Of a DNA stretch of 64,000 nt, positions 1 to 64,000 are shown piece by piece. The stretch is from an uncultured Candidatus Binatia bacterium. GTDB lineage: Bacteria; Desulfobacterota; Binatia; Bin18. The stretch covers positions 2,961,546-3,025,545 of the forward strand of contig OZ244620.1 of NCBI GenBank assembly GCA_965218395.1, written 5' to 3'. Made by a program: the position numbers and the translations under genes. Within the stretch, counting starts at the first letter, position 1, and each line of letters opens with the position of its first letter. The notes under the pieces are model-generated. The model made no database searches. It worked only from the letters and a program-made list of their open reading frames with translations, and was not told where the DNA came from.

Positions 1-498
1 AGTCTGGACGTTGTGGCGCAATACCAGGCGCCTGATCATATCGTTGAAGCCGTCGTGCAGGGGACAGCAGATGCCCCCAGCCTCGTCTTACGCAGCCAGC
101 CGGAATTGGAACACGCCGATATCCTGGCCGTCCTCCTGTTTGGAAAGCCGGCCAGCGCGCTCGATCAAGGCGAAAAGCTTGACCTTGAGAAACAGGCGCT
201 GGCGATCACGAGCGGCTACGCCGCTACCAAGATTGGCGAATCGGTCTCTCAAGCCCTTGGGCTGGAGAGGCTAGGGGCCGGGCTCAAGCTCTCGAATCTG
301 GATATCGCCGGCGGGACGGTCGGCTTTGGTTTCTCTTTGCCCAAGGGGGTACGGGTCTCTGTCGCTCAGGATCTGACCAAGAAAGGCGAGCGCAAAGTCT
401 CCCTGGAATATCAGCTCAGTCCGCACTGGCAGATCGATACCTCCTCCAGTTCGGGGGGTGCCAGCGAAGCCCATATCTTATGGCAGAAGAAATACTGA
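1..498 (+). CDS. TamB-like translocation/assembly module protein, C-terminal fragment (5' end lies outside the window)
   Basis: The ORF runs to the window edge. The C-terminal signature ...EYQLSPHWQIDTSSSSGG...ILWQKKY matches the TamB/DUF490 C-terminal pattern (YxLSPxWxL...W.KKF). Confidence 0.5.
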   Translation, partial: SLDVVAQYQAPDHIVEAVVQGTADAPSLVLRSQPELEHADILAVLLFGKPASALDQGEKLDLEKQALAITSGYAATKIGESVSQALGLERLGAGLKLSNLDIAGGTVGFGFSLPKGVRVSVAQDLTKKGERKVSLEYQLSPHWQIDTSSSSGGASEAHILWQKKY

Positions 499-665
499 TG
501 GGCTCACTGTTTCCCTATCTCACGTTTTGTGCTCACGTTTTGCGCCGCCAGTCGGCTGGAACTCGTCCGTATTTGTTTCCCTTCGGGGTATGCGGTATCC
601 TAAGGGGAAGGCGCGTGGAGCGCACCGGCCATGAAGACGACGAGGCCGGTGGGGGGGTGGAGGCA

Positions 666-2015
666 GTGGAAACTCAGGGTCAGCATCGGTGCGGCAGTCT
701 CAATCTCAATGTGAGGGGACTCGAACAGTCAGCGACTTTAGCCATCAATGAGCGGAGCGATGCGCTCCGCCGCGCAGGACAGCGCGTCTATAAGCTCGGG
801 CTGGGCCAGTCTCCATTTCCCATTCCGCCCGAGGTGGTGAACGCGCTCAGGCTGCACGCCCACGAAGACGACTACCTGCCGGTCACCGGTCTGCCCGCCC
901 TGCGGGAAGCAGTGGCAGAGTTTCATCGCCAGAAAGATCGCGTGCAGGCCCGCCCCGAGGATGTCCTGGTCGGGCCCGGCTCGAAAGAACTCCTGTTCCT
1001 CTTACAACTGACTTTTTATGGCGAATTGCTCGTGCCGTCTCCGGCCTGGGTGTCCTATATCCCGCAGGCGCGTATCATTGGTCGTACCGTCAATCTCATC
1101 CCAACCACATTCGAAGAGAACTGGCGCGTCTCCCCCCAGCGCCTGGAGTCCATCTGCAAGGCCGACCCGGACCGGCCGCGTATTCTGGTATTGAATTATC
1201 CTGGGAATCCCGAGGGGGGCAGTTATACGGCGCACGAACTCGAAGCGTTGGCCGCGGTCGCACGGCGGTTCGGGGTGATTCTGCTGTCTGATGAAATTTA
1301 TGGTCAACTGCATCATCGGGGGGCGCACGTGTCGGTTGCCCGTTTCTATCCTGAAGGAACCATTATCAGTTCCGGGCTGTCCAAATGGTGTGGGGCCGGC
1401 GGCTGGCGGCTGGGGACGTTTACCTTTCCACCGGACCTGAACTGGCTGATGGAAGCCATGGCGGCCGTGGCCAGCGAGACCTATACCTCGGTCAGCGCCC
1501 CGATTCAGTATGCGGCCACCCGCGCGTTTCAGGACGGCATTGCGATCGAGCGCTATCTCTCGCACGTCCGTCGTATTCTGTCGGCCCTGGGCCAACGCTG
1601 CGCGCAGATTCTGCAGGCGGCCGGCGTCCGGGTGCAGGCGCCGGTTGGGGCGTTTTATCTCTTTCCGGATTTTTCCCCTTTTGCCGAGCGGCTGGCGCGG
1701 CGCGGTATCACGGGTAGTGGCTCTTTGTGTGAGGCGCTGCTGCGCGAGACGGGTGTCGCCGTCCTGCCCGGCTCGGCCTTTCATCGCCCGCCGCGGGAAC
1801 TCACCGCCCGGATTGCCTATGTCGGCTTCGACGGGGCGAAGGCCCTCACCGCGAGTGAGGCGATTCCGCTCGACCACGACCTGCCGGCCGACTTTATTGA
1901 GCGCTGGTGTGGAGATATGACCGAAGCCGTGCAGCGCATGACGAGCTGGGCGGCGGAAACGAAGTCGCCCAAGGTCGTGGATATGCTGGATCGAAAAGAA
2001 AGAGCCGTCGGCTAA
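666..2015 (+). CDS. PLP-dependent aminotransferase, class I/II (AspAT/AlaAT-like)
   Basis: The long ORF 480-2015 carries an N-terminal block (VRGLEQSATLAINER...LGLGQSPFPIPPEV) colinear with class I aminotransferase N-termini, an NYPGNPEGG motif, and the PLP-lysine motif SKWCGAGGWRLG. The first ~60 codons of the ORF are low-complexity, so the real start is probably a GTG at 657, 666 or 711. Start choice is uncertain. Confidence 0.8.
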   Translation: METQGQHRCGSLNLNVRGLEQSATLAINERSDALRRAGQRVYKLGLGQSPFPIPPEVVNALRLHAHEDDYLPVTGLPALREAVAEFHRQKDRVQARPEDVLVGPGSKELLFLLQLTFYGELLVPSPAWVSYIPQARIIGRTVNLIPTTFEENWRVSPQRLESICKADPDRPRILVLNYPGNPEGGSYTAHELEALAAVARRFGVILLSDEIYGQLHHRGAHVSVARFYPEGTIISSGLSKWCGAGGWRLGTFTFPPDLNWLMEAMAAVASETYTSVSAPIQYAATRAFQDGIAIERYLSHVRRILSALGQRCAQILQAAGVRVQAPVGAFYLFPDFSPFAERLARRGITGSGSLCEALLRETGVAVLPGSAFHRPPRELTARIAYVGFDGAKALTASEAIPLDHDLPADFIERWCGDMTEAVQRMTSWAAETKSPKVVDMLDRKERAVG

Positions 2016-2044
2016 ACCCGGCCAAAAAGACCCCCCCCTCACCG

Positions 2045-2070
2045 GTAGGGGCAACCCCCCGTGGTTGCCC
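2045..2070. repeat. 26-nt palindromic element GTAGGGGCAACCCCCCGTGGTTGCCC (stem GGGCAACC/GGTTGCCC), copy 1 of 2
   Basis: Hairpin-forming element 30 nt after the aminotransferase stop. A near-identical copy (one C->T change) lies at 34736-34760, 34 nt after an enoyl-CoA hydratase stop. Confidence 0.6.
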
Positions 2071-2101
2071 ACCCCTCGTCATGGCCCGCCCCTGCCTCTC
2101 C

Positions 2102-2129
2102 TTGACACACCCCAAATCAGCCTTACCCT
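2102..2129 (+). promoter_or_regulatory. Candidate clpB promoter (TTGACA-N16-TACCCT) with a sigma32-like upstream TCTCCTTGACA
   Basis: A perfect TTGACA preceded by TCTCC resembles the heat-shock sigma32 -35 element (TCTCnCCCTTGAA). The -10 is weak. It lies ~55 nt upstream of the clpB RBS GGAGGAAGGAGGG. Confidence 0.3.
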
Positions 2130-2183
2130 TTTCGGAGTCACAGCCAGTTAAAGAGCCCGAACGGCTGGAGGAAGGAGGGCAGC

Positions 2184-4805
2184 GTGGATCTCAATCGCTT
2201 GACCGAAAAATCGCAGGAAGCCCTAGGCCAGGCCCAGGCGCTGGCAACCCGACGGCATCACCAGGGGGTCGATGTCGAGCATGTGTTGGCCGCCTTGACG
2301 ACATCTCCCGACGGCATCGTCCCGGCCCTTATCACCCAGGCCGGCGTGTCCCTCGATGCGCTGACGGCTGAGCTTGAACAGAGGCTGAGTCGCATTCCGC
2401 AAGTTTCGGGTCCGGCCAGTGGCCCGGACCGCGTCTATGTCACCCAGCGCCTGTCACAGCTGCTCAGCCGCGCTGAAGAGGAAGCCAAAGAACTCAAGGA
2501 CGACTATGTGAGCGTCGAGCATATGCTCCTGGCCATGCTGGCAGACGAGGGCGCGACGGGCCGTTTGCTGCGCGACCACGGCCTCGGTCGAGAGCGCCTG
2601 CTCGCCGCGCTCCAGAAAGTCCGCGGCCACCAGCGGGTGACCAATCAAAACCCGGAGGGAACCTATCAGGCCCTGGAACGCTATGGCCGCGACCTGACGC
2701 AGGCGGCCAGCCTGGGCAAGCTCGACCCGGTCATTGGCCGGGATGATGAAATCCGGCGGGTAGTGCAGGTGCTCTCTCGTCGCACCAAAAACAATCCGGT
2801 GCTGATCGGTGATCCGGGCGTCGGCAAAACCGCCATTGTGGAGGGGCTGGCGCAACGGATTGTCAGCGGCGATGTGCCGGAAAGTCTCAAGAATCGCCGC
2901 GTGATCGTCCTGGATATGGGCGCGTTGATTGCCGGCGCAAAATTTCGAGGCGAGTTTGAAGAGCGACTCAAGGCCGTGCTTAAAGAGGTCCAGGAATCCG
3001 AGGGCGAGGTGGTGCTGTTTATTGACGAATTGCACACGGTGGTGGGAGCCGGAGCCTCGGAGGGCGCCATGGACGCCTCCAACCTGCTGAAGCCGATGCT
3101 GGCCCGCGGCGAACTGCACTGCATCGGGGCGACCACCCTGGACGAGTATCGTCAACACGTGGAAAAGGACCGGGCGCTGGAACGGCGCTTTCAGCCGGTC
3201 ACGGTTGACCAGCCGTCCGTGGAAGACACGATTTCCATTCTGCGCGGGCTGCGCGAACGCTACGAAATCCACCACGGGGTGCGCATCAAGGACGCCGCGC
3301 TGGTGACCGCGGCGGTCTTGTCGCAGCGCTATATCAGTGATCGCTTCCTGCCGGATAAGGCGATTGATCTGGTGGATGAAGCGGGGGCACGGCTGCGCAC
3401 CGAAATCGACTCCATGCCGACCGAGCTGGACGAGGTGTCCAGGCGGGTGTTGCAGCTTGAAATCGAGCGTGAAGCCCTGCGCAAGGAGACCGACCAGGCC
3501 TCGCGGGCCCGGCTGGAGAAGCTGGAAAAGGAGCTGGCGGATTGTCAGGCCGAGGCCGGGGCGCTGACCGCCCGCTGGGAGACGGAGAAGGGCAGCATCG
3601 GTCAGTTGCGCAGTCTCAAAGAAGAAATTGAGCAGACCAGACGCGCCATTGAAAAGGCCGAGCGCGACTACGACCTCAACCGGGTGGCCGAACTCAAATA
3701 CGGCACGCTGGCCCAGCTTGAGCGCGACCTGGCGGCTGGGGAAGCGAGGCTCCAGAGCGAACAGGGGCCGAGTCGCCTCCTCAAGGAAGAGGTTGATGAA
3801 GACGATATTGCGGCCATTATCGCCCGCTGGACGGGGATTCCGGTCGCAAAGCTGCTCGAAGGCGAACGGGAAAAATTATTGCACCTGGGTGAGTTGCTGC
3901 ACCAACGGCTGATCGGTCAGCAGGAGGCCGTCCAGGCGGTGGCCGACGCGGTGATTCGAGCCCGCTCGGGGCTCAAAGACCCGCACCGTCCGATTGGGTC
4001 GTTCATCTTCTTGGGGCCGACCGGGGTGGGAAAAACCGAACTGGCGCGGGCGCTGGCCGAGTTTTTGTTCGACGCTGAGGCCAATATCGTCCGGCTCGAT
4101 ATGTCGGAATACATGGAGAAGCATACGGTCGCGCGTCTCATTGGTGCGCCGCCGGGGTATGTGGGCTATGACGAAGGCGGACAACTGACCGAGGCGGTCC
4201 GGCGCAAACCCTATGCGGTCATCCTGTTTGACGAGATCGAAAAAGCCCATCCCGATGTCTTCAACGCCCTGCTCCAGATTTTGGACGATGGGCGGCTGAC
4301 CGACGGCCACGGACGAACGGTGGACTTTAAGAACAGCGTTATCATCATGACCTCGAACGTCGGCAGCCAGCTCATCCTGGGCTATCGAGGCGGGGATGAC
4401 GCCGAGGCGTATGAGGGCATGAAGCGAGACGTGCTGGAGGCCCTGCGGAACGAATTCCGACCGGAATTTCTGAATCGGGTGGATGAAATCGTGGTGTTCC
4501 ACAGTCTGAGCCGGGAGCACTTGAAACAGATCGTCGAGATTCAGCTTGCGCACTTGCGGGAGCGGCTGGCCGAACGGCAGATCACGCTCGAACTGACGGA
4601 AAGCGCTAAGGAATATTTCGCCCAAAGCGGCTATGACCCGACCTATGGGGCGCGCCCGCTCAAACGCCTCCTGCAGAAGGAGATAGAGACCCATCTCGGC
4701 CGCAAGATCATCGCCGGCGAGGTGGCTGAGAACGACCACGTGATCGTTGACTACGATCACCACGCCCTCACCTTCACTACCGCACCGGTCGCTGCGGTAG
4801 CGTAA
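2184..4805 (+). CDS. clpB: ATP-dependent chaperone ClpB (Hsp100 disaggregase)
   Basis: 873 aa. N-domain [14 protein letters not shown], two AAA+ modules (GDPGVGKT; GPTGVGKT), a long coiled-coil middle domain, and typical ClpB length. The start is a GTG with a strong RBS. Confidence 0.95.
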
Positions 4806-4848
4806 AGTCTTCCCATTACGCTCACCGGGCGGCCGCATCTTCAGACCA

Positions 4849-4879
4849 GGGAGGGAGAAGTAATCTTCTTCCTCCTCCC
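4849..4879. repeat. G/A-rich hairpin GGGAGGGAGAAG-TAAT-CTTCTTCCTCCTCCC downstream of clpB
   Basis: 12-bp stem with two G-U pairs, 44 nt after the clpB stop. It resembles the GGGAGAGGG palindrome family. No U-tract follows, so it may be a REP-like element or a weak terminator. Confidence 0.4.
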
Positions 4880-5007
4880 ATATTCAGAATAAAACCCCGT
4901 TCTTGTAAGCGGTCTTTTTTATTTGACTTTTCGGCTATTTCTTTCTACAGTCTCCCTCCGCTCTCCGGAAGGCAGAGCCGCCCTCTTTCCCCAGGCTCGC
5001 AATACAC

Positions 5008-5047
5008 GAAGCGGTGTGTGTTGGCATGAAGCGGTGCGAGTTGGCAA
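5008..5047. repeat. Tandem 20-nt direct repeat GAAGCGGTGTGTGTTGGCAT / GAAGCGGTGCGAGTTGGCAA upstream of the KamA-family gene
   Basis: Two adjacent 20-mers identical at 17/20 positions, ending ~30 nt before the gene's RBS. Candidate regulator binding sites. Confidence 0.35.
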
Positions 5048-5075
5048 GAGGAGACTCCTCAGAGGAGGTATCTCT

Positions 5076-6470
5076 ATGCTGAACGAAACCACTCACCGTC
5101 TTGATATTTCAAATGGGTCCCCCCTTGCCGTCACGTCCGAATCCCCCGCTCCGCGCTTCAAGGTGTATAACGAGCGTCACCTCGACCAGATTCCGCAACT
5201 GCAACGATTATCTGATGCGCAACGCTTTAATATGCACGTGGTGGCCAGTGTCTTGCCCTTTCGCATTAATCCGTACGTCATCGAAAATCTCATCGATTGG
5301 GATAATATCCCCGATGATCCGATGTTCCAGTTGACTTTCCCGCAGCCTGGGATGTTGATGGCGGAAGACTTTGAGCGCATGGCCGGTCTGCTCAGGAAAG
5401 GGGCGAATCGAATCGCGATCAAAGCCGCCGCAGATGAGATCCGCATCCGGCTGAACCCGCATCCGGCCGGCCAACAGCAGATGAATGTCCCGCATATGGC
5501 CGGCGAATCGCTGCCCGGCATGCAGCATAAATATCGCGAAACCGTCCTCTTTTTTCCGAGCCAGGGCCAGACCTGTCATACCTATTGCACCTTCTGTTTT
5601 CGCTGGGCGCAGTTCGTGGGCATTCAGGAGTTGCGGTTTAATTCAAACGACGCGAGCCAGCTCCACCGCTATCTGGCCTCACAGCCGCAGGTGAGTGATC
5701 TGCTCATGACCGGCGGAGACCCGATGGTCATGAAAACCCACCATTTGGCCGAATACCTGCGTCCCTTGCTCCGACCCGAGTTCGAGCACATCCAAACCAT
5801 TCGGATTGGCACAAAGGCGCTAACCTACTGGCCCTTTCGCTTTACGAGCGATGCGGATGCCGACGACCTCATGCGCTTGTGTGAACAGCTCGTCGCTGCC
5901 GGCAAACATGTGGCGTTCATGGCCCACTATAACCACTGGCGGGAACTGGAGCAGCCCCAGGCGCGTGAAGCCATCCGGCGGGTGCGCTCGACCGGAGCGG
6001 TCGTCCGTGGTCAGGGACCGCTCCTGGCCCATATCAACGACGATGCCGCGGTGTGGACCCGGTTGTGGCGCACCCAGGTCCGCTTGGGCATCATCCCGTA
6101 TTATATGTTTGTCGAACGCGATACCGGGGCGCGGTGTTATTTTGAGGTGCCTCTGGCCCGCGCCTGGGAGATTTACCGTGAGGCCATTTCCCAGGTCTCC
6201 GGTCTGGCGCGGACCGCCCGCGGCCCGTCCATGAGTGCCGGGCCGGGCAAGGTCGAGGTGCAGGGCGTCACCGAAATGAACGGCGAAAAGGTCTTTGTCC
6301 TGCGCTTCATCCAAGGGCGCAGTGCCGATTGGGTCCAGCGACCGTTCTTTGCCAGGTTTGACCCCAGCGCGACCTGGCTCGACCAGCTCAAACCCGCCGG
6401 CGGAGAACCCCAATTTTTCTTTGAGCCCGAATACCGTACCATCCAGGCGCAGGCTTCAGCCGGACACTGA
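5076..6470 (+). CDS. KamA-family radical SAM protein (lysine 2,3-aminomutase-like)
   Basis: Radical SAM CxxxCxxC motif (CHTYCTFC) and KamA-like N-terminal blocks (IPDDPMFQLTFPQ...). Start chosen at an ATG 8 nt after GGAGG, which is internal to the longer ORF 4923-6470. Confidence 0.85.
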   Translation: MLNETTHRLDISNGSPLAVTSESPAPRFKVYNERHLDQIPQLQRLSDAQRFNMHVVASVLPFRINPYVIENLIDWDNIPDDPMFQLTFPQPGMLMAEDFERMAGLLRKGANRIAIKAAADEIRIRLNPHPAGQQQMNVPHMAGESLPGMQHKYRETVLFFPSQGQTCHTYCTFCFRWAQFVGIQELRFNSNDASQLHRYLASQPQVSDLLMTGGDPMVMKTHHLAEYLRPLLRPEFEHIQTIRIGTKALTYWPFRFTSDADADDLMRLCEQLVAAGKHVAFMAHYNHWRELEQPQAREAIRRVRSTGAVVRGQGPLLAHINDDAAVWTRLWRTQVRLGIIPYYMFVERDTGARCYFEVPLARAWEIYREAISQVSGLARTARGPSMSAGPGKVEVQGVTEMNGEKVFVLRFIQGRSADWVQRPFFARFDPSATWLDQLKPAGGEPQFFFEPEYRTIQAQASAGH

Positions 6471-6479
6471 GTCCGCGCC

Positions 6480-6701
6480 TCACTCACGGGGCTTGAGCAT
6501 CCGAATACGCCGCACCGGTGGATGGCCGGGGGTGTCATCCACAAAGGTGAGGTGCTCCGCCTCACAGGCGGGACAGATAATCAGCGTCCCGTATTTTTCG
6601 TGCTCAATCATGGGCGGCCAGTTGCCGCCCGCCGGCTCGCCATAGTTGCTCATCTGGTAGAGTTCTTCGGCACACATCAGACAGTACTGGGATTTTGCCA
6701 T
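6480..6701 (-). CDS. Small zinc-ribbon protein (two CxxC pairs), hypothetical
   Basis: MAKSQYCLMCAEE...ICPACEAEH, 73 aa. Start chosen at the ATG with a GGAG RBS, since the upstream extension of the ORF is low-complexity. Confidence 0.45.
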   Translation of the reverse strand: MAKSQYCLMCAEELYQMSNYGEPAGGNWPPMIEHEKYGTLIICPACEAEHLTFVDDTPGHPPVRRIRMLKPRE

Positions 6702-6727
6702 AGGCTGACTCCTTCTCCTTTTGCTCC

Positions 6728-6746
6728 CTCTCCCTCTGGGAGAGGC
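6728..6746. repeat. Palindromic repeat CCTCTCCC-TCT-GGGAGAGG (GGGAGAGGG family)
   Basis: Perfect 8-bp inverted repeat in the divergent intergenic region. Confidence 0.5.
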
Positions 6747-6956
6747 TTGGGATAAGGCTGTCTGCGGAACAGCCATGTCCGGGCGACCTCCACACTCCTG
6801 CACGGCACTGGATTCCGGCTTTCGCCGGAATGACGTTCTACGATGGGTTGTATCCTAGGTTTCAGTCGTCTGCCCTTGTCCTTCGTCTTGACGCTCTGAG
6901 GGGGACGGGGTAGGTCTTCTTGTGGCCGGCAACCACCGCCGCAAAAGGGAGACGAC

Positions 6957-7421
6957 ATGTTTGAGTATACTATGCAGCACCTCTTTTCCTATACCGCCAG
7001 CCTGGAGATGCCGCCCGAAACAATCGGGCCGGTGCCCGGCGGCGTCCGGGTCAATGTCTACATCACCGGCGGAGAAGTTGCAGGTCCCAAACTGCACGGC
7101 AAGCTGCGCCCGGTTGGCGCGGATTGGCTGACTATCCGACCCGATGGGGTGGCCTATCTCGATGTGCGGGCGACGGTTGAGGCGAACGACGGGGCATTGA
7201 TCTATGTGACCTATAACGGAGTGTTGGATTTAGGCGCGGACGGCTATCAGAAATTTCTGGCCGGCGAGCTGCCGCCCAGCGGGACGCCGATTCGGACGAA
7301 CCCCTGGTGTCAGACCGCTCACCCCGACTATATGTGGATGAATCGTTGTCTATGTGTCGGGGTCGGAGAAGCCTATCTGGAACGGGGTGAGGTCCGCTAC
7401 GACATATATGCCGTACGCTAG
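6957..7421 (+). CDS. DUF3237 family protein (beta-barrel), hypothetical
   Basis: Carries the YITGGEVAGPKLHGKL..GADW block characteristic of DUF3237. Confidence 0.65.
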   Translation: MFEYTMQHLFSYTASLEMPPETIGPVPGGVRVNVYITGGEVAGPKLHGKLRPVGADWLTIRPDGVAYLDVRATVEANDGALIYVTYNGVLDLGADGYQKFLAGELPPSGTPIRTNPWCQTAHPDYMWMNRCLCVGVGEAYLERGEVRYDIYAVR

Positions 7422-7444
7422 GCGTAGGGCGGGAGAGAACAGGT

Positions 7445-7996
7445 ATGAGCAAACCGAGCTGGAAACTCACGTATTGGTGTGCAGCCCTCAGCGCTGGTCT
7501 GCTGCTGTGGAGCCGTCCCGTCGGTGCCGCGGTTGAGGTCGGGAGCCCCGCGCCCGTGTTTTGTTTGCCCGCCCAGGACGGCGAGGCGGTCTGTCTCTCA
7601 GACTTCACGGGCAAACGAAATGTCCTGCTGCTTTTTTATATTTTGGACTTTACCCCAGGCTGAACTCTTCAGTTGGCAAACGGGCAGGAAGCCCGGCAGG
7701 AGCAGCAACTCGACGCGGTGGTCCTGGGAATCAGTACCAATCACCCCGCCTCCCAGCGTATATTCCGCGAACAACTGGCCCTCAGCTACCCGTTGTTGAG
7801 TGCGTTTGACGCTCCCGAGGTGGTTGAAGACTATGTGGGCTGGCTGGACCGGGAAAAGCGGCTCAGTCAGCGGGCCTATGTGCTGATTGATACGGACGGC
7901 ATCGTGCGTTTCGTGCGCGTCATGCAGAACCCCGCAGAGGTCCTGGCGGTGAGCGAGCTGGAGGCCGAGCTGGCCAAGCTCACCGCGGCCCAGTAA
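7445..7996 (+). CDS. PrxQ/Bcp-type peroxiredoxin with an in-frame TGA at the peroxidatic Cys position (candidate selenocysteine peroxiredoxin), with N-terminal signal peptide
   Basis: ORFs 7445-7663 and 7673-7996 are in the same frame, separated only by a TGA at 7661-7663. Reading through gives FYILDFTPG-[TGA]-TLQ, against the Bcp motif FYPKAMTPG-C-TVQ. The downstream blocks VLGISTN..PLLSAFD and LIDTDG are colinear with E. coli Bcp. The signal peptide is MSKPSWKLTYWCAALSAGLLLWSRPVGAA. Confidence 0.6.
7672..7709 (+). promoter_or_regulatory. Candidate bacterial SECIS hairpin downstream of the TGA
   Basis: GTTGGC-AAA-CGGGC-AGGAA-GCCCG-GC-AGGAGCAG-CAAC. The inner 5-bp stem has a G-containing apical loop ~23 nt after the TGA, and an outer GTTG/CAAC stem begins 9 nt after the TGA. 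Confidence 0.35.
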
Positions 7997-8075
7997 CATG
8001 CGTCTGCTTGCGCTTTGAGAACCAGGGATGAATAATGGGCGGCCAAGAGCGAGGACTGCAAAGGGAGGCCCGATA

Positions 8076-8807
8076 ATGCAGACGCGTGTCCTCTGGGTTC
8101 CAGTCGTTATTGCCGGTGTCCTGACCGCCGGTCTGTGGGCCTCGCCACGTCTCGCCCTGGCGCAGGACGCCCCGGCTGATGCGGGCCGGCATTCCCAGGA
8201 GGTTGGCGCCCCGCAAGTGCTGGAAATCCCTGTCCGGAGCAGCCTGACCCAACCGACCGCTCCGGTCGGAACCCCAGCGTCAGACCAGCTGTCCGGTTTC
8301 GGAGACGTGCAGCCACACCAAGACTGGTCCTCTTCTGCAACGGGCGGCCCGTTCTCTGAATGGCCCGACCCGTCTGTGGCCGAGTCCAAACGAACCTATC
8401 TTGGCGTCCTGTACGCCACCGCCGAGGAAGGACCGGAGGGCGTCCAGGTATTAAGCGTGATTGAGGGCAGCCCGGCGCATCGTTCCGGTTTTGAAGGCGT
8501 GAATACGCCAACTCAGTACAGCCGGAATGATTTAGTGAAGAAAGCCGCGATTATTGCGCTGGCCATGTCACCGGCCGGTCCGTTTGTCCTGCCCCTGGTT
8601 GCCGCTCACGATCACCTCACCCGGGAGCGTCAGCCTGCCGGTGATCTTATTGTTGCGGTCGAGACCACTCCGGTTCGGACCGCCCAGGACTTCACCGAAA
8701 CCATGCAGCGCTACCACCCCGGAGACCGGGTGTCCTTTTCCGTTATCCGCAAGAACCAGCCCCGCCAAATTACGGTGACGCTCGAAGAAGAACCGTTGGA
8801 ACCGTAA
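8076..8807 (+). CDS. Secreted PDZ-domain protein
   Basis: Signal peptide MQTRVLWVPVVIAGVLTAGLWASPRLALA follows an AAGGGAGG RBS. PDZ-like blocks GVQVLSVIEGSPAHRSGF...GDLIVAVETTPV. No protease domain. Confidence 0.65.
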   Translation: MQTRVLWVPVVIAGVLTAGLWASPRLALAQDAPADAGRHSQEVGAPQVLEIPVRSSLTQPTAPVGTPASDQLSGFGDVQPHQDWSSSATGGPFSEWPDPSVAESKRTYLGVLYATAEEGPEGVQVLSVIEGSPAHRSGFEGVNTPTQYSRNDLVKKAAIIALAMSPAGPFVLPLVAAHDHLTRERQPAGDLIVAVETTPVRTAQDFTETMQRYHPGDRVSFSVIRKNQPRQITVTLEEEPLEP

Positions 8808-8855
8808 ATCCGCACTGATACGCTCCGTGGTTGTCGCCCTGCGAGTGCAGATCGT

Positions 8856-9755
8856 CTATTTGGCCGCATCGACCGGGCGTTCACCCTCAGATATATGTCC
8901 CACCTGGGTCCGGAAGGCGTTGACGGTATTGCTCATGAGCATGGACACGGTGACCGGCCCGACGCCGCCTGGAACCGGCGTAATAAATGCGGCACGTTCT
9001 CTGGCCGCGTCAAATTCCACATCGCCCACCAGGTGTGAGCCCACCTGATTGATACCAACATCGATCACGGTCGCCCCAGGGCGGACCCAATCGCCCTTGA
9101 TCAGTGCGGGCGAGCCGACGGCCACAACCAGGACTTCTGCCCGACGGACATGCTCGGCTAACAGCCCCCGCTGCGCGGTCGCGATATGACACATGGTCAC
9201 GGTGGCCAGGCGGTCGACCAGCATCAGGCTGAGCGGCTTGCCCACCAGGTCGCTGTGTCCGACAATAACCGCCTCTTTGCCTTCCATATCGAGCCCGGTT
9301 GCGTCCAACAGGCGCATGACGGCCAGAGCGGTACAGGAGCCAATGCGTATCTCTCCGGTGACTGCCGCCCCGACATTCTCCGGATGGGTGCCATCCACAT
9401 CTTTCTGCGGGGCGATATGGTTGACCAGGACAGAGCGACGTAAATGCTCAGGCAGTGGCAGCTGAATGATCACCCCGGTGACTTCAGGGTCCTGGTTCAA
9501 CTGCTCCAAACGGCGCAGCACCTCAGCCTCTTGGGCGTTGTCCGGGAGGTGGTACCAGCGATACTCAATCCCCAGCCCGCGGGCAACCCGATTCATGGAT
9601 CGAATATAGACCTCGATAGCCGGGTTCGAGCCAATATAAATACTGACCAGAACGGGTCTGCGTTCGGTGCGCTGGATCAACTCTGAAATTTCCGCTCCAA
9701 GTTCCGCATAGACTGACTGGGCAATGAGCCGGCCTTTGACGATCTGAGCCCCCAT
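8856..9755 (-). CDS. folD: Bifunctional methylenetetrahydrofolate dehydrogenase/cyclohydrolase
   Basis: 299 aa, colinear with FolD throughout (GRLIAQSV...IQLPLP...VGKPLSLMLV...). Confidence 0.95.
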   Translation of the reverse strand: MGAQIVKGRLIAQSVYAELGAEISELIQRTERRPVLVSIYIGSNPAIEVYIRSMNRVARGLGIEYRWYHLPDNAQEAEVLRRLEQLNQDPEVTGVIIQLPLPEHLRRSVLVNHIAPQKDVDGTHPENVGAAVTGEIRIGSCTALAVMRLLDATGLDMEGKEAVIVGHSDLVGKPLSLMLVDRLATVTMCHIATAQRGLLAEHVRRAEVLVVAVGSPALIKGDWVRPGATVIDVGINQVGSHLVGDVEFDAARERAAFITPVPGGVGPVTVSMLMSNTVNAFRTQVGHISEGERPVDAAK

Positions 9756-9850
9756 GCCGAGACGGTATCATCTGACATAAACGGGCGGAAGCGGGCCGCC
9801 TAGCTCAGGCGCCGATTTCGTGATAGGCGGGGGGCGGAAAAGGGTGGCGC

Positions 9851-10021
9851 ATGAAGACATTTTTCGAGCGGTTTGTGGATGAGGTCGTCCGCAAGAGAGA
9901 CGCCGGGGAAATCGACGAGGAAAAGGCTCGGCAATGGATAGCCGAGGTCCAGCAACGGCTGGAGGAACACGCCGACCAGCACCCCAGTGCCCCCATTGTC
10001 CAAATGCCGCTGAAACACTAG
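9851..10021 (+). CDS. Small hypothetical protein (56 aa) upstream of ispG
   Basis: MKTFFERFVDEVVRKRDAGEIDEEKARQWIAEVQQRLEEH... It is below the ORF-track length cutoff, charged and helical with no low-complexity, and preceded by AAAAGGGTGG. Coordinates were read by eye. Confidence 0.3.
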   Translation: MKTFFERFVDEVVRKRDAGEIDEEKARQWIAEVQQRLEEHADQHPSAPIVQMPLKH

Positions 10022-10030
10022 ACCTCGGAA

Positions 10031-11176
10031 GTGACTGAAAGCATGCTGAAAAGAAAACCCACCCGTGCAGTCCGGATAGGCAAGGTCCAGGTTGGGGCGG
10101 GCGCCCCCATCGTTGTGCAGAGTATGTGCGCGACCAAAACAGCGGATATCGATGCCACCGTCGCCCAGGTGCATCAACTCGAAGAGGCCGGAGCGGGGAT
10201 TGTGCGTATTGCGGTGGACAACCCCAGAGAGGCCGCGGCCCTCAAGGAAATCCGCGCCCAGACCTCGGCGACCTTATCCGTCGATCTCCAGGAGAATTAC
10301 AAGGTTGCCGACCAGGTGGCCCCCTTTGTTGACAAAATCCGTTACAATCCCGGCCATCTGCATCATATTGAAAAGCGCAAAACCATTCCGCAAAAGGTCG
10401 CCTGGCTGGTTGCTGTCGCCCGAGAGCATGATGTCGGCGTCCGCATTGGCGTCAACTGTGGTTCGGTGGCGCCGGCCTTCCTTGAAAAATATCCCGGCGA
10501 TCAGATGGAAGCCCTGGTCCAATCAAGCCTGTATCACTGCCAGCTCATGGAGGACCTGCAATACGAGCGCTTTATTGTATCGCTCAAGGATTCCGACCCG
10601 GTCAAGGTCGTCGAAGCCAACACCCGGTTTTCCCAGGCGCGACCGGATGTCCCCCTCCATCTGGGCGTGACCGAAGCCGGCCTGCCGCCGGACGGCGTGA
10701 TCAAGAGCCGGGTCGCTTTTGAGAAACTGTTGGCCAACGGCGTGGGCGATACGATTCGGGTGTCCCTGACCCTGCCCAATGAGCGCAAACACGAGGAGGT
10801 CAACGCCGGCTTCAGCATTCTCGACGATGCTCAAAACGGTCGTTTCATCTCCGTCCCCGACTTCGGCAAGGGCCTGAATATCATCTCCTGCCCAAGCTGC
10901 TCGCGGGTTGAGAATGAGAAATTCGTCGAGCTCGCCCAGGAGGTCAAGGCCATGTCCGTCTATGCCAAGCGGCACGACATCACCATTGCCGTCATGGGTT
11001 GTCGGGTCAACGGCCCTGGAGAAACGGATGATGCGGACCTGGGTCTGTGGTGCGGACCGACAACGGTGAATCTCAAGAAGAAGAGCGTCAAGCTCGGCCA
11101 CTTCGGCTACGACGTTGTCCTGGACCGCCTCAGAGACGAGATTGACCAGCTGATTGCCGAGCGCCAGGCGGTGTAG
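10031..11176 (+). CDS. ispG: 4-hydroxy-3-methylbut-2-enyl diphosphate synthase
   Basis: 381 aa, colinear with IspG/GcpE ([18 protein letters not shown]...). GTG start. Confidence 0.95.
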
Positions 11177-11182
11177 CAGCGC

Positions 11183-14041
11183 CTACTCGGCGGCTTCGGT
11201 TGCTTCGCCCGCGGCCCGCATTTTTTGTTCCAGGCGGGCACTGGCTTGGTCCAGGACTTGAGCCGCGCCCGGATTAGCGTCTTTGGCCCGTTGGAGCATC
11301 CGTAGCGCGTCCGCATAGCGTCCGACCTGCTCATAGGCAAAGGCCAGGTTCGACACATAATTGAAATCGTCCGGCCTCACCTGCACGGCCGCTTCGAGTG
11401 GGTCAAGCGCTTCTTCGTAGTGCTCCAATTTCAGTAAGGTCACCCCGAGCAGCTCCTGAACAAACGGATTGTCCGGTCGCAGTTGGGCGGCCAGCCGCGC
11501 TTTGGGCAGGAGGGCGCTCGGATTCGAGGAGTTGAGCAATTCCGCATAGCGGGCGACCAGCAGGTCCAGAAACTCCAGGGTGCTAATCTCGCGGTAATAG
11601 TCAATATCCTTATCCTCCGGGGTCAGGCGAGCAGCCTGGTCAACCTCGCTGAGGGCCGCGTACGAACGTTCGAGCGGATCATCCGTGCCCACCGCTTTGG
11701 AGCGCATGAAGAGGGCCCGGGCGAGCATGACCGTCGGTTCGACACCATACTGCTCGGCCAGGCGGTCCGGCTGAATATGGGGCAAGAGCCGCGCCAGGAT
11801 AAAGGGCATTGTTCCGGCAATGCCCAGCCGATTGAGCTCGGCAAACTCGACTGAGGTATGGTCGTCGGTCAGGAGCGGATAGTCATCGCTGACCAGGGCA
11901 TCAATACGCGGCCCATCAAAAATAATATGCTTGAGAATATCCTGCCCGCGGGTAATGCCAATCTCTTCCAGGTCGGCCCGGACCTCCGCACTGAGCCGAC
12001 TGAGACGTTGGTCCAGGACGGCGGGAGACAGGGCCAGGGGTTGTTTGGCTCCAACCAGCAGGGTGTAGCGGCTCGTGAACAGGAGCAGGGTCTCTGCGCG
12101 GAACACCTGCCGGAAGGTACGCAACACCGACAAATAATCGGTCGGCGCCATATTGTGTAAGGGCAGCCATTGGACATAGACGCCGGTGGCGTTCAGTTTG
12201 TCAGAGACCTGCTGGTAATATTCCAGCGTATACAGCATCCAGGACTCGGCCGCGGCCGGGTGAGTGGCGTCGGCCGTAATCGCGTCGTAGCGCTGGGGTG
12301 ACACCTTGAGATAGTTCCGCCCGTCGTCGGCAATCAGCGTCCAGTTCGTGCGTGCAACGACATTGCCGTTTTCGGCGCCGAAAAAATGCATGGCCGCCCG
12401 GACATCGGGCACAATGTCCACCGCTTCGACGCTCACGTCATGTTTGGTCACCGCTCCTAAGGTGATCCCGCCGCCGACCGCGTTGACCAGAACCCGTCGA
12501 GGCTCGGGCTGGAGCAGCAGGGGCAGGTGGCCCAGCAGCTTGAAGGTAGCGACGGCGTCCCGATGGGTGGGCACCTCCTCGATGCAGTTGATAAAAAGCT
12601 CCTTGATCTCACCGACCTGGAAAACGGCCAGGGTGCCGGATACGCCCTCCCGATAGAACAGCAGTTCCCCTTCGATATTCTCGAAGCGGTCGTACCATTT
12701 CATGAGCGTCAGCTCCTTGGGCACGAGCACGGCGACCACCAGGGTCGCTGCTGCGACGAGGCCACCCCCGGCCAGCCGGAGAGCCCCATAGGGTCGCGTC
12801 AGCACGAGCAAGAGGAGACCGGTGCAGACCGACAGGAGAGCCAGGCCGACCATGCCACTACTCAGTCCCAGCAGCGGAATCAATACCAGTCCGCCGCTCA
12901 GCGCGCCGCTCAGACTGCCGAAGGTATTGGCGGCAAAGACAAGGCCGGCAGCGCTGTGGGGCGAACGCCCGGTCTGGTCGCGAAAAAGATCAATCAGGAG
13001 GGGGACAACAAAGCCCGAAGCGATAGACGGAATAAGGGTCACGACCGCGGCTGCGGCAAAACGGACCAGACCCAGGGCGAGCCAGTGATTACCGCCGAGC
13101 TGACGACTGAGGTCGAGGGTGACATCGTGGAGCTGGTTGAACACACCTAACGAAACGAGAATCGCGGCAGCGCCAATGGCTTGAACCAGCAGAAACACCA
13201 GCGCCTTGGTCGGCTGGCTGGCGCGCGACGGCCCGCACGCAGCGTATAACCATGCCCCCAGGGCCAACCCGGCCAGGATGTCGGCCAGCACAACCGAGAA
13301 GGAATAGGTGTTGTTCGACACCACACAGATCAGGGTCCGCACCCATATGATCTGAAGCGCGAGGCCCGTAAATCCGGTGATAAACGGAAAAAAGAGTAAC
13401 CTGAGCGGGAGTAGAGAAGTTTGCTCAGTGGGCGCGGGCTGTTCGGCCGGCTGGTCCGATTGGGTGACGGGCCGGCGGGGTTGAGCCAGGGCAAGCAGAC
13501 AGATCACGGCATTGATCGCGGTTGCGATCAGCGTGGTCTGAAACACACCATAGGTCCGAATGAAAAAGACCCCGGCGAAAAACGCCCCGAGCACGGAACC
13601 GCTGGTATTGAGCGCGTACAAGAGCCCGACCCGGCGGCCGGTGCGTCCTTCCTGAGCGAGCTGTCGAGCCAGGGTGGGCAGGGTGAGTCCCATCAGCGTG
13701 GCGGGCAGCGCCAGGGCGAGCAGGGCAAGCACGATTTGCAGCGCAAAACTGCCGCCGGACGCCACATAGACCACGTCAAGCATTTTCAGCACAAAGGGAA
13801 AAATCAGGGCGAAGACGCCAATCAATCCTTCTGCCAGGCCATACACGACAAAGGGATGATAGCGGGACAGGCGGCGGCTTTGGCCGGCCATATAACCCAG
13901 GGCCAGACCCAGCATGAAGGCGGCGGTGACCACGGTGACGGCATAGGTCGACAGCCCGAACACGACGTGCAGCAGGCGTTCCCAGACTACTTCGTACAGC
14001 AGGGCGGTAAAACCGGACAGAAAGAAGAGGACAAGAATCAT
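11183..14041 (-). CDS. Fused polytopic membrane (MFS-like) / spermidine-synthase-like (PABS fold) / C-terminal TPR protein
   Basis: 952 aa. N-terminus MILVLFFLSGFTALLYEVVWERLL is typical of membrane-fused spermidine synthase-like proteins. About 12 predicted TM segments, a PABS-like block (VLVNAVGGGITLGAV...VDIVPDV), then TPR-like repeats. Confidence 0.8.
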   Translation of the reverse strand: MILVLFFLSGFTALLYEVVWERLLHVVFGLSTYAVTVVTAAFMLGLALGYMAGQSRRLSRYHPFVVYGLAEGLIGVFALIFPFVLKMLDVVYVASGGSFALQIVLALLALALPATLMGLTLPTLARQLAQEGRTGRRVGLLYALNTSGSVLGAFFAGVFFIRTYGVFQTTLIATAINAVICLLALAQPRRPVTQSDQPAEQPAPTEQTSLLPLRLLFFPFITGFTGLALQIIWVRTLICVVSNNTYSFSVVLADILAGLALGAWLYAACGPSRASQPTKALVFLLVQAIGAAAILVSLGVFNQLHDVTLDLSRQLGGNHWLALGLVRFAAAAVVTLIPSIASGFVVPLLIDLFRDQTGRSPHSAAGLVFAANTFGSLSGALSGGLVLIPLLGLSSGMVGLALLSVCTGLLLLVLTRPYGALRLAGGGLVAAATLVVAVLVPKELTLMKWYDRFENIEGELLFYREGVSGTLAVFQVGEIKELFINCIEEVPTHRDAVATFKLLGHLPLLLQPEPRRVLVNAVGGGITLGAVTKHDVSVEAVDIVPDVRAAMHFFGAENGNVVARTNWTLIADDGRNYLKVSPQRYDAITADATHPAAAESWMLYTLEYYQQVSDKLNATGVYVQWLPLHNMAPTDYLSVLRTFRQVFRAETLLLFTSRYTLLVGAKQPLALSPAVLDQRLSRLSAEVRADLEEIGITRGQDILKHIIFDGPRIDALVSDDYPLLTDDHTSVEFAELNRLGIAGTMPFILARLLPHIQPDRLAEQYGVEPTVMLARALFMRSKAVGTDDPLERSYAALSEVDQAARLTPEDKDIDYYREISTLEFLDLLVARYAELLNSSNPSALLPKARLAAQLRPDNPFVQELLGVTLLKLEHYEEALDPLEAAVQVRPDDFNYVSNLAFAYEQVGRYADALRMLQRAKDANPGAAQVLDQASARLEQKMRAAGEATEAAE

Positions 14042-14049
14042 ATCAGCCT

Positions 14050-14757
14050 TTATAGGGCGTTATGGAAAATAATGCCCAGGGTATAACGCTGCCCGGAGGT
14101 GACGGTGCTGACGCCGTGCCGGACGGTCAGCCGATAACATCCCCGTGTGCCGCGTACCGGACGATAGCGCGTGGTGAAAATGATACCTTCGCCTTGCTGC
14201 AGGGTGAACGCAATACCGCGCGACTGGGCTCGGGGGCGTTGTTCAACCAGCAGAAATTCTCCACCCGTATAGTCGGTCTGCGGACAGCTCAGAAAGAAGG
14301 CCAGTTGCAGGGGAAAGGCGACCGGCCCATACACGTCCTGATGTAAACAGTTGTAGCCGTCCTGTTCGTAATACAGCAGCAGCGGGGTCGGTTTGATCTG
14401 CCCCTGCTCTTGGCAGCGGGTCAGGAAACGCGCCAGCGTTGGGGGGAAGGTCTCGGGCTGCTTGAGGGCGGCCATCCAGCGATTCGCAATCCGGGCCAGG
14501 GGCGGATAGGCCTGCGTTCTGAGCTGGCTGACGAGCCGCGGCAGCGGGTCCGCAAAGTACTGGTACTCGCCGACGCCAAATCGATGCTGCGCCATATGCA
14601 CCCGCTTGCGAAATCGGGTGGGCTGCGCGTACAGACGCATGAGTGCCGCGCATTCCTCGGAGGTGAGAATCTGAGGCAGGGTGGCATAGCCCTGCGTCCA
14701 CAGAGACTCTTCTATGGCCTGCCAGCCGAGCTGAGATAAGCGCGTGTGACTCGTCAT
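14050..14757 (-). CDS. 2OG-Fe(II) dioxygenase family protein (PF10014-like)
   Basis: LLLYYEQDGYNCLHQDVYG ... RHGVSTVTSGQRYTL (HxD...H facial triad pattern). 235 aa. Confidence 0.65.
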   Translation of the reverse strand: MTSHTRLSQLGWQAIEESLWTQGYATLPQILTSEECAALMRLYAQPTRFRKRVHMAQHRFGVGEYQYFADPLPRLVSQLRTQAYPPLARIANRWMAALKQPETFPPTLARFLTRCQEQGQIKPTPLLLYYEQDGYNCLHQDVYGPVAFPLQLAFFLSCPQTDYTGGEFLLVEQRPRAQSRGIAFTLQQGEGIIFTTRYRPVRGTRGCYRLTVRHGVSTVTSGQRYTLGIIFHNAL

Positions 14758-14763
14758 CGGCTC

Positions 14764-16338
14764 CTACCGCGGTACCCAATCCGGCAGGCTGTCCAGCTCG
14801 ATCCCGAACGCCGGTACCCCAATCACATATAAAAGCCCGGTCAGAATAAGGATACTCAGGATATTGAGGCCGAAACCGGCCCAGAACATTTGGGGCAGAG
14901 TAACGGCGCCACTGGCAAAAATAATGGCGTTCGGCGCGGTGGCGGTTGGCAGCATAAAGGCAAAGGAGGCGGCGAAGGTGGCGGGGATCATGAGCAACAG
15001 CGGGTCAATCTCCAGGCCGGTCGCGGTGGCGGCGAGCACGGGCATGACCAGGGTGGTCGTGGCCGTATTGCTGGTGAACTCGGTCAGCCAGACCATGAGG
15101 GCGCACACGGAGAAGATGGCGACAAAAGGGGAGACATCCCGCAGAAAGGATAATTGTGAGCCGGCCCAGTTCGCCAGACCGGAATGCCCCACGCCCTCGG
15201 CCAGGGCGAGGCTGCCGCCCAGCAGCACCAGAATCCCCCACGGAATCTTGTTGGTGTCCGCCCAGGTCAGCAGGAACTCGCCCTTTTTTCGTCCGGACGG
15301 GACAAGAAACAGCAGGATGGCGGCCAATATGGCGACGGTCGAATCCTGGATGTGGTGCGGGTGGGGAAACAGACTGGCCCAGCCGGGTAGAGACAGCGCA
15401 CCGAGATCAATATCCTTCCTGAAAATCCAGAGCAGCACAGTGGTCAGCGATAACAGCAACACCCGCCGTTCTCCACCGCGTATGCGGCCGAGGTCCTGGA
15501 GCTGTTGGGCTAAAAAGGCTTGGTTATCCTGCCAGCCGGCGCTTGGCACCCGGAAATAGATATAGACCAGATAAAACCAGACGCTAACCACCATGAAGGC
15601 CGCGGTCGGCACACCAAACAGCATCCATTGGAAGAAACCGATATCCGGCGCGTTCGGAAAGAGCTTGGTAAACGCCCCCATGAACACGACGTTGGGCGGA
15701 GTGCCGACAGGGGTACTCACCCCGCCGATCGAGGCGCTATAGGCCAGGCCAAGCATCAGCGCGATGCCAAAGCCCTGGGTGGTGTCATAGCCTTGGCTGG
15801 CGGCATGATGCAGAACCGCCAGGGCGATAGGCAGCATGATAATGGTTGAGGCGGTATTGGACACCCACATGGAGAGCAGGGCGGTCGTACACAGAAAGCC
15901 GAGAATGAGCAACTGGGGCGAGCGGCCTATCTTGGACAGGATCAGCAAGGCGACCCGGCGGTGGAGCTGCCACTTTTCCATGGCGATGGCCAGAAAAAAG
16001 GCGCCAAAGAATAAGAAGACGATGTGATCGGCATAGGCGGTCGAGACCTCATGCGCGCTCAAGATATCGAGCAGCGGAAACAAGACGAGCGGGACGAGAC
16101 CCGTAACGGTAATATGGGTGGCCTCGGTAACCCACCACGTCCCCATCAGGACGACCACCCCCGCCGTGTGCCAGGCGATCAGACTCATATCAGCCGGTGG
16201 GCCGGTCAGGAGAAACAGCAGGAGCACTCCTATGCCGGTAAAGAGGCCAATCGCTTTACGTCGGCTATAGGCCGGCGGCTCGGACGGTGGCGCCTCTGAT
16301 GCGGGCGCGTCTGTTGCCGTTGTCTGAGTCATATGCAA
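14764..16338 (-). CDS. DASS/SLC13-family anion:Na+ symporter
   Basis: 524 aa polytopic membrane protein with DASS-like repeated hairpin regions. It ends 7 nt before the dioxygenase start, so it is in the same operon. The annotated start is a TTG; the ATG two codons in is also possible. Confidence 0.8.
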   Translation of the reverse strand: MHMTQTTATDAPASEAPPSEPPAYSRRKAIGLFTGIGVLLLFLLTGPPADMSLIAWHTAGVVVLMGTWWVTEATHITVTGLVPLVLFPLLDILSAHEVSTAYADHIVFLFFGAFFLAIAMEKWQLHRRVALLILSKIGRSPQLLILGFLCTTALLSMWVSNTASTIIMLPIALAVLHHAASQGYDTTQGFGIALMLGLAYSASIGGVSTPVGTPPNVVFMGAFTKLFPNAPDIGFFQWMLFGVPTAAFMVVSVWFYLVYIYFRVPSAGWQDNQAFLAQQLQDLGRIRGGERRVLLLSLTTVLLWIFRKDIDLGALSLPGWASLFPHPHHIQDSTVAILAAILLFLVPSGRKKGEFLLTWADTNKIPWGILVLLGGSLALAEGVGHSGLANWAGSQLSFLRDVSPFVAIFSVCALMVWLTEFTSNTATTTLVMPVLAATATGLEIDPLLLMIPATFAASFAFMLPTATAPNAIIFASGAVTLPQMFWAGFGLNILSILILTGLLYVIGVPAFGIELDSLPDWVPR

Positions 16339-16358
16339 AGCTCTGCGCAGGAGGACGT

Positions 16359-16754
16359 ATGAAAATTACCCGTTTCGTAGCAACCCCGACTGACGGGTCG
16401 CAGTTCGAGGAGATTGATATCCCGATCACGAACGAGCGACAAGATGCCGAAGGCCACACCCTGCTCTTATCCAACACCTATACCTCGCCGGGCGTATGTT
16501 TTGTCGATCTGCCCGCAGGGCTGAACCAGGACTGGCACCAGGCGCCAACGCGCCAGGTCGTTGTCGTCCTGTCCGGGACGCTGGAGGTCACTACCACGGA
16601 TAATCAGGTCCGGCAGTGGAGCAGCGGCGAAGCGTTTATCGCCGCCGATGTCACCGGCCAGGGCCACAAAACGCGCACGCTCGGGGGGCCGGCGCGGGTG
16701 ATGTTTGCGCCGCTGTCCGAGAACCTTTCCATGGAGAGCTGGTCGGAGGGGTAG
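16359..16754 (+). CDS. Cupin-domain protein
   Basis: MKITRFVATPTDG... with a GCAGGAGGAC RBS. Cupin-like beta-rich sequence. It is divergent from the transporter operon. Confidence 0.6.
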   Translation: MKITRFVATPTDGSQFEEIDIPITNERQDAEGHTLLLSNTYTSPGVCFVDLPAGLNQDWHQAPTRQVVVVLSGTLEVTTTDNQVRQWSSGEAFIAADVTGQGHKTRTLGGPARVMFAPLSENLSMESWSEG

Positions 16755-16828
16755 GTCGAAAGGGCGGAGTGCTTCCCCACCGCATGAACGTGTGCTGCCC
16801 ATGACGTCGCACGGCAGAGGAAGCTGCT

Positions 16829-16850
16829 CCCTCTCCCTGGGGGGAGAGGG
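16829..16850. repeat. Palindromic repeat CCCTCTCCC-TGGG-GGGAGAGGG
   Basis: Perfect 9-bp inverted repeat just downstream of the cupin gene. Confidence 0.5.
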
Positions 16851-16906
16851 CTGGGGTGAGGGGGCTTCGGGTCGGGCGTGTCTTTTGCATCAGACCCTTG
16901 GAACCC

Positions 16907-17368
16907 GTGACCATCATCCACACCTCTGAAAGCCGGCTGATCCCCTGCGCCAGAGCCCGCGTGTACGAGGCTAGCCTCGCCTTTGAAGACTATCCGTTGT
17001 GGTGGCCCCGAAAGTTTCACCCCCGGTTCCAATCCTCTCAACTGCCGGCCACGGACCGGCAACGGGTCGGCGACCGCCTCGCCTTTACCCCCGTACCCGG
17101 CATATGGACAGGCTGGGAAATGACCGCCGTTACCCCCGTGGAGCAGATTCGGGTCGCCTACTTTCAGGGCTTCCACACCGGCTGGGGGGTCTGGAGATTC
17201 GCCCCGTAACAGGAACACACCCTGGTCTCCTTTGAGATGCGGATCGTGCCCAAGAACCTGCTCTTCGGCCTGGTGTACCGACTGGCCAGGGTCCCCCGCA
17301 GGCATGCCGCCCATATGCAGGAGATATTCACCGGTCTGGAAGGCTATCTTCAGTGTTCGGTTCCTTGA
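16907..17368 (+). pseudogene. SRPBCC (polyketide cyclase/START-like) gene interrupted by an in-frame TAA
   Basis: The same frame continues across a TAA at 17207-17209 (...GWGVWRFAP*QEHTLVSFEMRIVPKN...). Both halves look like a single SRPBCC domain. Probable GTG start at 16907 (VTIIHTSES...). Confidence 0.45.
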
Positions 17369-17418
17369 GCCGAGCAGGAGCCTGGGGTAAGACCCCTGCA
17401 GGACTGTTGGAACGACGG

Positions 17419-17736
17419 TTACGCGGCTCCCTGCCGGATGGCAATAGCCTCGCGCAGGCCGTCCAGCAGTCCTTCCAGATGGGCCATGCGCTCGCGCAGT
17501 TCGGCGATTTGCTGCTCCAGGGCGGAGAACCGCTCGCTGAACTCCTGGCGCTGGGCGGCGATTTCCCGGCGGAGTTCCGCCAGTTCGGCACTGAAGTCCC
17601 GACGCTGGGCGGCCAGTTCCCGGCGATGCTCCGCCAGTTCGACGCGGATGGCCCGTTGCCCGCTCAGTATCAAGCCGGCCAGGGCTGCCCCGACCGCCAC
17701 GACGGCTATCAGGACGCTGATCAATCCAACGCTCAT
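17419..17736 (-). CDS. Small membrane-anchored coiled-coil protein
   Basis: N-terminal TM segment (LISVLIAVVAVGAALAGLIL) followed by two tandem ~18-aa charged repeats (ELAEHRRELAAQRRDFSA / ELAELRREIAAQRQEFSE). Confidence 0.45.
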   Translation of the reverse strand: MSVGLISVLIAVVAVGAALAGLILSGQRAIRVELAEHRRELAAQRRDFSAELAELRREIAAQRQEFSERFSALEQQIAELRERMAHLEGLLDGLREAIAIRQGAA

Positions 17737-17834
17737 GGCGGTTCACCATACCCCACCAACGAGAAGGAGGGCAAGCAGCGGCTTTGAGGTTGAAACAGGA
17801 ATCCTGCACTCCACAGAAAATGTCGAGGCAGGAG

Positions 17835-17866
17835 TTGACGCTTCCTGCAAATTGTATATACAATTT
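17835..17866 (+). promoter_or_regulatory. Candidate brnTA promoter (TTGACG-N18-TACAAT) overlapping an 18-bp perfect palindrome AAATTGTATATACAATTT
   Basis: The perfect palindrome at 17849-17866 overlaps the -10 region, ~27 nt upstream of the brnT ATG. This is a typical autoregulatory operator arrangement for an RHH antitoxin. Confidence 0.45.
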
Positions 17867-17892
17867 TAATAGGCCGACTCGGCGCGATCAAC

Positions 17893-18150
17893 ATGTACGA
17901 GTGGGATGGGGAGAAGCGTCAAGCCAATCTTGCCAAGCATGGCGTTGACTTTAGCGCGCTGGAGTTTTTTGAGCGGGAGACGGCCGTGGAGGCCGCGGAT
18001 GATCGGCACGACGAACCACGCTGGGTCGCTATCGGGTTCATCCGGCTCCAGCTTCATGTAGTCGTGTACACTGTCCGTAACCGGGCCGTTCGGGTCATCA
18101 GCCTCCGCAAAGCAACGCCGCAGGAGCGCAAGCGCTATGCCAAAACTTAA
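17893..18150 (+). CDS. brnT: BrnT-family toxin (DUF497, type II TA ribonuclease)
   Basis: MYEWDGEKRQANLAKHGVDF... matches the BrnT N-terminus. 85 aa. Confidence 0.75.
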   Translation: MYEWDGEKRQANLAKHGVDFSALEFFERETAVEAADDRHDEPRWVAIGFIRLQLHVVVYTVRNRAVRVISLRKATPQERKRYAKT

Positions 18151-18454
18151 GCCACAAACAACGACCCCGACGCTGGACGAGGAGGCGGCAATCCGCGCGG
18201 GCATTGCCTCCGACCCGGATACCTTTGAACTCGACGACGAGTGGTTCGCAAAAGCCCGCCCGGTGAGCGATGCACACCCTCGGATCGTTGAACGCGACAG
18301 GCGCCGTAGGGGCCGACAGCAGGCACCGACCAAGGAGCATATCTCTATTCGGTTGGACGCCGACCTGGCCGCTTACTTTCGTAGCAGCGGACCGGGCTGG
18401 CAGACACGCCTGAACGACACGCTGCGGCAGGCGGTTTTTGGTCGGAGAGAGTGA
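18137..18454 (+). CDS. brnA: BrnA-family antitoxin
   Basis: Overlaps brnT by 14 nt. The C-terminal block ISIRLDADLAAYFRSSGPGWQTRLNDTLRQAV is typical of BrnA. Confidence 0.7.
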   Translation: MPKLKPQTTTPTLDEEAAIRAGIASDPDTFELDDEWFAKARPVSDAHPRIVERDRRRRGRQQAPTKEHISIRLDADLAAYFRSSGPGWQTRLNDTLRQAVFGRRE

Positions 18455-18594
18455 CTGCGCGTCGGCTCGCACGTATCCCCCCCGACCTCCTTCGACTTCG
18501 CTCTGCTCAGGGTAGATCCCTCACCTCCGTTCGTGCTGAGCGTAGCCCCAGAGGGGCGAAGTCGCAGTACGCTCAGGCCAGGCCCTCACCCCGG

Positions 18595-18615
18595 CCCTCT
18601 CCCAGAGGGAGAGGG
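18595..18615. repeat. Palindromic repeat CCCTCTCCC-AGA-GGGAGAGGG, plus a half-copy GAGGGAGAGGGAGG at ~18627-18640
   Basis: Perfect 9-bp inverted repeat between the convergent brnA and GST genes. Confidence 0.55.
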
Positions 18616-18659
18616 GGAGAATGATAGACAGAGGGAGAGGGAGGAAAATGACTGAACGG

Positions 18660-19289
18660 TTATGCCTTGGCGCTCGGTCGTGAGGAGACGTCCGCGTGCC
18701 AGCGTTTGGTGTTGGTGTTGGCCTCGGGAATGCCCATCTTGGCGAAACCGGCAAAATCGACCACACACAGCGCGGTGATATCGGCAACGGTGTAGCGCTC
18801 TCCGGCAACATAGTTGCTCTGGCTGAGCCGTTGTTCCAGTCGTTCATAGAAGCGCTCAACGCCGGCCTTCCCCCGCGCGGCCAGGTCGGGAATGGCCTGG
18901 ACATTCTCCAGACCGGGCAAGCCCCGGTTCTTAAAGGCGTCAAACGAGTTGCGAAACATCTCGCCCGTGGGATTGAGACCGTCGAATTCCATATGGCGTT
19001 GCCACGACTCGATCTGGGCCTTCTCCAAGGCGTCCCGGCCCATGAGGTTGGGCTCCGGCTGCGTCTCTTCAATATAGCGACAAATCGCGATGGTCTCGTC
19101 GATGCGGTTCCCGTCGTCGAGTTCAAGCGTGGGCAGCAGTCCGCGCGGATTCACCGCCAGATATTCCGGCTTGAGATTTTCTCCTTCGATAATGCTGACC
19201 TCGGTCTTCGGAATATCGACCCCTTTTTCTGCCAGAAAGACACGCACCCGACGTGGGTTGGGGGCCATTTGGCAATCGTACAGTTTCAT
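18660..19289 (-). CDS. Glutathione S-transferase
   Basis: MKLYDCQMAPNPRRVRVFLAEKG... GST N- and C-domains. ATG with an AAGGAGAA RBS, internal to ORF 18660-19577. Confidence 0.85.
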   Translation of the reverse strand: MKLYDCQMAPNPRRVRVFLAEKGVDIPKTEVSIIEGENLKPEYLAVNPRGLLPTLELDDGNRIDETIAICRYIEETQPEPNLMGRDALEKAQIESWQRHMEFDGLNPTGEMFRNSFDAFKNRGLPGLENVQAIPDLAARGKAGVERFYERLEQRLSQSNYVAGERYTVADITALCVVDFAGFAKMGIPEANTNTKRWHADVSSRPSAKA

Positions 19290-19467
19290 ACTGTTCTCCT
19301 TTCTCTTCTCTGGCTTTGCTCCGGTGTGAAAACAAGACAGAACAATAGCCCTCCCAAGCGAGGATGCAAGCCCGGTCGGGCCGGTCGCGACACTCGGCGG
19401 TCCTTTAGACCGGCGCGCTGACGGGCTATGCTGGGGGCGGATCATAGATATTGCAAAGGGGAAGCGT

Positions 19468-20781
19468 ATGCAGAGCAAGCTGGGGTGGACACTGCTGAGT
19501 CTCACCGTTGTGGTGTTTGGGGCGGTGTCGTCTGGCCGGGCGGACGTCAGTCCCGGTGACACCATCACCGCGGCCAATATGGCTCAGGCCGCCGAACTGC
19601 TCACACCGTCCACCCGCTGGATGTTGGAGCAGGGCATGACGATGGGGATCGGAGAGCCGCGTCCCTATACCTGGCCGCAGGCGTATCAAGACGCCACGGA
19701 GCGATACGCGGGACAGGTTGTCATCTCCGCCGACGGACGAGAAATAGCGAACTATATCGCCGGGGCGCCGTTTCCGGTCATTCCTGCCCAGGACCATCTG
19801 GCCGGATACAAGATCATGTGGAACCATGCCCAGCCGCCCTATAGCATCGACAATATCGGGGCGAGCTATGTGGCTCATCTCGTCGACAGCCAGGGTAATG
19901 TGGACCAGTCCTTTGAGAATTCGTGGCGGCGGGTGATGTGGACGGGTCGCCTGTACACGGACCCCAAGCCCATCATCCCGCATAATCCGGCGGTGCGGCA
20001 CAGTCATATGTGGGGACCGCTGGTATTGCCCCACCGCCATAAAGGGCTGGCCGTGCTCGAATTTCGCTATATCCCGGCCAGTGCGGCGGACGACACCTAT
20101 GTCTACTCGCCACAACTCCGCCGCGTGCGGCGGATCAGTGTGGCGGACCGTAGCGCCAGTATTTGGGGCTCGGATTATGATCTTGACTCGTTTTATGGCT
20201 TTAATGCGAAAATCGGAAGCTGGGATTTCAGGCTCCTGGCGGAAAAAGACGTGCTCGGGGTGCTGCACAGCGGCCGCTACGGGGACCCGGCCGAGTGGTG
20301 CGGCCAACGGGATACAGGCCAGGGCTTCCGGGCAGCGCTGCCGTGTGTGACCTGGGAAAAACGGCGGGTGTGGGTCGTGGAGGCCAGGCCGCTCAACTCC
20401 CCCAGAAAGTACGCCTATTCAAAGCGGGTGCTCTACGTTGACCAGGAAACCTTCGGCGTCGGAATCGCCGAGATGTACGACACGAATGGGGAACTCCAAA
20501 AGGGGCTCGTCCACTGTGCCTTTGTGACAAAAAAACCGCATGACGGCTATCCGTCCAACCCGCTCTCCGGGGCGCGCTATAACTACCGGGAAGAACAACT
20601 GTTTGTCCCCAACTTCGTGATGATTGATTTTCAGAAAATGCTGGCCACGGTGGGCGAAATTCCATCGACCGAACAACACCCGTCTGAATGGGAAGGGGAG
20701 CCATATTTCAACGAAGCCGGAGTCAGAGGAGCGGACCCGGATTCGCATACGACCAACGCCCTGATGGAAATGGGGCGCTAG
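19468..20781 (+). CDS. DUF1329-family secreted protein
   Basis: Signal peptide followed by conserved DUF1329-like blocks (YVYSPQLRRVRRISVADRS...GSDYDLDSFYGF...WDFRLL). 437 aa. Confidence 0.7.
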   Translation: MQSKLGWTLLSLTVVVFGAVSSGRADVSPGDTITAANMAQAAELLTPSTRWMLEQGMTMGIGEPRPYTWPQAYQDATERYAGQVVISADGREIANYIAGAPFPVIPAQDHLAGYKIMWNHAQPPYSIDNIGASYVAHLVDSQGNVDQSFENSWRRVMWTGRLYTDPKPIIPHNPAVRHSHMWGPLVLPHRHKGLAVLEFRYIPASAADDTYVYSPQLRRVRRISVADRSASIWGSDYDLDSFYGFNAKIGSWDFRLLAEKDVLGVLHSGRYGDPAEWCGQRDTGQGFRAALPCVTWEKRRVWVVEARPLNSPRKYAYSKRVLYVDQETFGVGIAEMYDTNGELQKGLVHCAFVTKKPHDGYPSNPLSGARYNYREEQLFVPNFVMIDFQKMLATVGEIPSTEQHPSEWEGEPYFNEAGVRGADPDSHTTNALMEMGR

Positions 20782-20803
20782 GCGGCGCTGTCGGGTTGCC
20801 TCC

Positions 20804-22090
20804 CTACTCGACCTGCCTGATTGCCGTCCGCAGAAAAACGAACCCGACTACGACGACCATCGCGCCGCTCATCACGATGCAGGTCGTCAGGGGGCCGATG
20901 GCGTCGACCAGGACCCCGGACAGGGGGGCGCCGAGTAGGCCGGCGGCTCCCATAAAACCGATCGTATAGACGGACAGCACGCGGGCGCGATTGGCGACGC
21001 TGGCCTGCTCCTGATACACCGTCCGGCCGGCGTTGATAAAGATGGCCGCGCTGACTCCCCAGGCGCACACGGCCAGCAGGGTGCCCCAAAAGGGCAGTCC
21101 GAACGAAACCATAAAGAGGCAGCCCGAGCCGAACAGGAGGGCCACGATCTGGGCTTCGCCCTTATGCCGAATCCCACCCGCCCAGAGCATGCACACCGAG
21201 CCAATAATTGTTCCCAGCGGAAAGGTCATATTGAGGAGGGCCAGTTGGTCTACCCCGCCGTGGTAAAAGTCGCGGACTAAGAGGGGCAGGACCACCAGGA
21301 AGGGGCCAATAAAGAAGATGCCGACCGCCACGGCGAGCAGCAGCGTGGCCGAGAGGGCCGGTGACTGGCGGACCTCTCGCACCCCCTCAATCACGTCCGA
21401 GAGATGCAGACTGCCCTGAGAGCGGCGTTTCTTCGGGCTGGACATCTTGCGTAACGGCGGAATACCGGCCAGCAGCACCAGACTGTGCAAGCCCAAGGCC
21501 GGAACCGTCCCGATCCAGCGGGCTGTCCCTGCCAGCAGAGAGCCGCATATTTGCATGCCCCACTGTGTCATGGTCATGCCGGTTACCGAGTGCAACATAT
21601 TGGCGCCCGCCACCTGAGAGAGTTGCGCGTCACGCGCTGGCATGACAAACGCCTGGACCGTTCCCATCCCAATGGCATAGGCGATCAGGAGCGGCAGGGA
21701 CAAGCACGCATTGGCGACGGCCAGGAAGAGACCGGCAGAAATGCCGCTCGCAATCAGGTGCAGGATCATCAGCAGACGCCGCTGGTCATAGCGATCAGCA
21801 ATGGCTCCACCGGGCAGGGCCAAAAGAACTGACGGAATCATCATCGCGCTCTGGGTGATCCCGACCCATTCTGCCTCGGCGTTGAGCACGCCGACCACCA
21901 GCCAGGAAAAAAGAACGCCCTGCATGCCGATGGCCATAAACCAACTGCCGGTTCCAGCCAGAAACCAGAAGTAGGGCGCTGGCAGGTGGGCCGGTGAGCG
22001 CGGTTGAGCGGAAGACGGAGGAAGGCCCTGAGAGGCGTCAGGCGGAGCCGCAGGGGAGGGTGCTGTGTTTGGCGAAGAAGCGTGCGACAA
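20804..22090 (-). CDS. MFS transporter
   Basis: 428 aa, 12 predicted TM segments, MFS-type N-terminal half. Confidence 0.8.
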   Translation of the reverse strand: MSHASSPNTAPSPAAPPDASQGLPPSSAQPRSPAHLPAPYFWFLAGTGSWFMAIGMQGVLFSWLVVGVLNAEAEWVGITQSAMMIPSVLLALPGGAIADRYDQRRLLMILHLIASGISAGLFLAVANACLSLPLLIAYAIGMGTVQAFVMPARDAQLSQVAGANMLHSVTGMTMTQWGMQICGSLLAGTARWIGTVPALGLHSLVLLAGIPPLRKMSSPKKRRSQGSLHLSDVIEGVREVRQSPALSATLLLAVAVGIFFIGPFLVVLPLLVRDFYHGGVDQLALLNMTFPLGTIIGSVCMLWAGGIRHKGEAQIVALLFGSGCLFMVSFGLPFWGTLLAVCAWGVSAAIFINAGRTVYQEQASVANRARVLSVYTIGFMGAAGLLGAPLSGVLVDAIGPLTTCIVMSGAMVVVVGFVFLRTAIRQVE

Positions 22091-22229
22091 TGCGAGCGTC
22101 CTTGATGGTTTGAGCGAGGGAGTTGTAGACAGATGAGCGACGGCAGCATACCGGACCAGGGTCGCTCAAGCGAGGGGGGAATCGCCATATACCTGTTGGG
22201 TGCTCCTTGAAGGGAGAGGACCCCTCGGG

Positions 22230-23366
22230 ATGCGTGCAGGCGGGAGTCTGAAGATGGTTTTCAGAAGTGTGGGTATCCTCGTTAGTCTCTTGATCGTCGC
22301 TGGAGCAAGCCTTGCCCAGGCGCAGTCTTCTCCGCTGGCCCGGCTTTCTCTTCCCCCCGGCTTTCAGATCGCCGTATATGCGCCCCGCGTCCCCAATGCG
22401 CGTGCGCTTGCCCTGGGGGCCCAGGGGACAGTCTTTGTCGGCACGCAGCGCGCGGGAAAAGTCTATGCGGTGGTCGATCGCAACCAGGACCAGCGGGCCG
22501 ATGCGGTGCATACGCTTGCCGAGGGCTTATCCATGCCGAGTGGCGTGGCCTTTCGTGACGGGGCGCTGTACGTGGCCGAGGTCAACCGCATTCTCCGTTT
22601 TGATGCTATTGAGTCCCGGCTCAGCAACCCGCCCCCGCCGGTTGTGGTGAACGATACCCTCCCGCGCGACAGATGGCACGGCTGGAAGTTTATCCGCTTT
22701 GGACCCGATGATTTATTATACGTCCCCGTCGGTGCCCCGTGTAATGTGTGTACCAAGAGTGACCCCCGCTATGCCTCGATTCTCCGCATGCAGCCGGACG
22801 GCAGCGGGCTGGAAAACTTTGCCCGCGGCGTGCGTAATACCGTCGGGTTTGACTGGCATCCTGAAACCCAGGAACTCTGGTTTACGGACAACGGTCGGGA
22901 CTGGCTGGGCGATGATGCCCCGCCGTGTGAACTCAATCATGCCCCGCGGCCCGGCTTGCACTTCGGGTTCCCGTACTGTCATGCCAGCAGCATCCCCGAC
23001 CCGGACTTCGGGTCGGAGCGGCCCTGCAGCGCATTGACCCCACCCGCGCAGGAACTCGGACCCCACGTCGCACCCTTGGGCATGCGTTTTTATACGGGCG
23101 CCATGTTCCCGGCCTCCTATCGGAATCAGATTTTTATTGCCGAGCACGGCTCGTGGAACCGCAGCACCCCGATCGGCTATCGGCTGATGCTGGTCCGCCT
23201 GGAGAACAATACCGCAACGAGCTACGAGGTCTTTGCCGAAGGCTGGCTCCAGAAAGACGGAGCCTGGGGGCGGCCGGTTGATGTCCTGGTAATGCCGGAT
23301 GGGGCGCTGCTGGTGTCCGATGATCGCGCCGGGGTGATTTATCGGATCAGCTATCAGGGCAAGTAG
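22230..23366 (+). CDS. PQQ-dependent sugar dehydrogenase (glucose/sorbosone dehydrogenase family), secreted
   Basis: Signal peptide and SGDH blocks (GLSMPSGVAFRDGALYVAEVNRILRF; WFTDNGRDWLGDDAPPCELN). Alternative start at 22254. Confidence 0.85.
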   Translation: MRAGGSLKMVFRSVGILVSLLIVAGASLAQAQSSPLARLSLPPGFQIAVYAPRVPNARALALGAQGTVFVGTQRAGKVYAVVDRNQDQRADAVHTLAEGLSMPSGVAFRDGALYVAEVNRILRFDAIESRLSNPPPPVVVNDTLPRDRWHGWKFIRFGPDDLLYVPVGAPCNVCTKSDPRYASILRMQPDGSGLENFARGVRNTVGFDWHPETQELWFTDNGRDWLGDDAPPCELNHAPRPGLHFGFPYCHASSIPDPDFGSERPCSALTPPAQELGPHVAPLGMRFYTGAMFPASYRNQIFIAEHGSWNRSTPIGYRLMLVRLENNTATSYEVFAEGWLQKDGAWGRPVDVLVMPDGALLVSDDRAGVIYRISYQGK

Positions 23367-23389
23367 ACGCTCAGGTCTGCTCAAAAGGA

Positions 23390-23908
23390 TTGGAAGGCTG
23401 TATGGCCGACGCACCGAGTGACATAAAAATACGCCTGCTGACTGAGAACGACCGTGAGGCCGCCCTCGCCGTCATTAATACTGCGGCGCGTTGGTACCGG
23501 GAATTTTTACCGACCGAGGAGTACCACGACCCGGAGATGACATCCGAGGACTGGGCCGCAGAGGCGCAACGGCTCAGCTGGTATGGGGCCTTTGGCCCGG
23601 ATAGGCTGCTTGGCGTGATGGGCCTGGAATATGTCAAGGACGTTACTCTCCTGCGTCACGCCTATATCCTGCCCGACCGGCAGCGGCACGGTATCGGCTC
23701 TCTCCTGCGGGCATACCTGGAGCGGCAGATTCGCGGCGTGCGCCGCATCGTGGTTGGCACCTATGCCGGTAATTACAAAGCGCGGAGCGCCCTGGAAGCC
23801 GCCGGCTATACGCTCTCAGCGGACCCGGCGTCTGTCCTCCGGGCCTATTACGCTATCCCCGAAGACCGCCTCCAGTCTTCCGTCACGTATGAGAAAGAGA
23901 TCTGGTGA
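23390..23908 (+). CDS. GNAT family N-acetyltransferase
   Basis: GNAT motif A region (QRHGIGSLLRAYLE). 172 aa. Confidence 0.8.
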   Translation: MEGCMADAPSDIKIRLLTENDREAALAVINTAARWYREFLPTEEYHDPEMTSEDWAAEAQRLSWYGAFGPDRLLGVMGLEYVKDVTLLRHAYILPDRQRHGIGSLLRAYLERQIRGVRRIVVGTYAGNYKARSALEAAGYTLSADPASVLRAYYAIPEDRLQSSVTYEKEIW

Positions 23909-23997
23909 GCCTGGGCGAACCCGCCTTGCATTCGAGGCCAGAGCAGACGGGCTACCCAGGACGCCCCGCCCGCCTGCGCTCTTCGCTCAGCAGCCAC

Positions 23998-24450
23998 TCA
24001 GGGTAATATATCTAGGCACGCCGTGAGGGCAGTGACTTTCCTCGGGTCATCCGCCAATTTGGGAGTTATCCCATATTTGTGGATATATTCCTTTAACGAG
24101 TAGCCGGACCCCTCGCGGGATGCCCTGTCCACGTCGAGACAATATTGCATCGCCTGCAATTCCACCAATTCCGCGCAGCTCTTCCTTGCGTATAAACCAC
24201 GAAGATATTTAGATCGTAACGCAAGGTCATTGACGCCTTCGTAGTTCCCGTTCTGATAGGCATTCATCATTGCGGTCAACACTTGCTCCCTGGTCTCCTC
24301 TATCTCGTCACACGAAAGTTGGGTGTCCGTCGGTACTGTCACGAGGTATCGCGGCGGCCCTGCCAGGACTCTTTCCCATTCCTGCGCGGTACACCCACTC
24401 AGACCCAGGAGCAGGACCGCAAGGAGCATCCTCTTGCTGCCTTGTCTCAT
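23998..24450 (-). CDS. Hypothetical lipoprotein in a lower-GC segment
   Basis: MRQGSKRMLLAVLLLGLSGC lipobox, GGAGGAAGG RBS. Local GC is visibly lower than the flanks. Confidence 0.5.
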   Translation of the reverse strand: MRQGSKRMLLAVLLLGLSGCTAQEWERVLAGPPRYLVTVPTDTQLSCDEIEETREQVLTAMMNAYQNGNYEGVNDLALRSKYLRGLYARKSCAELVELQAMQYCLDVDRASREGSGYSLKEYIHKYGITPKLADDPRKVTALTACLDILP

Positions 24451-24861
24451 CGCGCCTTCCTCCCCGGTATCACATGCTCGATGAAGCTGTGGTTCTGGCT
24501 CAATAGATACTGTTCCCCATTCGGCAACGTGAGGCGCACAATCCAATACCAGCGACAGGGCAAGGCTTGAAGCATTCCCGCCTGCTAGGTCTCCGCTGAC
24601 AGCCGCCCTATCACGGCCTATGCATCAGCCAGGAGTTCCGGTGATTGGGCACAGACGAAATACCAGTCACAATACTGGGCGGCGCAGGTTGTAGTCATAC
24701 GTCGGCTCGGTGCGCTGCTCGGCGGACGAAACCAGGGCAAAAGCATTGCTGCCAAATGAGGGTGCGCAGCCAATGGTGGGGGCGAAGACGCCGAGTTCAA
24801 GATGTCGGTCGCTCACGAAATTTCTCCTTATACGTGCTCTCGTCTACAAGATTCGCCGGAG

Positions 24862-25368
24862 TCAGGCCGCATCCGTCGGACCGGATGCGGCCGGCGACGG
24901 AAACCAGCGCGGGGTGGCCGCCTGATAGGCCACATAGTCCTCGCCAAACCGTTTTCTCAGGGCAGGCTCCTCACTATGCAGCACGAGGGTGCGACTGACC
25001 AGCAGCAGCAACAGGGTATAGAGCAGGACGGGGACGGATGGAAACCAGACGATTTGGCCACCCAGCAGGGCAAACAGGCCGACCAGCATGGGATGCTGAA
25101 TACGGGCATACGGGCCGGCAACGACCATGCGCTGGGGTGGGTCGAGTGGGAACGGAGTGCCGACGCCGCGTCGGACAAGATAATACGCCGCCGCAAAGAG
25201 TAGGGCTCCTCCAGCCAGGCAGAGCAGGAAGCCGAGCAGGGAAAACACAACCGAGAAGGGCAGCGGTGGCGCCGCCTCAAGGGGCCGCAGTTTCCAGGGC
25301 AGATAGCCGACCAGGAAGCCGGGAATGACAAGCGTGTACACCGTAGCGCGGAGCCGGAGAGACAGCAT
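24862..25368 (-). CDS. Isoprenylcysteine carboxyl methyltransferase (ICMT/PEMT) family membrane methyltransferase
   Basis: GPYARIQHPMLVG motif and a C-terminal ...EE..L...FG..Y..Y pattern. Polytopic membrane protein. Confidence 0.7.
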   Translation of the reverse strand: MLSLRLRATVYTLVIPGFLVGYLPWKLRPLEAAPPLPFSVVFSLLGFLLCLAGGALLFAAAYYLVRRGVGTPFPLDPPQRMVVAGPYARIQHPMLVGLFALLGGQIVWFPSVPVLLYTLLLLLVSRTLVLHSEEPALRKRFGEDYVAYQAATPRWFPSPAASGPTDAA

Positions 25369-25441
25369 GGCAAGGTCTCAAGCGTATGCGGGTCGCAGTC
25401 CGCTTCCCGCTCCCTCTGAGCGGGAGCCTGGGAAGGGGGTT

Positions 25442-26215
25442 CTACACTCCGCGAAAATGCGGCGTGCGTTTCTCCAACATGGCGCGCACGCCTTCGTTGG
25501 CGTCTTCGCTCTTGCGCGCCTGACGGACCAGGCTGTTGAGATCGTCGTGGTCTATGCCGTCCCGGAGCGAGATCATCCGCAGAATGCTCTTTTTCATGCC
25601 GGCCAGAGACAGCGGTGCGTTGGCGGCAATCGTCCGGGCCAGGGCTAGCGTGGCCGCTTCCAACTCGTCGGCAGCAACGAGCTGATGCACCATGCCGATT
25701 TCATACGCCCGCTGGGCGTTTACGGGCTGGCCCGTCAAGAGAATCTGCTTGGTGAAGGCCGGACCGACAATCTCAACGAGTTTTTGACCCAACCGAAACG
25801 GAGCAATGAGCCCCAGCCGGGCCAGGGGCATGCCAAACCGGGCGACTTCCGAGACCACGCGCAGATCACAGTGCAGGGCGAGTTCGCAGCCGCCGGCCAG
25901 GGCATCGCCCTGGACCATGGCAATGGTCGGATGGCGCGACGTTTCGATTTTTCCGAGCAGCTCAATAATACCGCTTTCCGCATCTTCGTCGCTGTGCTGA
26001 CGGGCGTTCAACTCCCGCAGGTCCAGGCCGGCACAAAAGGCTTTGCCCTCGCCACGGACGATAATCGCGCGGACATCATTGTTGGTCTCCAGTTCGCCAA
26101 AATAATGCTCCAATCCCTCCAGCACCGCCGTATTCATGGCGTTCCGCTTTTCCGGTCGGTTCAGGGTAATGGTGGCAATGCCTTCGTTGATTGAGCACAG
26201 GATTTCTTCAGCCAC
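25442..26215 (-). CDS. Enoyl-CoA hydratase/isomerase (crotonase family)
   Basis: ATITLNRPEKRNAMN...AFCAGLDL crotonase signature. Confidence 0.9.
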   Translation of the reverse strand: MAEEILCSINEGIATITLNRPEKRNAMNTAVLEGLEHYFGELETNNDVRAIIVRGEGKAFCAGLDLRELNARQHSDEDAESGIIELLGKIETSRHPTIAMVQGDALAGGCELALHCDLRVVSEVARFGMPLARLGLIAPFRLGQKLVEIVGPAFTKQILLTGQPVNAQRAYEIGMVHQLVAADELEAATLALARTIAANAPLSLAGMKKSILRMISLRDGIDHDDLNSLVRQARKSEDANEGVRAMLEKRTPHFRGV

Positions 26216-26343
26216 ACGCGCCTCCTTAGAGTGGACACAGACGTGCGCTCAGCTAAGCGGTTTCTTTGGGGAAGGTCAAGGTGACGGGAGCGGGAGATTA
26301 GGGGATTTTCTGTATATGAAGGCTATACTTCCCTGCTGCCCTC

Positions 26344-26580
26344 ATGAATAGTGGGGCTGTGGATAATCATCCGAATAAGCATATTCGGAGGGCCGTTGAA
26401 TATGCTCTCAACCATGGCTGGGTATTGCGTAAGTCTGGTCCAAGGGCGCATATTTGGGGAAGGCTGCACTGTTCACACGGTGATAGGACTGGTTGCAGTC
26501 GAGCTGTATATTCAACGCCAAAGCATCGAGAGGAACACGCTAAAGATATTCGCCGCGCTGTTGACCGCTGTCCCCACTAG
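26344..26580 (+). CDS. HicA-like toxin (tentative)
   Basis: 78 aa. NHGWVLRKSGPRAHIWGRLH resembles the HicA GWxxxRxxGSHxxxxH core. Lies in a ~0.7 kb low-GC islet. Confidence 0.45.
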   Translation: MNSGAVDNHPNKHIRRAVEYALNHGWVLRKSGPRAHIWGRLHCSHGDRTGCSRAVYSTPKHREEHAKDIRRAVDRCPH

Positions 26581-26620
26581 AAGCGGTAGAATATTCTTCC
26601 ATTCATTAAAGGACGCCAAG

Positions 26621-26881
26621 ATGGCCAGATACGAGTTCACGTTAATTCTCTCAGGTTCACTGGAATTGACCGAAGACATTGCCGATGCGTTGTTTGAAGC
26701 TGGCTGCGATGATGGAACGCCTGGGACGTGTAATGGGGTATTTTCTATTGATTTCCATCGGGATGCCGATTCGTTAGAAGAAGCTATCCTCTCTGCAATC
26801 GGTCATGTGAACTCCGCTGGCTACGAGGTAGAACGAGTAGAAATTGAGGCCGGCGCAGTTACCGCACAGGTAAACCTCTGA
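26621..26881 (+). CDS. HicB-like antitoxin (tentative)
   Basis: 86 aa. ...GTPGTCNGVFSIDFHRDADSLEEAILSAIGHV resembles the HicB PGCxTxGxTxEEAxxNxxEAI block. Sits immediately downstream of the HicA-like gene. Confidence 0.45.
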   Translation: MARYEFTLILSGSLELTEDIADALFEAGCDDGTPGTCNGVFSIDFHRDADSLEEAILSAIGHVNSAGYEVERVEIEAGAVTAQVNL

Positions 26882-26909
26882 GCAGCCTCCGGGCTTATTT
26901 TGAAAGCGC

Positions 26910-27311
26910 CTATACCAGCGGGCGGCTGTTGAGACTCGGTGGAGGGGTGGGGGGATTGGGATCGTCGGGCTCCCGTTCGGTGTCCGCCGAGTCGGTCAGA
27001 AAGACAATCTCCGCCAGCAGACCGGTCACCAGAAAGAGGAGGACGGCACTGCCCCAGTAACTGATATGGAGGGCATAAAACGCGCCAATCGACAGCACGG
27101 CGGCGGCGATGGCGCACACGCTGGACAGCCGGGGTGGGAGCTTCACCGGCTTTTTGTAGCGGGCCGGGAGAAGCCCTATCAGCAGTCCGAACGGGCCGAT
27201 CAATACGCCGCCAATCAACCGGCCTTGCCACTCCCGGCCCTTGCTGGCCGCAATACAGGCCGACAGGACCGCGCACAGGAACCAGAGACCGATGAAGACG
27301 AGGAGTTTCAT
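26910..27311 (-). CDS. Hypothetical small membrane protein
   Basis: 133 aa, three predicted TM segments, Pro-rich C-terminus. Confidence 0.4.
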   Translation of the reverse strand: MKLLVFIGLWFLCAVLSACIAASKGREWQGRLIGGVLIGPFGLLIGLLPARYKKPVKLPPRLSSVCAIAAAVLSIGAFYALHISYWGSAVLLFLVTGLLAEIVFLTDSADTEREPDDPNPPTPPPSLNSRPLV

Positions 27312-27340
27312 TGGGGTTCACCCTCAAGAGAAACCCTCAC

Positions 27341-27359
27341 CCTCTTCCTCAGGGAGAGG
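27341..27359. repeat. Palindromic repeat CCTCTTCC-TCA-GGGAGAGG (GGGAGAGGG family, one G-U pair)
   Basis: Inverted repeat between the membrane protein gene and the DUF35 gene. Confidence 0.45.
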
Positions 27360-27391
27360 ACCAGGGTCGGAGCAACTGTCTTGGTAGAAAA

Positions 27392-27862
27392 CTATTCATT
27401 AAACTTCCAGGTGTTCTCTGCCGCGCCGCTGACCTTCCAGCGCGGCACAACGATATTGGCCTCGTTGGTCTGCTCAAATTCTACGCTGACGGGCAGACCG
27501 ATAGCAACGTCTTCTTCATCGTCCAGCATGACCCCGCCGACGCGGACGAGCGAGCCGTCGGCTTCGTAGCAGTCGTCCAACTCAATCAGGCCGACAACAT
27601 AGGGGACGGCTTCGACAAAGGCGCCCAGGATGGGCTGGGTCACGACGATATAGCTGTGGAGCACGCCGGTTCCGGCGGTCTCAAACCAGCCGAGGTCCAT
27701 GGAGTTGCATTTATTGCAGGCGGGGAAGGGCGGAAACCATTTGTGTCCGCAGTCTTTGCACTGGCGCACGAGATATTTGTGTTCTTTGGTGGCCATCCAC
27801 CATTCGACGGTATCGAAGTCGGGTGTGATCGTGATTTTGCTGTAATCAATCGGACCAGGCAT
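27392..27862 (-). CDS. DUF35 OB-fold/zinc-ribbon protein (thiolase partner)
   Basis: Zn-ribbon CKDCGHKWFPPFPACNKC plus an OB-fold. AAAGGAG RBS. Overlaps the upstream thiolase stop. Confidence 0.8.
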   Translation of the reverse strand: MPGPIDYSKITITPDFDTVEWWMATKEHKYLVRQCKDCGHKWFPPFPACNKCNSMDLGWFETAGTGVLHSYIVVTQPILGAFVEAVPYVVGLIELDDCYEADGSLVRVGGVMLDDEEDVAIGLPVSVEFEQTNEANIVVPRWKVSGAAENTWKFNE

Positions 27863-27875
27863 AGTCAGCGCTCCT

Positions 27876-29105
27876 TTAGGCTGAAATCCCGCGCAGAATG
27901 GCGGAACTCGACATGGTTTCCGTTCCCCAACCGAGACAGGCCGCAATGCGGGCGTCTTTCACCTGGCGACAGCCGGCCTGACGGTCGTAGCTGTGTTTGC
28001 CCTCTGCCCAGCCGGGACAGGCGTCATCGGCGCGGTGGCGGAGTTGGCGCACGTTCTCAATCACCATGCTCACCCCGTGGGTATAGCCTTCGGACAGATG
28101 CCCCCCGGAGAGGTTGGACGGCAGTTCGTGGTCAATCTGCAAACGACCACCTTTCACAAATTCACCCGCCTCGCCTTTACCGCAGAAACCGTAGGCTTCG
28201 AGCTGGATGAGGGTGGTGAAGGTGAACGCGTCGTAGCACGAAATCAGGTTCACGTCTTTCTGGCTGATCCCGGCCATGCCGAACAAACGCTTGCGGCCAT
28301 AATTTCCGGCGACGTAGTGAATCTCCGGGCGCGAGTAGTTCCAGGCCGCGTTGGGCGCCATGGTCCGCCCCGTCCCACCCATAATGAAAACCGGCGGCTG
28401 ACGCAGGTCATAGGCGCGTTCACGCGAAGTGACAATGAGACAGGCCGAGACGTCGGTTTCGAGGCAACAGTCGAGCAGGCGCAGGGGTTTGACCACCCAG
28501 CGTGAATTCTGGTGATCTTCAATCGTGATGGGGTGACGCATGACCGCCTTGGGGTTCAGGCTGGCGTGATAACGATGGGCGACCGCGATTTCGGCCAGCG
28601 ACTTGGTCGTCGTGCCGGTGTCGCGTAAATAGCGCATGGCGGACATGCCGAAGCGTTGGGCCGGCGAGGTCCAGCCCCAGGGCATCATGAACTGATTATC
28701 CTCGGCCGCCCGGGTGGGCGGCACCGGACCGCTCGGCGCCTGCCCGCCCATGCGTCGCCCGGAGCGACCGTTCATGGAGCGGAAGATCAGCATGGTCTTG
28801 CAATAGCCGGCTTCCAGCAGGCCGATCGTGTTGCCGATCAGGGCCTCGGTACTCGACCCTCCGCCGAGAATATCGACCGAATAGTTGAGCCGCATGCCGA
28901 GCGACGTGGCGATATGATTCGAGGTGGTTGAATCCCCGGCTTGATAGCTGGTCATACCGTCGATATCGCGCGGCTCCAGGCCGGCATCGGCCATGGCCTT
29001 TTTGACCGCCTCACACGCCATGGACAAAGTGGTGCGATTGGATGGGCGCATATGCGGCGTTTCTCCCACGCCGACAATGCAGTATTTGTCAGTCAGTGCC
29101 CCCAT
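27876..29105 (-). CDS. Thiolase-like protein (SCP-x/nonspecific lipid-transfer-type thiolase)
   Basis: 409 aa thiolase fold. Paired with the DUF35 gene, as in lipid/steroid side-chain degradation clusters. Confidence 0.85.
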   Translation of the reverse strand: MGALTDKYCIVGVGETPHMRPSNRTTLSMACEAVKKAMADAGLEPRDIDGMTSYQAGDSTTSNHIATSLGMRLNYSVDILGGGSSTEALIGNTIGLLEAGYCKTMLIFRSMNGRSGRRMGGQAPSGPVPPTRAAEDNQFMMPWGWTSPAQRFGMSAMRYLRDTGTTTKSLAEIAVAHRYHASLNPKAVMRHPITIEDHQNSRWVVKPLRLLDCCLETDVSACLIVTSRERAYDLRQPPVFIMGGTGRTMAPNAAWNYSRPEIHYVAGNYGRKRLFGMAGISQKDVNLISCYDAFTFTTLIQLEAYGFCGKGEAGEFVKGGRLQIDHELPSNLSGGHLSEGYTHGVSMVIENVRQLRHRADDACPGWAEGKHSYDRQAGCRQVKDARIAACLGWGTETMSSSAILRGISA

Positions 29106-29153
29106 ACTTCCCTCCTTTTCCCCTGGTTTCAGTTCGCACGATATTCCATCCCC

Positions 29154-29183
29154 TCCTGGGACGTGTGATGCACATTCCCAGGA
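29154..29183. repeat. 30-nt hairpin TCCTGGGA-C-GTGTG-ATG-CACAT-TCCCAGGA
   Basis: 8-bp stem, 1-nt bulge, then a 5-bp stem. It lies in the intergenic region between the LLM gene stop and the thiolase start. Confidence 0.35.
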
Positions 29184-29241
29184 ACCCGCGCTCGCCAGAC
29201 GCGCGGTGGCCGCCAGGCCGGGGTGGGTTCCTGCCTCTCTC

Positions 29242-30270
29242 TTACGTATTCATCTGTAATCTCACTTCCTGAACGAATTCTCGGTAGCGTCCAGGGTCCT
29301 GACGCTCTGAGGCCCCAAAGCCAATGATGAGGCGGTCCAGGAGCCCGCTATACCGGGCGGCCAGTTTTGTGGCAATGGTGTCATAGGTGCCGATGACGGC
29401 GATTTCATCCAGCATCTCGTCGCTAATTTCCGCCGCCATGCCGTCCCAGTCGCCCCTGGCGGCTTTTTCGTTCAGCCGAAAGCAGGTCTCTCCCCAGCCG
29501 TGCGCGTCGAGTACGCCCTTATAGGTCCGCGTTGAGGCATAAAAGGCGACCTGTTGCCGCACCGCGCCGACGGCTTGCCGGACTTCGTCCGGCGTGGCGC
29601 CGCTGGCAATAAACGTCCCGGTTTGCAGGGTGAAGTCCGCCCGCTGCCGGCCGGCCTTGGCGAGGCCCTTTTCAATATTGGGCAGTACGGTTTCCTTGAG
29701 ATAGGTCGGGGTGTGAAAATTGTGGACAAAAAAGCCGTCCGCCACCTCGCCGGCAAGCCGGCTGATCAAGGGATTCAGGCCAGAGAGAATAATGGGAATG
29801 TGCGGCTGCTCGATCGGGCCGGGATTAAAGAACGGCGTCATCAGCGAGAATTGATAAAACTCGCCTGCGAAATTGAGCGCGCTGCCATTCTGCCAGCAGT
29901 CCCAGATGGCTCGCAGCGACAGCACGACTTCGCGCAGGCGCTTCACCGGGGCCTCCCATTTGACGCTAAAACGCCGCTGGTTGTGGCCCTTGACCTGGGT
30001 GCCCAGCCCGAGCATGAAGCGCCCACCGGAGTTGGCCTGTAAATCCCAGCAGATATTTGCCAGCACCATGGGACTGCGCGGAAAGACAATGGCCACACCG
30101 GTGCCAAGCTGGATACGTTCGGTTTCCCCGGCGGCGACCACGAGGGGAAAAAACGGATCGTGGCTGGTCTCCGCAGTCCACAACCCATCCAGGCCCAACT
30201 CTTCAGCCTGGCGAGCAGCCGTGGCCGCGGCCGCAAAGGTCGAGGGCATCAGGGCCGTATCGATTTTCAT
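29242..30270 (-). CDS. LLM-class (luciferase-like) flavin/F420-dependent oxidoreductase
   Basis: 342 aa TIM-barrel LLM signature (LGLDGLWTAETSHDPF...). Confidence 0.85.
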   Translation of the reverse strand: MKIDTALMPSTFAAAATAARQAEELGLDGLWTAETSHDPFFPLVVAAGETERIQLGTGVAIVFPRSPMVLANICWDLQANSGGRFMLGLGTQVKGHNQRRFSVKWEAPVKRLREVVLSLRAIWDCWQNGSALNFAGEFYQFSLMTPFFNPGPIEQPHIPIILSGLNPLISRLAGEVADGFFVHNFHTPTYLKETVLPNIEKGLAKAGRQRADFTLQTGTFIASGATPDEVRQAVGAVRQQVAFYASTRTYKGVLDAHGWGETCFRLNEKAARGDWDGMAAEISDEMLDEIAVIGTYDTIATKLAARYSGLLDRLIIGFGASERQDPGRYREFVQEVRLQMNT

Positions 30271-30279
30271 TGTCGGCTC

Positions 30280-31434
30280 CTAATACGACCGCGGCATGCC
30301 CAGCACGTGCTCGGCAATAAAATTGAGCACCATATTGTTTGAGATCGGCGCGATTGAGAACAAGCGGCTCTCACGGAACTTGCGCTCCACGTCATACTCT
30401 GACGCAAAACCATACCCGCCATGAGTATCGATAGCCGCGTTTGCCGCGGCCCAGGAGGCCTGCGAGCACAAGAGCTTGGCCATATTGGCCTCGGCGCCAC
30501 ACGCTTCACCCGCGTCAAACAAGTCAGAGGCGCGAAAGCGCATGAGGTCCGCGGCCTCAGTCTGGGCATACGCCTGGGCGAGTGGAAACTGGATGCCCTG
30601 GTTCTTGGTGATGGGCCGCCCGAAAATCTCGCGTTGATTGCCGTACTGGACGGCGCGCCTGATAAACCAGCGGGCGTCACCAATGGCCTCGGAGGCGACC
30701 AGGATACGCTCGGCATTCATCCCGTCGAGAATATGGTAGAAGCCGCTGCCTTCCTCGCCAATCAGGTTTTCGACCGGGACTTTGAGCTCGTGGAAAAAGA
30801 GCTGATTGGTTTCGTGGTTAATCATGGCGTCAATCGGGCGCACTTCGACGGCGTCTCCGGCCTCACGCAAATCCACGAGAAAGATACTCATGCCGAGCGT
30901 TCTTTTGGGGCTCTCGTCGTACGGCGTGGTCCGGGCCAGCAGGAGCAGCATATCGGAGTGCTGCACCCGGGAGGTAAAAATTTTACCACCGTTCACAATA
31001 TAATAGTCACCGTCTCTCTTGGCCGTGGTGCGAATATGCGTCGTGTCAGAGCCGGCGTCCGGCTCGGTGACGCCAAAGGCCTGGAGTCGAAGCTCTCCGC
31101 TCGCAATCCGGGGCAAATAGCGCTGTTTCTGTTCGGCGCTGCCGTGCCGGAGCAGGGAACCCATGATATACATCTGGGCATGGCAGGCGGCGGCATTGCC
31201 GCCCGAGCGGTTGATCTCTTCTAAAATAACGCTGGCCTCTGTCACCGTCAGTCCCGAGCCACCGTATTGTTCGGGGATGAGGGCCGCCAGCCAGCCGGCC
31301 TGTGTCAGCTCATCGACAAACTGCTCAGGGTAGTGATTTTCCTTATCGAGTTTGCGCCAATATTCGTCTCCGTACTGGCTACAGAATTTGCGTATCTCAC
31401 TCCGAATTTCAGGACAGCGTTCTTTTTTTGACAC
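30280..31434 (-). CDS. Acyl-CoA dehydrogenase
   Basis: 384 aa with ACAD N-terminal, middle and C-terminal domains. Confidence 0.9.
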   Translation of the reverse strand: MSKKERCPEIRSEIRKFCSQYGDEYWRKLDKENHYPEQFVDELTQAGWLAALIPEQYGGSGLTVTEASVILEEINRSGGNAAACHAQMYIMGSLLRHGSAEQKQRYLPRIASGELRLQAFGVTEPDAGSDTTHIRTTAKRDGDYYIVNGGKIFTSRVQHSDMLLLLARTTPYDESPKRTLGMSIFLVDLREAGDAVEVRPIDAMINHETNQLFFHELKVPVENLIGEEGSGFYHILDGMNAERILVASEAIGDARWFIRRAVQYGNQREIFGRPITKNQGIQFPLAQAYAQTEAADLMRFRASDLFDAGEACGAEANMAKLLCSQASWAAANAAIDTHGGYGFASEYDVERKFRESRLFSIAPISNNMVLNFIAEHVLGMPRSY

Positions 31435-31492
31435 TGGGTTTCCTCCCTCTCTCTACAGGACTGGCCGCGACACCATTGCGCGCGTGTCTGTT

Positions 31493-32236
31493 TTACTCTC
31501 TCGTCAACAGCAGGTCGGGACGCAGGACGGTATTACCGCGGGCCAGGCTGTTCACGGTCGCCTTGGAGACCATGACCGCCGTCGGGTTTTTATCGGCCAG
31601 GCTGCGGGCCAGGGCGTACGCGGTCGGCAGCAGGTCTGCCTGGGGGACTACCTGGTTGACCAGCCCGAGCCGGAGGGCTTCGTCCGCCTTCAGGTGCCGG
31701 CAGTTGAGGATGATGTCCTTGGCTCGATTCGGCCCCACACTGGCGACCAGCAGGGCGGTTGAGGGGGGGCTCAGCGGCACGCCGAGGTCTACTTCGGGAA
31801 ACCAGAACTCGGCCTCCTCAACCGCTATCCGAAAATCGCACGCCAGCGCCAGCGACCAGCCGCCGCCAATCGCGTAGCCGTTGATGGCGGCAATCACGAC
31901 CGGCTCCATGCTGGCAAACATATCGAGCGTGCGGGCAATGGCGCGCGTCCAGCGTTTGCCCAGCGGGGCGAAGATTTTGCGCCGCTCCCGGCGATCGCTG
32001 ATGCCTCTGATGGGCGAGAGGTCGGCGCCGGCTGAAAACGTATTGCCCGTTCCGGTAAAAACAACCACGCGAATGTCGGTATCGTCGCGTATCTGGTATT
32101 GCAGGCGCTCCAGTTCCAGGGCAATGTCTTCGTTGAGTGGATTGCGCTTCTCCGGGCGGTTAAAGGTGAGCGTGGCAATGGTTCCGTCTTTTTCCAAAAG
32201 AAAATGATCTGGCACAGCGGACCCCCTTGGCGGCAT
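31493..32236 (-). CDS. Enoyl-CoA hydratase/isomerase family protein
   Basis: Crotonase fold (GTGNTFSAGADL). Confidence 0.85.
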   Translation of the reverse strand: MPPRGSAVPDHFLLEKDGTIATLTFNRPEKRNPLNEDIALELERLQYQIRDDTDIRVVVFTGTGNTFSAGADLSPIRGISDRRERRKIFAPLGKRWTRAIARTLDMFASMEPVVIAAINGYAIGGGWSLALACDFRIAVEEAEFWFPEVDLGVPLSPPSTALLVASVGPNRAKDIILNCRHLKADEALRLGLVNQVVPQADLLPTAYALARSLADKNPTAVMVSKATVNSLARGNTVLRPDLLLTRE

Positions 32237-32352
32237 ACAATAACGGCCTCATCTAAGCGGACGCCCCGCCGTCTGGCAAGAGAGGCGGACGCGGCCTTTC
32301 TCTTGGAAATAGGCTATGCTTAGTCCGAGTTGAGCAGATAAAGGAGGACGGT

Positions 32353-33123
32353 ATGGAGCTTGGACTCTCAAACAAGGTGGCAATGATTAGCGGAGCGAGT
32401 CGCGGTATTGGGCGCGCCATGGCCCTGGGACTGGCCGCGGAAGGCTGTCGCTTGAGCCTGTGCGCGCGGGGCCGAGAGCAGCTTGAGGCCACCGCCCAAG
32501 AAGTCCGAGGGACGGGTGTTGAGGTGCTGGCCACGGCGCTGGACGTGAGCCAGGAAGCCGAGGCGCGACGCTGGGTCGAAGCCACGCAGCAACATTTTGG
32601 CGGGATCGATATTCTCATCAACAATGTCGGTGGGTCGCGTCCGGGCGGCAATCTGGGCGCCTCTCGGCAGGACTGGCAGGCCGGCTTTGCCCTCAATTTC
32701 TTTTCTGCGCTGGACCTGTGCCAGTTGGTCGTCCCGATCATGGAAGAACGCCAGGCGGGCTGTGTGATTAATATTGCTTCGATCTACGGCCGCGAGTGGG
32801 GCGGACCGATGACCTATAACGCCGCAAAGGCCGCCATGATTAGCCTGTCCAAAGAAATGGCCCGCGCGCTTGCTCCCAAGGGGATTCGGGTCAACAGCGT
32901 TGCGCCGGGGTCGATTCTCTTCCCTGGGGGAGCGTGGGAACAAAGACAAAAAGAAAACCCCGAGGGCATTGCCGCCTTTGTCAAAGCCGAACTGCCGGTC
33001 GGCCGTTTCGGCAAGCCGGAAGAAGTAGCAGATGTGGTTGTCTTCTTGGCTTCGGAACGCGCCCAGTGGGTTTCCGGGGCGTGCATTACTGTTGACGGCT
33101 GTCAGTCACGCTCGTTGATTTAA
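32353..33123 (+). CDS. SDR-family oxidoreductase
   Basis: ISGASRGIGRAMA cofactor motif and a YxxxK region. Confidence 0.9.
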   Translation: MELGLSNKVAMISGASRGIGRAMALGLAAEGCRLSLCARGREQLEATAQEVRGTGVEVLATALDVSQEAEARRWVEATQQHFGGIDILINNVGGSRPGGNLGASRQDWQAGFALNFFSALDLCQLVVPIMEERQAGCVINIASIYGREWGGPMTYNAAKAAMISLSKEMARALAPKGIRVNSVAPGSILFPGGAWEQRQKENPEGIAAFVKAELPVGRFGKPEEVADVVVFLASERAQWVSGACITVDGCQSRSLI

Positions 33124-33198
33124 GCTGACGGGAGAGTCTTGATTGTCATTGGATATTTTATTATTCTTTTGGTTATCAAACTTATAAGGCTAAAGATA

Positions 33199-33441
33199 AT
33201 GGGAGCAATCGCCGTATCAAAGGAGACGGAACAACAGATTGAACGACTCCGGAAAGCGTTAGGCATTCCCAGTAAGGCCGGTATTCTGCGAGTGGCCTTA
33301 CAAACCTTAGAGGAGAAAACGGAAAAAGAGCGGCTCCGAGCGGCAATTCGAGAATCTGTACGCCATTGTGCGGTCGCTGATCAGGAAGAAAATCGCGCCT
33401 TATTTCCTGCGAGTACGGCTCACACTCTTCCCGAGGAGTAG
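33199..33441 (+). CDS. Antitoxin (probable RHH-type) of a PemK/MazF-like TA pair
   Basis: 80 aa. Begins after an AT-rich stretch (33124-33198) and stops 8 nt before the toxin start. Confidence 0.5.
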   Translation: MGAIAVSKETEQQIERLRKALGIPSKAGILRVALQTLEEKTEKERLRAAIRESVRHCAVADQEENRALFPASTAHTLPEE

Positions 33442-33448
33442 ATGCCCG

Positions 33449-33793
33449 ATGGAGATCAAACGCGGGCATGTGTATATTGTTGACTTTAATCCTCGGGTCA
33501 GGACCAAACCGGGTAAGCTGCGTCCGGCGGTGGTCTTGCAGTCGAATTTGGTGAACGAAGCCGGCTATCCTTCGACTATTGTCATTCCAACAACAACCCG
33601 TTTGGTTGAGAAGCCTGGCATCCTCCGCTTCCATATGGAGAAAGGTCAAGCTGGTCTTGAGCGGGACAGTGATTTTCTTTTGGGCCAACTAATTGCGGTA
33701 GCCAACGCCTCTTTCCGGCAAGAGATCGGCGTGTTACCGAGCGCTACGATGCGGGAAATGGAAAGCCGGGTACGCATTATTTTGAATCTCTAA
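33449..33793 (+). CDS. PemK/MazF-family toxin (mRNA interferase)
   Basis: MEIKRGHVYIVDFNPRVRTKPGKLRPAVVLQSN... matches the MazF/PemK pattern RGDIYxVDLxPxxGxExxGxRPxVVL. GAGGAG RBS. Confidence 0.75.
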   Translation: MEIKRGHVYIVDFNPRVRTKPGKLRPAVVLQSNLVNEAGYPSTIVIPTTTRLVEKPGILRFHMEKGQAGLERDSDFLLGQLIAVANASFRQEIGVLPSATMREMESRVRIILNL

Positions 33794-33898
33794 ACACTCA
33801 CGCTGTGTGAGAATGACGCCCGATGAGACGCAAGGCCAACCCGGGCGAATTGCTCCCCTGAGTTGCTGAGAACGGGGAGAGGGAAGTTGGAGAGAAGC

Positions 33899-34702
33899 AT
33901 GCATGAGCGCTACGAAACCCTGGAACTGCGGCGGGACACCGACCTCTTATGGCTCGTTTTGAACCGCCCGGCGTCGCTGAACGCCATGAATAGTCCGCTG
34001 GTCAACGAGCTGCACGGCGTGCTCGACGAATTGCACCAGGATCAGGCCGTCCGGGTGGTCATCCTGCGCGGCGCGGGCCGCGGCTTTTGCGCCGGGCTGG
34101 ACCTCAAACAGTCCAGCGCCGCAACCGGCACCTATTCCGTGGCCCAGGGCCTGCAGGACCAGCGCCGGATCGCCGAGTTGGCGATTAAAATTCACCGCGC
34201 CCCGCAGCCGTTTATTGCCGCGGTTCACGGCCCGGCCGCCGGGGGCGGTTTTGCCCTGGCCCTGGCGAGCGATATCCGCATTGTTGGGGAATCCGCACGC
34301 ATGAACGCGGCCTTTATCCGCATCGGGCTGTCGGCCTGCGATGTAGGCGTGAGTTATTTTCTGCCCCGGCTGGTCGGCTCTTCGGTCGCTTCCGAGCTTT
34401 TGCTGACCGGGGACTTTATTGATGCGCAGCGCGCCCTGGCAACTGGGCTGGCCTCTCGCCTGGTGCCGGACGCCGAACTGGACCAGGCCGCCGAAGCCAT
34501 GGCCCGCCATATTCTGCGCAACTCGCCCCTGGGAGTGAGGCTGACGAAAGAATGCTTGCGCTACTCGGTTGACGCGCCAACGCTGGAGGCGGCCATTGCG
34601 ATGGAAGATCGGAATCAGATTTTGACCACGCGGACACATGACGTGCGTGAGGGCATTGCGGCTTTTCTGGAGAAACGCGCGCCGCGGTATGAGGATGCCT
34701 GA
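33899..34702 (+). CDS. Enoyl-CoA hydratase/isomerase family protein
   Basis: Crotonase fold (RGFCAGLDL). Confidence 0.85.
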   Translation: MHERYETLELRRDTDLLWLVLNRPASLNAMNSPLVNELHGVLDELHQDQAVRVVILRGAGRGFCAGLDLKQSSAATGTYSVAQGLQDQRRIAELAIKIHRAPQPFIAAVHGPAAGGGFALALASDIRIVGESARMNAAFIRIGLSACDVGVSYFLPRLVGSSVASELLLTGDFIDAQRALATGLASRLVPDAELDQAAEAMARHILRNSPLGVRLTKECLRYSVDAPTLEAAIAMEDRNQILTTRTHDVREGIAAFLEKRAPRYEDA

Positions 34703-34735
34703 CGGACGCCTGTCGTCCGAAGATGTTTTACTGTG

Positions 34736-34760
34736 TAGGGGCAACCCCCTGTGGTTGCCC
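34736..34760. repeat. Second copy of the 26-nt palindromic element GTAGGGGCAACCCCCTGTGGTTGCCC
   Basis: Near-identical to the copy at 2045-2070. Lies 34 nt after the hydratase stop. Confidence 0.6.
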
Positions 34761-34786
34761 GTTGCACGGCAGGTTGCAGCATACGC

Positions 34787-35497
34787 CTAGAGGGCGAGCA
34801 GACGGGGGAGTTCAGTAATACTCGGCAGGATATAGTCCGCCTGCTCCTGGCGCATGACGGCGTCGGTGCTGGTCCCGGTGAGGACCCCGACGGTGGCGAC
34901 CCCGGCGGCTTTGCCGGCCTGAATATCAATGGGCGAGTCGCCAATATACACCGCCTGGTGAGGCTCAAGCCGGAGATGTGCCAGGCACTTCAGAACGGGT
35001 TCCGGATGGGGTTTCCGGTGGGTGACGTCTTCCCGGCCGACGATGCCGCCAAAGAGGTGGCGCACGCCCCAGGTATCAAGAAAAGGCAGGGCGCGGCCGG
35101 ATGAGGTGGCGATCCCGAGTTGAAAACCCTGGTGATGCAGCCGATGCAGGAGTTCGAGACTGCCCGGAACGGCCTGCGTCTCTTCATGATAGCGTCGCAA
35201 CCATGCGTCCATCCGACTGTCGGTGATGCGCTTGAGACGGTCCGCCGGGTCGGGATAGTCGGGGGGAAAGAGCTGGACGAGCGGATTCTCGACCCCGCGG
35301 CGCATCAACTCATACACCCGGTCGCGTGGCACCGGGGGAATACCGGCCAGGGCCAGCACCTCTAAGGCGATCTCATAGAAAAACTCGACCGACTGGGCGA
35401 GCGTCCCATCCACATCGAAGATAAGGCCGCTGGCGTGTATGCGACACTGAGTAGACAGGCCAGCATCCGCATGTCTGTTGAGGGCAGGTTTACTCAT
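34787..35497 (-). CDS. HAD-family hydrolase (phosphoglycolate phosphatase-like)
   Basis: IFDVDGTL motif I, plus motifs II and III. Start chosen at an ATG adjacent to the coaE stop. Confidence 0.75.
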   Translation of the reverse strand: MSKPALNRHADAGLSTQCRIHASGLIFDVDGTLAQSVEFFYEIALEVLALAGIPPVPRDRVYELMRRGVENPLVQLFPPDYPDPADRLKRITDSRMDAWLRRYHEETQAVPGSLELLHRLHHQGFQLGIATSSGRALPFLDTWGVRHLFGGIVGREDVTHRKPHPEPVLKCLAHLRLEPHQAVYIGDSPIDIQAGKAAGVATVGVLTGTSTDAVMRQEQADYILPSITELPRLLAL

Positions 35498-35498
35498 C

Positions 35499-36095
35499 TC
35501 ATTCGCTGAGCTGATCCCAGGCCTGTTGGACGTGCTGCTCAAGGGCTTGGAGTGAGCCGTTATTGCGGATGACCACCTGGGCGTGTGTGCGGCGCTGTGC
35601 GTTTGAAAGCTGGTTCGCAATGCGGGCTTCGGCGTCCGCGGCGGACATGCCGCGTTGTTCGGCCACACGACGAATGGCCGCGTCTTTGTCGGTCTCGACC
35701 ACCCAGACCGTGTCGGCCAGGGGCAGCCAGTTGGCTTCAATCAGGATAGCCGCCTCAACCACAATGGGCAGGCCAAATCCCGCGGCGCGCTTGGCCTGGA
35801 TACGCTGCCGGATTTCCTCGAACATAATCGGGTGGACGATGGCGTTGAGCCGGGCGAGTGCGTCCGGACTACCAAAGGCAATGGCTCCGAGTTTTTTGCG
35901 ATCTATGGTCTGGTCTTCCGCGACGATTTCCCGTCCGAAGGTGTCGGTGACCTGTTTCCAGGCGGGCTGACCGGGCAGATAGATTTCGTGTCCGACGATG
36001 TCTGCGTCAATAATATAGGCCCCAAGTGTGGCCAGGAGCTTGGAGACCGTACTTTTGCCTGAGCCGATCCCACCGGTGAGTCCAATGGTTTTCAT
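35499..36095 (-). CDS. coaE: Dephospho-CoA kinase
   Basis: MKTIGLTGGIGSGKSTV P-loop. 198 aa. Confidence 0.9.
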   Translation of the reverse strand: MKTIGLTGGIGSGKSTVSKLLATLGAYIIDADIVGHEIYLPGQPAWKQVTDTFGREIVAEDQTIDRKKLGAIAFGSPDALARLNAIVHPIMFEEIRQRIQAKRAAGFGLPIVVEAAILIEANWLPLADTVWVVETDKDAAIRRVAEQRGMSAADAEARIANQLSNAQRRTHAQVVIRNNGSLQALEQHVQQAWDQLSE

Positions 36096-36229
36096 ATGTC
36101 CCCTGTCGTGCGGAGAATATCACTGCGTTGTTTTGTCAGAGATAGGGGGCGGCTGCAAGGGCGAGACCGGCTTCTCTCTTGCTGGCGGGCATGGTATCAC
36201 GGCGGGCAACGTTATTGTGCGGAGGACGC

Positions 36230-36979
36230 ATGCCATACGCAGACATACGCGGAGTCAGACTCCATTATGAAGACCTTGGCAACGGGCCGCCCTTCCTGTT
36301 ACTGCCCGGAGCGTTGGGAACCGGCCTATCGGATTTCGCGCCACAGTTAGAAGCGCTCCCTCAGCGCGGCATCCGGGTGATTGCGCCCGACCCGCGCGGC
36401 TATGGCAAATCCCGTCCGCCCGCGCGCGAGTTTCCGCCGGACTTTTATCAACACGACGCGCGCGATTTCGTGGCTCTGATGGAGACGCTCGGCTGCTCGA
36501 CCTACGCCGTCGGTGGCTGGAGCGACGGCGCGATTACGAGTTTATTGCTGACCCTGGCCCATCCGCAACGGATAACCAAGATGGCGCTCTGGGGCGGGAA
36601 CGCCTATGTTTCCCCGGAGGATATTGATGCCTACGAGAAAACGCGCCGCGTGGCGGATTGGTCCCCACGCACGGCAGCGCCGATGCAGGCGATGTATGGC
36701 GATGAATTTCAAGCGCTGTGGGCGCGCTGGTGTGACGCCCAGCAGATGCTGTTGAAAGCGGGGGGCGATTTGTGTCGCGAGCGCTTGGCGCAGATTACCT
36801 GCCCCACCTTTCTGATGCATGGCGGCAAGGATCCCTTGGTGCCGCCCTTTCATGCCCATTTTTTACAGCAGGGCATAGCCGGGTCACGCTTACACGTGTT
36901 TCCGGAGGGCAGACATAATATTCATCTCTTTTACGCCGATGCGTTTAACGAGTTATTAGTCGAGTTTCTTCTGTCTTAA
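36230..36979 (+). CDS. Alpha/beta hydrolase
   Basis: GGWSDG nucleophile elbow and an alpha/beta fold. Start chosen after GGAGGA, internal to ORF 36179-36979. Confidence 0.8.
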   Translation: MPYADIRGVRLHYEDLGNGPPFLLLPGALGTGLSDFAPQLEALPQRGIRVIAPDPRGYGKSRPPAREFPPDFYQHDARDFVALMETLGCSTYAVGGWSDGAITSLLLTLAHPQRITKMALWGGNAYVSPEDIDAYEKTRRVADWSPRTAAPMQAMYGDEFQALWARWCDAQQMLLKAGGDLCRERLAQITCPTFLMHGGKDPLVPPFHAHFLQQGIAGSRLHVFPEGRHNIHLFYADAFNELLVEFLLS

Positions 36980-37003
36980 CGGTCGCGATTCAGGGAGGGT
37001 GTT

Positions 37004-37615
37004 ATGGCTAGCGTAGAATTCTTTTACGATTACTCCAGCCCGTGGACCTATCTGGCGTTCACGAAAATCGAGGGGCTGTGCCGCAAATACAACGCGGATC
37101 TTCAGTGGCGTCCGTTTCTGGTGGGCGGGGTGTTCAATACGGTCAATCCTTCGGTGTATGAATTCCGAGAAAAGGGGGTGCCGGCCAAGCAGCACTATAC
37201 GGCCAAAGATATGAGTGACTGGGCGCGCTACTATGGCCTGAAAATTATCATGCCCCCCTCCGTTTTCCCGGTGAATTCGGTCAAGGCGCTGCGGGGCGCA
37301 TTGGTCGCGCTCGAACATCCCGGCACGTTTCTGCCCTATAGCTATCGGGTGTTTGAAACCTACTGGGGCGAGGATCAGGATATCAGTCAGGATGAGGTGT
37401 TGCGAAAAATCGTCGCAGCGGTCGGCCTCGATGGAGAGGAATACTTCGACAAGATCAAACGTCAGGACTACAAGGATCGGATTCGAGCCAACACGGACGC
37501 GGTGATCGAACGCGGCGGCTTCGGGACGCCGACGATCTATGTCAACGGCGACTCCATGTTTTTCGGGAATGACCGGCTGGTCTTGGTTGAGGAAGAATTA
37601 AAACGCAGTGCGTAG
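37004..37615 (+). CDS. 2-hydroxychromene-2-carboxylate isomerase / DsbA-like (kappa-GST) family protein
   Basis: MASVEFFYDYSSPWTYLAF N-terminus with Ser in the active-site position. 203 aa. Confidence 0.8.
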   Translation: MASVEFFYDYSSPWTYLAFTKIEGLCRKYNADLQWRPFLVGGVFNTVNPSVYEFREKGVPAKQHYTAKDMSDWARYYGLKIIMPPSVFPVNSVKALRGALVALEHPGTFLPYSYRVFETYWGEDQDISQDEVLRKIVAAVGLDGEEYFDKIKRQDYKDRIRANTDAVIERGGFGTPTIYVNGDSMFFGNDRLVLVEEELKRSA

Positions 37616-37641
37616 CCGAGCTGGGCGAAAAGGACACGCAA

Positions 37642-37676
37642 AAGAGGGCAGCCATCATAGCTGCCCTCTTTATGGT
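37642..37676. terminator. Bidirectional rho-independent terminator (AAGAGGGCAGC-CATCATA-GCTGCCCTCTT, then T-rich)
   Basis: Perfect 11-bp stem between the convergent HCCA-isomerase and ferredoxin genes, flanked by A-rich and T-rich runs. Confidence 0.7.
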
Positions 37677-37702
37677 TTCTTTCACCGATGTGCCCTGAGG
37701 CG

Positions 37703-38056
37703 TTAGCCGTCCCAGCCCCACTTCTGCTTGTTGGCTACAATCTCATCCGCGCTGGGATGGTCTATCTTCTCATGCCCGGCGACCTCAAAATCCGCTTCGT
37801 CGTCAACCATCGCGTAGTTGAGCGGGGTATCGGATTCAAACACGTCGGGGACGGCGACCTCCTCAAAAATGGCCTGCCAGGGACATTCGGGCTCACACGC
37901 CCCACAGTCAATACATTCGTCCGGATGGATATAGAGTTGGTTCGGGAACTTTTCGGCATCATCGCCGGTGTATTTATAAATACAGTCAACCGGACAAACG
38001 GCCACACAGCCTGTGTCGACGCAGTCCCGGCATAGTCTCGTGATGATGTATGTCAT
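37703..38056 (-). CDS. Ferredoxin (FdxA-like, 4Fe-4S/3Fe-4S)
   Basis: [17 protein letters not shown] and [12 protein letters not shown] cluster motifs. Confidence 0.85.
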
Positions 38057-38267
38057 CGTCTCCTCCTTGCATCATAGCCAACCCGGGCGAGCAGCAGGAA
38101 AGAACAGACCCGCCCCGCGAGCCCCACAGTGCTATCGCATCGTTTCGGGCAGGTCAATTACAGACGCAGACGAGGCCGCACACCTGTCTGGCGGACCGTG
38201 CGGGACCTTGGTAGGAGCCGCCATCTGACCCGGAACGAGCGGTCCGTGGTGAGAGAGGAAGACGCTA

Positions 38268-40433
38268 TCACACACAGGCTGAGTGGGCGCGGTGATAGTC
38301 CGTCACCAGACGGAGGGCCGCCGCAGCCCGCTCATGGGTGGCCACGGTGGCGATGCCGCGTTGCTGAAACTGGGCCCGGGCGTGGAGCAGACTCGCCTCG
38401 TGGGCAAACGGTTGCAGCACGACAAAAAAGGGCTTGGCTGAACGCGCGGCAAAGCGACTCAGCGTATCGAGCAGGGTTGTCAGAGTTTGAGGACGGGCTG
38501 CCCACTGCCCGGCCACTAGGCCGGCCCCCGTATCCATGACAATCGCATCAATATGCGGGTCACGGTCAAGGATGGAGAGCAGGCGGTCCAGGGTATCCGT
38601 CATCTGGCCCATCCCGATCGTATGACCGGAATCGAGCGGATTGCGAAAGCTGCCGCCAATGACGTTAAAGAATGAAGACAGTTCTTCGTAAGAGGCGTCA
38701 CTGAGCGGGGGAACCCGCAGCCCGGCGGCGGCAAAGGCATCGGTGAGACTGACCGAGGGACCCCCCGTCATGGCAATCAGCCCCACGCCGTCTCCGGTGG
38801 CTGGTTTGGTCAAGCGCAACAGCTTGATCACGTCAAGCAGCTCATCAAAACTGCTTACGGAGACGGCGCCGGCCTGACGGACCAGAGACGCCCAGACGGC
38901 AGCCGGAACGGCGAGTGAGCCGGTGTGTGACGCGGTGGCCCGCTGGCCGGCCTCGGTCTGGCCACCCTTCCAGATAATAACCGGCTTGTGGGGGGTGACC
39001 TCGCGCAGCAAGGTAAAGAAGCGCCGCCCTTCGCGTACGCCCTCAAGGTACATCCCGATAATTTCCGTTTCGTCGTCGTGAGCCAGATAGTCGAGGTAGT
39101 CACTGGCATCGAGGACTGCCGCATTACCAAAGCTGACCGCTTTACTCATACGCAGCCCATGACTGGCGGCCGCCATACTGAAGGTGATCGTGTGGGTGCC
39201 GCTCTGGCCGATAAAACCGACTGAGCCCGACTCTCCGGTCGGCAGGTCGGGGTAGTTACGGAGGCCGATTTTGGGATGGTAGATGCCCATGCAGTTCGGA
39301 CCGATCAGGGCGAGCCCGGCCTCCTGGGCGGTTTTAGTCACTGTCTGTTCCAAGCGTTGGCCTTCTTCGTCGTGGACCTCGGAGAAGCCCGAGGTGAAGA
39401 GCATCACCCCGGCGACCTTTTTCGCGACACACGCCGCAACGATATGCGGCGCGACCTGGCGGGGCACCGCGGTTATGACGTAGTCAACGTCTTCCGGAAT
39501 CGACTCCAGGCTGGGGTAGTTGGGAACCCCTAAATCCGTAATGCCCTGGATTTCCCGCTCGTCAATCTGGACGGAATAGACCCGACCCTCGAAGGTGCTC
39601 TGGCTCCGCAACCACAGATAATTCATGGCGCGTTTATCGCCGACCACGGCAACCGTCCGCGGATGAAACGTGCGCGCCAGGGCCGCTCGGGTCGCGTCCG
39701 ACAGCGGGCGGGGCAGGGCGCGGGGTCCCTCGGCGTGGAGGACGACGTGGGCATCAACGGCGAGACAGCCGTCTGCGTAGGCAAAAACCGGGTTGAGGTC
39801 GAGCTCCTGGATATCCGGCTGAGCCTCGGCTAAGGCCGACAGGGAGAGGAGGGCCTGCTCCAGGGCGGCCAGGTCAACGGCGACCTGACCGCGATGGCCG
39901 CTGAGCAACGGAAATCCGCTGATTTCACGGAGCATGCGCGCGGCCTCCTGCGGGCGGAGCGGCGCTCCCCCGAAGGCCACATCTTTGAGCATCTCGACAT
40001 GCACCCCACCCAGGCCAAACATGACGAGCGGCCCGAACTGCGGATCGGAGGTCAGGCCGATAATAACCTCAACGCCCGGCCGGGCCATAGGTTGAACCGA
40101 GACGCCTTCGATGACGGCGTCCGGCTGTGTAGTGCGGCCGGCGGTCATGATGGCATCAAACGCGCGGCGAACGGCGGCTTCCGTGGCGAGATTGAGCTGC
40201 ACGCCGCCGCTATCGCTCTTATGCACAACGTCGGCTGAGCTGATCTTGAGCGCAACCGGGAAATCCATATCTCGGGCGAGCGTTACGGCCTCTTCGGCGG
40301 TGCGGGCCAGCTCCGTTGGGACGCTAGGGATACCGGCCGACCGGACGAGCGCTTTTGCCTCGCTTTCGGTCAGCACAAAGCGCTGCTGCTCTTTTGCCTT
40401 TTGGATAATGCTGCGAGCAGTGGTGTCGGCCAT
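38268..40433 (-). CDS. Acetate--CoA ligase (ADP-forming)-type acyl-CoA synthetase, fused, with the ATP-grasp (beta) region N-terminal to the CoA-binding (alpha) region
   Basis: The N-terminal ATP-grasp block (FPVALKISSADVVHKSDSGGV) precedes the CoA-binding/ligase-CoA blocks (VAVVGD...NCMGI...). Start chosen after GAGGGGGAAG. Confidence 0.8.
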   Translation of the reverse strand: MADTTARSIIQKAKEQQRFVLTESEAKALVRSAGIPSVPTELARTAEEAVTLARDMDFPVALKISSADVVHKSDSGGVQLNLATEAAVRRAFDAIMTAGRTTQPDAVIEGVSVQPMARPGVEVIIGLTSDPQFGPLVMFGLGGVHVEMLKDVAFGGAPLRPQEAARMLREISGFPLLSGHRGQVAVDLAALEQALLSLSALAEAQPDIQELDLNPVFAYADGCLAVDAHVVLHAEGPRALPRPLSDATRAALARTFHPRTVAVVGDKRAMNYLWLRSQSTFEGRVYSVQIDEREIQGITDLGVPNYPSLESIPEDVDYVITAVPRQVAPHIVAACVAKKVAGVMLFTSGFSEVHDEEGQRLEQTVTKTAQEAGLALIGPNCMGIYHPKIGLRNYPDLPTGESGSVGFIGQSGTHTITFSMAAASHGLRMSKAVSFGNAAVLDASDYLDYLAHDDETEIIGMYLEGVREGRRFFTLLREVTPHKPVIIWKGGQTEAGQRATASHTGSLAVPAAVWASLVRQAGAVSVSSFDELLDVIKLLRLTKPATGDGVGLIAMTGGPSVSLTDAFAAAGLRVPPLSDASYEELSSFFNVIGGSFRNPLDSGHTIGMGQMTDTLDRLLSILDRDPHIDAIVMDTGAGLVAGQWAARPQTLTTLLDTLSRFAARSAKPFFVVLQPFAHEASLLHARAQFQQRGIATVATHERAAAALRLVTDYHRAHSACV

Positions 40434-40568
40434 AGCTTCCCCCTCTGATGCCTGAGTGCCTTTCTTATCCGAGGCGGCGGGAGGGGGCAATCTGAATGGG
40501 AAGCCATCTCCTGCTCAGGCCGAGCGGGAGAGGCTCGGATGCCGGCGGAGAAAGGCTAGACTCCGACC

Positions 40569-41243
40569 CTAGCCGTCTTTTTGCTCGATCTGCTTGCGCA
40601 GGGCGGCCAGCTCGTCCCGAAGCGCTTGGAGTGGCGCGGCCAACATCCCCCCGACCACGTCTTGGACGAACTTCTCAATATATTTCCCCTGCATATCCCC
40701 TTCGATATTGACCCGGTCACCGGGCTGGCGCTGATGCAGCGTGGTGACGGCGTGGGTGTGGGGAATAATGGCACAGGTAAATGCTGTGGGCTGACAATCG
40801 AAGACCGTCAGACTGATACCATCAACCGCCACCGAACCCTTCTCCACCAGGTAGCGACTGAGTTCGGCTGGGATCGCAAAGGTATACAGCAACGAATCGC
40901 CTTCCGGCCGAATGGCTGTGACCTGTCCAACTCCGTCAACATGACCCCAGACCAGATGACCGGACAGACGGTCCTCAAGTCGGAGCGAGCGTTCCAGATT
41001 CACACTATCGCCAACTTGGAGTTCTCCCAGAGTCGTGCGTCGCAGAGACTCGGCCGAAACGTCAAAGCTGAGTTGGTCGGCCTCAATGGCGGTCACCGTC
41101 AGGCAGGCGCCACTCGTACAAATGCTCTCACCCTGACTGATTTCTTGTGTAGGGATACTGGTCCGCAGCCTGAGACAAACCCCTTCGGCAATGGTGTCGA
41201 TCTGCGTGATTGTTCCGGTTGTTTCAATGATACCGCTAAACAT
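40569..41243 (-). CDS. ribE: Riboflavin synthase (alpha chain)
   Basis: MFSGIIETTG... with two lumazine-binding repeats. Start is internal to ORF 40569-41405. Confidence 0.9.
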   Translation of the reverse strand: MFSGIIETTGTITQIDTIAEGVCLRLRTSIPTQEISQGESICTSGACLTVTAIEADQLSFDVSAESLRRTTLGELQVGDSVNLERSLRLEDRLSGHLVWGHVDGVGQVTAIRPEGDSLLYTFAIPAELSRYLVEKGSVAVDGISLTVFDCQPTAFTCAIIPHTHAVTTLHQRQPGDRVNIEGDMQGKYIEKFVQDVVGGMLAAPLQALRDELAALRKQIEQKDG

Positions 41244-41299
41244 AATACCTCGGAGAGAGTGGGAATGCAGAAGCCTGGTGTCCGGCTCCACCCCCGGTC

Positions 41300-41911
41300 T
41301 TAGCCCGCTGCCTGCACGCTCGGCTGCTCTTTGAGCCGGTTGATCCAAGCCGCAAGCCTGGGATGCGGAATATCGACATTCAGCCTGGGAAACAGGAGTG
41401 CCCACGACACGTACGGAATATCTGCCAGGGTCAATGTCGAGCCGACCAGGAAGTCATTATTGCCCAGCTCGTTTGTGAGGTGATCGAAGCACAGGTGCAG
41501 AGCCCTAGTCGCTTGCGAGACAACCTCGTGGTCAGCCGCCCCGCCGCCCTGCATGGGTTTGAGCAGCAGCTCGGCGGCAAGGGTTGCCACGGCGTGCTCA
41601 TACGGATTATCGGCATAATGCATGAGGACGCGCGCCCGGGCTCGTTGTCCCCGATCGTCCGGGAGCAGGGGCGGGGTGGGGTAGGCCTCGTTCAAGTATT
41701 CCATAATAATGGTGGACTCATAGACCGTTGTCCCATCGTCCTGGAGCGCGGGGACTTTCCCAGAGGGATTAATGGCCAGATATTCGGGCGTTTTCTGCTC
41801 GCCCTTGGTGATGTCAATCGGCACCCTGTCATACTCCAGCCCCTTTGCCGCAAGGGTGATCCGCACCTTGCGCGCCCGGGGAGACAGGGAAAAGTCGTAG
41901 AGTTTAATCAT
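41300..41911 (-). CDS. Glutathione S-transferase
   Basis: MIKLYDFSLSPRARKV... GST fold. Confidence 0.85.
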   Translation of the reverse strand: MIKLYDFSLSPRARKVRITLAAKGLEYDRVPIDITKGEQKTPEYLAINPSGKVPALQDDGTTVYESTIIMEYLNEAYPTPPLLPDDRGQRARARVLMHYADNPYEHAVATLAAELLLKPMQGGGAADHEVVSQATRALHLCFDHLTNELGNNDFLVGSTLTLADIPYVSWALLFPRLNVDIPHPRLAAWINRLKEQPSVQAAG

Positions 41912-42179
41912 GGTTGCTCTCTTGTCCGGCTGCTGTTTGCTCTTGGTGTGGGGCCGTTTTTCGACGGTTGATGATCCTGTGGGCCGTGTCTTTGAGACGG
42001 AGGTGCCAGCGTTTCGCCCACTCAAAATCTCGACTCAGAATCCCAAAGCTGACAAAGATCAAGACAATGCCCGGACCAGGAATGCCGGGCAGGCTGAGGA
42101 AGAGGCCCACCAGCAGGAGCATAATCCCGCCAACGATCCGGCAAATCCGCCAGAACTGAGCACGTGCCGCACGAAGCAT
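41904..42179 (-). CDS. PGPGW-domain small membrane protein
   Basis: LPGIPGPG motif between two TM segments. Confidence 0.55.
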   Translation of the reverse strand: MLRAARAQFWRICRIVGGIMLLLVGLFLSLPGIPGPGIVLIFVSFGILSRDFEWAKRWHLRLKDTAHRIINRRKTAPHQEQTAAGQESNHD

Positions 42180-42216
42180 GTTTGGTCAGCCTCACACTCA
42201 AGAAGGTCAAGACAGG

Positions 42217-42552
42217 CTAGCCATCATCGAGAATTTTGCCACTGCGGGCCTTTTCTACCGTCTCATCGAACTGGGGCCCGAGATCAACGCCCATCTCTCT
42301 TGCTCGTTTCTTTGCCCACAGGCCAACGTTGCGGTTGTCGCGGTAGAATGTTTCGTCTCTCGGGGCCGTGGTGTCCAGATTCTTGAGCCGCGCCTCTTCA
42401 CCCTGATGATAGGCAAAACGCGAGAGTATCCGGGTGAGGCGGCGTCGCTGGCAGTATTGACACCGAGGAGATTTCTGGACGTCTCCGAGCTTCATAAAAA
42501 GGAGACTTTGCTGCCTGTTGCACGCCCGACAGTAGTATTCATAGATCGGCAT
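42217..42552 (-). CDS. FmdB-family zinc-ribbon protein
   Basis: MPIYEYYCRACNR...CQYCQ pattern. Confidence 0.6.
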   Translation of the reverse strand: MPIYEYYCRACNRQQSLLFMKLGDVQKSPRCQYCQRRRLTRILSRFAYHQGEEARLKNLDTTAPRDETFYRDNRNVGLWAKKRAREMGVDLGPQFDETVEKARSGKILDDG

Positions 42553-42693
42553 AGTATTTTTCTTCCCCTATCATACCTGTGTTGAGGGTGCTATAGAAAA
42601 ATCTACTTCACCGTGTTTGGACGAGCGGATGGAACTGCTGGAGGCTGTGGTGGCATACGCTGGTGAGAGAAAACCTGAGCTAGGATCAGGAGT

Positions 42694-43440
42694 GTGTACT
42701 ACCCCGAAGAAGAGCGCCACGGCTCATGTTTCCCGTGGGCAAACCACATTCTCATGGGAGCGATGCTGTGCTGTTTTGCCTACGAGCTCACACTCGGCCC
42801 GGCCTTCCAACCCTTCCTCACGACCTACGGCTGGATTCCCGCCCAATTTTCTCTGGCGCTAACCCAGGGCCAACTCCCCCTCTCTTCTTCGCTTATTGTC
42901 TGTCTCTTTTTGCATGGGGGCGGGCTGCATCTGGTCGGCAATCTCCTCTGCCTGTTCTTTCTCGGGAACGCAGTAGAGGCGCGGTTGGGGGCAGTGCGGT
43001 ACGTGGTGCTGTATCTGGGTGGAAACGTCATCGCCCTCTTAACCCAGGCGGCGATGACTCCGTTTTCCTCGACCCCAATGATAGGCTCGAGTGGGGCGAT
43101 TGCCGCAGTCGCAGGTGTCTATTGTCTGCTTTTTTTCTCACCCCAAGAGCCCGCTAGCACCGCGCCGCCCTCTCCCCGGCCTCCTGAAGGTTCTCCTACC
43201 ATCATCCTCCTGAGCGGCTGGCTCTTCTTTCATTTGTTTGGCGCCGTCTCTGTATACGCTATCGGAGAAACCGCTTTATTTTCATCGAGCCCTATTGCCT
43301 GGGGAGCCCATATTGGTGGTTTTCTTGGCGGTATCATCCTCGGTCCGCTCCTGTTGTCTTCTCCGGAAAGACGTCGCCGCAGACCCGCTGTCGATCTCGT
43401 GCCACTGATGTTGCATCGACCCAAATCTCTGCTCCGCTAG
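42694..43440 (+). CDS. Rhomboid-family intramembrane serine protease
   Basis: GSSGAIAAVAGV (GxSG) and AHIGGFLGG (His), separated by TM helices. Confidence 0.8.
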   Translation: MYYPEEERHGSCFPWANHILMGAMLCCFAYELTLGPAFQPFLTTYGWIPAQFSLALTQGQLPLSSSLIVCLFLHGGGLHLVGNLLCLFFLGNAVEARLGAVRYVVLYLGGNVIALLTQAAMTPFSSTPMIGSSGAIAAVAGVYCLLFFSPQEPASTAPPSPRPPEGSPTIILLSGWLFFHLFGAVSVYAIGETALFSSSPIAWGAHIGGFLGGIILGPLLLSSPERRRRRPAVDLVPLMLHRPKSLLR

Positions 43441-43446
43441 CGGCGC

Positions 43447-43492
43447 GAGCGGGGACGAATTGCTCTCTTGACGATGCGGAGTGTCCCCGCTC
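43447..43492. terminator. Hairpin GAGCGGGGAC...GTCCCCGCTC (10-bp stem) between convergent genes
   Basis: Lies 7 nt after the rhomboid stop. The loop is large (26 nt). Possible bidirectional terminator. Confidence 0.35.
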
Positions 43493-43519
43493 TTGGTCAG
43501 GCGAGCAGGATGGGTGCAT

Positions 43520-44008
43520 TCAGTTTAATTGTGCGGAAAGGGCGGCAAGGGTTCGGCGCGCGGTCAGTGAACGGGGCTCAACCGCAAGCGCTCGTCCAAA
43601 TTCTCGGGCTGCCTGGAGGAGATTCCCTTTTGTGAGCGCAATCCGGCCCAGATTCAGATGTGGATAATGCGGCGTGTCATACTGGGCCGCCTCTAGCGCG
43701 TGCTCCAACCATGGGACGGCGGCGTCCAGCTTGCCCATCTTCATCAGATAGAGCCCGATATCGTTGTACGGATTGCCAAACTCGGGGTTGAGGGCAATGG
43801 CGGTGCGGCATTCTTGAATGGCGTCCTCGTAACGCTGGAGAAAACTATACGTCCAACCCAGAGAAGTATGCGCCTCTGCGGTCGGATGCAGTTGGATGGA
43901 TTCCTGATAGAAACGCAGGGCCTCTCCCAGATCGCCTTGTCTTTGGGCCTGATCGCCTTTGTATAAGAGTGCCGATGCCTTTTCCTCGCGGTCTTTTATT
44001 ATATCCAT
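43520..44008 (-). CDS. TPR-repeat protein
   Basis: Four TPR-like units (GDLGEALRFYQESIQLHP...). Confidence 0.7.
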   Translation of the reverse strand: MDIIKDREEKASALLYKGDQAQRQGDLGEALRFYQESIQLHPTAEAHTSLGWTYSFLQRYEDAIQECRTAIALNPEFGNPYNDIGLYLMKMGKLDAAVPWLEHALEAAQYDTPHYPHLNLGRIALTKGNLLQAAREFGRALAVEPRSLTARRTLAALSAQLN

Positions 44009-44062
44009 ATACTCGTTCCTGTGGTGAGCGTTATCAGAAAAATGGGTCTGATTTTCCGGCTG

Positions 44063-44824
44063 TCAAGTCCAAGCCGGAGGTTTTGAAGCAGGGGGCGGCG
44101 TAGTGAAGTGGAAATAGAAGGAGAGAGCCGTGTAGTAGAGGGGGTAGTAGAGAGAGGCAATGACAAGCCAGGGGTGGGCCTGGGGGAGCCGGGAGAGCAG
44201 GAGGAGAAGAACGCCAACCCAAGTAGCGCCGAGCACATTCGTCAAGAGGCGCAGGCGAACGGTCCGCGTCGGGTAGATGTAGCGAATAGGGATAAAGACG
44301 CCGAGGGCCAGGAGGAGCACCAGGCTGCCGTTCAGCCAGATGGGCGTACCGCCGGCGTAGAGATAGAACGCCACAATATTCCAGTAGGAGGGAAAGCCGG
44401 TAAAAAAGAAATCCTGTGTCTTGGCCTCCGCCTGACAAAAACCATACGCGCTGGCAAGGAGCACCGCTGCCACGAAGAGCAGCGTCCCGGAAGCCGGCAG
44501 CAGCTGAAACTGATACAAAAAAACAACTGGAACAATGACATAGGTAAAATAGTCAACAAGGTCGTCCAGCTTGGCGCCGTCAAACCAGGGTATAATCCGT
44601 TTCACCTGAACAGCTCTCGCCAGAACGCCGTCGGTCGCATCGATGAGTACCGCGACTAACATCCAGACAAAGGCCAGCCGGGGCCTGCCCAGGAAAATAG
44701 CCTGGAGGGAGAGAAATCCGGCGACGACACCGGAGGCCGTGTAGGCGTGGACTGCCCAGGCGGCAAAAAGACGCAGGCCGTCTTTCACTTCAGGTGATGC
44801 GCTGTCGGCTGAGGGTGGGCTCAT
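44063..44824 (-). CDS. pcs: Phosphatidylcholine synthase (CDP-alcohol phosphatidyltransferase family)
   Basis: Colinear with bacterial Pcs: AVHAYTASG, DATDGVLARAVQVKRIIPWFDGAKLDDLVDYFTYVIVP, FFFTGFPSYWNIVAF. Alternative GTG start at 44788, just after the upstream gene's stop. Confidence 0.8.
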   Translation of the reverse strand: MSPPSADSASPEVKDGLRLFAAWAVHAYTASGVVAGFLSLQAIFLGRPRLAFVWMLVAVLIDATDGVLARAVQVKRIIPWFDGAKLDDLVDYFTYVIVPVVFLYQFQLLPASGTLLFVAAVLLASAYGFCQAEAKTQDFFFTGFPSYWNIVAFYLYAGGTPIWLNGSLVLLLALGVFIPIRYIYPTRTVRLRLLTNVLGATWVGVLLLLLSRLPQAHPWLVIASLYYPLYYTALSFYFHFTTPPPASKPPAWT

Positions 44825-45200
44825 ACAGAATTTGGATGATCGTGCCATCCGGGTCGGCACAGTACAGGGAGCGGCTGCCATCCCGATGGGTCCGGGCTGG
44901 TGTGACGATGGGGACACCGCGCGTCTCCAGTATTGCGGCGGCTCGATCGACCGCGTCGCTGTGCGGAACGATAAACCCGACGTGGTCGAGGCGTTGCCCC
45001 GCCCGGTCGCGTTGGGCCGTCGCCTTATGCAGGGCCAGGTTGTCACAACCCGAGGAGAGGTAGGCATTGTCCGAGTCAGGCTGCCAGACGACCCGCATCC
45101 CAAACAGGGTTGTGTAAAACTCGACCGAAACGGCAACATTCGCCACATTCAGGGCGATATGTCGCAGGCCGGAATGGGAAATTTTTGCCTCAGACGCCAT
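44790..45200 (-). CDS. VOC/glyoxalase-family protein
   Basis: Glyoxalase/bleomycin-resistance fold blocks (LRHIALNV...HVGFIV). Confidence 0.75.
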   Translation of the reverse strand: MASEAKISHSGLRHIALNVANVAVSVEFYTTLFGMRVVWQPDSDNAYLSSGCDNLALHKATAQRDRAGQRLDHVGFIVPHSDAVDRAAAILETRGVPIVTPARTHRDGSRSLYCADPDGTIIQILYEPTLSRQRIT

Positions 45201-45265
45201 GGCTGTCCATCCTATCGCAGGGGCATGCGTATTGTGACAAATCTGGTGCGCGTTGAGTAGGGGAG

Positions 45266-46468
45266 CTATGATTTTTTGAGAAAAATATACAGTTCGCCGC
45301 GTTGGGCCATCAGGCCGGCCTGGGGTTGTGGCCCACTCCCCCAATAGATATCCGCGCGTCCGGGACCGGTAATGGCGGCGCCGCGGTCTTGCAGGGCCAC
45401 AAAACGCGAAAAGGGTTGCCACGCGATCTGCCCGTTTTCCTCCAGGTGGGGCTTGGTGGCACGGATAAAGCCGACCGCTCCCGGCGGATACCAGTTCGGG
45501 TCGATCGCAATCGAACGGCCCGGTGTGAGCGGGACGCCCAGGCTGCCCAGCGGTCCGGCAGAGACAACGCGAAAGAAAATATAACGCCTATTATGGAACA
45601 AGATTTGATTCTGTTCGGCTGGATGCTGCCTCAGATAGCGACGGATGCCCTGGGCCGACGCCTCGCCAGGCAGGAGTTTCCCCTGACTGAGGAGCATCTT
45701 GCCGATGCTCCGGTACGGCCGGCCGTTTGAAGCCGCATAGCCGACCCGAAACCAGGTGCCGTCCGGCAGCCGAATTTTCCCGGAGCCCTGAATATGGAGA
45801 AAAAAACGCTCAACCGGGTCATCCAGCCAGACGAGCTCCTTGTGCTGAGGCGCGAGCAGACGCTGTCCATCAATCTGAGCCCGAGAGAAATAGGGGACGA
45901 GTCCCCCGTTTGCGACGCGACCGTATACATCTTGCGGGAATAGCTGGAAAGAGTGAACGTGTCCAGCTTTTTTGGATGATTGGAGGGCACGTTCACTCTT
46001 CGTCGTAAATTGAGAGACGTCAACCTTCACCAAATCAGTGGGACGGCGATACAGGGGATAACGATAGCGCTCGGTTCGGATAAAGCTGCCTTGCAGTTCG
46101 GGTTCGTGGTAGCCGGTGAAAAGCACTGGTGCGGTCGCCCGATAGAGGTCGAATGCTCGCCGGACCTCCAGAGCGAGATCTCCGGGCTGATCGAGCAGGG
46201 CAAGAAACGCGCCGAGACTCTCTCGGACCCGGGCGGCACTGACCCGTTTCTGTCCAAAGGAAAATGCTTGGGCGTCCGGCTGATGCTCCAGAGCCGCCAG
46301 GCTGTGCTGGAGCACGGTTTTGAGAGATCTGCGATCAAGATCGTCTACTAAAGGGGGAATCTGATCGGCGGGCAGCAGGGTGAGTGTCGGCTCAGCCCGG
46401 CTGTTTGTCACCGGCAGCAGGAAAGCAAAAAAACACAGCAAGAGCAGCGGGCTGGCGGACACTCGCAT
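45266..46468 (-). CDS. mltA: Membrane-bound lytic murein transglycosylase A-like (MltA and 3D domains)
   Basis: LHIQGSGKIRLPDG and the 3D-domain block ALQDRGAAITGPGRADIYWG, plus a signal peptide. Confidence 0.8.
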   Translation of the reverse strand: MRVSASPLLLLCFFAFLLPVTNSRAEPTLTLLPADQIPPLVDDLDRRSLKTVLQHSLAALEHQPDAQAFSFGQKRVSAARVRESLGAFLALLDQPGDLALEVRRAFDLYRATAPVLFTGYHEPELQGSFIRTERYRYPLYRRPTDLVKVDVSQFTTKSERALQSSKKAGHVHSFQLFPQDVYGRVANGGLVPYFSRAQIDGQRLLAPQHKELVWLDDPVERFFLHIQGSGKIRLPDGTWFRVGYAASNGRPYRSIGKMLLSQGKLLPGEASAQGIRRYLRQHPAEQNQILFHNRRYIFFRVVSAGPLGSLGVPLTPGRSIAIDPNWYPPGAVGFIRATKPHLEENGQIAWQPFSRFVALQDRGAAITGPGRADIYWGSGPQPQAGLMAQRGELYIFLKKS

Positions 46469-46558
46469 TATTCCTCGGCTCTTCTCTTGCCGCTCTCACA
46501 CCAGGCAGGCTGACGGCTGTTGTGGTGAACCCTTTTACCCGACCTCATGTTGATTGAG

Positions 46559-47752
46559 TCACGCCCCGGATTCCCGCGTCGTGTAGACTTCTTGGGCCGC
46601 GCTGACGCCCGCCCCGGCTGGGCAGGCATGACCGTTTTTCCGTAAGACGGCCTCCAGCGCGCTTAAAACGAGCAGCACATTACTGCGGGTGCTGGATTCT
46701 CCCATCAGGCCAATGCGCCAGACTTTTCCGGCGAACACGCCCAAGCCCGCACCGATCTCGATATTGTACTCAGCGAGGAGGTGCTTGCGAACGGTGGCGT
46801 CGTCAATGCCCTCGGGAATGGCGACGCTGTTGAGCATCCAGAGACGGGCTCCTGCCTGGGCAACCAGCCGCATCCCGAGCGCGTTGAGGCCGGCAGAGAG
46901 GGCTAGGTGATTGTGCTTGTGGCGACGAAAACGGGCCACTAAGCCTTCTTCGGAAATCAGCCGTAAGGCTTCCCGCAGGGCGTAGTTCATGGAGATAGGC
47001 GCGGTGTGGTGGTACACGCGTTCCTCACCCCAATATTGTGCAAGCAGGCTCAGGTCCAGATACCAGCTCTGAACCTTATGCCTGCGGTTCCGTAAGACCT
47101 CTTGGGCAGCCGGACTGAAGGTGACGGGCGAGAGGCCGGGCGGACAGCTCAGGCACTTCTGGGTGCCGCTATAACAGACATCAATCTGCCACTCATCTAT
47201 CTTGAGGGGACAGCCGCCGAGCGACGTCACCGCATCAACAAGCAACAGCGCCCCGGCCTCGTGGACGAGCGGCGCGATGTCTGCCAAAGGCTGCCAGGCT
47301 CCGGTTGACGTCTCGGCATTAACGAGCGCCACCAGCTTTGGTCGAGCGCAGCGTTTGAGGGCCGTGCGGACATCGTCCGAGCTAAAGACGGACCCCCAGG
47401 GGGCTTCCATGATGACGGGTGTTCCACCGCAGCGTTGCACCACATCGACCATGCGGGTGCCGAATACGCCGTTGACGCCGATGACGACCTCGTCTCCAGG
47501 TTCGACCATATTCACAAAGCAGGCTTCCATGCCTGCGCTGCCGGTCCCCGAAATCGGGAGGGTGAGGGGATTCGAGGTCTGAAAGACAAACCGGAGGAGG
47601 GCCTTGGTCTCTTCCATCAGCCGAATAAACTCGGGGTCAAGGTGACCAACAAGCGGGGTGGACAGGGCACGCAGGACCCGAGGGTGGACGTTGCTCGGGC
47701 CGGGACCCAACAGGATTCTGGGAGGCGGGGATAACTCACCACAGGCTTCCAT
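46559..47752 (-). CDS. Class V aminotransferase (serine--pyruvate / alanine--glyoxylate type)
   Basis: 397 aa, LLGPGPSNV N-terminus and a PLP fold typical of SGAT/AGXT. Confidence 0.85.
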   Translation of the reverse strand: MEACGELSPPPRILLGPGPSNVHPRVLRALSTPLVGHLDPEFIRLMEETKALLRFVFQTSNPLTLPISGTGSAGMEACFVNMVEPGDEVVIGVNGVFGTRMVDVVQRCGGTPVIMEAPWGSVFSSDDVRTALKRCARPKLVALVNAETSTGAWQPLADIAPLVHEAGALLLVDAVTSLGGCPLKIDEWQIDVCYSGTQKCLSCPPGLSPVTFSPAAQEVLRNRRHKVQSWYLDLSLLAQYWGEERVYHHTAPISMNYALREALRLISEEGLVARFRRHKHNHLALSAGLNALGMRLVAQAGARLWMLNSVAIPEGIDDATVRKHLLAEYNIEIGAGLGVFAGKVWRIGLMGESSTRSNVLLVLSALEAVLRKNGHACPAGAGVSAAQEVYTTRESGA

Positions 47753-47976
47753 ACACTTCCTCTCTGGGCTGTTTTTAGCGACGCTGAAAAAATCCCGGCT
47801 ACGGTACCATGCTCAGACAGGCGGGAAAAGTCAGGGCGGCCCGCCCGGCCATTATGGGACATCCATTCAGAAAATATGCTCTCGTGGGCAGACAGCAGGA
47901 AAGTTTTTTGTTACAAGGCTGAAATACACCATTCTTTACTGGTGTCGGCACGTAGGGGAAGGGAAGAGGGGGCGTA

Positions 47977-48864
47977 ATGACCGTGACGATTCGCCACATG
48001 CTAGCGGAGGACATCCCGCGCGTTGGGGCCGTCATGGTTGCCGCCTTTAACGACGTCTTCCGCCGCCACGGCTACCCCGAGCCGTTTCCGTCGTCGGCCG
48101 CGGGGACATCCATCGCCCAAGGGTATGCGCGGCTTGAGCCCAACGAGTGTTTCACCGCGCTCCAGGCCGGACAGATCGTTGGCTCCGGGTTCATCCATCT
48201 TCGGGGCGATACGGCCGGTATTGGCCCGATTACTGTTGATCCGAAGGCACAGGCCCGAGGGGCCGGACGGGCCCTGATGCAGACCGTGATTGAGGCCGGG
48301 GGAGGGTGTCCTTCGCTCCGGCTGGTCCAAGATGCATTTAACGTGGCGTCCTTTCCGTTGTATAGCTCGCTCGGGTTTGAGGTGCGTGGCACGATCGCTT
48401 CACTGGTTGGACAGCATATTCAGGCCGATGCCCCCGGGAATGTTGAAATTCGGGAGTGGCGAGCGGAGGATATCGAACACCTGGCGACACTGGATACGCG
48501 CTTGACCGGTATCGGGCGTGCACAAGACCTGCGGTTTTTCCACGCCCAGCCGCCGCATATTACCGCCCTCGTTCAGGGCAAGCTCGCGGGCTATCTGTGT
48601 TGCCTGCGCACGGAGGCGGGGACGTTTTTCGGTCCTGCCGCGGCAACCCAAGCCTCGGTCTTACGTGCCCTGATTCTGTCCGCGGCTGAGCGAGAGCAGG
48701 GGAAGGCCCTGCGGATGCGTTTTCCTGTCCGACACGCACTATTATTGCGAGAGTTGCTCGCCGTGGGCTTCCGGGTGGAAACCCTCCAGACCTATATGGT
48801 GCGCGGGGCGTGGCAGACCCCGGACGGGGTGGAGTTGTTGGCGCTCTTTCCGGAGGCGCTGTAG
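47977..48864 (+). CDS. GNAT-family acetyltransferase
   Basis: GNAT fold (QARGAGRALMQ). Confidence 0.7.
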   Translation: MTVTIRHMLAEDIPRVGAVMVAAFNDVFRRHGYPEPFPSSAAGTSIAQGYARLEPNECFTALQAGQIVGSGFIHLRGDTAGIGPITVDPKAQARGAGRALMQTVIEAGGGCPSLRLVQDAFNVASFPLYSSLGFEVRGTIASLVGQHIQADAPGNVEIREWRAEDIEHLATLDTRLTGIGRAQDLRFFHAQPPHITALVQGKLAGYLCCLRTEAGTFFGPAAATQASVLRALILSAAEREQGKALRMRFPVRHALLLRELLAVGFRVETLQTYMVRGAWQTPDGVELLALFPEAL

Positions 48865-48883
48865 GGATAAAAGGGAAGCGGGT

Positions 48884-49936
48884 ATGCCGACACTCAACGG
48901 AACCGACCTCGGGCTTTTCCCCACAATGGGCGTCGGCTCCTATGCCTCACCCTCGTGGTTGATTGCGACCAAAAGAGCCCTCCGAGCCGGGACCGCCGGA
49001 CCGGCAGATGTCGAAGAAGCCATTCAGGACGCGGTAAAAATGGCAGTCTGGGACCAGGAAGAAGCCGGGCTGGACATTCTGACCGATGGTGAGATTCGTC
49101 GCCAGCGCTTTCTGTGGAACGTGGTCGAAAAATTAGCCGGACTCAATATGGTCCGGGCGCAGCGTAAGCTCGGTATCATGAGCTATGACAGTGCGCCGCG
49201 TTTTGAGACAACCGAACGGGTCAGTGCCCCTGACGGCTTCGGGTTAGTGGGCGAATTTACCTTTGTCCAAGCCCAAACCGATAAACCGCTCAAAGTCTGC
49301 TGCCCCGGTCCGCTCACGATCGCCCTGCCCATCCGGCTCAAGGCGGGCTATCCGCAGGGCGACTATCTGCCCCTCCTGTACGACCTGGCGGAACTCGTGA
49401 ATCGGGAACTCCGCGGTGTTGTTGCGGCTGGTGCGACCTTTATTCAGCTGGACGAACCGTCCGCCGTGGGTCGGGAGCCCGCCCTGTCCATCGAAGAAAC
49501 GGTGAAGCTGTTCAATACAACCCTGGAGGGTGTGGAGGCCAAAATCGCCCTCCACGTCTGCTTTGGCAATAATCAGGGCCGGCCGGCCATGAAGCGGACG
49601 TATAAACCGCTGTTCCCCGGCATTCTTGACGTGAAGGTCGATCAATTTGCACTGGAATTTGCGAATCGAGAAATGGCCGAGCTGGCGCTCTGGAGCCAAT
49701 ACGGCGATGAGCGTGAGTTTGCGGCTGGGGTCATTGATGTGAAGTCCATGTACCTGGAGACGGCGGAAGATGTGGCCGAGCGTATTCGTCTGACGCTTGA
49801 ACATGTGAATCCGGAAAAGCTCTACCTGACCTGTGATTGTGGTTTTTCTGCGTCGTCCCGGAATTTAGCCCGAGCCAAGCTGGGAGCCCTGGTGGCAGGA
49901 GCCCGGCTTGTCCGACGAGAGATCAGTGGAGCGTAA
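48884..49936 (+). CDS. MetE C-terminal-domain-like (cobalamin-independent methionine synthase II family) protein
   Basis: UROD/MetE-like TIM-barrel blocks (ILTDGEIRR...HVCFGN). 350 aa. Confidence 0.75.
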   Translation: MPTLNGTDLGLFPTMGVGSYASPSWLIATKRALRAGTAGPADVEEAIQDAVKMAVWDQEEAGLDILTDGEIRRQRFLWNVVEKLAGLNMVRAQRKLGIMSYDSAPRFETTERVSAPDGFGLVGEFTFVQAQTDKPLKVCCPGPLTIALPIRLKAGYPQGDYLPLLYDLAELVNRELRGVVAAGATFIQLDEPSAVGREPALSIEETVKLFNTTLEGVEAKIALHVCFGNNQGRPAMKRTYKPLFPGILDVKVDQFALEFANREMAELALWSQYGDEREFAAGVIDVKSMYLETAEDVAERIRLTLEHVNPEKLYLTCDCGFSASSRNLARAKLGALVAGARLVRREISGA

Positions 49937-50420
49937 ATCATCCAAACGATTTGTCCCCTCCATCCCCGCCTCGCCTGGTTGGGATGAGGAGTGGCCCGGC
50001 GAACAGCCCGGAGGTGGCCTGCCGGAAGAGTCCCCCCTGCCGGTGCCCAGCCCGCAGGTGACCATGGGGACGTGCGAGGTCTGGTGCATCAGCCCCGAGG
50101 GCTATGAATGCCGTCTGGAAATGCCGGTTGATGGTGCCGGCGGTATGGCCGCCGTGATCGTCGAGCTCGAAGCGATGGGTTTTACCCCTCGCCAACCAAA
50201 AATAAAGTCCGCTCCACGGCCTCAGCACCAGCAGCCTGAACCCCAGCACCAGCAGCCTATTCCCCCTCCACCCCAGACCGAGCCCAGCCCGCCGTGGTGT
50301 GACGATCATGGCTGTTTGTTCAAACTCTTTCGCAAAAACGGTCGGCGTTGGTGGGCGCACTATGACGAAGCCGGTGGTCGCTGGTGTAACTCGCCGATTC
50401 CCGTGCGGGATGGAGGGTAG
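49908..50420 (+). CDS. Hypothetical Pro/Gln-rich protein
   Basis: This ORF overlaps the end of the preceding gene. It has a PQHQQPEPQHQQP repeat and a Cys/Trp-rich C-terminus. Weak coding evidence. Confidence 0.3.
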   Translation: MSDERSVERKSSKRFVPSIPASPGWDEEWPGEQPGGGLPEESPLPVPSPQVTMGTCEVWCISPEGYECRLEMPVDGAGGMAAVIVELEAMGFTPRQPKIKSAPRPQHQQPEPQHQQPIPPPPQTEPSPPWCDDHGCLFKLFRKNGRRWWAHYDEAGGRWCNSPIPVRDGG

Positions 50421-50424
50421 ACCT

Positions 50425-51102
50425 TCATCCGTCCGAGTGCTGAGCGGGCCGCAGGTTCGACAGCGCAGCCTCCACTCTGTCTAAACGCTGAAGAATTTCC
50501 CGTTGTGGGTCGGCGCGTAAATAGCCCTGCTCAAGCAGTTGGATAAAATTGCTGGCCACCTCATCGGCAGACAGTCGCCCTTCGGGTTGGTACCACTGAT
50601 ACAGCCAGTTACACATGCCGAGAATGGCAAACGACACCAGCTTGGCCGGGAGCGGGGCGAGGCGTCCGGCTTTGACGCCCGCCGCAATAACCTCCTCAAT
50701 AAGCCCATCATACACCCGTCGTTCGGCGCGCGCCCGCTCGGCAATCTCCCCTGGTAGATTACTCTCTTCACTAAAAAAAACCGTCAGAAAATTGCGGTGA
50801 TCGGCCATGAGACGAACCTGATGCCGGATAATCTGCCGCAGCTTGGCTTCGGGCGTGATGGGCTGCAAACAAATCTGGCGCAGGTCGCGCTGAAAAATGG
50901 CAATCGAACGCTCAAACACCCGAATCAGCAGCTCTTCTTTACTCGGACAGTAGCGATACAGGGTAACCCGGGAAATTCCCAAGCGCTCGGCAATGGTTTC
51001 GAGCGTGGTTGCGCGGTAACCCTGTTCGCCGAAACAGTCTGCCGCGGCTTGCAGGACTGCTTCTTCGCGCAGGGCCCGGGCGCGTCCGTTCTTTGTCGCC
51101 AT
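50425..51102 (-). CDS. TetR-family transcriptional regulator
   Basis: N-terminal HTH (TLETIAERLGISRVTLYRY). Confidence 0.9.
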   Translation of the reverse strand: MATKNGRARALREEAVLQAAADCFGEQGYRATTLETIAERLGISRVTLYRYCPSKEELLIRVFERSIAIFQRDLRQICLQPITPEAKLRQIIRHQVRLMADHRNFLTVFFSEESNLPGEIAERARAERRVYDGLIEEVIAAGVKAGRLAPLPAKLVSFAILGMCNWLYQWYQPEGRLSADEVASNFIQLLEQGYLRADPQREILQRLDRVEAALSNLRPAQHSDG

Positions 51103-51204
51103 GCCCTGCGCTTACTGGATTCCCTGCGTCCATGCAAGCTGCCCTGTCTCTGAGGAGGCGGACAGGCGCTGCCTCCGATGAGCACCCGCAACTCTTGCGT
51201 CTCT

Positions 51205-51215
51205 TGGTCAGACCA
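51205..51215. promoter_or_regulatory. Candidate TetR operator, palindrome TGGTCAGACCA
   Basis: Perfect 11-bp palindrome in the divergent TetR/cupin intergenic region. Confidence 0.25.
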
Positions 51216-51261
51216 GGCTAAGGAAGAAGCATCAGGTGAGAAGACCGCTAAGGAGGGGCCC

Positions 51262-51786
51262 ATGGCAAACATCCACGTCTCAAAAGAAGCGATGCTCGAA
51301 CGCGTTGCCCGTTTTGGAGAGCTCAAGTCCAGCGCGCAGGCATTTGTTGATAGCAAGATCCCCGGCCACGAACGGGATATCTATAATGTGATTGGCCGCG
51401 GCGTCACCGAGGATACCAATCTCAACCCCGCGATTACCGCGGTCCAGGACTTTAACGTCACCTATGTTGGCGCGAGTCCGGGCAAAGGCGCGGCGCTGCA
51501 CAGTCACAGCACGATTGAAGTGTTTATCCCGCTGTCAGGGAAATGGTCCATCTACTGGGGCGACCAGGGGGAACAGGAAGTGATCCTGGACGCCTGGGAT
51601 ACGGTCTCGGTCCCGCCCGACGTGATGCGCGGATTTAAAAATGTCGGCGACGCAGACGCGCATCTGATGGCTATTCTGGGCGGAACCGACGCCGGTCATG
51701 TGGCCTGGGCTCCGCAGGTGCTTGCGCAAGCACAGCAGACGAATCTCAGGCTCGATGAGCAGGGGAATTTGCTGCCGAACGATTAG
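51262..51786 (+). CDS. Cupin-domain protein
   Basis: Two-His cupin motifs (ALHSHSTIEVFIPLSG). AAGGAGG RBS. Confidence 0.75.
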   Translation: MANIHVSKEAMLERVARFGELKSSAQAFVDSKIPGHERDIYNVIGRGVTEDTNLNPAITAVQDFNVTYVGASPGKGAALHSHSTIEVFIPLSGKWSIYWGDQGEQEVILDAWDTVSVPPDVMRGFKNVGDADAHLMAILGGTDAGHVAWAPQVLAQAQQTNLRLDEQGNLLPND

Positions 51787-52547
51787 TGTGTGCTCTCGGG
51801 CTTCTCGAAATACGCCTGCGCGGCGGCCAGGCTGCGACGCTGATGATAGGCAAGTTCGTCCTCAGGATAGCGATGCTCCCGGCCGTAGACGCAGGTGTAG
51901 CGGGCGTGACAGCGCTCGGCGCACTCGGTCGGTACGCGCAGGCGATGCTGTGTACAGGCAAGCCGGTCCCAGCCGTGTGCGGCGCTGACGGCCTGGGCCG
52001 GACAGGCGGCGATACAGGGACGCTCCACGCAGGTGGAACACGGCTCGAAGCCTTGGGCCGGGGCCGGGAGCGCCGCTAAGTCGCGATCAATCAAAACCGC
52101 AGCGCGCCAGGCCAGCCAGGGGCCATACCGAGGATGGAGTTGGACGCCGAGGATACTTGGCCGCGATAGCCTGGCCGCCTGAGCTAAGTGCATGAAGGAT
52201 ACGGTCAGGCCGCTGAAAAACTGAAACGGATAGATAAGGCGATACTGAGCGCGGGCCGCGTCTAAAAGCGGAGTCAGCCGCGCCCTCAGCACTGCGACGG
52301 TGTAGGCATCCAGCGGATGGTCATGCTGCTGGAAATAGCCCGGCCGCGCCTCGGCATACTCCCGAAAGCGTTTCCAAAATGCTCCACCGCCATTCCCAAT
52401 AACAATGACGGTCTCGGTCTCAGGAAATCGCGGCTTGAGATGATACTGCGACGGCACCAGGGCTTCATACTCAGACCGCGCCGTTGTCCCGATGAGGTTG
52501 AGTCCGACAGGAGCGAGGGCTGCCATGATATCCTGGAGAAGATCCAT
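51783..52547 (-). CDS. QueG-related Fe-S protein (DUF1730-like block plus a 4Fe-4S motif), short form
   Basis: AARLSRPSILGVQLHPRYGPWLAWRAAVLIDRDL resembles the QueG GLGWIGKNSLLI..GSWFFLGEILTDL block. CSTCVERPCIAACP matches the QueG Fer4 motif. The protein lacks the C-terminal HEAT-like region. Confidence 0.55.
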   Translation of the reverse strand: MDLLQDIMAALAPVGLNLIGTTARSEYEALVPSQYHLKPRFPETETVIVIGNGGGAFWKRFREYAEARPGYFQQHDHPLDAYTVAVLRARLTPLLDAARAQYRLIYPFQFFSGLTVSFMHLAQAARLSRPSILGVQLHPRYGPWLAWRAAVLIDRDLAALPAPAQGFEPCSTCVERPCIAACPAQAVSAAHGWDRLACTQHRLRVPTECAERCHARYTCVYGREHRYPEDELAYHQRRSLAAAQAYFEKPESTH

Positions 52548-52562
52548 AGATGTCTGCCTTCA

Positions 52563-53357
52563 TTAATAGCGGACGGCAACCAGGAACAGGCCGTGCGGCG
52601 GTGCGTTCAGTCCGGCCCGAGAGCGGTCGCGCGCCGCAAAGACGGCGGCAAATTCGTCCAGGCTCACAGCGCCGCGGCCAACGTCTACCAGGCTGCCGAC
52701 AATATTCCTGACCATATGGCGCACAAATGACCGAGCCTCGACAGTATACACCAGAAAATCGCGCTCGCGACAGACGGCACTGTGCATCATCGTGCGCCAC
52801 GGTGTGCGTTCCACGGAGTCTGCGCCCTGAAAAGACGAAAAATTGTGATGCCCGATGAGCAGGGCCGCGGCTGCATTCATCGCCCCCTGATCCAAAGGAT
52901 AGGGGATATGCCACGAGTAACGGGCATGAACGGCCGAGGGGGAGGGCCGGTTCCAGATGCGATACTGATAGGTCCTGCTGTGCGCGTCGTAGCGCGGATG
53001 AAACGTGTCCGCCACCTCGCTGATCGTCCGGATGGAAATATCTGAGGGCAGAACCGAGTTGAGGCTGTGCTGAAACCGCACCAGATTGAGCGGAGTGGCA
53101 ACCTGAAAAGTGGCCACCTGGCCCAGCGCATGAACCCCCGCATCTGTTCGCCCGGCCACCCGCAGGCGAATGGGCGTATTCAGAATCCGGGATAAGACGG
53201 CTTCGAGTGTCCCCTGAACAGTGGCGCCCGTGGGCTGAATCTGCCAGCCGTGATAGTTGGTGCCATCGTATTCGAGCAGCAGTTTGTAATGCACGGGTAT
53301 GGTGTCTGGAGAGCGGTCTGCGCCCGGCCGGTCCGGGCACCAGAAAAAGGCCCGCAC
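52563..53357 (-). CDS. truA: tRNA pseudouridine(38-40) synthase
   Basis: YKLLLEYDGTNYHGWQIQ and RTDAGVHALGQV catalytic Asp motif. The start is uncertain. The ORF extends to 53477, which would overlap the upstream gene, so a GTG at 53357 is chosen. Confidence 0.85.
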   Translation of the reverse strand: MRAFFWCPDRPGADRSPDTIPVHYKLLLEYDGTNYHGWQIQPTGATVQGTLEAVLSRILNTPIRLRVAGRTDAGVHALGQVATFQVATPLNLVRFQHSLNSVLPSDISIRTISEVADTFHPRYDAHSRTYQYRIWNRPSPSAVHARYSWHIPYPLDQGAMNAAAALLIGHHNFSSFQGADSVERTPWRTMMHSAVCRERDFLVYTVEARSFVRHMVRNIVGSLVDVGRGAVSLDEFAAVFAARDRSRAGLNAPPHGLFLVAVRY

Positions 53358-53400
53358 TAGCTGCGGGCCTGTGGGTCTCGCGTTGTCAGTCCGCCAAGCG

Positions 53401-54567
53401 CTACTGTCCCAGCTTATAGACCTCGGCCACGTTTGCCCCGATGACCTGCTGCCGGGCCGTTTCGGACAGCGGCGCAACCAGCCGTTTCAGGGCCGGCATA
53501 TACTGGTCGCTATGGTCCGGATGGGGGAAGTCCGACGCCCAGAAGAATTTGTCCGCCCCGACGTATTCGATAATGTTCTGCAAGGCTTTTTCGTCCGGGT
53601 CGGCCGAGATCCAGCACTGGCGCTGAAAATAAAAGCTGGGCTGCTCCTTGAGTTGGGTCGAATGGGCCAGCGGGCCCTCAAACACGGCGTCCATCCGGTC
53701 GAGCAGATAGCCAATCCAGCCGGCCTGGGATTCGAGCACGACGGCCTTCACCGTGGGGAAGCGCTCGAACACACCGTGGTGAAAGAGCGACACAAACGCC
53801 TGCTGCACGTTTTGGGCGGCCAACACATCAAAATACCAGTTGAAGTCGATCGGCTCCGTTGGTATGAGTTCTTCAAAGCGCCCGTGGGTCATGAACTGGA
53901 TGGGTTCAAAGGTTGGATGTAGGGCAATCGGCACGTCCAACTCCTGCGCCTTTGCCCAGACCGGGTCATAGTCCGGGTGGCCGTGCGATTTCCTCGTCCA
54001 GGTAAACGGCGCGAAAAAAGCGCCTTTGCAACCCGCCTTGACCGCCCGCTCCAGCTCTGTCGCCGCCTCGTTGGCATCCGTGCCGGACAGATGGGCGATG
54101 GGAATGAGGCGACCGCCCGACTCGGAGCAGAAGTCCACAATCCAGCGGTTATAGGCCCGGCAATAGGCGGCTGAGATTTCCGGGTCCTGGATCTCACTCT
54201 CCCATAACAGCCCGATGGTGGGGTAGAGAATCGATTTCGCCAGCCCTTCGCCATTAATCCGCTCTACGCGTTCCTTGGCGTCCATCGAGCCAAACGGCGC
54301 GCCATCAATATAGCGGCGGTCCGGACCTGGTACGATATCCGGCTGGCCCATGGCGCCCAGAATGCCGGGGAAACCGCGTTCGCACAGTCGGGACGGTTTG
54401 CCATCAAACTCAAAATACTCCCAGCCTTCATCGTCCGTTTTAATCCGAATGGCCCGCTCGCGGTATTGCGGCTCAAGATACTGCTCCCACAAATCGGGCG
54501 GCTCCAGAATATGGCCATCACAATCGATGGAACCCTCAAGGCTGACCTCACCGTTCGCTGCTGACAT
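53401..54567 (-). CDS. Amidohydrolase-2 family metal-dependent hydrolase (ACMSD-like)
   Basis: CDGHILEPPDLWEQYL N-terminal His/Asp motif, TIM-barrel amidohydrolase blocks. Confidence 0.85.
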   Translation of the reverse strand: MSAANGEVSLEGSIDCDGHILEPPDLWEQYLEPQYRERAIRIKTDDEGWEYFEFDGKPSRLCERGFPGILGAMGQPDIVPGPDRRYIDGAPFGSMDAKERVERINGEGLAKSILYPTIGLLWESEIQDPEISAAYCRAYNRWIVDFCSESGGRLIPIAHLSGTDANEAATELERAVKAGCKGAFFAPFTWTRKSHGHPDYDPVWAKAQELDVPIALHPTFEPIQFMTHGRFEELIPTEPIDFNWYFDVLAAQNVQQAFVSLFHHGVFERFPTVKAVVLESQAGWIGYLLDRMDAVFEGPLAHSTQLKEQPSFYFQRQCWISADPDEKALQNIIEYVGADKFFWASDFPHPDHSDQYMPALKRLVAPLSETARQQVIGANVAEVYKLGQ

Positions 54568-54785
54568 ACGACCCTCCTCTTATTGCTGCTGTTAGTGCTG
54601 CTGTGTTCGGTTGTATCCCCTTCCCTTACCGAGAATCCCCCAAAAATACTAGCTGGCAAAAAGCCTGGGACATACGCTCCTGGTGTGAGGTGAGCTGCCC
54701 CGCCCGCCCGGAGTGCCCTAGTCCTCCAGCCGGAGAACTGGTAAAGGAAGCGACAGGCTGTATTGGAAGACAAGGAGTTTTGCGC

Positions 54786-54968
54786 ATGCTTGGGACAGTA
54801 TTAGGAATAGGCCTTGGGGTGGTCATACTTGTCGGGGCCTGGTCCGCTGCGAGCCTTGCCGACGGGTTCGTATCAACCGGGGCCGTGACGCTGGGCGTCT
54901 TGGGGGCACTCAGCGTGGCCGTGTTTGTTTCATTGCTGGCCAACGCGGGCCATCAGGAGCCGGAGTAA
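54786..54968 (+). CDS. Small two-TM membrane protein
   Basis: 60 aa following an AAGGAG RBS (MLGTVLGIGLGVVILVGAW...). Confidence 0.35.
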   Translation: MLGTVLGIGLGVVILVGAWSAASLADGFVSTGAVTLGVLGALSVAVFVSLLANAGHQEPE

Positions 54969-55093
54969 GAGCCGGGCGCGGGCTTCTTGCCCCTCACTCT
55001 TCGTTTTGGGTCGGAGTGGGCTGTTCAGGCATGATGCGTCCCGCCAGGCGAGGGACCCTGTCGCGGTCGCCGATGTGCTGCATCCTTGCGGGA

Positions 55094-55123
55094 TTGACAG
55101 CCGAACAGCGGGGCGGGTAAGTA
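55094..55123 (+). promoter_or_regulatory. Sigma70-type promoter for tRNA-Leu (TTGACA-N18-TAAGTA)
   Basis: Perfect -35. The -10 lies ~15 nt upstream of the mature tRNA 5' end. Confidence 0.45.
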
Positions 55124-55138
55124 CTTCACGTACTTTGC

Positions 55139-55222
<84 letters not shown>

Positions 55223-55228
55223 TAGGTC

Positions 55229-55265
55229 AGGGGGCTTTTCTCAAAAAGAGGGAAGCCCCTTTTTA
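55229..55265 (+). terminator. Rho-independent terminator after tRNA-Leu
   Basis: AGGGGCTT...AAGCCCCT stem followed by TTTTT. Confidence 0.6.
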
Positions 55266-55331
55266 CTGGGATGCTGATACAACAGACCGCCTGTTTCAGC
55301 GTATGAGTCTGCTTTCCCAAGGAGCGAGTTG

Positions 55332-58604
<3,273 letters not shown>

Positions 58605-58654
58605 ACGGTTGACGCTCCTTTACGTCAGACTGCGATAAATACACCGCTTGATTA

Positions 58655-58691
58655 TTTCTCCTTACCCGCATAGGTTTTTTGTAAGGAGAAA
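58655..58691 (+). promoter_or_regulatory. 10-bp perfect inverted repeat TTTCTCCTTA-N17-TAAGGAGAAA overlapping the vapB RBS
   Basis: The 3' arm contains the AAGGAG Shine-Dalgarno of vapB. Candidate operator or RBS-sequestering hairpin. Confidence 0.3.
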
Positions 58692-58695
58692 CATC

Positions 58696-58947
58696 ATGGT
58701 GGTAAAGATCACATCAAAGCGACAGGTCACATTCCCGGCGAGGGTGCTGGACGCGCTCGGGGTAGGTCCCGGCGACCAACTCGAACTGGAAGAAGGCCCT
58801 GACGGCTTCATTTTACGCCCGCGACGGATAGATTTGTCTCGGCTCGGGGGGCTTCGCGACAAGATTCCACCCGGACATCCGCCGTTCGACATCCGCAAGT
58901 TCCGGGACCAGCGGGAACAAGGACATGGCCCTGCACTACGGTATTGA
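58696..58947 (+). CDS. vapB: AbrB/MazE/SpoVT-type antitoxin VapB
   Basis: MVVKITSKRQVTFPARVLDALGVGPGDQLELEE swapped-hairpin domain. Confidence 0.75.
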   Translation: MVVKITSKRQVTFPARVLDALGVGPGDQLELEEGPDGFILRPRRIDLSRLGGLRDKIPPGHPPFDIRKFRDQREQGHGPALRY

Positions 58948-59320
58948 TACCTCGGTGCTCGTACGGCTGCTCACCGGCGAGCCTCCCGACGCATTTGCGC
59001 ACTGTGTGGAACGACTGAATGCGCTCGTTGTCAGCGGCGCGGAGATATTCGCGTCGAATCAGGTTATCGGAGAAGCCTACGTCGCGGTCCAGCACCACTA
59101 CCACGTATCTGAGACCGATGCCCGTTCGGAGTTGTCAAGAGCGCTGACCAGCGGTCTGGTTGCCCCTCTCAACGGGCGGGCCGTTATTGAGGCCCTGGAA
59201 GCGTCAGGCGGCCCCGGTCTGTTCGACCGCCTCATCGCTGACGACTATTCCCGCGCTGGTCTAGAAGTCCTGACGCTGGACCGCAAGATGGCTGCCTTGT
59301 CCGATGTCCGGCGTCTGTAG
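58925..59320 (+). CDS. vapC: PIN-domain toxin VapC
   Basis: MALHYGIDTSVLVRLL N-terminal acidic PIN motif. Overlaps vapB by 23 nt. Confidence 0.8.
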   Translation: MALHYGIDTSVLVRLLTGEPPDAFAHCVERLNALVVSGAEIFASNQVIGEAYVAVQHHYHVSETDARSELSRALTSGLVAPLNGRAVIEALEASGGPGLFDRLIADDYSRAGLEVLTLDRKMAALSDVRRL

Positions 59321-59388
59321 GCCGAGGATTGAGGATGTAGGGAAACACTTTCAGAGTGTGAATGGTTAGCTGAATACTATTGTAGGAG

Positions 59389-60357
59389 GTGTCAGCTTTG
59401 CCGATATTTGACCTGTTCTCGAAACGTCAAAAGAAACTTCGAGGAGAGACTCCTGACGTTTACGTCTACGACGAACTCCCTAATCCTCTTAGGGTACAGA
59501 TTGTTCACATCTGGAGGGATACTCTTGGGAATGATGCACAATATAATGGCGTGGCATACGGTGATTACCGCTACAGATCGGTAAGAGAAGCTTATCGGTT
59601 CATAGTCAATACCTTATGTCACGAATATGGTGTTTTCACTCTACCGGGAACAATGGAGCGTTATGGAGATGGAAATTACGTTGAAGAACTCAGAGATTTC
59701 TTCCTTCAAGAAGAAGATGTCGAAAAGGCCCTTGATGCGGTAGAGTTGTCATTTCTGACCATAGACCGCTTTACGAGAAGCTTGAATTACCTAGAACGAA
59801 GGGATGCGTCAGAGAGAGCAGACCGTGCAACAGAGGAGCTAAATGCTAGGTTCAAGGAGCATGGTGTTGGTTATCAATTTACAAACGGAGAAATTATTCG
59901 TGTCGATTCCGAATTGATTCATTCTGAGGTTGTTCAGCCAGCTCTAAAGCTGCTCAATCAAGAACACTATGCCGGAGCGCAACAGGAGTTCTTAACGGCA
60001 CACGAACACTACCGAAAGGGTGACACGAAAGAAGCCCTCAACGAGTGTCTCAAATCGTTCGAGAGCGTAATGAAGGCGATTTGCGACAAGAGAGGCTGGA
60101 GTTACGCCAATAATGCAACAGCAAACTCTTTAATACAGGTATGTTTTGATAACGGATTGATTCCACCGTTCTGGCAATCACAGTATGCGTCACTAAGAAG
60201 TCTTTTGGAGAGTGGGGTCCCTACTGGACGAAACAAGTTGAGTGGTCACGGTCAAGGCACTACTCCGGTATCCGTGCCAGATCACGTTGTCGCTTATATG
60301 CTGCACATGACGGCATCAGCAATCGTATTTCTAGCCGAAGCTGATGCAAATTTATGA
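59389..60357 (+). CDS. HEPN-domain protein, AbiJ-like (putative abortive-infection/defense)
   Basis: C-terminal R-x5-H motif (RNKLSGH) within a helical HEPN-like region. The local GC is lower than the flanks. A TTG at 59398 after AGGAGG is a likely alternative start. Confidence 0.5.
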   Translation: MSALPIFDLFSKRQKKLRGETPDVYVYDELPNPLRVQIVHIWRDTLGNDAQYNGVAYGDYRYRSVREAYRFIVNTLCHEYGVFTLPGTMERYGDGNYVEELRDFFLQEEDVEKALDAVELSFLTIDRFTRSLNYLERRDASERADRATEELNARFKEHGVGYQFTNGEIIRVDSELIHSEVVQPALKLLNQEHYAGAQQEFLTAHEHYRKGDTKEALNECLKSFESVMKAICDKRGWSYANNATANSLIQVCFDNGLIPPFWQSQYASLRSLLESGVPTGRNKLSGHGQGTTPVSVPDHVVAYMLHMTASAIVFLAEADANL

Positions 60358-60557
60358 TGACGTCAAGAAATTGGGCGATATCGCTTTTCAACTCGGCCTT
60401 GACTTCAGCAGCGAAGTCCACCGGCACCCTCTCACCTTGTTTCGGCCTCTCCGGCTGTGTACATTCCCAGGCCATGTCTCCAGTTGACACCCCGTGGAGG
60501 GCTTTGTAGACTCCTTCCGGTAAAGAGACCGCCCGCCGATTTCCCAGGTCGTGAGGA

Positions 60558-61205
60558 ATGGAGTGTCGCATGTCTTGTTCGTTTCGTAGCGTAGGCTTGG
60601 CCCTGGTCATCGTTACCGCGGGATGTGTCGTGGCCGACCGGCCAGCACGGGCGGAAACTGATGCGGAAGCCGACCTCCAGCCCGGAACGACCTCCTTCGA
60701 TTGTACAACCAGCGCGGTTGATTACCTGGACGATCCGTCCCTCACCCGAGCAGAGAAACTGGCACGTATGGACGTGGCGCTCAGCCAGTCCCTTGACCAA
60801 TTTGAGGCCTGCCACGCCGTGAGCGGCCAGGCTGCCGCCCCCACTCCCGCGGCCGCAGGACAGACGACCCCGGACGCCGCTGCAACGCTCGGAGGAGACC
60901 CGGTTCGGTCGGTCGCGTCATCCGAAATAGCCGGTACCGAGGCCCCGTCGGTCCGCGGCGAATCGGCCCCGTCCACTCCGCCGGCCTCCGTGGCAATGCC
61001 CGTCGCCACGGCGGTGGCTGGGCAGGCGCAAGGACCCCTGCCCAACGGGCGCCTGCCAGCAGACATTCCTGCTGCCGACAACGATAGCGTCCTGGCGGCG
61101 CAGATACGCGAGGCGGCGATGCAGGAAACAGATCCGGAAAAGCGCAAGCGCTTGTGGGAAGAGTATCGCCGCTATAAAGACCGGGGCGTAGCGCAGGAAT
61201 ATTGA
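60558..61205 (+). CDS. Hypothetical lipoprotein with an Ala/Pro-rich linker
   Basis: Lipobox LALVIVTAGC, low-complexity linker, conserved-looking charged C-terminus. Confidence 0.5.
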   Translation: MECRMSCSFRSVGLALVIVTAGCVVADRPARAETDAEADLQPGTTSFDCTTSAVDYLDDPSLTRAEKLARMDVALSQSLDQFEACHAVSGQAAAPTPAAAGQTTPDAAATLGGDPVRSVASSEIAGTEAPSVRGESAPSTPPASVAMPVATAVAGQAQGPLPNGRLPADIPAADNDSVLAAQIREAAMQETDPEKRKRLWEEYRRYKDRGVAQEY

Positions 61206-61243
61206 GCCGACCCGGGAAACTGCCGCACCCATACGGAAGAAAC

Positions 61244-62494
61244 ATGCCGCTATGTAAAAAGTTCATGGTGTACCTCGCCTGTCTTGCCCTTGCGCTGTCG
61301 GGCTGTACGACGCATAGCGGTAGGCTGCCTGGGCCGGGTCGGCCCGCGGTCGGCCCACCACCGTCCTCCTCTCCGCTCCACAAGACGGAGGCTGCACGAG
61401 CGTCCGTCCGCCAGGGGCCGCGATTGGACATTGCTATTCCGGTATTTGATCCGGGGCTGTCGGAGGCTGCCGTCAAGTATGCCGAGCAGGGTGTATGGCC
61501 GGAACTGCGCCGGGCCGAGGCCAACCGCTTCGCCTATAAACTGAAATTGGCACTTGAAGAAACCGAGGTCTTTGGGGCTGTGCGCGTCACCCCCGACGCT
61601 ACCGCGGCCGCGGACTTATATATCCTGGGACGGATCGAGGAGTCGAACGGTGAAACGGTGGCTCTCAACGTGGCCGTCAGCGATATTTCCGGCGCCGAGT
61701 GGTTGAACAAACCCTTTCGCCATACCGTCGGAGCCGGCTTCCATAAGAATAGTCGGAACGCCGGTAAGGACGCCTACGACCCGGTGTTTGAGCGCATTGC
61801 GCGCGCCCTGGTTGAGCAGCTCGACCGCCAGGACCATTCCGCTGCGTGTCTCAAAATGCTGACGGATATGCGCTTTGGTACGAGCCTGGCGGAGGAGGCG
61901 TTTGCTGAACACCTCAAACAGGAGTCTGGTCAATTCGTCCTGGCGGGTTATCCGAGCGATGATGATCCCATGCTGCGGCGCACCAGAGACCTGCGGGTCC
62001 ATGACCAACTGTTCGTCGATGATCTTCAGGACCACTACCGGACCTTCGGGGACGAGATGAACAACAGCTATCTGGTCTGGCAGGAACACAGTCTCGTCGA
62101 GGTCCAGGCCCAACGGGCCGCCAAACGCAAGTCCCTGCTCCAGGGGGTCGGGGGAGCCTTGTTGGTCGGTCTGGCGATTGCCGCCCTCGGCGCCTCCGCG
62201 GCGACCGCATCGCCCATGACGTCGTCGGCTGCGGCAGTGGGAGGGGTGGCGGCAGGGGTGGCTGGTGCGGCCATGATTGCGAAAAGCTTCCAGACGAGTG
62301 CCGAGGCAAAGGTCCACCGGGATGCGCTCAATGAGCTTGGGGAATCTATTGATGTTGAACTCTCACCGCGGGTGGTCGCGTTTGAGAAAGACACTGAAAA
62401 ACTGACTGGCACGGCCAAGGAACAGTTCGGTCAATGGCGCGCATTTCTCCAGAGGATTTACGAGCAGGAGCGAACACCGGAGGTGGAACTCTAA
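61244..62494 (+). CDS. Hypothetical lipoprotein with a C-terminal Ala/Gly-rich hydrophobic segment
   Basis: Lipobox LALALSGC. The mid-region block DIAIPVFDPGLSE..GAVRV is loosely reminiscent of CsgG/LpoB-type lipoproteins. The C-terminal segment may be a TM helix. Confidence 0.5.
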   Translation: MPLCKKFMVYLACLALALSGCTTHSGRLPGPGRPAVGPPPSSSPLHKTEAARASVRQGPRLDIAIPVFDPGLSEAAVKYAEQGVWPELRRAEANRFAYKLKLALEETEVFGAVRVTPDATAAADLYILGRIEESNGETVALNVAVSDISGAEWLNKPFRHTVGAGFHKNSRNAGKDAYDPVFERIARALVEQLDRQDHSAACLKMLTDMRFGTSLAEEAFAEHLKQESGQFVLAGYPSDDDPMLRRTRDLRVHDQLFVDDLQDHYRTFGDEMNNSYLVWQEHSLVEVQAQRAAKRKSLLQGVGGALLVGLAIAALGASAATASPMTSSAAAVGGVAAGVAGAAMIAKSFQTSAEAKVHRDALNELGESIDVELSPRVVAFEKDTEKLTGTAKEQFGQWRAFLQRIYEQERTPEVEL

Positions 62495-62496
62495 CC

Positions 62497-63879
62497 GTGT
62501 ACAGGGTCACGCCGGCCGTCGACCTATTGGCCCTGGGGTTGCAGCTCGCCTTCATTGTTTTTACTCAATCTGCCTCCGCGGACACCGCCCGCGCCACGTC
62601 CGAAGCGGCTGCCCGCCCCGCCGCCTCTTCCGGTTCCGGGCTGAGCGCCAATCCGCAGCCTGCGCACTTCAAGGCGCTGCTGCGTGAGTATGTGGACGAT
62701 ATAGAGCCAGCTATCCAAAGCGAGGCGTTTGGTGCCTGGGACGCCGTTGTCCAACAGGAGGTCGCGGACCTGAAGGCAGCCGCGCTGCAGGCGTTCAGCC
62801 AGGGACAGTATACGGACGCCGTGGTCAAGCTCGGGGCATTAGTTGCCCTCAGCCGCACCGCCCTGCGCGCGCGCGAGGCCGCCTTTACCACGGCACTTTC
62901 CGCGGCGCGCCGACAGAGTGACGCCGACAATTACGAGGCGGCTCTGGTGCAGATCACCGCAGCGCTGCGCATTCGGCCGGACTCAGCGGCTGCGGCGCGG
63001 CTGTACACCAAGATTCAGACCCTACCACAGGTGGTGGCGTATCTGCGCGCGGCCCGGACCGCGGCCGCGGAAAATAATCCAGAGGCGGAACTGCGGGCTC
63101 TGGAGGAAGTCGTGAAGAGAGACCCGGAGCGGCGGGGAGTCCGCGGCCGGGTGGCGACACTTCGCTCGGCCCGCCAGGACGAGCGCTACCGCCGCGCTAT
63201 TACGCGCGGATTGCGGGCGGTAGCGCACGGCGCCCTTGACGCGGCCCGGCAGCATCTGACCGCGGCGCAGCGTCTCTTCTCCGGGCGGGCCGAAACGGCG
63301 CTGCTGGCAGAACAGCTGCGTGCAGCCGAGCGCCACGATCAGGTTGAGCGGCTGCTGGAAACGGCCCGCGCCGCGGTCGCGTCCGACGATTGGGAAGCCG
63401 CGCTCAACGCCTACCGCCAGGCTGAGCAGCGTGCTGCTGGTAGCGCGCCGGCAGTGCAGGGCCGCAAGACGGCGGACCACATTGTGTCTCTCCTCAAGGC
63501 GGTTGACGCCCACCTCGCCGCCGCGCACCGACTGTCTTCACCACACGTGGCGGCGCACGTCCGGACCCTGGTCGCCGAAAGCCTGCGCGTGGGACACGTC
63601 AGCCCGAAACTGGTAGCGCGCACCTCGGAACTCCAACAGGTGCTTGATCGCTATTCCAGACCGATCGCGGTCCGCGTCATCTCCGACGGCAAGACGCGTG
63701 TCTCCGTCAGGGGGGTCGGCCGGGTCGGGAGTGTTGTCTCAAAGGTGATTCATCTCAAGCCGGGTGACTATCGGTTTGAGGGCCGCCGGAGCGGTTATAG
63801 ATCGAAAATCGTCCCGGTCCGGATCTCACCCTCCACGGCCGACGTACAGGTGGCAGTCGTCTGCGATGAGCCAATTTGA
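62497..63879 (+). CDS. Secreted Ala/Arg-rich helical-repeat (TPR-like) protein with a C-terminal PEGA-like beta domain
   Basis: GTG start 11 nt after GGAGGTGG and 2 nt after the upstream stop. Signal peptide. C-terminal IAVRVISDGKTRVSVRGVG...GDYRFEGRRSGYRSKIVPV is PEGA-like. Confidence 0.5.
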   Translation: MYRVTPAVDLLALGLQLAFIVFTQSASADTARATSEAAARPAASSGSGLSANPQPAHFKALLREYVDDIEPAIQSEAFGAWDAVVQQEVADLKAAALQAFSQGQYTDAVVKLGALVALSRTALRAREAAFTTALSAARRQSDADNYEAALVQITAALRIRPDSAAAARLYTKIQTLPQVVAYLRAARTAAAENNPEAELRALEEVVKRDPERRGVRGRVATLRSARQDERYRRAITRGLRAVAHGALDAARQHLTAAQRLFSGRAETALLAEQLRAAERHDQVERLLETARAAVASDDWEAALNAYRQAEQRAAGSAPAVQGRKTADHIVSLLKAVDAHLAAAHRLSSPHVAAHVRTLVAESLRVGHVSPKLVARTSELQQVLDRYSRPIAVRVISDGKTRVSVRGVGRVGSVVSKVIHLKPGDYRFEGRRSGYRSKIVPVRISPSTADVQVAVVCDEPI

Positions 63880-64000
63880 CCAACGTCTGAAAACGGCGCG
63901 CCAGCGTCAGTTGAACTACTTTACGCTCGTGGCGGCTGCCTTGGTCGGTAGCGTGCTGGTTGTGGTGTGCGCCCTGCTGTATACAAGCCGGACCGTCGTT
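63866..64000 (+). CDS. Membrane-anchored protein, 5' fragment (continues past the window end)
   Basis: The ATG overlaps the previous stop (ATGAGCCAATTTGA). MSQFDQRLKTARQRQ followed by a TM segment. Confidence 0.4.
   Translation, partial: MSQFDQRLKTARQRQLNYFTLVAAALVGSVLVVVCALLYTSRTVV

Follow-up and report, generated by a model that had tools for sequence, protein, structure and literature searches.

Sec has been known to replace Cys in peroxiredoxins since 2001. Among the nearest known counterparts of the gene described here are AhpE, which has a Cys at the catalytic position, the canonical Pro of the PxxxTxxC motif (a residue otherwise conserved across peroxiredoxins), and no signal peptide, and the BCP/PrxQ proteins, many members of which have a resolving Cys at +5. 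PrxU of Eubacterium acidaminophilum (NCBIfam NF040737) is the prototype of the Sec-containing peroxiredoxins. Those with a T/SxxU motif form a well-established family of selenoproteins, which goes back to several independent conversions of Cys to Sec (PMC1794560, PMC13188914). The bSECIS model describes the corresponding RNA element as a stem of at least 4 bp with a loop of 3 to 9 nt, a G in the first two loop positions, a spacing of 16 to 37 nt, and a minimum free energy (MFE) of −7.5 or lower (PMC13188914). A precedent for a peroxiredoxin of the cell envelope is PprX of Caulobacter crescentus, which is PrxQ-type, carries a signal sequence, and works in that compartment (PMC3322552).

The gene that we compared with these systems lies in a 64,000-nt stretch of DNA from an uncultured Candidatus Binatia bacterium (here, the window). 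Translation of positions 7445 to 7996 on the plus strand gave one frame of 183 codons, interrupted just once, by a TGA at 7661-7663 in the context LLLFYILDFTPG-*-TLQLANGQ (the asterisk marks the stop); an SD-like GGGAGAG is found 5′ of the ATG. The first-pass annotation had read the two ORFs that flank the TGA (7445-7663 and 7673-7996, in the same frame) as one peroxiredoxin interrupted at the peroxidatic Cys, and our translation, domain search, and alignments bear this out. With Cys put in for the stop, the product matched Pfam AhpC-TSA (PF00578) with an E value of 1.2e-21 (77.3 bits versus a cutoff of 26) over residues 32 to 156, and the stop thus lies inside the matched region. When Cys-containing relatives are aligned, the TGA falls in the column of the peroxidatic Cys; with Mycobacterium tuberculosis AhpE, for example, FFPLAFTGIC is set against FYILDFTPG*. 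The factual statements of the first-pass annotation all hold, including its hairpin coordinates and an Ala at +5. We conclude that the peroxiredoxin gene only looks broken and is almost certainly single and intact, with a UGA-encoded catalytic Sec, and we consider it very probable that 7445-7996 is a genuine selenoprotein gene, encoding an exported AhpE/BCP-like peroxiredoxin with Sec at the UGA at 7661-7663. The features of the locus are as follows.

6957 to 7421, plus strand: DUF3237 gene (Pfam, 4.1e-35), 23 nt upstream of the peroxiredoxin gene.
7445 to 7528, plus strand: predicted signal peptide, residues 1 to 28 (MSKPSWKLTYWCAALSAGLLLWSRPVGA), with predicted cleavage at VGA/A, between A and A (inspection).
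7529 to 7660, plus strand: N-terminal half of the mature peroxiredoxin, including Cys40, Cys50, FY(I/V/L)LDFTPG, and Thr70 at −3 (Pfam AhpC-TSA, 42/42 unique orthologues, dN/dS).
7661 to 7663, plus strand: UGA, very probably read as Sec, residue 73, at the peroxidatic position (TGA in 44 loci, Cys in aligned homologues).
7664 to 7996, plus strand: C-terminal 110 codons and TAA stop, including GISTNH, PLLSAFD, and the invariant Arg143 (intact in all loci, dN/dS).
7669 to 7713, plus strand: possible extended SECIS, with a lower stem (UCAGUUGGC with GC..CAACU.GA) around the apical hairpin (RNAfold minimum-energy structure of the identical sequence of locus L001).
7681 to 7695, plus strand: apical hairpin of the candidate SECIS, CGGGC-AGGAA-GCCCG (folding, a position common to five clades, metagenome matches, bSECIS model).
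8076 to 8807, plus strand: gene for a predicted secreted PDZ protein (Pfam PDZ_2, family alignment, structure model, Foldseek).

We fetched 44 related loci from about 40 Candidatus Binatia species, with identities of 57 to 99%; a one-genome-per-species scan gave 39 loci, nearly all of them from Candidatus Binatia and many on closed chromosomes of 4 to 6 Mb. The interrupting codon was TGA in the window and in all 44 loci (42 unique coding sequences), and none of the 44 had TAA, TAG, TGC, or TGT at the catalytic codon. In the alignment of orthologues and Cys homologues that the first-pass annotation had proposed, the orthologues keep TGA, and the four Cys homologues checked carry TGC or TGT at the aligned codon. 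We also scanned metagenomes for a back-translated FYxLDFTPG followed by TGA, TGC, or TGT, with all three codons equally allowed. Among the matches listed (loci L054 to L173), 120 of 120 had TGA; taken with the 44 loci, this goes well beyond what chance would give.

The first-pass annotation had further pointed to a SECIS-like hairpin after the TGA. Its coordinates and its geometry are upheld by our analysis, which also shows the hairpin to be fixed in position; its folding energy is not superior to that of synonymous recodings. In the window, the hairpin loop starts 22 to 23 nt after the TGA. The stems differ among the five clades of orthologues (CGGGC/GCCCG in clade A, CCGGAC/GUCCGG in clade B, GGGCA/UGCCC in clade C, CCUCC/GGAGG in clade D, and CCUCC/GGGGG in clade E), and the hairpins of all five have their centre 24 to 26 nt past the U of the UGA. 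Among 492 alignment columns, no other position has a hairpin of at least 5 bp common to the five clades; by chance, 6e-5 would be expected, and synonymous recoding gives a joint probability of 4e-4. Among the metagenome matches listed, 98% of 99 unique sequences had a hairpin centre at +20 to +28, whereas the median for other offsets was about 17%. In each of the 37 unique Binatia sequences, the stem was at least 5 bp long, the loop 3 to 9 nt, and the spacing 16 to 23 nt, and the MFE was −8.7 or lower; 36 of them had a G in the first two loop positions; the same fraction, 36/37, agrees with the bSECIS model in every respect.

Tests of stability were negative. The region after the UGA had no folding advantage over dinucleotide shuffles (z = −0.28); in most clades it had none over synonymous recodings (z from −1.6 to +0.7, with L030 and L033 as exceptions) or over other 45-nt windows of the gene, and for this reason we dropped folding energy as evidence. 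Covariation within clades was weak: a single compensatory change, from AU to GC, and several GC pairs turned into GU did not rise above shuffled controls. A covariance-model search, which the first-pass annotation had suggested as a check, returned no match to any Rfam SECIS family at either gathering or permissive thresholds. Four distant Cys homologues, a small and weak control, lacked a hairpin at the SECIS offset (two had none, and two had one at other offsets). Judged from these comparisons, the hairpin is convincing as a candidate SECIS only through its conserved position and not through its stability. As a separate observation, the peroxiredoxin genes of the clade D orthologues (L032 to L035) themselves end with TGA; one mRNA would there carry two UGAs with different fates, and a hairpin follows only the first.

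If the gene is read as proposed, it implies that Candidatus Binatia decode Sec. We found no selA, selB, or selD in the 64-kb window or in the fetched loci by tblastn with E. coli SelA, SelB, and SelD, no tRNA-Sec in the same sequences with ARAGORN, and no paper linking Binatia or Binatota with selenoproteins; the sequences listed by a database search with E. coli SelA were all enterobacterial. A second reading is one in which the UGA is recoded but not as Sec: SelB might deliver a Cys-charged selC*-type tRNA (tRNA-ReC), or near-cognate read-through might occur, leaving Cys or another residue at position 73. Such recoding would also explain the conserved UGA, the SECIS-like hairpin, and the translated downstream half, and selC* tRNAs can accompany Sec genes (PMC13582414). 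However, an ordinary Cys codon would put Cys there at lower cost, and yet TGC or TGT occurs in 0/44 loci and in 0/120 among the metagenome matches listed, which argues that the residue is chemically different from Cys; moreover, near-cognate read-through needs no hairpin fixed in position. We regard non-Sec recoding as improbable, although it is the alternative that fares best, and retain Sec as the residue encoded at 7661-7663.

Public gene calls raise a different alternative, that of a truly split gene, in which the UGA terminates a short secreted N-terminal peptide and a C-terminal fragment is initiated separately. All of the calls examined for this peroxiredoxin family give two fragments, and the window gene does have a TTG four codons 3′ of the TGA. 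Across the orthologues, however, ATG, GTG, and TTG were absent from the 12 codons after the TGA in 27 of 33 unique sequences, so in most of them the downstream half cannot come from separate initiation. That half is intact in all 44 loci (101 to 115 codons, with no further stops or frameshifts), and pairwise dN/dS values were 0.03 to 0.19 before the TGA and 0.08 to 0.16 after it; by this measure, both halves are under purifying selection. Truncated orthologues with a degraded downstream half, which the first-pass annotation had named as the outcome that would count against it, were not seen. A split gene also leaves unexplained why the break is in every case a TGA, and in every case at the catalytic codon; a C-terminal fragment made by itself would have neither a signal peptide nor the catalytic residue, and the enzyme-defining residue would be lost even though Thr70 and Arg143 are invariant. 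We consider this reading slightly less probable still than non-Sec recoding. Comparison of the orthologues shows instead that the UGA is translated: the 110 codons downstream are conserved under selection, usually without a start of their own. Together with the in-frame UGA that is itself conserved and with Cys in the aligned homologues, this selection on the downstream part is a feature of selenoprotein genes. A pseudogene or sequencing error, with the TGA as a recent inactivating mutation or artefact, would account for the stop codon itself and nothing more, and its likelihood is negligible given TGA in about 40 independently assembled species and at least 120 metagenome contigs, a downstream dN/dS of about 0.1, and the lack of further stops or frameshifts. 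Global reassignment of TGA was ruled out because TGA is the ordinary terminator of 20 of 53 well-supported window genes. Taken together, pseudogene formation, sequencing error, a split gene, and global reassignment are excluded or very unlikely.

Other possible selenoprotein genes of the window were considered and rejected. Same-frame ORF pairs are too common at its GC content of 60% to serve as a signal, and the best candidate, at 43520-45148 on the minus strand, proved to be two unrelated genes, one for a CDP-alcohol phosphatidyltransferase and the other for a TPR protein.

The predicted protein has features of export and of 1-Cys-type chemistry. Inspection and hydropathy analysis identified a basic n-region, a hydrophobic core (10-residue Kyte-Doolittle mean of at least 1.9), and an AxA-type site in every orthologue; the sequences vary between clades, and such features are present in each of them, as expected from the earlier description of the protein as secreted with a signal peptide. 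Genes for TamB, a LolA-like protein, and MltA elsewhere in the window mark the organism as diderm, so that the peroxiredoxin would be periplasmic. Seven residues are invariant in 42/42 unique orthologues: Cys40, Cys50, Thr70, Gly72, Sec73, Gln76, and Arg143. The peroxiredoxin Thr at −3 and Arg are thus both present. The Pro at −7 (PxxxTxxC) is replaced by Ile, Val, or Leu in 42/42 orthologues and is likewise missing across the FYxLDFTPG-U clade, among the matches listed. There is no resolving Cys at +5 in any orthologue, where Ala, Ser, or Thr is found instead (Ala in the window), which agrees with the earlier assignment to a 1-Sec type. In the alignment with AhpE, Cys40 and Cys50 lie 10 residues apart on paired strands of an N-terminal β-hairpin, and we infer that they may form a cross-strand disulfide or have a resolving role.

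The assignment to the PrxQ/Bcp type fared less well. Bcp (NF006960) was indeed the best NCBIfam match, at 61.1 bits, but this is under the 140-bit cutoff, and AhpE structures match as well: the best match among solved structures was M. tuberculosis AhpE (Rv2238c, PDB 1XXU; 1.5e-15, about 139 residues aligned), with archaeal BCP structures nearly equal (2ywn, 2.8e-15), so that the subfamily assignment is not decisive. We describe the protein as probably AhpE/BCP-like and as a 1-Cys type, without a clear PrxQ identity.

The first-pass annotation had also called the setting beside a DUF3237 gene and a PDZ gene unusual. Both genes were confirmed by Pfam, but their association with the peroxiredoxin differs: DUF3237 stands beside it in clade A and is absent from the clade B to E loci, whereas the PDZ gene is a real conserved partner, found directly 3′ of the peroxiredoxin gene in 41 of 43 loci with enough sequence and fused in frame to it in L002, L027, and L028 of clade B. 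Its likely start in the window is the ATG at 8076, preceded by AGGGAGG, and an upstream ATG at 8028 is also open. In the PDZ protein, a signal peptide, a disordered linker, and a LEEEPL C terminus accompany a PDZ domain of the HtrA/DegS type, whose two-helix insertion (KAAIVVLAMSPAGPFAIPLAIAHD) is conserved and hydrophobic. The motif VGAPQVLEIP is invariant but missing from the fused form, and the protein contains no Cys. Foldseek matched the model of the PDZ domain to the PDZ domains of DegS, DegP, and DegQ, and a protein database search found the family only with the Binatia-type locus. No reductant gene, whether of the TlpA or the ScsB type, was found near the peroxiredoxin gene.

Other genes of the window were recorded in passing. 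Upstream of the peroxiredoxin module is a gene for a KamA-family radical SAM aminomutase-like protein (4923-6470, plus strand), present in clades A to C only, and after it comes a small ORF on the minus strand (6480-6803) without a Pfam match, which is called as 73 residues in L001 and L002. At 25442-35740 is a β-oxidation-type cluster with three enoyl-CoA hydratases, an acyl-CoA dehydrogenase, a thiolase-like protein, a luciferase-like monooxygenase, a short-chain dehydrogenase, and a HAD hydrolase. Just downstream of a tRNA-Leu(CAG) gene (55139-55222) and the valyl-tRNA synthetase gene (55329-58604), the region at 58648-60357 (plus strand) has the look of a small toxin-antitoxin and defence islet, in which a MazE-like antitoxin is paired with a PIN-domain toxin and the next gene, of low third-position GC (0.42), carries AbiJ_NTD4 and DUF7014 domains.

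How such a gene family appears in databases was evident from searches with the window protein. The protein database returned only C-terminal fragments of 105 to 110 residues (60 to 99% identity) and proteins of about 283 residues in which the C-terminal peroxiredoxin fragment is joined to a PDZ domain; no full-length close relative was returned. On the contigs behind these matches, an N-terminal AhpC-TSA fragment was always found directly upstream in the same frame. When representative sequences were searched exhaustively with the C-terminal half, numerous weak matches of about 100 residues came up. More distant peroxiredoxin genes that are likewise split by a TGA at the catalytic position were found at L051 (1120-1677; AFTGG-U-TQE), L052 (1279-1845; DHGPT-U-MQN), and L053 (934-1509; FYVLDFTPG-U-VAEF), all three with signal-peptide-like N termini and each present as two fragments in databases. 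The matches of the metagenome scan included the following groups.

U-KTELTEF, 84 among the matches listed: cytoplasmic, without a signal peptide, with the hairpin UGACCGA-GUU-UCGGUCA.
Binatia-like, 27 among the matches listed: exported, the family of the window gene.
U-VREL, U-VGEL, and U-VAEF, 6 among the matches listed: exported, small groups.

None of the NCBIfam models, including PrxU and Prx-SUH, reached its cutoff for the window protein or for the metagenome groups. As far as these sequences indicate, the window gene belongs to a large, Sec-only FYxLDFTPG-U clade. Both the Binatia peroxiredoxin and this wider clade are invisible in annotations, because gene calls split them in two and because no NCBIfam model captures the family; a conserved antioxidant enzyme of a widespread soil phylum would thus have been missed by annotation. 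Genes of this known selenoprotein class are routinely cut into two by gene callers.

We propose the following mechanism. The hairpin at 7681-7695, possibly extended to 7669-7713, would act as a bacterial SECIS that recruits SelB-GTP-Sec-tRNA(Sec) to the ribosome, and Sec would be inserted at the UGA in place of termination. The signal peptide would direct export by the Sec translocon to the periplasm of a diderm cell, where Cys40 and Cys50 would face each other and form a disulfide or, alternatively, one of them would resolve the selenenic acid. Peroxides would be reduced by the Sec73 selenolate, with Thr70 and Arg143 as its activators. The selenenic acid so formed would be recycled by a periplasmic reductant in a 1-Cys-type mechanism, which is suggested because there is no resolving Cys at +5. 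The secreted PDZ protein, presumably co-transcribed, may position the enzyme, perhaps at the membrane via its hydrophobic helical insertion. Export, the disulfide, and the role of the PDZ protein are all inferences from the protein sequences. A more ambitious proposal, which we offer tentatively and hold to be somewhat unlikely as a whole, is that the locus encodes a dedicated periplasmic selenoenzyme module: an exported 1-Sec peroxiredoxin, held at the membrane by the hydrophobic helical hairpin of its PDZ partner and by VGAPQVLEIP as a docking motif, would need no classical resolving thiol to reduce hydroperoxides of lipids or proteins in the envelope, and it would stand within a large, uncurated Sec-only FYxLDFTPG-U clade whose cytoplasmic and exported branches have been missed by annotation pipelines. 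The locus points to selenoenzymes in the oxidising cell envelope that may be coupled to a PDZ protein.

These findings do not overturn current understanding, since Sec-containing peroxiredoxins are already a known family. Like members of the TxxU family, the window protein has an AhpC/TSA fold with what is very probably Sec in place of the peroxidatic Cys in T-x-x-U, and its UGA is followed by a candidate SECIS hairpin within the coding region. Unlike PrxU, to whose model (NF040737) it scores 39.7 bits versus a cutoff of 270, it is AhpE/BCP-like, with a predicted signal peptide, a Cys pair, and a PDZ partner, and without the motif Pro. It resembles AhpE, a 1-Cys peroxiredoxin, in lacking a resolving Cys at +5 and in the common PLLS(D/A)F and R-x-x-x-(I/V)D blocks, but it differs from AhpE in its putative Sec, its predicted signal peptide, and its missing motif Pro. 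PprX provides a precedent for a periplasmic peroxiredoxin of this kind, although PprX has a resolving Cys and the conserved Pro, and the window protein has a predicted Sec in place of Cys. The Trx7/PDZ domain-containing (seleno)protein (NF041199), which joins a thioredoxin-fold selenoprotein to a PDZ domain, sets a precedent for the clade B fusion; however, the match to this model was weak and confined to the PDZ part (16.9 bits versus a cutoff of 300), and NF041199 has a CxxU motif and is thioredoxin-like, not a peroxiredoxin. The first-pass annotation had presented the gene as an unusual selenoprotein. What is unusual is the exported, PDZ-coupled form, and not the presence of Sec, which is shared with a known family and with the large Sec-only clade to which the gene belongs. 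Sec-containing peroxiredoxins of the TxxU type were already known; distinctive here are export, the Cys40/Cys50 pair, the loss of the motif Pro, and the coupling to a PDZ protein.

Follow-up and report, generated by a model that had tools for sequence, protein, structure and literature searches.

The stretch of Candidatus Binatia DNA analysed here (64,000 nt, hereafter the window) carries four copies of a small intergenic repeat that, judging by sequence, location and copy number, all of which fit, is an already known element described as BoxC, PIT, TMECO type B and HPG2. We are moderately inclined to believe that these BoxC-type repeats act at the DNA level as structure-driven rearrangement hot spots and give rise to no product.

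The repeat unit and its copies

Exact matches to the pattern CCTCTCCC-N2-6-GGGAGAGG lie at 6727-6745, 16830-16849 and 18596-18614, with 0 expected from 100 shuffles, and a pattern search of the window recovered a fourth copy with one mismatch at 27340-27360. The hairpin family proposed in the original prediction is therefore real. The G arm GGGAGAGG by itself was found 15 times against 3.2 expected, while single GGGNGAGGG blocks, once the four copies are subtracted, fall to 6 against 5.3 expected and represent background. The original prediction took the repeat for a palindrome only; a third block, GGGTGAGGG, lies 2-3 bases past the G arm and also belongs to the unit. The whole three-block unit reads CCCTCTCCC, N3-4, GGGAGAGGG, CYG, GGGTGAGGG and is 33-34 nt long; its blocks are referred to below as C, G1 and G2 (the third block). 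Two of the copies (B and C) are complete and two (A and D) are decayed (Table 1).

Table 1. Coordinates of the repeat copies, their parts and adjoining features in the window.
Feature	Position	Strand	Description
Copy A	6726-6757	+	Decayed: CCCTCTCCC-TCT-GGGAGAGGc-TT-GGGaTaAGG; third block GGGATAAGG
Copy B	16829-16862	+	Complete: CCCTCTCCC-TGGG-GGGAGAGGG-CTG-GGGTGAGGG
Copy B, C block	16829-16837	+	CCCTCTCCC
Copy B, first loop	16838-16841	+	TGGG
Copy B, G1	16842-16850	+	GGGAGAGGG
Copy B, second loop	16851-16853	+	CTG
Copy B, G2	16854-16862	+	GGGTGAGGG
BrnT/BrnA toxin-antitoxin cassette with 128-nt structured tail	17787-18582	+	BrnT and BrnA identified by Pfam; cassette lacking in relatives
Copy C	18583-18615	-	Complete: CCCTCTCCC-TCT-GGGAGAGGG-CCG-GGGTGAGGG
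26-nt extra segment	18616-18641	-	Ends in a second CCCTCTCCCTCTG; half-copy GGGAGAGGG at 18633-18641 (+)
Copy D	27334-27360	-	Collapsed: tCCTCTCCC-TGA-GGaAGAGGG-TGAGGG; G1 and G2 fused

None of the four copies overlaps our ORF set, which covers ~89% of the window (P ~1.3e-4), and public gene calls likewise put all four in intergenic DNA, in agreement with what had been claimed. The further claim was that most of the repeats sit at gene 3' ends or between convergent genes. Three of the four do lie downstream of a gene end: copies B and D lie between genes in tandem and copy C between convergent genes. The exception is copy A, found between the divergent genes 6480-6703 (-) and DUF3237 6957-7421 (+), where the start codon at 6703 lies ~23 nt downstream of it. 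A cupin-like gene (16359-16754, +) precedes copy B, and an SRPBCC gene starting with GTG at 16907 (+) follows it. Copy C is flanked by BrnA (+, ends 18454) and a glutathione S-transferase gene (GST; -, ends 18660), while the neighbours of copy D are a membrane-protein gene (starts 27311, -) and an OB-fold/DUF35 gene (ends 27392, -).

The half-copy reported beside copy C is genuine: 18633-18641 is an arm of a 13-nt direct repeat, CCCTCTCCCTCTG (minus strand, 18629-18641 and 18603-18615), at a distance of 26 nt from the C block of that copy. Spurious translations of the form ...PLPEGEG... do exist as well. In this respect, the original prediction was right to see the hairpins, dispersed between genes, as one small repeat family that yields spurious ORFs. 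The four looser relatives assigned to it (4849-4879, ~25395-25430, 33860-33880 and 40480-40500) fail to match the pattern even when each block may carry 2 substitutions and, by inspection, are different hairpins or purine-rich ribosome-binding regions. GC-rich intergenic hairpins that do not belong to the family were seen at 25395-25431, 4849-4879 and 40521-40535: one of these three is built on a 12-bp stem interrupted by a 2-nt bulge (CTTCCCGCTCCC...GGGAGC-CT-GGGAAG), another is a purine/pyrimidine hairpin located after an 873-aa gene, and another has a CCGAGC/GCTCGG stem with the loop GGGAGAG.

Identity with published elements

Holder et al. (2015, Nucleic Acids Research, PMC4666352) described 23 copies of the element in E. 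coli K-12 (e.g. CCCTCTCCCTGTGGGAGAGGGCCGGGGTGAGGGC) and defined the motif as CCCTCNCCC-N3-6-GGGNGAGGG-N3-GGGNGAGGG. The same paper equates the TMECO motif with the element first named BoxC and then PIT, and cites the BoxC work of Hoyne and Maher from 2000-2002. Copies B and C match the published expression, while copies A and D are decayed derivatives with intact forms in relatives. When copies B and C were aligned with the E. coli K-12 copy located between hrpB and mrcB (164.5 kb), the stems proved identical and the loops alone differed. Overall, the E. coli BoxC/PIT/TMECO type B elements and the window copies share the blocks, their spacing, the type of the second loop (CCG/CTG) and an intergenic, multi-copy and dispersed occurrence (four copies in 64 kb here, none in ORFs), together with small deletions that keep the hairpin. 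Locally higher variability, which goes with the E. coli copies (PMC4666352), was found at all four copies in the window. The two sets differ in host, an uncultured Candidatus Binatia bacterium here and proteobacterial genomes in the BoxC census. No type A (TTA loop) partner and no inverted A+B pairs of BoxC were seen in the window.

Two further descriptions concern the same sequence. The G-rich half, GGGAGAGGGCCGGGGTGAGGG, is identical to the HPG2 G-quadruplex/hairpin motif of Kaplan et al. (2016, Nucleic Acids Research, PMC5100583); HPG2 is the same object under another structural interpretation. In the genome of Enterobacter sp. 638, 100 copies of CCCTCTCCCXX(X)GGGAGAGGG were reported (Taghavi et al. 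2010, PMC2869309). These represent the same palindrome, often duplicated at gene 3' ends; however, the palindrome alone was described, with the third block unnoted.

The original prediction had assigned the repeats to the REP/BIME type, mobilised by a RAYT transposase. The likeness is obvious, the copies being short, dispersed, GC-rich intergenic palindromes often situated downstream of genes. Nevertheless, their consensus is different, their architecture is three-block, and neither a conserved GTAG head nor a BIME-type mosaic was found in the sequence flanking the window copies or in that flanking 134 copies from elsewhere. A phmmer search with E. coli RayT over the six-frame ORFs of the window (E up to 10) returned no RAYT-like ORF, E. 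coli rayT itself has no adjoining BoxC, and the same search over the ORFs of the 119 motif loci among the matches listed returned a single hit, a Y1 transposase in L057 (loci from other genomes are numbered with the prefix L), where the repeats around the gene are different ones. The REP/BIME-RAYT reading is thus largely refuted, and we regard it as extremely unlikely, the sequence being that of BoxC/PIT/TMECO as published, which forms a family separate from REP.

As for L057 itself, this locus of a Verrucomicrobiales MAG contains (~700-1900) a Y1 RAYT-like transposase gene between the inverted repeats GTAGCGCAGATTTTCAATCTGC... and ...GCAGAGTTGCACTCTGCGCTAC, and resembles a typical REP-RAYT unit; its BoxC copies are 2.6 kb off and unrelated. 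Clustering of the ORFs of the 119 listed motif loci revealed no transposase family recurring near the motif. The superfamilies that do recur there are housekeeping ones, namely ABC transporters, sigma-54 activators, histidine kinases, SDR, GcvT and MFS. A search of the whole window with Rfam gave only tRNA-Leu at the gathering score, and nothing meaningful appeared around the copies at E up to 1.

Variation of the copies among relatives

Relatives of the window were gathered by exact-protein look-ups and comprise strains 98.3-99.5% identical to it and others at ~89%. Proteins identical to those of the window are encoded on contigs of ~5.0 Mb, circular or nearly complete, that were assembled from long-read metagenomes; the host DNA has ~60% G+C. 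Change among the relatives was observed at all four copies and took the form of indels, mutation clusters, gain or loss of the copy and insertion of an adjoining cassette.

Copy B, 34 nt long, holds 2 of the ~6 distinct indel events found in a 12.4-kb comparison of six strains. Two of these strains (L125 and L127) share a 14-nt deletion between CTGGGG direct repeats, which takes out the loop and G1 and leaves a C block that can still pair with G2, while in L126 the copy has one additional G. The 89% identical relative L128 has no copy B and carries a different 60-nt spacer instead. Within the species, no substitutions were found in copies B or C.

Species-level relatives have kept copy C in its orthologous position, altered in the loops only, and the copy is invariant in six strains ~98-99.5% identical to the window. 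Two Logan short-read contigs stop within it, as expected of a multi-copy repeat. The 26-nt segment next to it occurs in the window and in L247, L248, L250 and L252 but not in L128 or L249; such a patchy presence among relatives indicates that duplication or deletion has recurred between the direct repeats. In L250, three clustered substitutions produce a perfect 12-bp palindrome, CCCTAGCCCTCT-GGG-AGAGGGCTAGGG, against a background of 18 mismatches in 1084 nt. By its pattern, this cluster is a template-switch signature at a quasipalindrome. Template switching at quasipalindromes is an established mutational mechanism, and its hot spots offer a close parallel, as the L250 substitutions likewise perfect an imperfect inverted repeat; still, they represent a mutational process acting on the element and not a family to which it belongs. 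In L246 and L251, element C is gone along with its neighbours.

The right junction of the BrnTA cassette abuts copy C, exactly at the outer edge of its G2 block. The cassette consists of the BrnT/BrnA genes (17893-18454) and a tail (18455-18582) bearing its own inverted repeats; it is present in the species-level group of the window and absent from L128 and L247-L252, where its site measures only 16-20 nt. Homology with L128 reaches window position 17786 and resumes at the copy C element. The 128-nt tail resembles peptide-like repeats of other genomes. As a dispersed repeat it was rejected, for it has no second copy in the window or in the 119 motif loci and is part of the BrnTA insertion. A poly-C tract in this tail (18474-18480) differs by 1-2 nt among strains, which could reflect true slippage or a long-read homopolymer error.

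The two decayed copies have better preserved counterparts. Copy A keeps an 8-bp hairpin and has a degraded third block. At this site the consensus is intact in strain L222 (GGGAGAGGGTTGGGGTGAGGG); 4 differences between the window and L222 fall within 14 nt of copy A, compared with 36 mismatches in 2865 nt overall. The more distant relatives L230-L234 are devoid of copy A. At the site of copy D, the relatives L235-L244 have a three-block element, GGAAGAGGG-CTA-GGATGCGGG, and a 6-nt deletion in the window and its strains joins G1 to G2.

Several other features were noted in the neighbourhood of the copies. The SRPBCC (Polyketide_cyc2) ORF next to copy B (16907-17209, +) stops at 17209, while in most related strains it continues to the equivalent of 17368 and its product has 153-170 aa; the L124 call is shortened too. 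Since no indel separates the window from the strains here, the window ORF probably carries a nonsense substitution. A public gene caller starts a long form of the same gene at GTG 16856, within the third block of copy B. Further on, a 105-aa coiled-coil membrane-protein gene (17419-17736, -), for which no Pfam match was found, contains a tandem 54-nt repeat, 81% identical, at 17537-17644. The spacer past the DUF1329 gene (20794 region) has a 10-nt indel between the window and four strains, and a 1-nt insertion in L124 (20735) alters the length of the DUF1329 product (447 vs 437 aa). Finally, an AhpC/TSA-type peroxiredoxin gene (7445-7999, +) is interrupted by an in-frame TGA (7661-7663) at the exact position of the peroxidatic cysteine (FYILDFTPG-TGA-TLQ); in every strain, the public gene calls divide it into two ORFs, of 72 aa and 107 aa. 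This TGA is likely a selenocysteine codon, making the gene a candidate selenoprotein gene.

Fold, covariation and proposed mechanism

Additional copies residing in the motif loci, 71 in number and unselected by the search, were used to look at pairing: C and G1 form Watson-Crick pairs at ~97% of positions, while the loops are variable. The third block follows a rule of its own. In five distinct asymmetric variants it mirrors G1 at 9/9 positions, T being allowed for A (C / G1 / third block: CTCTCTCCC / GGGAGAGAG / GAGAGAGGG; CCTTCTCCC / GGGAGAAGG / GGATGAGGG; CCCTCCCCC / GGGGGAGGG / GGGTGGGGG; CTCTCCCCC / GGGGGAGAG / GAGTGGGGG; CCCCCTTCC / GGAAGGGGG / GGGGGATGG); this small sample of five comes from loci that had been selected for an exact match to the consensus. 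In copy D, the third block obeys a direct rule and not the mirror rule. The mirror rule is that of a purine-motif intrastrand triplex and favours a DNA hairpin or triplex, so that the covariation in the five variants would lend indirect support to a single-strand intrastrand triplex. In published experiments, single-stranded BoxC formed a triplex in vitro, while duplex DNA gave no triplex signal and no DMS footprint was seen in vivo (PMC4666352).

An alternative would place the function in RNA, with the 9-bp GC stem blocking 3' exonucleases at transcript 3' ends or aiding termination, in the way that REP stem-loops serve some mRNAs. The location of copies B, C and D downstream of gene ends speaks for it, as do the motifs facing gene 3' ends more often than 5' ends (124 vs 85, in 119 loci among the matches listed), the stability of the predicted folds (-15 to -28 kcal/mol) and the termination role presumed for the palindromes in the Enterobacter sp. 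638 paper (PMC2869309). However, those folding energies are unexceptional when compared with shuffles (z -0.5 to -2.4), copy A lies in a divergent promoter region, and the conserved third block with its mirror covariation is left unexplained. No T-run follows the stem, and a terminator scan of 16200-19400 flags other sites and none of the copies, so they are not intrinsic (Rho-independent) terminators, a role that the original prediction had listed as possible for such elements. Earlier reporter work on E. coli copies, as cited by Holder et al., likewise found no promoter or terminator activity (PMC4666352). The orientation of the motif relative to flanking ORFs is even, 62 vs 62 at 3' ends and 42 vs 43 at 5' ends, counts that depend on crude ORF calls, 66 of 211 motifs falling within long, probably spurious, ORFs; such evenness argues against a strand-specific RNA role. 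Taken together, we find the RNA-level hairpin unlikely.

In the HPG2 model, the four G-tracts of G1 and G2 would form a G-quadruplex that competes with the hairpin, and this switch would tune the neighbouring gene. Circular dichroism evidence exists for the E. coli HPG2 sequence (PMC5100583), and copies B and C, only these two, match the pattern of four G3+ tracts separated by N1-7. Natural variants point elsewhere: G-to-A changes in the G-tracts of L007, L036, L115 and L084 break the quadruplex and keep both the hairpin and the mirror rule, and the decayed copies A and D retain the hairpin and lose G-tracts. In addition, the distance and orientation of the elements to genes are not fixed. These variants fit a hairpin or triplex better than a quadruplex and argue against selection for the predicted quadruplex, whose regulatory switch we consider very improbable.

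We return to the DNA-level, structure-prone reading favoured at the outset, which draws on the mirror covariation, the even orientation, the indels between direct repeats and the template-switch cluster. The following scenario might be imagined. When the G-rich strand becomes single-stranded during replication or transcription, the C block and G1 would form a 9-bp hairpin, and G2 would fold back onto G1 to make up the third strand of an intrastrand triplex of the purine-motif type. This fold and the short repeats, direct and inverted, that the unit contains may then cause polymerase stalling, slippage and template switching. As an outcome, each element would be a local hot spot for small deletions and duplications, mutation clusters, loss or gain of the copy and insertions nearby. 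Several of the indels observed in the copies could also have arisen by plain direct-repeat or homopolymer slippage without a triplex. Also counting against this reading are the negative duplex and in vivo results of PMC4666352, the direct rule obeyed by copy D, the invariance of copy C among the six strains and the lack of substitutions in B and C within the species. The elements themselves probably persist as non-autonomous repeats, selfish or nearly neutral.

Distribution of the motif

The exact motif CCCTCTCCC-N3-4-GGGAGAGGGCYGGGGTGAGGG was found in at least 119 stretches of a genome collection, with several matches on single-contig chromosomes. The names of the records cover at least 12 phyla, a few MAG names among them being possible binning errors. 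They include Pseudomonas, several Enterobacteriaceae, Alpha- and Betaproteobacteria; Verrucomicrobiota, Planctomycetota, Chloroflexota and Acidobacteriota; Geobacter, Geomonas, Myxococcota, Nitrospirales and Methylomirabilis; Omnitrophota, Armatimonadota, Vampirovibrionales and Gastranaerophilales; Ignavibacteria and Binatia, the latter represented by the Candidatus Binatia MAG OZ243979.1 (L097). Such a range is wider than that of the published census, which covered 262 proteobacterial genomes (PMC4666352). The flanks of the motif are unrelated between lineages and conserved inside each. BLAST of the window against the 119 listed motif loci gave no long matches, so that none of them represents the source region. 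The exact motif was also found in 82 stretches of predicted viral contigs (IMG/VR, L138-L217), which may be phage DNA or host flanks. According to the 2015 paper, the motif is not associated with phages, plasmids or transposons (PMC4666352).

In Pseudomonas, the BoxC core is found inside a longer conserved unit (...TTTCAGGTCGATGTA...AGACACCTCGGTCGGCC-core), with examples in L001 (421-756), L005 (2784-2927), L033, L038, L045, L091 and L099. The unit forms tandem arrays with a period of ~151 nt in L001 and ~111 nt in L005.

The same core recurring across phyla could be explained if the element were a non-autonomous mobile module, moved by an enzyme acting in trans or carried with horizontally transferred DNA. 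The breadth of the exact 33-34-nt motif, extending to single-contig chromosomes and viral contigs, is consistent with this, and so are the presence or absence of copies A and B between related species and the embedding of the Pseudomonas core in longer, lineage-specific repeats. On the other hand, terminal inverted repeats outside the unit and a target-site duplication are both lacking, and no transposase family recurs by the motif among the matches listed. No clean empty sites were found for copies A and B: where a copy is missing, the spacer also differs over 50-150 nt, and a MITE was rejected on the same grounds. Part of the taxonomic breadth may itself come from binning errors in MAG names. 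We hold a mobile module to be rather improbable.

It is also tempting to suppose that the 33-nt core represents a pan-bacterial module selected for its triplex, with a role in vivo and a horizontal spread, possibly by phage, over at least 12 phyla. The three-way mirror covariation hints at such selection for an intrastrand triplex. We treat this possibility as doubtful. If true, the role might be, for example, that of a programmed replication-pause or recombination hot spot attracting cassettes like BrnTA.

Implications

At a practical level, the elements interrupt short-read assemblies and seed spurious ORFs and false N-terminal extensions, as in the SRPBCC call that begins in copy B. They also mark spots of strain-to-strain change in spacers and neighbouring cassettes. 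The window contributes to a known element by way of a new host lineage, of natural alleles (deletions, duplications and a template-switch cluster) in which its reported instability can be seen, and of a wider phyletic range of the exact motif. The alleles and the wider range leave the identity of the element unchanged; nevertheless, natural alleles from long-read metagenomes of Binatia, combined with conservation across many phyla, could make structure-driven instability testable.

Follow-up and report, generated by a model that had tools for sequence, protein, structure and literature searches.

Organization of the valS–nadC spacer

The 64-kb window, i.e. the whole stretch of DNA analyzed, carries a short array of co-oriented genes directly after the valyl-tRNA synthetase gene valS. 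The array comprises vapB, vapC and a third gene (hereafter the HEPN gene), whose product combines an AbiJ-NTD4 domain with a HEPN domain, and it is preceded by a predicted promoter and an inverted repeat (Table 1). The initial annotation, made from the sequence alone, had placed these three open reading frames in this order behind the valS stop codon, and all of them are present in the sequence.

Table 1. Features of the segment downstream of valS and of its borders.
Feature	Position	Strand	Description
valS (valyl-tRNA synthetase)	55329–58604	+	1091-aa ORF; housekeeping gene bordering the accessory segment on its left
Predicted vapBC promoter	58648–58676	+	−35 TTGATT 58648–58653, 17-nt spacer, −10 TAGGTT 58671–58676
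Inverted repeat	58655–58691		arms TTTCTCCTTAC 58655–58665 and GTAAGGAGAAA 58681–58691; 11 perfect bp, 15-nt loop
vapB	58696–58947	+	ATG, 83 aa; antitoxin with N-terminal AbrB/MazE/SpoVT DNA-binding domain
vapC	58925–59320	+	131 aa; PIN-domain toxin; 23-nt overlap with vapB
vapC to HEPN-gene spacer	59321–59397	+	SD AGGAGG at 59384–59389; final ~28 nt part of the mobile cassette
AbiJ-NTD4 domain	59398–59961	+	aa 1–188; helical bundle and beta-hairpin; predicted sensor or regulatory domain
HEPN domain	59962–60357	+	aa 189–319; Pfam DUF7014 / older Abi_C; motif R278-N279-x4-H284 (nt 60229–60249)
Right border	60426–60494	+	ancestral nadC leader and first codons (ATG 60474); from alignments with L083, L084, L003

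The third gene had been annotated at 59389–60357 with a product of 320 residues. Its stop codon at 60357 stands, but its start most likely is the TTG at 59398 rather than the GTG at 59389, which also opens the frame and would give 322 residues. The TTG lies 8 nt after the AGGAGG motif, the database copy of the protein (P0001) has the 319 residues expected from this start, and the TTG together with its ribosome-binding site (RBS) is conserved in five copies of the HEPN gene from unrelated loci. The local drop in GC content noted earlier is likewise real but narrower than described: the HEPN gene alone is low (GC 0.454, GC3 0.425; window GC 0.601), whereas vapBC is host-like (vapB 0.599, vapC 0.616; valS GC3 0.73).

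Comparison with related genomes indicates that the segment is accessory. ValS is 81% identical to its counterpart in a MAG labeled Ca. Binatia, and valS shares 87.5% nucleotide identity with the loci L083 and L084. In L003 (ValS 81% identical), the order is valS–nadC–birA–coaX, and the empty valS–nadC spacer shows that the genes described here are not core in all relatives. The closer relatives L083 and L084 read valS–relB/parE–vapBC–HEPN–nadC, i.e. they hold an extra RelB/ParE pair, and the window spacer contains vapBC and the HEPN gene. At the right border, homology to these three relatives ends after the first codons of nadC; nadC, birA and coaX were not found within the 64-kb window. Judged from these alignments, about 1.8 kb of accessory DNA is accreted in the valS–nadC spacer of this lineage, as a mosaic in which the vapBC and HEPN modules have different recombination histories. 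The initial suggestion of a defense-island signature holds insofar as toxin–antitoxin (TA) and defense genes vary in content at a fixed site, but the segment comprises only three genes.

Neither a promoter nor a terminator was predicted between vapC and the HEPN gene (59321–59397), and no terminator was predicted between valS and vapB. The 97% identity of the vapC–HEPN spacer across three genomes suggested a conserved non-coding RNA or operator, which we rejected because the identity is part of a recombination block (59217–59400), the fold is ordinary (z = 0.14) and Rfam returned no match. A minus-strand ORF (60260–60610) has no family match, overlaps the nadC leader and was taken as spurious. 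Chance was also considered the source of a 20-nt, 85% inverted repeat between the HEPN-motif codons (60226–60245) and positions 60428–60447, examined as a possible inverted pseudogene remnant; its right arm falls within the ancestral nadC leader, complementarity is ~14/20 in the L083 alignment (read by eye), and the family HMM detected no pseudogene remnant of the HEPN gene in six frames. Integration at the tRNA-Leu gene (55139–55222) was discounted since valS separates this tRNA from the patch and the tRNA–valS block is conserved in relatives.

The vapBC pair and its upstream region

Profile searches back the earlier assignment of a VapBC pair with a PIN toxin. VapB matches PF04014 (1.1e-10, 41.7 bits; cut-off 24.7) and TIGR01439 (5.7e-9), with a MazE_antitoxin/AbrB domain spanning residues 2–44, and its homologs begin M[VIL]VKITSKRQ at the equivalent ATG. 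VapC matches PF01850 (2e-6, 28.8 bits; cut-off 23.6), and six homologs all retain its acidic residues D8, E50, D101 and D119. By these profiles, the pair is an ordinary type II VapBC toxin–antitoxin operon. A PDB sequence search returned no match for VapB or VapC, and a search of plasmids for further vapB upstream regions yielded two weak matches only.

The inverted repeat upstream of vapB, initially described as perfect over 10 bp and overlapping the Shine–Dalgarno (SD) sequence, is real and contains the SD in its right arm, although its length is 11 bp. The window contains only three perfect inverted repeats with arms of 11 bp or more and 3–20-nt loops, compared with 0.375 expected from block shuffles, and CCTTAC-N12-18-GTAAGG occurs once, compared with 0/100 shuffles. 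The conserved core consists of two half-sites, CCTTAC (58660–58665) and GTAAGG (58681–58686), spaced 21 bp start to start with the −10 hexamer between them. The right half-site overlaps the vapB SD (AAGGAG, 58683–58688), which lies 7 nt before the ATG. Upstream of vapB, the core is kept as CCTTAC-N14-24-GTAAGG in nine loci whose proteins are as little as 48% identical; the seven closest have N14-16. The outer 5 bp of the repeat (TTTCT/AGAAA) are found in this lineage only.

In the window, L083, L089, L090, L091 and L093, the best hexamer pair has the same −35/17/−10 geometry, and the position of the half-sites is fixed relative to this pair in six of the seven close loci. A seven-locus alignment shows invariant T and G in the −35 hexamer and an invariant T at either end of the −10 hexamer. 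With a 7/12 consensus match, the promoter is weak and was not picked up by a stricter generic promoter scan; its assignment therefore rests on the comparison, and for the same reasons the predicted transcription start (about 58683, within the right half-site) is uncertain by several nucleotides.

Since only the core is conserved and its position is fixed relative to the −35/−10 pair, the repeat is more readily explained as a VapB operator than as a hairpin that sequesters the RBS. The initial annotation had offered both readings and headlined the hairpin; the comparative data favor the operator. We regard it as unlikely that the repeat acts mainly as an RNA hairpin hiding the vapB SD and thereby controlling translation, a role that would suit the location of the SD in the right arm and the predicted folding of the 11-bp stem (−15.5 to −20 kcal/mol, z = −4.0 to −4.7). 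The L089 and L090 homologs likewise fold, with extended stems that include G–U pairs, and read-through RNA containing both arms is plausible because no terminator separates valS from vapB. However, the outer stem positions show Watson–Crick pairing in only 6/25 cells over five independent loci, which is the chance level, and the repeat displays no covariation because the 6-bp cores never vary. Moreover, no significant fold is predicted in L092 (z = 0.12) or L093 (z = −0.31), and in L093 the whole promoter–operator unit sits 10 nt further upstream, with the right half-site 25 nt from the ATG and a separate SD. The location of the predicted transcription start inside the right arm also argues against the hairpin.

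If only the 6-bp cores matter, the extension to 11 perfect bp with a strong RNA fold in this lineage is unaccounted for. A role of the repeat as valS terminator was rejected, since the scan predicted no terminator-like site and the AT-rich stem is not followed by a U-tract.

Domain architecture of the HEPN protein

The AbiJ-like HEPN protein postulated in the initial annotation is backed by profile matches and structure prediction, and its R-x5-H motif (RNKLSGH) is found at residues 278–284. The protein matches AbiJ_NTD4 (PF18863; 7e-24, 85.4 bits, cut-off 34; residues 8–185), DUF7014 (PF22809; 5e-43, 146.7 bits) and the NCBIfam family STM4504/CBY_0614 (NF046078; 406.5 bits, cut-off 150) over profile positions 1–281 of 281. 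Abi_C (PF14355) is listed in the precomputed annotation of the protein and all 120 relatives, whereas a scan with current Pfam detects no Abi_C at E ≤ 1. The only PADLOC match of the protein is to the candidate PDC-S32, through PDLC04997 (1.4e-10; limited to residues 10–234 and profile positions 10–209 of 285) and PDLC04996 (7e-4); PADLOC gave no matches on the flanking genes, and a PDB sequence search gave none for the HEPN protein.

In the predicted model, the HEPN domain adopts a four-helix up-and-down HEPN fold, with R278-NKLSG-H284 placed between helices 257–272 and 295–318 in a loop (residues 273–290) with pLDDT <50. The R, N and H of the motif are conserved at 98–99% in 136 representatives. 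The gene is under purifying selection (dN/dS 0.14–0.36), with the N-terminal domain evolving faster and the NTD4 domain most variable at residues 51–150. By these sequence criteria, the HEPN gene is a member of the known AbiJ-NTD4 plus HEPN family of predicted phage-defense RNases, which comprises 2,993 clusters at 50% identity.

Genomic contexts of the HEPN-gene family

Copies of the HEPN gene that are 66–72% identical are labeled as belonging to at least five phyla. The gene occurs on 339 plasmids, 300 of them conjugative, with hundreds of E. coli conjugative plasmids; as a moron in a Clostridium phage; and on four viral contigs, adjoining serine recombinase, Prim-Pol and Schlafen-AlbA_2 genes. 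Its GC content is below that of the flanks in 11/11 loci examined, and nucleotide homology among copies is confined to the stretch between about −28 and the stop codon, starting at 59369–59374 here. Among the contexts sampled, which are few and in some cases non-independent, copies lie immediately 3' of Type IIG restriction–modification (RM) enzymes in L002, L085, L099 and L100, others are near HicAB, RES-Xre, AbiEii, RelE or CBASS genes, and those in L101–L106 have housekeeping surroundings with no defense neighbor. The upstream gene is co-oriented in 13/13 contexts. A conserved downstream partner was rejected: in L099, L100, L105 and the window, the ORFs that follow the HEPN gene are mutually unrelated and have no Pfam matches.

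These contexts bear on whether the gene is anti-phage at all. We deem it decidedly unlikely that it is instead a selfish addiction or stabilization module of mobile elements, or a host RNA-processing enzyme. Such roles would agree with its greatest abundance on conjugative plasmids, its adjacency to recombinases and its occasional residence among housekeeping genes, and our literature search found no experiment or phenotype for any AbiJ-NTD4 member. They are harder to reconcile with its repeated occurrence directly behind Type IIG restriction enzymes and amid TA, Abi and CBASS genes, with its occurrence as a phage moron, with the concentration of variability in the N-terminal domain, which fits an arms race, and with the anti-phage defense provided by SadR and AbiJ, the nearest tested relatives by domain (PMC13590631). 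It is more improbable still that the three genes form one integrated, interdependent system, e.g. through neutralization of the HEPN RNase by VapB or a co-effector role of VapC: their order is the same in three related genomes, with short gaps, a common strand and neither promoter nor terminator predicted between the genes, but the close vapBC homologs in L089–L093 have no HEPN gene nearby, close HEPN homologs are found after Type IIG RM enzymes, after recombinases, in a phage or on their own, none of them with this vapBC, and the modules differ in GC content (0.60–0.62 versus 0.45) and in recombination history.

Proposed mechanism

We consider it likely that the segment holds two independent modules: a vapBC operon autorepressed by VapB(C), and a mobile, promoterless AbiJ-NTD4/HEPN cassette encoding a phage-triggered RNase. 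This model builds on the domain identities, the fold and motif conservation of the HEPN protein, the accessory status and mosaicism of the segment, and the conservation and geometry of the operator. We infer that VapB or VapBC would bind the half-sites (CCTTAC-N15-GTAAGG) around the −10 hexamer and repress its own promoter, and the right half-site would also serve as the vapB ribosome-binding site. Because the mRNA is predicted to begin within the right half-site, the left arm would be missing from transcripts of the operon's own promoter, and only valS read-through RNA could form an RBS hairpin. The HEPN cassette, in which an RBS and a TTG start precede the ORF, is low in GC, horizontally mobile and apparently promoterless. 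Most simply, it would be co-transcribed with vapBC as the operon's third cistron, probably from the vapBC promoter. By analogy with characterized HEPN abortive-infection proteins, the variable N-terminal domain may restrain the HEPN RNase and sense a phage component; upon infection, the R-N-x4-H site would cut RNA and the infected cell would stop growing, which would amount to defense.

A bolder extension of this model, which we hold to be doubtful, is that AbiJ-NTD4/HEPN genes spread as promoterless cassettes (a conserved leader of ~28 nt, RBS, TTG start and ORF) behind defense or mobile-element operons, with the TA operator acting here as a transcriptional fuse. Loss of the labile VapB upon infection or host shut-off would then derepress the operon and raise the HEPN effector, and the 11-bp hairpin would insulate vapBC translation on valS read-through RNA.

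The locus offers a natural example of small defense and TA modules piling up in one housekeeping spacer and being reshuffled by recombination. Should the operon reading be true, a TA promoter would control an abortive-infection effector, which would provide a simple, testable link between both kinds of system. For the large AbiJ-NTD4/HEPN family, our data provide a catalytic-type motif to mutate and mark the N-terminal domain as fast-evolving. These findings fill in a known picture and leave current understanding unchanged.

Comparison with known systems

The vapBC module resembles the enteric VapBC of Salmonella LT2 (STM3034/3033, vapO) in its AbrB-fold antitoxin, PIN toxin, gene overlap and promoter inverted repeats, and the Salmonella AbrB-type VapB binds inverted repeats over the −10 and −35 elements (PMC3378870). 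The two differ in operator layout: one split palindrome with 21-bp spacing is present here, its right half doubling as the SD, whereas two palindromes cover −10/−35 in the enteric system. No sequence similarity was detectable between VapB or VapC and their solved or plasmid-borne counterparts.

HepS from the Gifsy-1 prophage (PDB 9oik), a single HEPN protein that responds to activation by tail tip proteins of phages (PMC13043305), has no sequence relationship to the HEPN protein described here and lacks an NTD4 domain. Lactococcus AbiJ and Staphylococcus aureus SadR are closer, sharing a C-terminal AbiJ/Abi_C-type HEPN domain with an R-polar-x(3-5)-H motif. SadR is an Abi_C RNase that depends on its R/N/H motif for both RNase activity and defense (PMC13590631). 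The present protein differs from both in its N-terminal domain, here NTD4, which was found in only 3/2,815 Abi_C proteins surveyed (PMC13590631), and its motif spacer is one residue shorter than that of SadR (RN+4+H versus RN+5+H).

The closest counterpart is the STM4504/CBY_0614 family itself (NF046078; PF18863 with PF22809 or PF14355; PHROG 20794), which our protein matches over its full length, in its two-domain architecture and in the R-N-x4-H motif. The definition of AbiJ-NTD4 was based on CBY_0614, and the AbiJ N-terminal domains were proposed to act as sensors or intramolecular antitoxins (PMC3710099); functional predictions for this family come from in silico work. We see no structural difference between the family and the present copy, which is set apart by following a vapBC operon and by coming from an uncultured bacterium with high GC content.

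Gene organization and domain assignments

The ORF map and the sequence bear out the order valS–vapB–vapC–third ORF proposed in the initial annotation. The third gene had been given a GTG start at 59389, from which the frame is open. The TTG is the better start, since it sits 8 nt past an AGGAGG, P0001, the database copy of the protein, has 319 aa (100% identity), and nucleotide comparison finds this TTG and its RBS kept in five copies at unrelated loci. The local drop in GC reported earlier is real and is limited to this gene (GC 0.454, GC3 0.425), with vapB (0.599) and vapC (0.616) near the value of the window (0.601). No promoter-like or terminator-like site was predicted from vapB to the end of the HEPN gene.

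Coordinates of the patch genes, the preceding valS and the palindromes flanking one other copy of the HEPN gene
Feature	Position	Strand	Basis
valS	end 58604	+	ORF map and sequence
vapB	ATG 58696 to 58947	+	83-aa ORF
vapC	58925-59320	+	131-aa ORF; 23-nt overlap with vapB
HEPN gene	TTG 59398 (preferred start) to 60357	+	long ORF
REP-like palindromes, locus L002	9910-10000 and 10950-11070		

Profile searches identify a MazE/AbrB-type DNA-binding domain in VapB (PF04014, 1e-10; TIGR01439, 6e-9) and a PIN domain in VapC (PF01850, 28.8 bits for a cut-off of 23.6), the acidic quartet of which (D8/E50/D101/D119) is unchanging across six homologues. Because the HEPN gene was not found in the vicinity of the vapBC homologues at comparison loci L089-L093, the pairing of the two modules is local and not obligate.

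The third gene encodes an AbiJ-NTD4–HEPN protein

Residues 8-185 of the third protein match AbiJ_NTD4 (7e-24) and residues 191-318 match DUF7014 (5e-43), and the whole NCBIfam profile NF046078 ‘STM4504/CBY_0614 family’ is covered at 406 bits (cut-off 150). Since Anantharaman et al. defined AbiJ-NTD4 on CBY_0614 (PMC3710099, Table 2), a member of this family, the description of the product as AbiJ-like proves exact at the family level. Precomputed annotations place Abi_C (PF14355) on the protein and on all relatives listed; it also matches PHROG 20794 (function unknown) and, in part, the PADLOC candidate PDC-S32 (1.4e-10).

In an AlphaFold2 model built from an alignment of 46 relatives (mean pLDDT 75), the C-terminal half forms a helical bundle; AbiA, LsoA, HEPN toxins, Csm6, HepS, RnlA and AbiV appear as later entries in the HEPN test of the model. 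The motif R278-N-K-L-S-G-H284 maps to the loop joining the last two helices, which is the canonical site and is modelled at low confidence. R278, N279, H284, G285 and G287 are 98-99% conserved among 136 diverse representatives of the family (2,993 clusters at 50% identity, E <= 1e-3), as are E222/S223 and N149/R151/G158. The predicted fold, the position of the motif and its conservation all agree with the HEPN motif first recognized in the sequence. dN/dS is 0.14-0.36 over the whole gene, 0.09-0.23 in the HEPN half and 0.38-0.62 at residues 50-150: purifying selection acts on the gene, and the N-terminal domain is the faster-evolving part.

An inverted repeat with a conserved core at the predicted vapB promoter

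The inverted repeat noted before vapB is present, with 11 perfect base pairs rather than 10 (arms 58655-58665 and 58681-58691, 15-nt loop). Only three perfect repeats of this kind (stem of 11 bp or more, short loop) occur in the window, against 0.375 expected from shuffles. One of the other two (24865-24892 and 37641-37671) is a GC-rich hairpin (GGCCGCATCCG / CGGATGCGGCC); the other, directly 3' of ORF 37004-37615, is terminator-like, with T-rich sequence after the hairpin.

We compared the sequences preceding vapB homologues in other metagenomes (83-48% protein identity, differing surroundings). CCTTAC ... GTAAGG is found in all of them; the spacer measures 14-16 nt in the seven closest loci and widens to 17-24 nt in two that are more distant. 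At another locus, the half-sites stand in reversed order, directly 3' of TTGACT. The best -35/17/-10 pair has one geometry in the window, L083, L089, L090, L091 and L093: the -35 is found 12 nt ahead of the left half-site, the two halves enclose the -10, and the predicted transcription start falls 2 nt into the right half-site. In L093, the entire promoter–half-site unit is moved 10 nt upstream and the ATG has a separate Shine-Dalgarno sequence. As the sequence is conserved, and its position is kept relative to the promoter and not to the start codon, an operator is the likelier of the two roles initially put forward, the other being a hairpin that sequesters the vapB RBS. The outer five stem pairs are not conserved (6/25 positions Watson-Crick in five independent loci, the chance level), the invariance of the core half-sites leaves no covariation supporting an RNA helix, and RNA folding, significant in some vapB loci, is not seen in L092 (z = 0.12) or L093 (z = -0.31). 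If the predicted start holds, mRNA made from the operon's promoter is missing the left arm, and sequestration would be confined to RNA reading through from valS. It may have that secondary role, as the operator reading does not account for the lengthening of the stem to 11 bp in the window lineage.

The patch is accessory and mosaic

The patch is not a core housekeeping locus of all relatives: in the nearest ValS match (L003; 81% aa identity, from a MAG that carries the label Ca. Binatia), nadC, birA and coaX come directly after valS. Two closer metagenomic relatives from one and the same sample, L083 and L084 (valS 87.5% nt identical), have the order valS–relB/parE–vapBC–HEPN gene–nadC. The RelB-like/ParE toxin-antitoxin pair is intact in L083 (7127-7559), its parE is cut down to a 49-aa ORF in L084 (8890-9214), and 27 nt stand in its place in the window (58619-58645). 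The valS–nadC spacer is a small accretion hotspot.

The nadC leader common to L003, L083 and the window fixes the insert's right-hand border near 60426. This ancestral leader and the first nadC codons (ATG 60474) remain at 60426-60494, and the frame breaks after ~5-7 codons (~60489-60494). Since homology to relatives stops there and nadC, birA and coaX were not found anywhere in the 64-kb window, a rearrangement or deletion breakpoint lies directly 3' of the patch. Beyond it are three co-oriented genes (60558-63879; 215, 430 and 481 aa) with lipoprotein-like N-termini and GC up to 0.70, for which no Pfam or PADLOC family exceeded threshold.

Identity along the patch is uneven. The vapB 5' end, the vapC 3' end and the vapC–HEPN spacer match L083/L084 at ~100% identity; in the middle of vapBC (58800-59216) nucleotide identity is just 42-70%, and dS reaches 1.4 in vapC versus 0.48 in valS. 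Residues 51-150 of the HEPN protein, in the central NTD4 segment (59550-59830), are 90% identical to L083 and 58% to L084. Such blocks, both more and less similar than the housekeeping flank, indicate at the sequence level that the patch recombined with other alleles.

A tRNA-Leu(CAG) gene (55139-55222) lies just 5' of valS; we rejected it as an integration site because relatives conserve the tRNA–valS block. Between the HEPN-motif codons (60226-60245) and the nadC leader (60428-60447) there is an inverted repeat of 20 nt with 85% complementarity; it is weaker in L083 (~14/20, read from alignments), shows no pseudogene signal and is probably due to chance.

The HEPN gene occurs among mobile and defence genes

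Copies 66-72% identical are labelled Gemmatimonadota, Burkholderiales, Desulfobacterota, Nitrospira and Bacteroidota, and ~46-50% identical relatives occur on 339 plasmids, of which 288 come from Escherichia and 300 are conjugative. In Clostridium phage phiCp-A, a relative forms a moron between capsid genes, and four viral contigs carry the gene near serine recombinases, a Prim-Pol/AAA_25 gene with a Schlafen-AlbA_2 gene, or a DUF2971 gene. At L002 and L085, the gene stands ~40 nt behind that of a Type IIG restriction-modification enzyme; at L099, it lies 41 nt 3' of a Type_ISP_C gene fragment, with a full-length Type ISP methyltransferase gene ~2.4 kb upstream; and at L100, an unrelated 220-aa gene precedes it by 57 nt, within a co-oriented array opened by a Type IIG enzyme ~1.6 kb upstream. 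PADLOC (REase_MTase_IIG) confirmed only the L002 and L100 enzymes. HicAB, RES-Xre, AbiEii and AAA_16 genes are nearby at these loci. An Acinetobacter plasmid has the gene amid RelE/HTH, recombinase and CBASS genes, and in a Ramlibacter lineage it stands by itself among housekeeping genes.

GC is lower than in the flanks in 11/11 loci examined, the upstream gene is co-stranded in 13/13 contexts, and homology between the window and the L002, L085, L099 and L100 copies starts ~25-28 nt before the TTG and stops at the stop codon. The simplest reading of these sequences is a promoterless cassette, whose expression in the window would come from the vapBC operon, as its third cistron. In the three loci with a Type IIG/ISP enzyme ahead of it (L002, L085 and L099), the gene has REP-like palindromes (GTCGGATTA-N10-TAATCCGAC and variants) on both sides, which could mark the borders of the cassette or be REP elements of the lineage.

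Proposed mechanism and relation to known systems

The initial reading of the patch is supported but for three points: the drop in GC is limited to one gene, the repeat is likelier an operator, and the island is tiny. Every part belongs to a known family and no testable defining feature failed. By analogy with SadR, a Staphylococcus aureus Abi_C-type HEPN RNase (PMC13590631), the third protein may be an RNase depending on the R/N/H motif. Its N-terminal domain may act as a sensor or intramolecular inhibitor (PMC3710099); HepS, the single HEPN protein of the Gifsy-1 prophage, offers a parallel for the sensor role in its direct sensing (PMC13043305). Family knowledge suggests that VapBC would repress its own operon, with a labile VapB (PMC3378870). 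The Salmonella AbrB-type VapB binds inverted repeats over the -10 and -35 (PMC3378870) and, in keeping with that system, the inverted repeat here is placed at the predicted promoter.

What the first reader, a model, noticed from the sequence alone, without database searches (positions are those of the whole stretch)
60558..64000. Translationally coupled four-gene operon of lipoproteins and a secreted helical-repeat/PEGA protein with no recognisable named family
Four plus-strand genes abut or overlap at their junctions: the 61205 stop against the 61202/61244 start, the 62494 stop against the 62497 GTG, and ATGAGCCAATTTGA overlap at 63866. The first is a lipoprotein with an Ala/Pro-rich linker. 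The second is a lipoprotein with a CsgG/LpoB-reminiscent block and an Ala/Gly-rich hydrophobic tail. The third is a signal-peptide Ala/Arg-rich helical-repeat protein ending in a PEGA-like beta domain. The fourth is a membrane-anchored protein running off the window. All appear envelope-located. Tight coupling suggests a stoichiometric cell-envelope complex, with S-layer/PEGA or peptidoglycan-associated flavour, that I cannot name.
Basis: inference. Interest (0 to 1): 0.55.

Follow-up and report, generated by a model that had tools for sequence, protein, structure and literature searches.

The report
Eight-gene proton-motor envelope machine
The four genes are real and form the first half of an eight-gene set, kept in the same order in many bacterial groups, that joins outer-membrane and periplasmic proteins to a proton-driven motor of the Tol/Ton/flagellar-stator type; what the set does in the cell is unknown.

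Summary
The four plus-strand genes exist, are under purifying selection and are tightly packed. The window comes from a Candidatus Binatia genome. A 97%-identical contig shows the operon continues for four more genes. All eight genes (g1-g8) occur in the same order in every sufficiently long locus of 80 examined. These span Binatia, Alpha-, Beta-, Gamma- and Zetaproteobacteria, Desulfobacterota, and single Myxococcota and Caldithrix genomes. No flanking gene is co-conserved.

- g1: secreted, largely disordered protein with three conserved motifs.
- g2: universal lipoprotein with a PelC/CsgG/TolB-N/LpoB-type domain and a Gly/Ala helical hairpin.
- g3: TPR superhelix plus a transthyretin-like (PEGA-clan) beta-sandwich.
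- g4: membrane-anchored, with PEGA repeats and a non-catalytic FGE/PorK-like domain.
- g5: micro-protein ending in an invariant SFPVDI.
- g6: MotA/TolQ/ExbB channel.
- g7 and g8: paralogues with an Asp-bearing membrane helix, a coiled coil and a vWA/MIDAS head. No TolR/ExbD gene is present.

A 2025 in-silico paper describes a motor of this kind (a TolQ-like gene with paired vWA genes, function unknown), but I found no description of the eight-gene module. The S-layer flavour and the g1 lipoprotein call are not. Function remains inferred.

The parts
60484..60512 (+). Promoter-like site TTGACA-17-TAGACT upstream of g1. It is a consensus match only.
   Evidence: one site found against 0.5 expected. 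No plus-strand terminator-like site lies between 60200 and 64000.
60570..61205 (+). g1: secreted periplasmic protein of 211 aa. An alternative ATG lies at 60558. It has a signal peptide with a marginal lipobox VTAGC (60612-60626). Three conserved blocks lie in otherwise Ala/Pro/Gly-rich disordered sequence: an N block with two Cys, DCT..LTR.E..MD.A..SL..FE.C (60699-60812); a middle motif S(V/I)ASS.(I/M)(A/S)GTE (60909-60941); and a C block NG..P.DIP.ADNDS.L.AQIR.AA..E.DP..K..LW.EYR.YK (61044-61187).
   Evidence: (alignment A3). No Pfam or NCBIfam family. GAGGA at 60553 lies 12 nt before ATG 60570.
61244..62494 (+). g2: lipoprotein of 416 aa. The lipobox LSGC is at 61295-61306, with Cys21 and Thr at +2. 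A PelC/CsgG/TolB-N/LptE/LpoB-type alpha/beta domain covers residues 55-235 (61406-61948). A long helix covers residues 242-320 (61967-62203). A Gly/Ala-rich helical hairpin covers residues 301-346 (62144-62281). A conserved C-terminal helical segment ends in ERTPEV.L (62282-62491).
62497..63879 (+). g3: 460 aa from GTG 62497, which has SD GGAGGTG at 62479. Gene callers use ATG 62434 (481 aa). Signal peptide or anchor at 62497-62580. TPR superhelix at residues 53-387 (62653-63657). C-terminal transthyretin-like (PEGA-clan) beta-sandwich at residues 390-453 (63664-63855).
   Evidence: TPR_2 in 26 of 32 homologues; AF2 model, pLDDT 88; Foldseek: TPR proteins, and the carboxypeptidase D/N/M regulatory domain at 7e-4; weak hhalign to the g4 PEGA repeats; N-terminal membrane anchor in other phyla.
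63866..64000 (+). g4, first 45 codons only. It overlaps g3 by 14 nt. A conserved cytoplasmic motif MSQF..L..AR.RQ is followed by a membrane helix (63917-63982). The full protein in the 97%-identical contig L001 is 670 aa: about five beta-sandwich (PEGA) modules, then a non-catalytic FGE-sulfatase/PorK-like domain.
   Evidence: PEGA 102.6 bits, FGE-sulfatase 125.3 bits; GldK partial match; no conserved Cys pair; human FGE 2e-18, PorK 2e-14.

Best explanation
The four genes encode the periplasmic and outer-membrane half of a self-contained eight-gene module. The module builds a trans-envelope machine energised by the proton-motive force.

Shown:
- The genes are real, tightly packed and collinear with g5-g8 in every adequately long locus.
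- g6 is a MotA/TolQ/ExbB-family channel.
- g7 and g8 are paralogues. Each has an invariant Asp in an N-terminal membrane helix, a coiled coil of about 90 residues and a vWA domain with DxSxS.
- No TolR/ExbD/MotB gene is present.
- g2 is a universal lipoprotein. Its fold is that of ring-forming proteins that sit under the outer membrane.
- g3 and g4 are anchored or secreted periplasmic proteins built from TPR, beta-sandwich and FGE/PorK-like modules.

Inferred mechanism:
1. Five g6 subunits surround a g7/g8 heterodimer, as in TolQR, ExbBD and MotAB.
2. Proton flow through the two Asp residues turns or tensions the dimer.
3. Its coiled-coil stalk carries the two vWA heads across the periplasm.
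4. The heads bind, through their metal sites, an acidic motif on a partner. Candidates are the g1 C-block, the g5 C-terminal ...SFPVDI, or g2.
5. g2 forms a lipid-anchored ring in the inner face of the outer membrane.
6. The inner-membrane-anchored g4 (a PEGA rod with an FGE-like head) and g3 (TPR) form the static scaffold that reaches this ring.

The net effect would be Tol-Pal-like: PMF-dependent pulling on, or repositioning of, an outer-membrane lipoprotein assembly. The roles of TolQ, TolR/TolA, TolB-N/Pal and CpoB would be filled by non-orthologous parts (g6, g7/g8, g2, g3). The cellular purpose is not known; outer-membrane tethering or remodelling is my best guess.
For: - The operon extends to eight genes in a 97%-identical contig and an 81%-related 6-Mb genome.
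- All eight genes occur in the same order and on the same strand wherever the flanks suffice, in 80 loci from about 8 classes or phyla.
- No flanking gene is shared by more than 12 of 63 loci.
- Junction spacing is conserved: g3/g4 overlap 14 nt in 53 of 57 loci; g7/g8 overlap 4 nt in 49 of 61; g6/g7 share NTGA in 23 of 61; g5/g6 are 1-2 nt apart in 28 of 41.
- g6 matches PF01618 at 50.3 bits against a cut-off of 22.9. Its invariant Thr190 and Thr223 lie in the membrane helices.
- g7 and g8 have invariant Asp16 and Asp17 in the N-terminal helix and an invariant DxSxS. They are paralogues by hhalign (99.4%, E 2e-21). VWA_2 matches 31 of 32 g7 homologues.
- A variant lineage fuses a TonB_C domain to g2 inside an otherwise complete module, in a cluster of 52 members.
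- g4 has an FGE/PorK-like domain without the catalytic Cys pair.
- g3 model.
- A published in-silico description covers TolQ-like genes paired with two Asp-helix vWA genes and no tolR/exbD (PMC12204202).
Against: - There are no experimental data for any member.
- g5-g8 are not in the window. Their presence is inferred from a 97%-identical contig.
- Co-transcription is not shown.
- Homology of the g7/g8 helix to TolR/ExbD is not statistically demonstrated.
- The vWA assignment for g8 is weak. No solved vWA structure is found by sequence for either protein.
- The g2 Gly/Ala hairpin is modelled with low confidence. Its ring formation rests on analogy only.
- A distant g1-g2 pair occurs without g3-g8 beside it (L087). 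g1 and g2 can therefore function, or at least persist, apart from the motor genes.
- Every proposed contact (vWA head to ligand, g4 to g2) is inference.
Confidence: 0.6

Rival explanations
1. Same architecture, different job. The module is an export or assembly apparatus for a surface polymer or protein. g2 forms the outer-membrane conduit or funnel, like PelC or the alpha-helical barrels of Wza. g3 is the TPR scaffold, like PelB or BcsC. The motor supplies the energy, as PorLM does for type 9 secretion.
Against: The module and its flanks contain no glycosyltransferase, polymerase, beta-barrel, ATPase or cargo gene. TraT, the nearest lipoprotein with an alpha-helical outer-membrane anchor, forms no pore (PMC11733297). 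g4 falls far below the GldK cut-off (83.5 against 350 bits).
Confidence: 0.15
2. The complex is a static envelope scaffold or adhesion/sensor module. The g6 channel with g7/g8 acts as a PMF- or ion-gated switch, or signals envelope state. It does not do mechanical work on g1-g4.
For: vWA/MIDAS and TPR domains are generic protein-binding modules. No force-bearing peptidoglycan or outer-membrane anchor domain such as OmpA-like was found in g7/g8.
Against: Every characterised member of the MotA/TolQ/ExbB family with an Asp-helix partner converts ion flow into mechanical work (established knowledge; see also PMC12204202). The long coiled coils and the TonB_C fusion variant fit force transmission.
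Confidence: 0.1
3. It is an anti-phage defence system of the Zorya type, with a MotAB-like sensor in the envelope. This would fit its position next to toxin-antitoxin and AbiJ-like genes.
For: Weak ZorA hits for g6 (PADLOC E 0.0016-0.0033; NCBIfam ZorA_4 E 0.019). The upstream neighbours are MazE/PIN and AbiJ-like genes.
Against: No ZorB/C/D, nuclease, helicase or other effector is present, and no other PADLOC model is hit. All eight products are envelope proteins. The defence-like neighbours are not conserved with the module and differ even in the 97%-identical contig. The ZorA hits cover only the shared MotA/ExbB region.
Confidence: 0.03
4. The four genes are merely adjacent envelope genes with unrelated functions.
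For: No direct interaction data. A distant g1-g2 pair occurs alone.
Against: Order and spacing are strictly conserved over several phyla, down to an identical 14-nt g3/g4 overlap.
Confidence: 0.02

Closest known systems
[quoted passage not shown] 4c-d)
   Same: A tolQ-like gene sits tightly next to a heterologous pair of membrane-tethered vWA genes. No tolR/exbD/motB is present. Each vWA protein has a TolR/ExbD-like helix with a conserved Asp. Function is unknown. g6-g8 match every stated feature.
   Different: The paper does not mention the five upstream genes; the words lipoprotein (in this context), PEGA and sulfatase are absent. Its seed is Idiomarina loihiensis. I could not obtain those sequences, so orthology with g6-g8 is not verified.
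Tol-Pal system (TolQ-TolR-TolA-TolB-Pal-CpoB)
   Different: No TolR periplasmic domain, TolA/TonB C-domain (except in the fusion variant), TolB beta-propeller or OmpA-like Pal domain was detected. The heads are vWA/MIDAS domains. g1, g4 and g5 have no Tol-Pal counterpart.
Type 9 secretion / gliding core PorKLMN (GldKLMN)
   Same: An ion-driven 5:2 motor has a dimeric partner that spans the periplasm towards a ring under the outer membrane. That ring contains an FGE-fold protein (PorK/GldK). The g4 head matches PorK (2e-14) and the GldK model partially (1.8e-23).
   Different: g4 is anchored in the inner membrane by an N-terminal helix with a PEGA rod; it is not a lipoprotein. It scores far below the GldK cut-off. 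No PorL/M/N homologues are present. The host taxa are not Bacteroidota.
Ring-forming outer-membrane lipoproteins: PelC (dodecamer), CsgG, TraT (decamer with alpha-helical membrane barrel), and the Vibrio flagellar LPHT-ring protein in 8z5n
   Different: No significant sequence similarity (TraT Pfam 14.6 against 31 bits). g2 has an extra helix of about 80 residues and a conserved C-terminal segment. Oligomerisation is not shown.
Zorya ZorAB
   Same: A MotA-family channel is paired with an Asp-helix partner and a long coiled coil.
   Different: In Zorya the coiled-coil tail is cytoplasmic and on ZorA, and effectors ZorC/D are needed. Here the coiled coils are on the partner proteins and periplasmic, and no effector is present.

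Membership tests
MotA/TolQ/ExbB proton-channel family (g6; outside the window) | Match to Pfam PF01618 above the gathering score | tested here: met
   50.3 bits against a cut-off of 22.9, E 2.5e-13.
MotA/TolQ/ExbB proton-channel family (g6) | Conserved Thr residues in the last two membrane helices that line the ion path (TolQ T145/T178; established knowledge) | tested here: inconclusive
   Thr190 and Thr223 are invariant in 33 sequences.
MotA/TolQ/ExbB proton-channel family (g6) | 5:2 assembly with a dimeric partner | not testable with these tools
   No multimer prediction or experiment was available.
TolQ-like / paired Asp-helix vWA motor (PMC12204202) | A tolQ-like gene directly adjacent to two different vWA genes, with no tolR/exbD/motB | tested here: met
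   g7 and g8 are paralogues. No conserved extra gene lies in the flanks.
TolQ-like / paired Asp-helix vWA motor (PMC12204202) | N-terminal membrane helix with a conserved Asp in each vWA protein | tested here: met
   Asp16 (g7) and Asp17 (g8) are invariant in 32 sequences each.
TolQ-like / paired Asp-helix vWA motor (PMC12204202) | vWA fold with a metal-ion-dependent adhesion site | tested here: met
   g7: VWA_2 in 31 of 32, best E 6e-10. DxSxS is invariant in both, and TDG (g7) and GDD (g8) are invariant. g8 alone is weak, but it aligns with g7 across the domain.
TolQ-like / paired Asp-helix vWA motor (PMC12204202) | Orthology with the published seed (Idiomarina loihiensis) | not tested
   The seed sequences are not in the paper's held supplements.
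ExbD/TolR/MotB partner proteins (g7, g8) | Detectable sequence homology to the ExbD/TolR family | tested here: inconclusive
   One of 32 g8 sequences hits PF02472 at E 0.0022. The motif F-L-D-(I/V) followed by a hydrophobic run resembles P-(L/F)-(L/I)-D-V of TolR/ExbD (my knowledge).
Tol-Pal system | TolA/TonB-type C-domain, TolB beta-propeller, OmpA-like Pal | tested here: not met
   No such Pfam or NCBIfam hits in g1-g8. TonB_C occurs only as a fusion to g2 in one variant lineage.
Type 9 secretion PorK/GldK | NCBIfam TIGR03525 equivalog score, a lipoprotein signal, and neighbouring PorL/M/N | tested here: not met
   83.5 bits against a cut-off of 350, and a partial match only. g4 has an N-terminal membrane helix and no lipobox. 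No PorLMN genes are present.
Formylglycine-generating enzyme (g4 head) | PF03781 domain | tested here: met
   125.3 bits against a cut-off of 23.3. Human FGE E 2e-18.
Formylglycine-generating enzyme (g4 head) | Catalytic Cys pair (human Cys336/Cys341; established knowledge) | tested here: not met
   No conserved Cys in the C-terminal 180 residues of 65 homologues. The position aligned with residue 336 is a conserved Ser (the aligned PDB chain carries Ser there, and its identity as a C336S mutant is from memory).
PEGA domain | PF08308 match | tested here: met
   g4: 102.6 bits, three stretches.
   No Pfam PEGA hit in 32 homologues. hhalign to the g4 repeats gave E 8.5e-4 to 1.6e-2 with low probability. 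The fold is a transthyretin-like beta-sandwich matching the carboxypeptidase regulatory domain. That domain is in the same Pfam clan as PEGA by my knowledge.
Bacterial lipoprotein (g2) | Lipobox with an invariant Cys after a signal peptide | tested here: met
   75 of 79 under a strict pattern, plus 3 near-matches. Cys21 is invariant. No Asp at +2 in any of the 75 strict matches.
Bacterial lipoprotein (g1) | Conserved lipobox | tested here: not met
   14 of 78. The 81%-related genome has VTEIC. Most taxa have an A-x-A type cleavage site. A canonical lipobox occurs only in one Binatia sub-clade.
TPR proteins (g3) | TPR repeat matches and a superhelical fold | tested here: met
   TPR_2 in 26 of 32 homologues. 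The window copy itself is below threshold. Its AF2 model matches P58IPK and OGT TPR domains.
Zorya defence system | ZorA plus ZorB plus effector genes | tested here: not met
   Only weak ZorA-region hits for g6. Nothing for the other seven proteins.

The most novel reading that the evidence does not exclude
The eight genes build a previously uncharacterised kind of PMF-powered trans-envelope machine. In it the rotor/plug dimer of a 5:2 motor is itself the force transducer. The dimer ends in two metal-dependent adhesion (vWA) heads. These heads grip an outer-membrane lipoprotein ring (g2) through short conserved acidic motifs. The motifs would be supplied by a disordered adaptor (g1) and/or by a secreted peptide of about 15-19 residues with an invariant SFPVDI carboxy-terminus (g5). 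The machine would serve a cellular function distinct from Tol-Pal, Ton, flagellar, type 9 secretion, Agl-Glt and Zorya systems.
Probability: 0.4. Interest if true: 0.85.

Novelty: new variant of a known kind. Interest (0 to 1): 0.68.

Why it matters
Ion-driven 5:2 motors power flagella, TonB uptake, Tol-Pal envelope maintenance, gliding and type 9 secretion, and Zorya defence. Each newly understood system has revealed a new way of delivering inner-membrane energy to the outer membrane.

Here a complete, compact parts list of eight genes is conserved down to its gene overlaps. It is present in at least 293 species-level genomes from marine and sediment lineages, including Binatia, Zetaproteobacteria, Nitrosomonadaceae, Desulfocapsaceae and Rhodospirillales.

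- Three of its proteins (g1, g2, g5) belong to no curated family.
- The motor lacks a canonical TolR/ExbD.
- The module offers a testable model for how a vWA head could couple a motor to an outer-membrane lipoprotein.
- One cultured carrier, Denitrobaculum tricleocarpae R148, makes genetics feasible.
- The g7 start-codon finding also flags a systematic annotation error that removes the functionally critical Asp.

Tried and rejected
- Exact-sequence look-ups of the window's g2 and g3 found nothing. Context came from the 98%-identical homologue instead.
- Pfam and NCBIfam gave nothing above cut-off for g1-g3 of the window. The weak hits (DUF6381, TraT, SLATT, HemY_N, CbtA) were not pursued, except TraT and the glycine zipper as structural analogies.
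- PDB sequence searches with g7 and g8 profiles returned only coiled-coil noise.
- hhalign of the g3 C-domain against the g4 PEGA repeats was weak.
- PADLOC: no defence model apart from weak ZorA. The defence reading was rejected.
- Rfam: no RNA family in 58500-64000.
- A search for additional conserved neighbours found none.
- P0219, an apparent g1-g2 fusion of 899 aa, is a frameshifted low-coverage contig and was discarded.
- Apparent double copies in one MAG are strain variants or duplicate contigs: L015/L019 are 83% identical including flanks, and L029/L030 are 99% identical.
- Four literature searches found no description of the eight-gene cluster.
- The S-layer idea was rejected for lack of any S-layer domain.

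Full report
**What is in the window.** Four plus-strand ORFs fill 60558-64000.
- g1 most probably starts at ATG 60570, with GAGGA 12 nt upstream, and ends at 61205.
- g2 runs 61244-62494.
- g3 runs from GTG 62497 (GGAGGTG starts at 62479) to 63879. Gene callers prefer ATG 62434.
- g4 starts at 63866 and leaves the window after 45 codons.

A promoter-like site lies at 60484-60512. There is no plus-strand terminator-like site inside the block.

They are wrong for g1/g2. Homologues of g2 begin where ATG 61244 lies, so TTG 61202 is not the start and the spacing is 38 nt.

The genes are not chance ORFs.
- g2 alone has about 1000 word-search homologues and 1283 clusters at 50% identity with a profile.
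- Differences from relatives pile up at plus-frame third codon positions.

**The operon is twice as long.** The window's last 4.2 kb is 97% identical to a metagenomic contig, L001. L001 and an 81%-related 6.04-Mb Candidatus Binatia chromosome show four more genes after g4:
- g5, 48 aa;
- g6, 269 aa, MotA_ExbB;
- g7, about 350 aa;
- g8, 315 aa.

After g8 come unrelated housekeeping genes (nadC, birA, coaX, fusA).

A scan of one genome per species found 293 relatives of g2. The best 80 loci were fetched: 9 Binatia, 30 Alphaproteobacteria (mostly Rhodospirillales), 15 Desulfobacterota, 11 Zetaproteobacteria, 7 Nitrosomonadaceae, 5 Gammaproteobacteria, and single Myxococcota, Caldithrix and unclassified genomes.

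In every locus with enough flank, g1-g8 are all present in the same order and on the same strand. An ORF ending in ...FPVDI lies between g4 and g6 in 60 of 63 loci. No gene outside g1-g8 is shared by more than 12 of 63 loci. The conserved unit is therefore exactly eight genes.

Spacing is conserved too:
- g3/g4 overlap by 14 nt in 53 of 57 loci;
- g7/g8 overlap by 4 nt in 49 of 61;
- g5/g6 are 1-2 nt apart in 28 of 41.

A divergent low-GC marine lineage (L086) still has all eight genes.

**The four products in the window.**

*g1.* It has no curated family. Alignment of 33 sequences (A3) shows a signal peptide and three conserved blocks separated by Gly/Ser/Ala/Pro-rich, length-variable sequence:
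- an N block with two Cys;
- a short S-(V/I)-A-S-S-x-M-S-G-T-E motif;
- an acidic, helical C block, NGK.PEDIPPADNDS.LEAQIR..LWNEYRKYKG.

Its lipobox is not conserved: 14 of 78 homologues have one, and the 81% relative has VTEIC. The lipoprotein call is doubtful for this organism.

After this domain come a helix of about 80 residues, two Gly/Ala-rich segments of 16-17 residues each (low confidence) and a conserved C-terminal segment. TraT, a decameric lipoprotein held in the outer membrane by an alpha-helical barrel that AlphaFold also fails to model, is a useful structural precedent (PMC11733297).

*g3.* Its model is confident (pLDDT 88). It has a TPR superhelix (residues 53-387) and a seven-strand beta-sandwich (390-453). 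The sandwich matches the transthyretin-like regulatory domain of carboxypeptidases D/N/M. TPR_2 is detected in 26 of 32 homologues. In other phyla the N-terminus is an uncleaved membrane anchor.

*g4.* The full-length protein from L001 has a conserved cytoplasmic motif, one membrane helix, about five beta-sandwich modules (PEGA, 102.6 bits) and an FGE-sulfatase domain (125.3 bits). The closest solved sequences are human FGE (2e-18) and PorK of type 9 secretion (2e-14). The catalytic Cys pair is absent from all 65 homologues. The domain is therefore a binding or structural module, as in PorK/GldK.

**The downstream half.**
- g6 passes the Pfam MotA_ExbB threshold and keeps two invariant Thr in its last helices.
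- g7 and g8 are paralogues (hhalign 99.4%). Each has a basic N-terminus, a membrane helix carrying an invariant Asp (FNLAFLDIMSCGLGA... and FNLSFLDVISCGFGA...), a coiled coil of about 90 residues, and a vWA domain with invariant DxSxS.
- No TolR/ExbD/MotB gene is present.
- g5 is a 45-60-residue ORF with a Sec-type signal peptide and an almost invariant C-terminus, SLNSP(A/T/V)SFPVDI.

**Comparison with what is known.** A 2025 paper (PMC12204202) predicted in silico a class of tolQ-like genes tightly linked to heterologous pairs of vWA genes. Those vWA proteins have 'transpore helices' carrying the conserved Asp, no tolR/exbD is present, and the function is unknown. g6-g8 fit that description feature by feature. 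The paper does not mention the upstream genes. I could not test orthology with its Idiomarina seed. Four full-text searches found no description of the eight-gene cluster.

The module is not Tol-Pal, type 9 secretion or Zorya by membership tests. It resembles Tol-Pal in logic: a channel, an Asp-helix partner with a periplasm-spanning helical stalk, a lipoprotein with a TolB-N-type domain, and a TPR protein. It resembles type 9 secretion in pairing a motor with an FGE-fold protein.

In one lineage g2 carries a C-terminal TonB_C domain, in a cluster of 52 members inside a complete module. This is a 'Rosetta-stone' link to force-transduction systems.

**Most likely mechanism (inferred).**
1. A g6 pentamer surrounds a g7/g8 heterodimer.
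2. Proton flow through the Asp residues drives the dimer.
3. The coiled coils carry the vWA heads outward.
4. The heads bind an acidic motif on g1, g5 or g2.
5. g2 forms a lipid-anchored ring under the outer membrane.
6. g4 (a PEGA rod with an FGE-like head) and g3 (TPR) are inner-membrane-anchored scaffolds reaching that ring.

The output would be PMF-dependent tension on, or repositioning of, an outer-membrane lipoprotein assembly. I put 0.6 on the statement that g1-g4 work with the motor as one machine. I put much less on any particular contact.

Rival readings:
- export apparatus, 0.15;
- non-mechanical switch or scaffold, 0.1;
- defence system, 0.03;
- unrelated neighbours, 0.02.

**Caveats.**
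- Everything about g5-g8 is inferred for this genome from a 97%-identical contig.
- Homology of the Asp helix to TolR/ExbD is not statistically shown.
- The vWA assignment for g8 is weak by itself.
- Ring formation by g2 is analogy.
- A distant g1-g2 pair occurs without g3-g8 beside it (L087). g1-g2 is therefore a separable sub-module.

**Verdict.** The finding is the envelope half of a widely conserved, essentially undescribed motor-coupled module. It is a new variant of the known kind 'PMF-driven trans-envelope systems'. Interest 0.68.

Noticed in passing
L001:13395-13460 (g6/g7 junction; downstream of the window) and the same place in 64 loci: The codon 13 positions upstream of the conserved F(L/I)D(I/V)M motif of g7 is NTG in all 64 loci: CTG 31, GTG 19, ATG 12, TTG 2. 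In 29 loci no ATG/GTG/TTG lies upstream of the Asp-bearing helix. In 23 of 61 loci the NTG overlaps the g6 stop by 4 nt; in L001 this reads CTGA. This suggests initiation at CTG by termination-reinitiation. Gene callers start g7 at an internal Met and so cut off the functionally critical Asp.
   Followed up: yes
L001:12441-12587 (g5); the equivalent ORF lies between g4 and g6 in 60 of 63 loci: A 45-60-codon ORF encodes a Sec-type signal peptide ending in A-x-A, then an almost invariant C-terminus SLNSP(A/T/V)SFPVDI. The mature product would be only about 15-19 residues. In a divergent low-GC lineage only ...AVSFPVDI is kept. The S-x-P-x-D pattern loosely resembles the C/S-x-P-x-R motif bound by true FGEs, so the non-catalytic FGE-like head of g4 is a candidate receptor. 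That idea is speculation and was not tested. In L007 and L009 the ORF reads on past FPVDI.
   Followed up: partly
L085:196-1845 and L086:1988-3637: In a low-GC (34%) marine lineage the g2 homologue carries an extra C-terminal TonB_C domain (PF03544, E 3e-15). The 549-aa form is seen on many independent contigs, in a cluster of 52 members. It sits inside a complete g1-g8 module.
   Followed up: partly
L087:9246-11212 (GCA_029782535.1, JARPSK010000054.1): A distant g2 homologue (30% identity) is preceded by a g1-like protein that keeps the C-block motif, but it is followed by an M16 peptidase gene instead of g3-g8. A TPR protein with a weak TonB_C hit lies 1.4 kb upstream. The g1-g2 pair thus exists apart from the motor genes, at least locally.
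   Followed up: partly
window 58648-60357: Between valS (55329-58604) and the module lie a MazE-type antitoxin (58693-58947), a PIN toxin (58925-59320) and an AbiJ_NTD4+DUF7014 protein (59389-60357). The AbiJ-like gene sits in a low-GC stretch (0.44-0.50, against about 0.60-0.65 around it). The 97%-identical contig L001 has an additional RelB/ParE pair and a 121-aa gene at this site. This site therefore varies in toxin-antitoxin/abortive-infection content between close strains.
   Followed up: partly
window 62434-62496 versus 62497: Automatic gene calls in relatives start g3 at the ATG that overlaps g2 by 61 nt. In a second Binatia clade that frame contains a stop, and g3 starts after the g2 stop (L006, L009). 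The apparent conservation of the extension is explained by the overlapping, highly conserved g2 C-terminus. GTG 62497, with its strong Shine-Dalgarno sequence, is the likelier start.
   Followed up: partly
L084:315-3014 (protein P0219): An 899-aa 'fusion' of g1 and g2 in the protein collection is an artefact of frameshifts in a 3x-coverage contig.
   Followed up: yes
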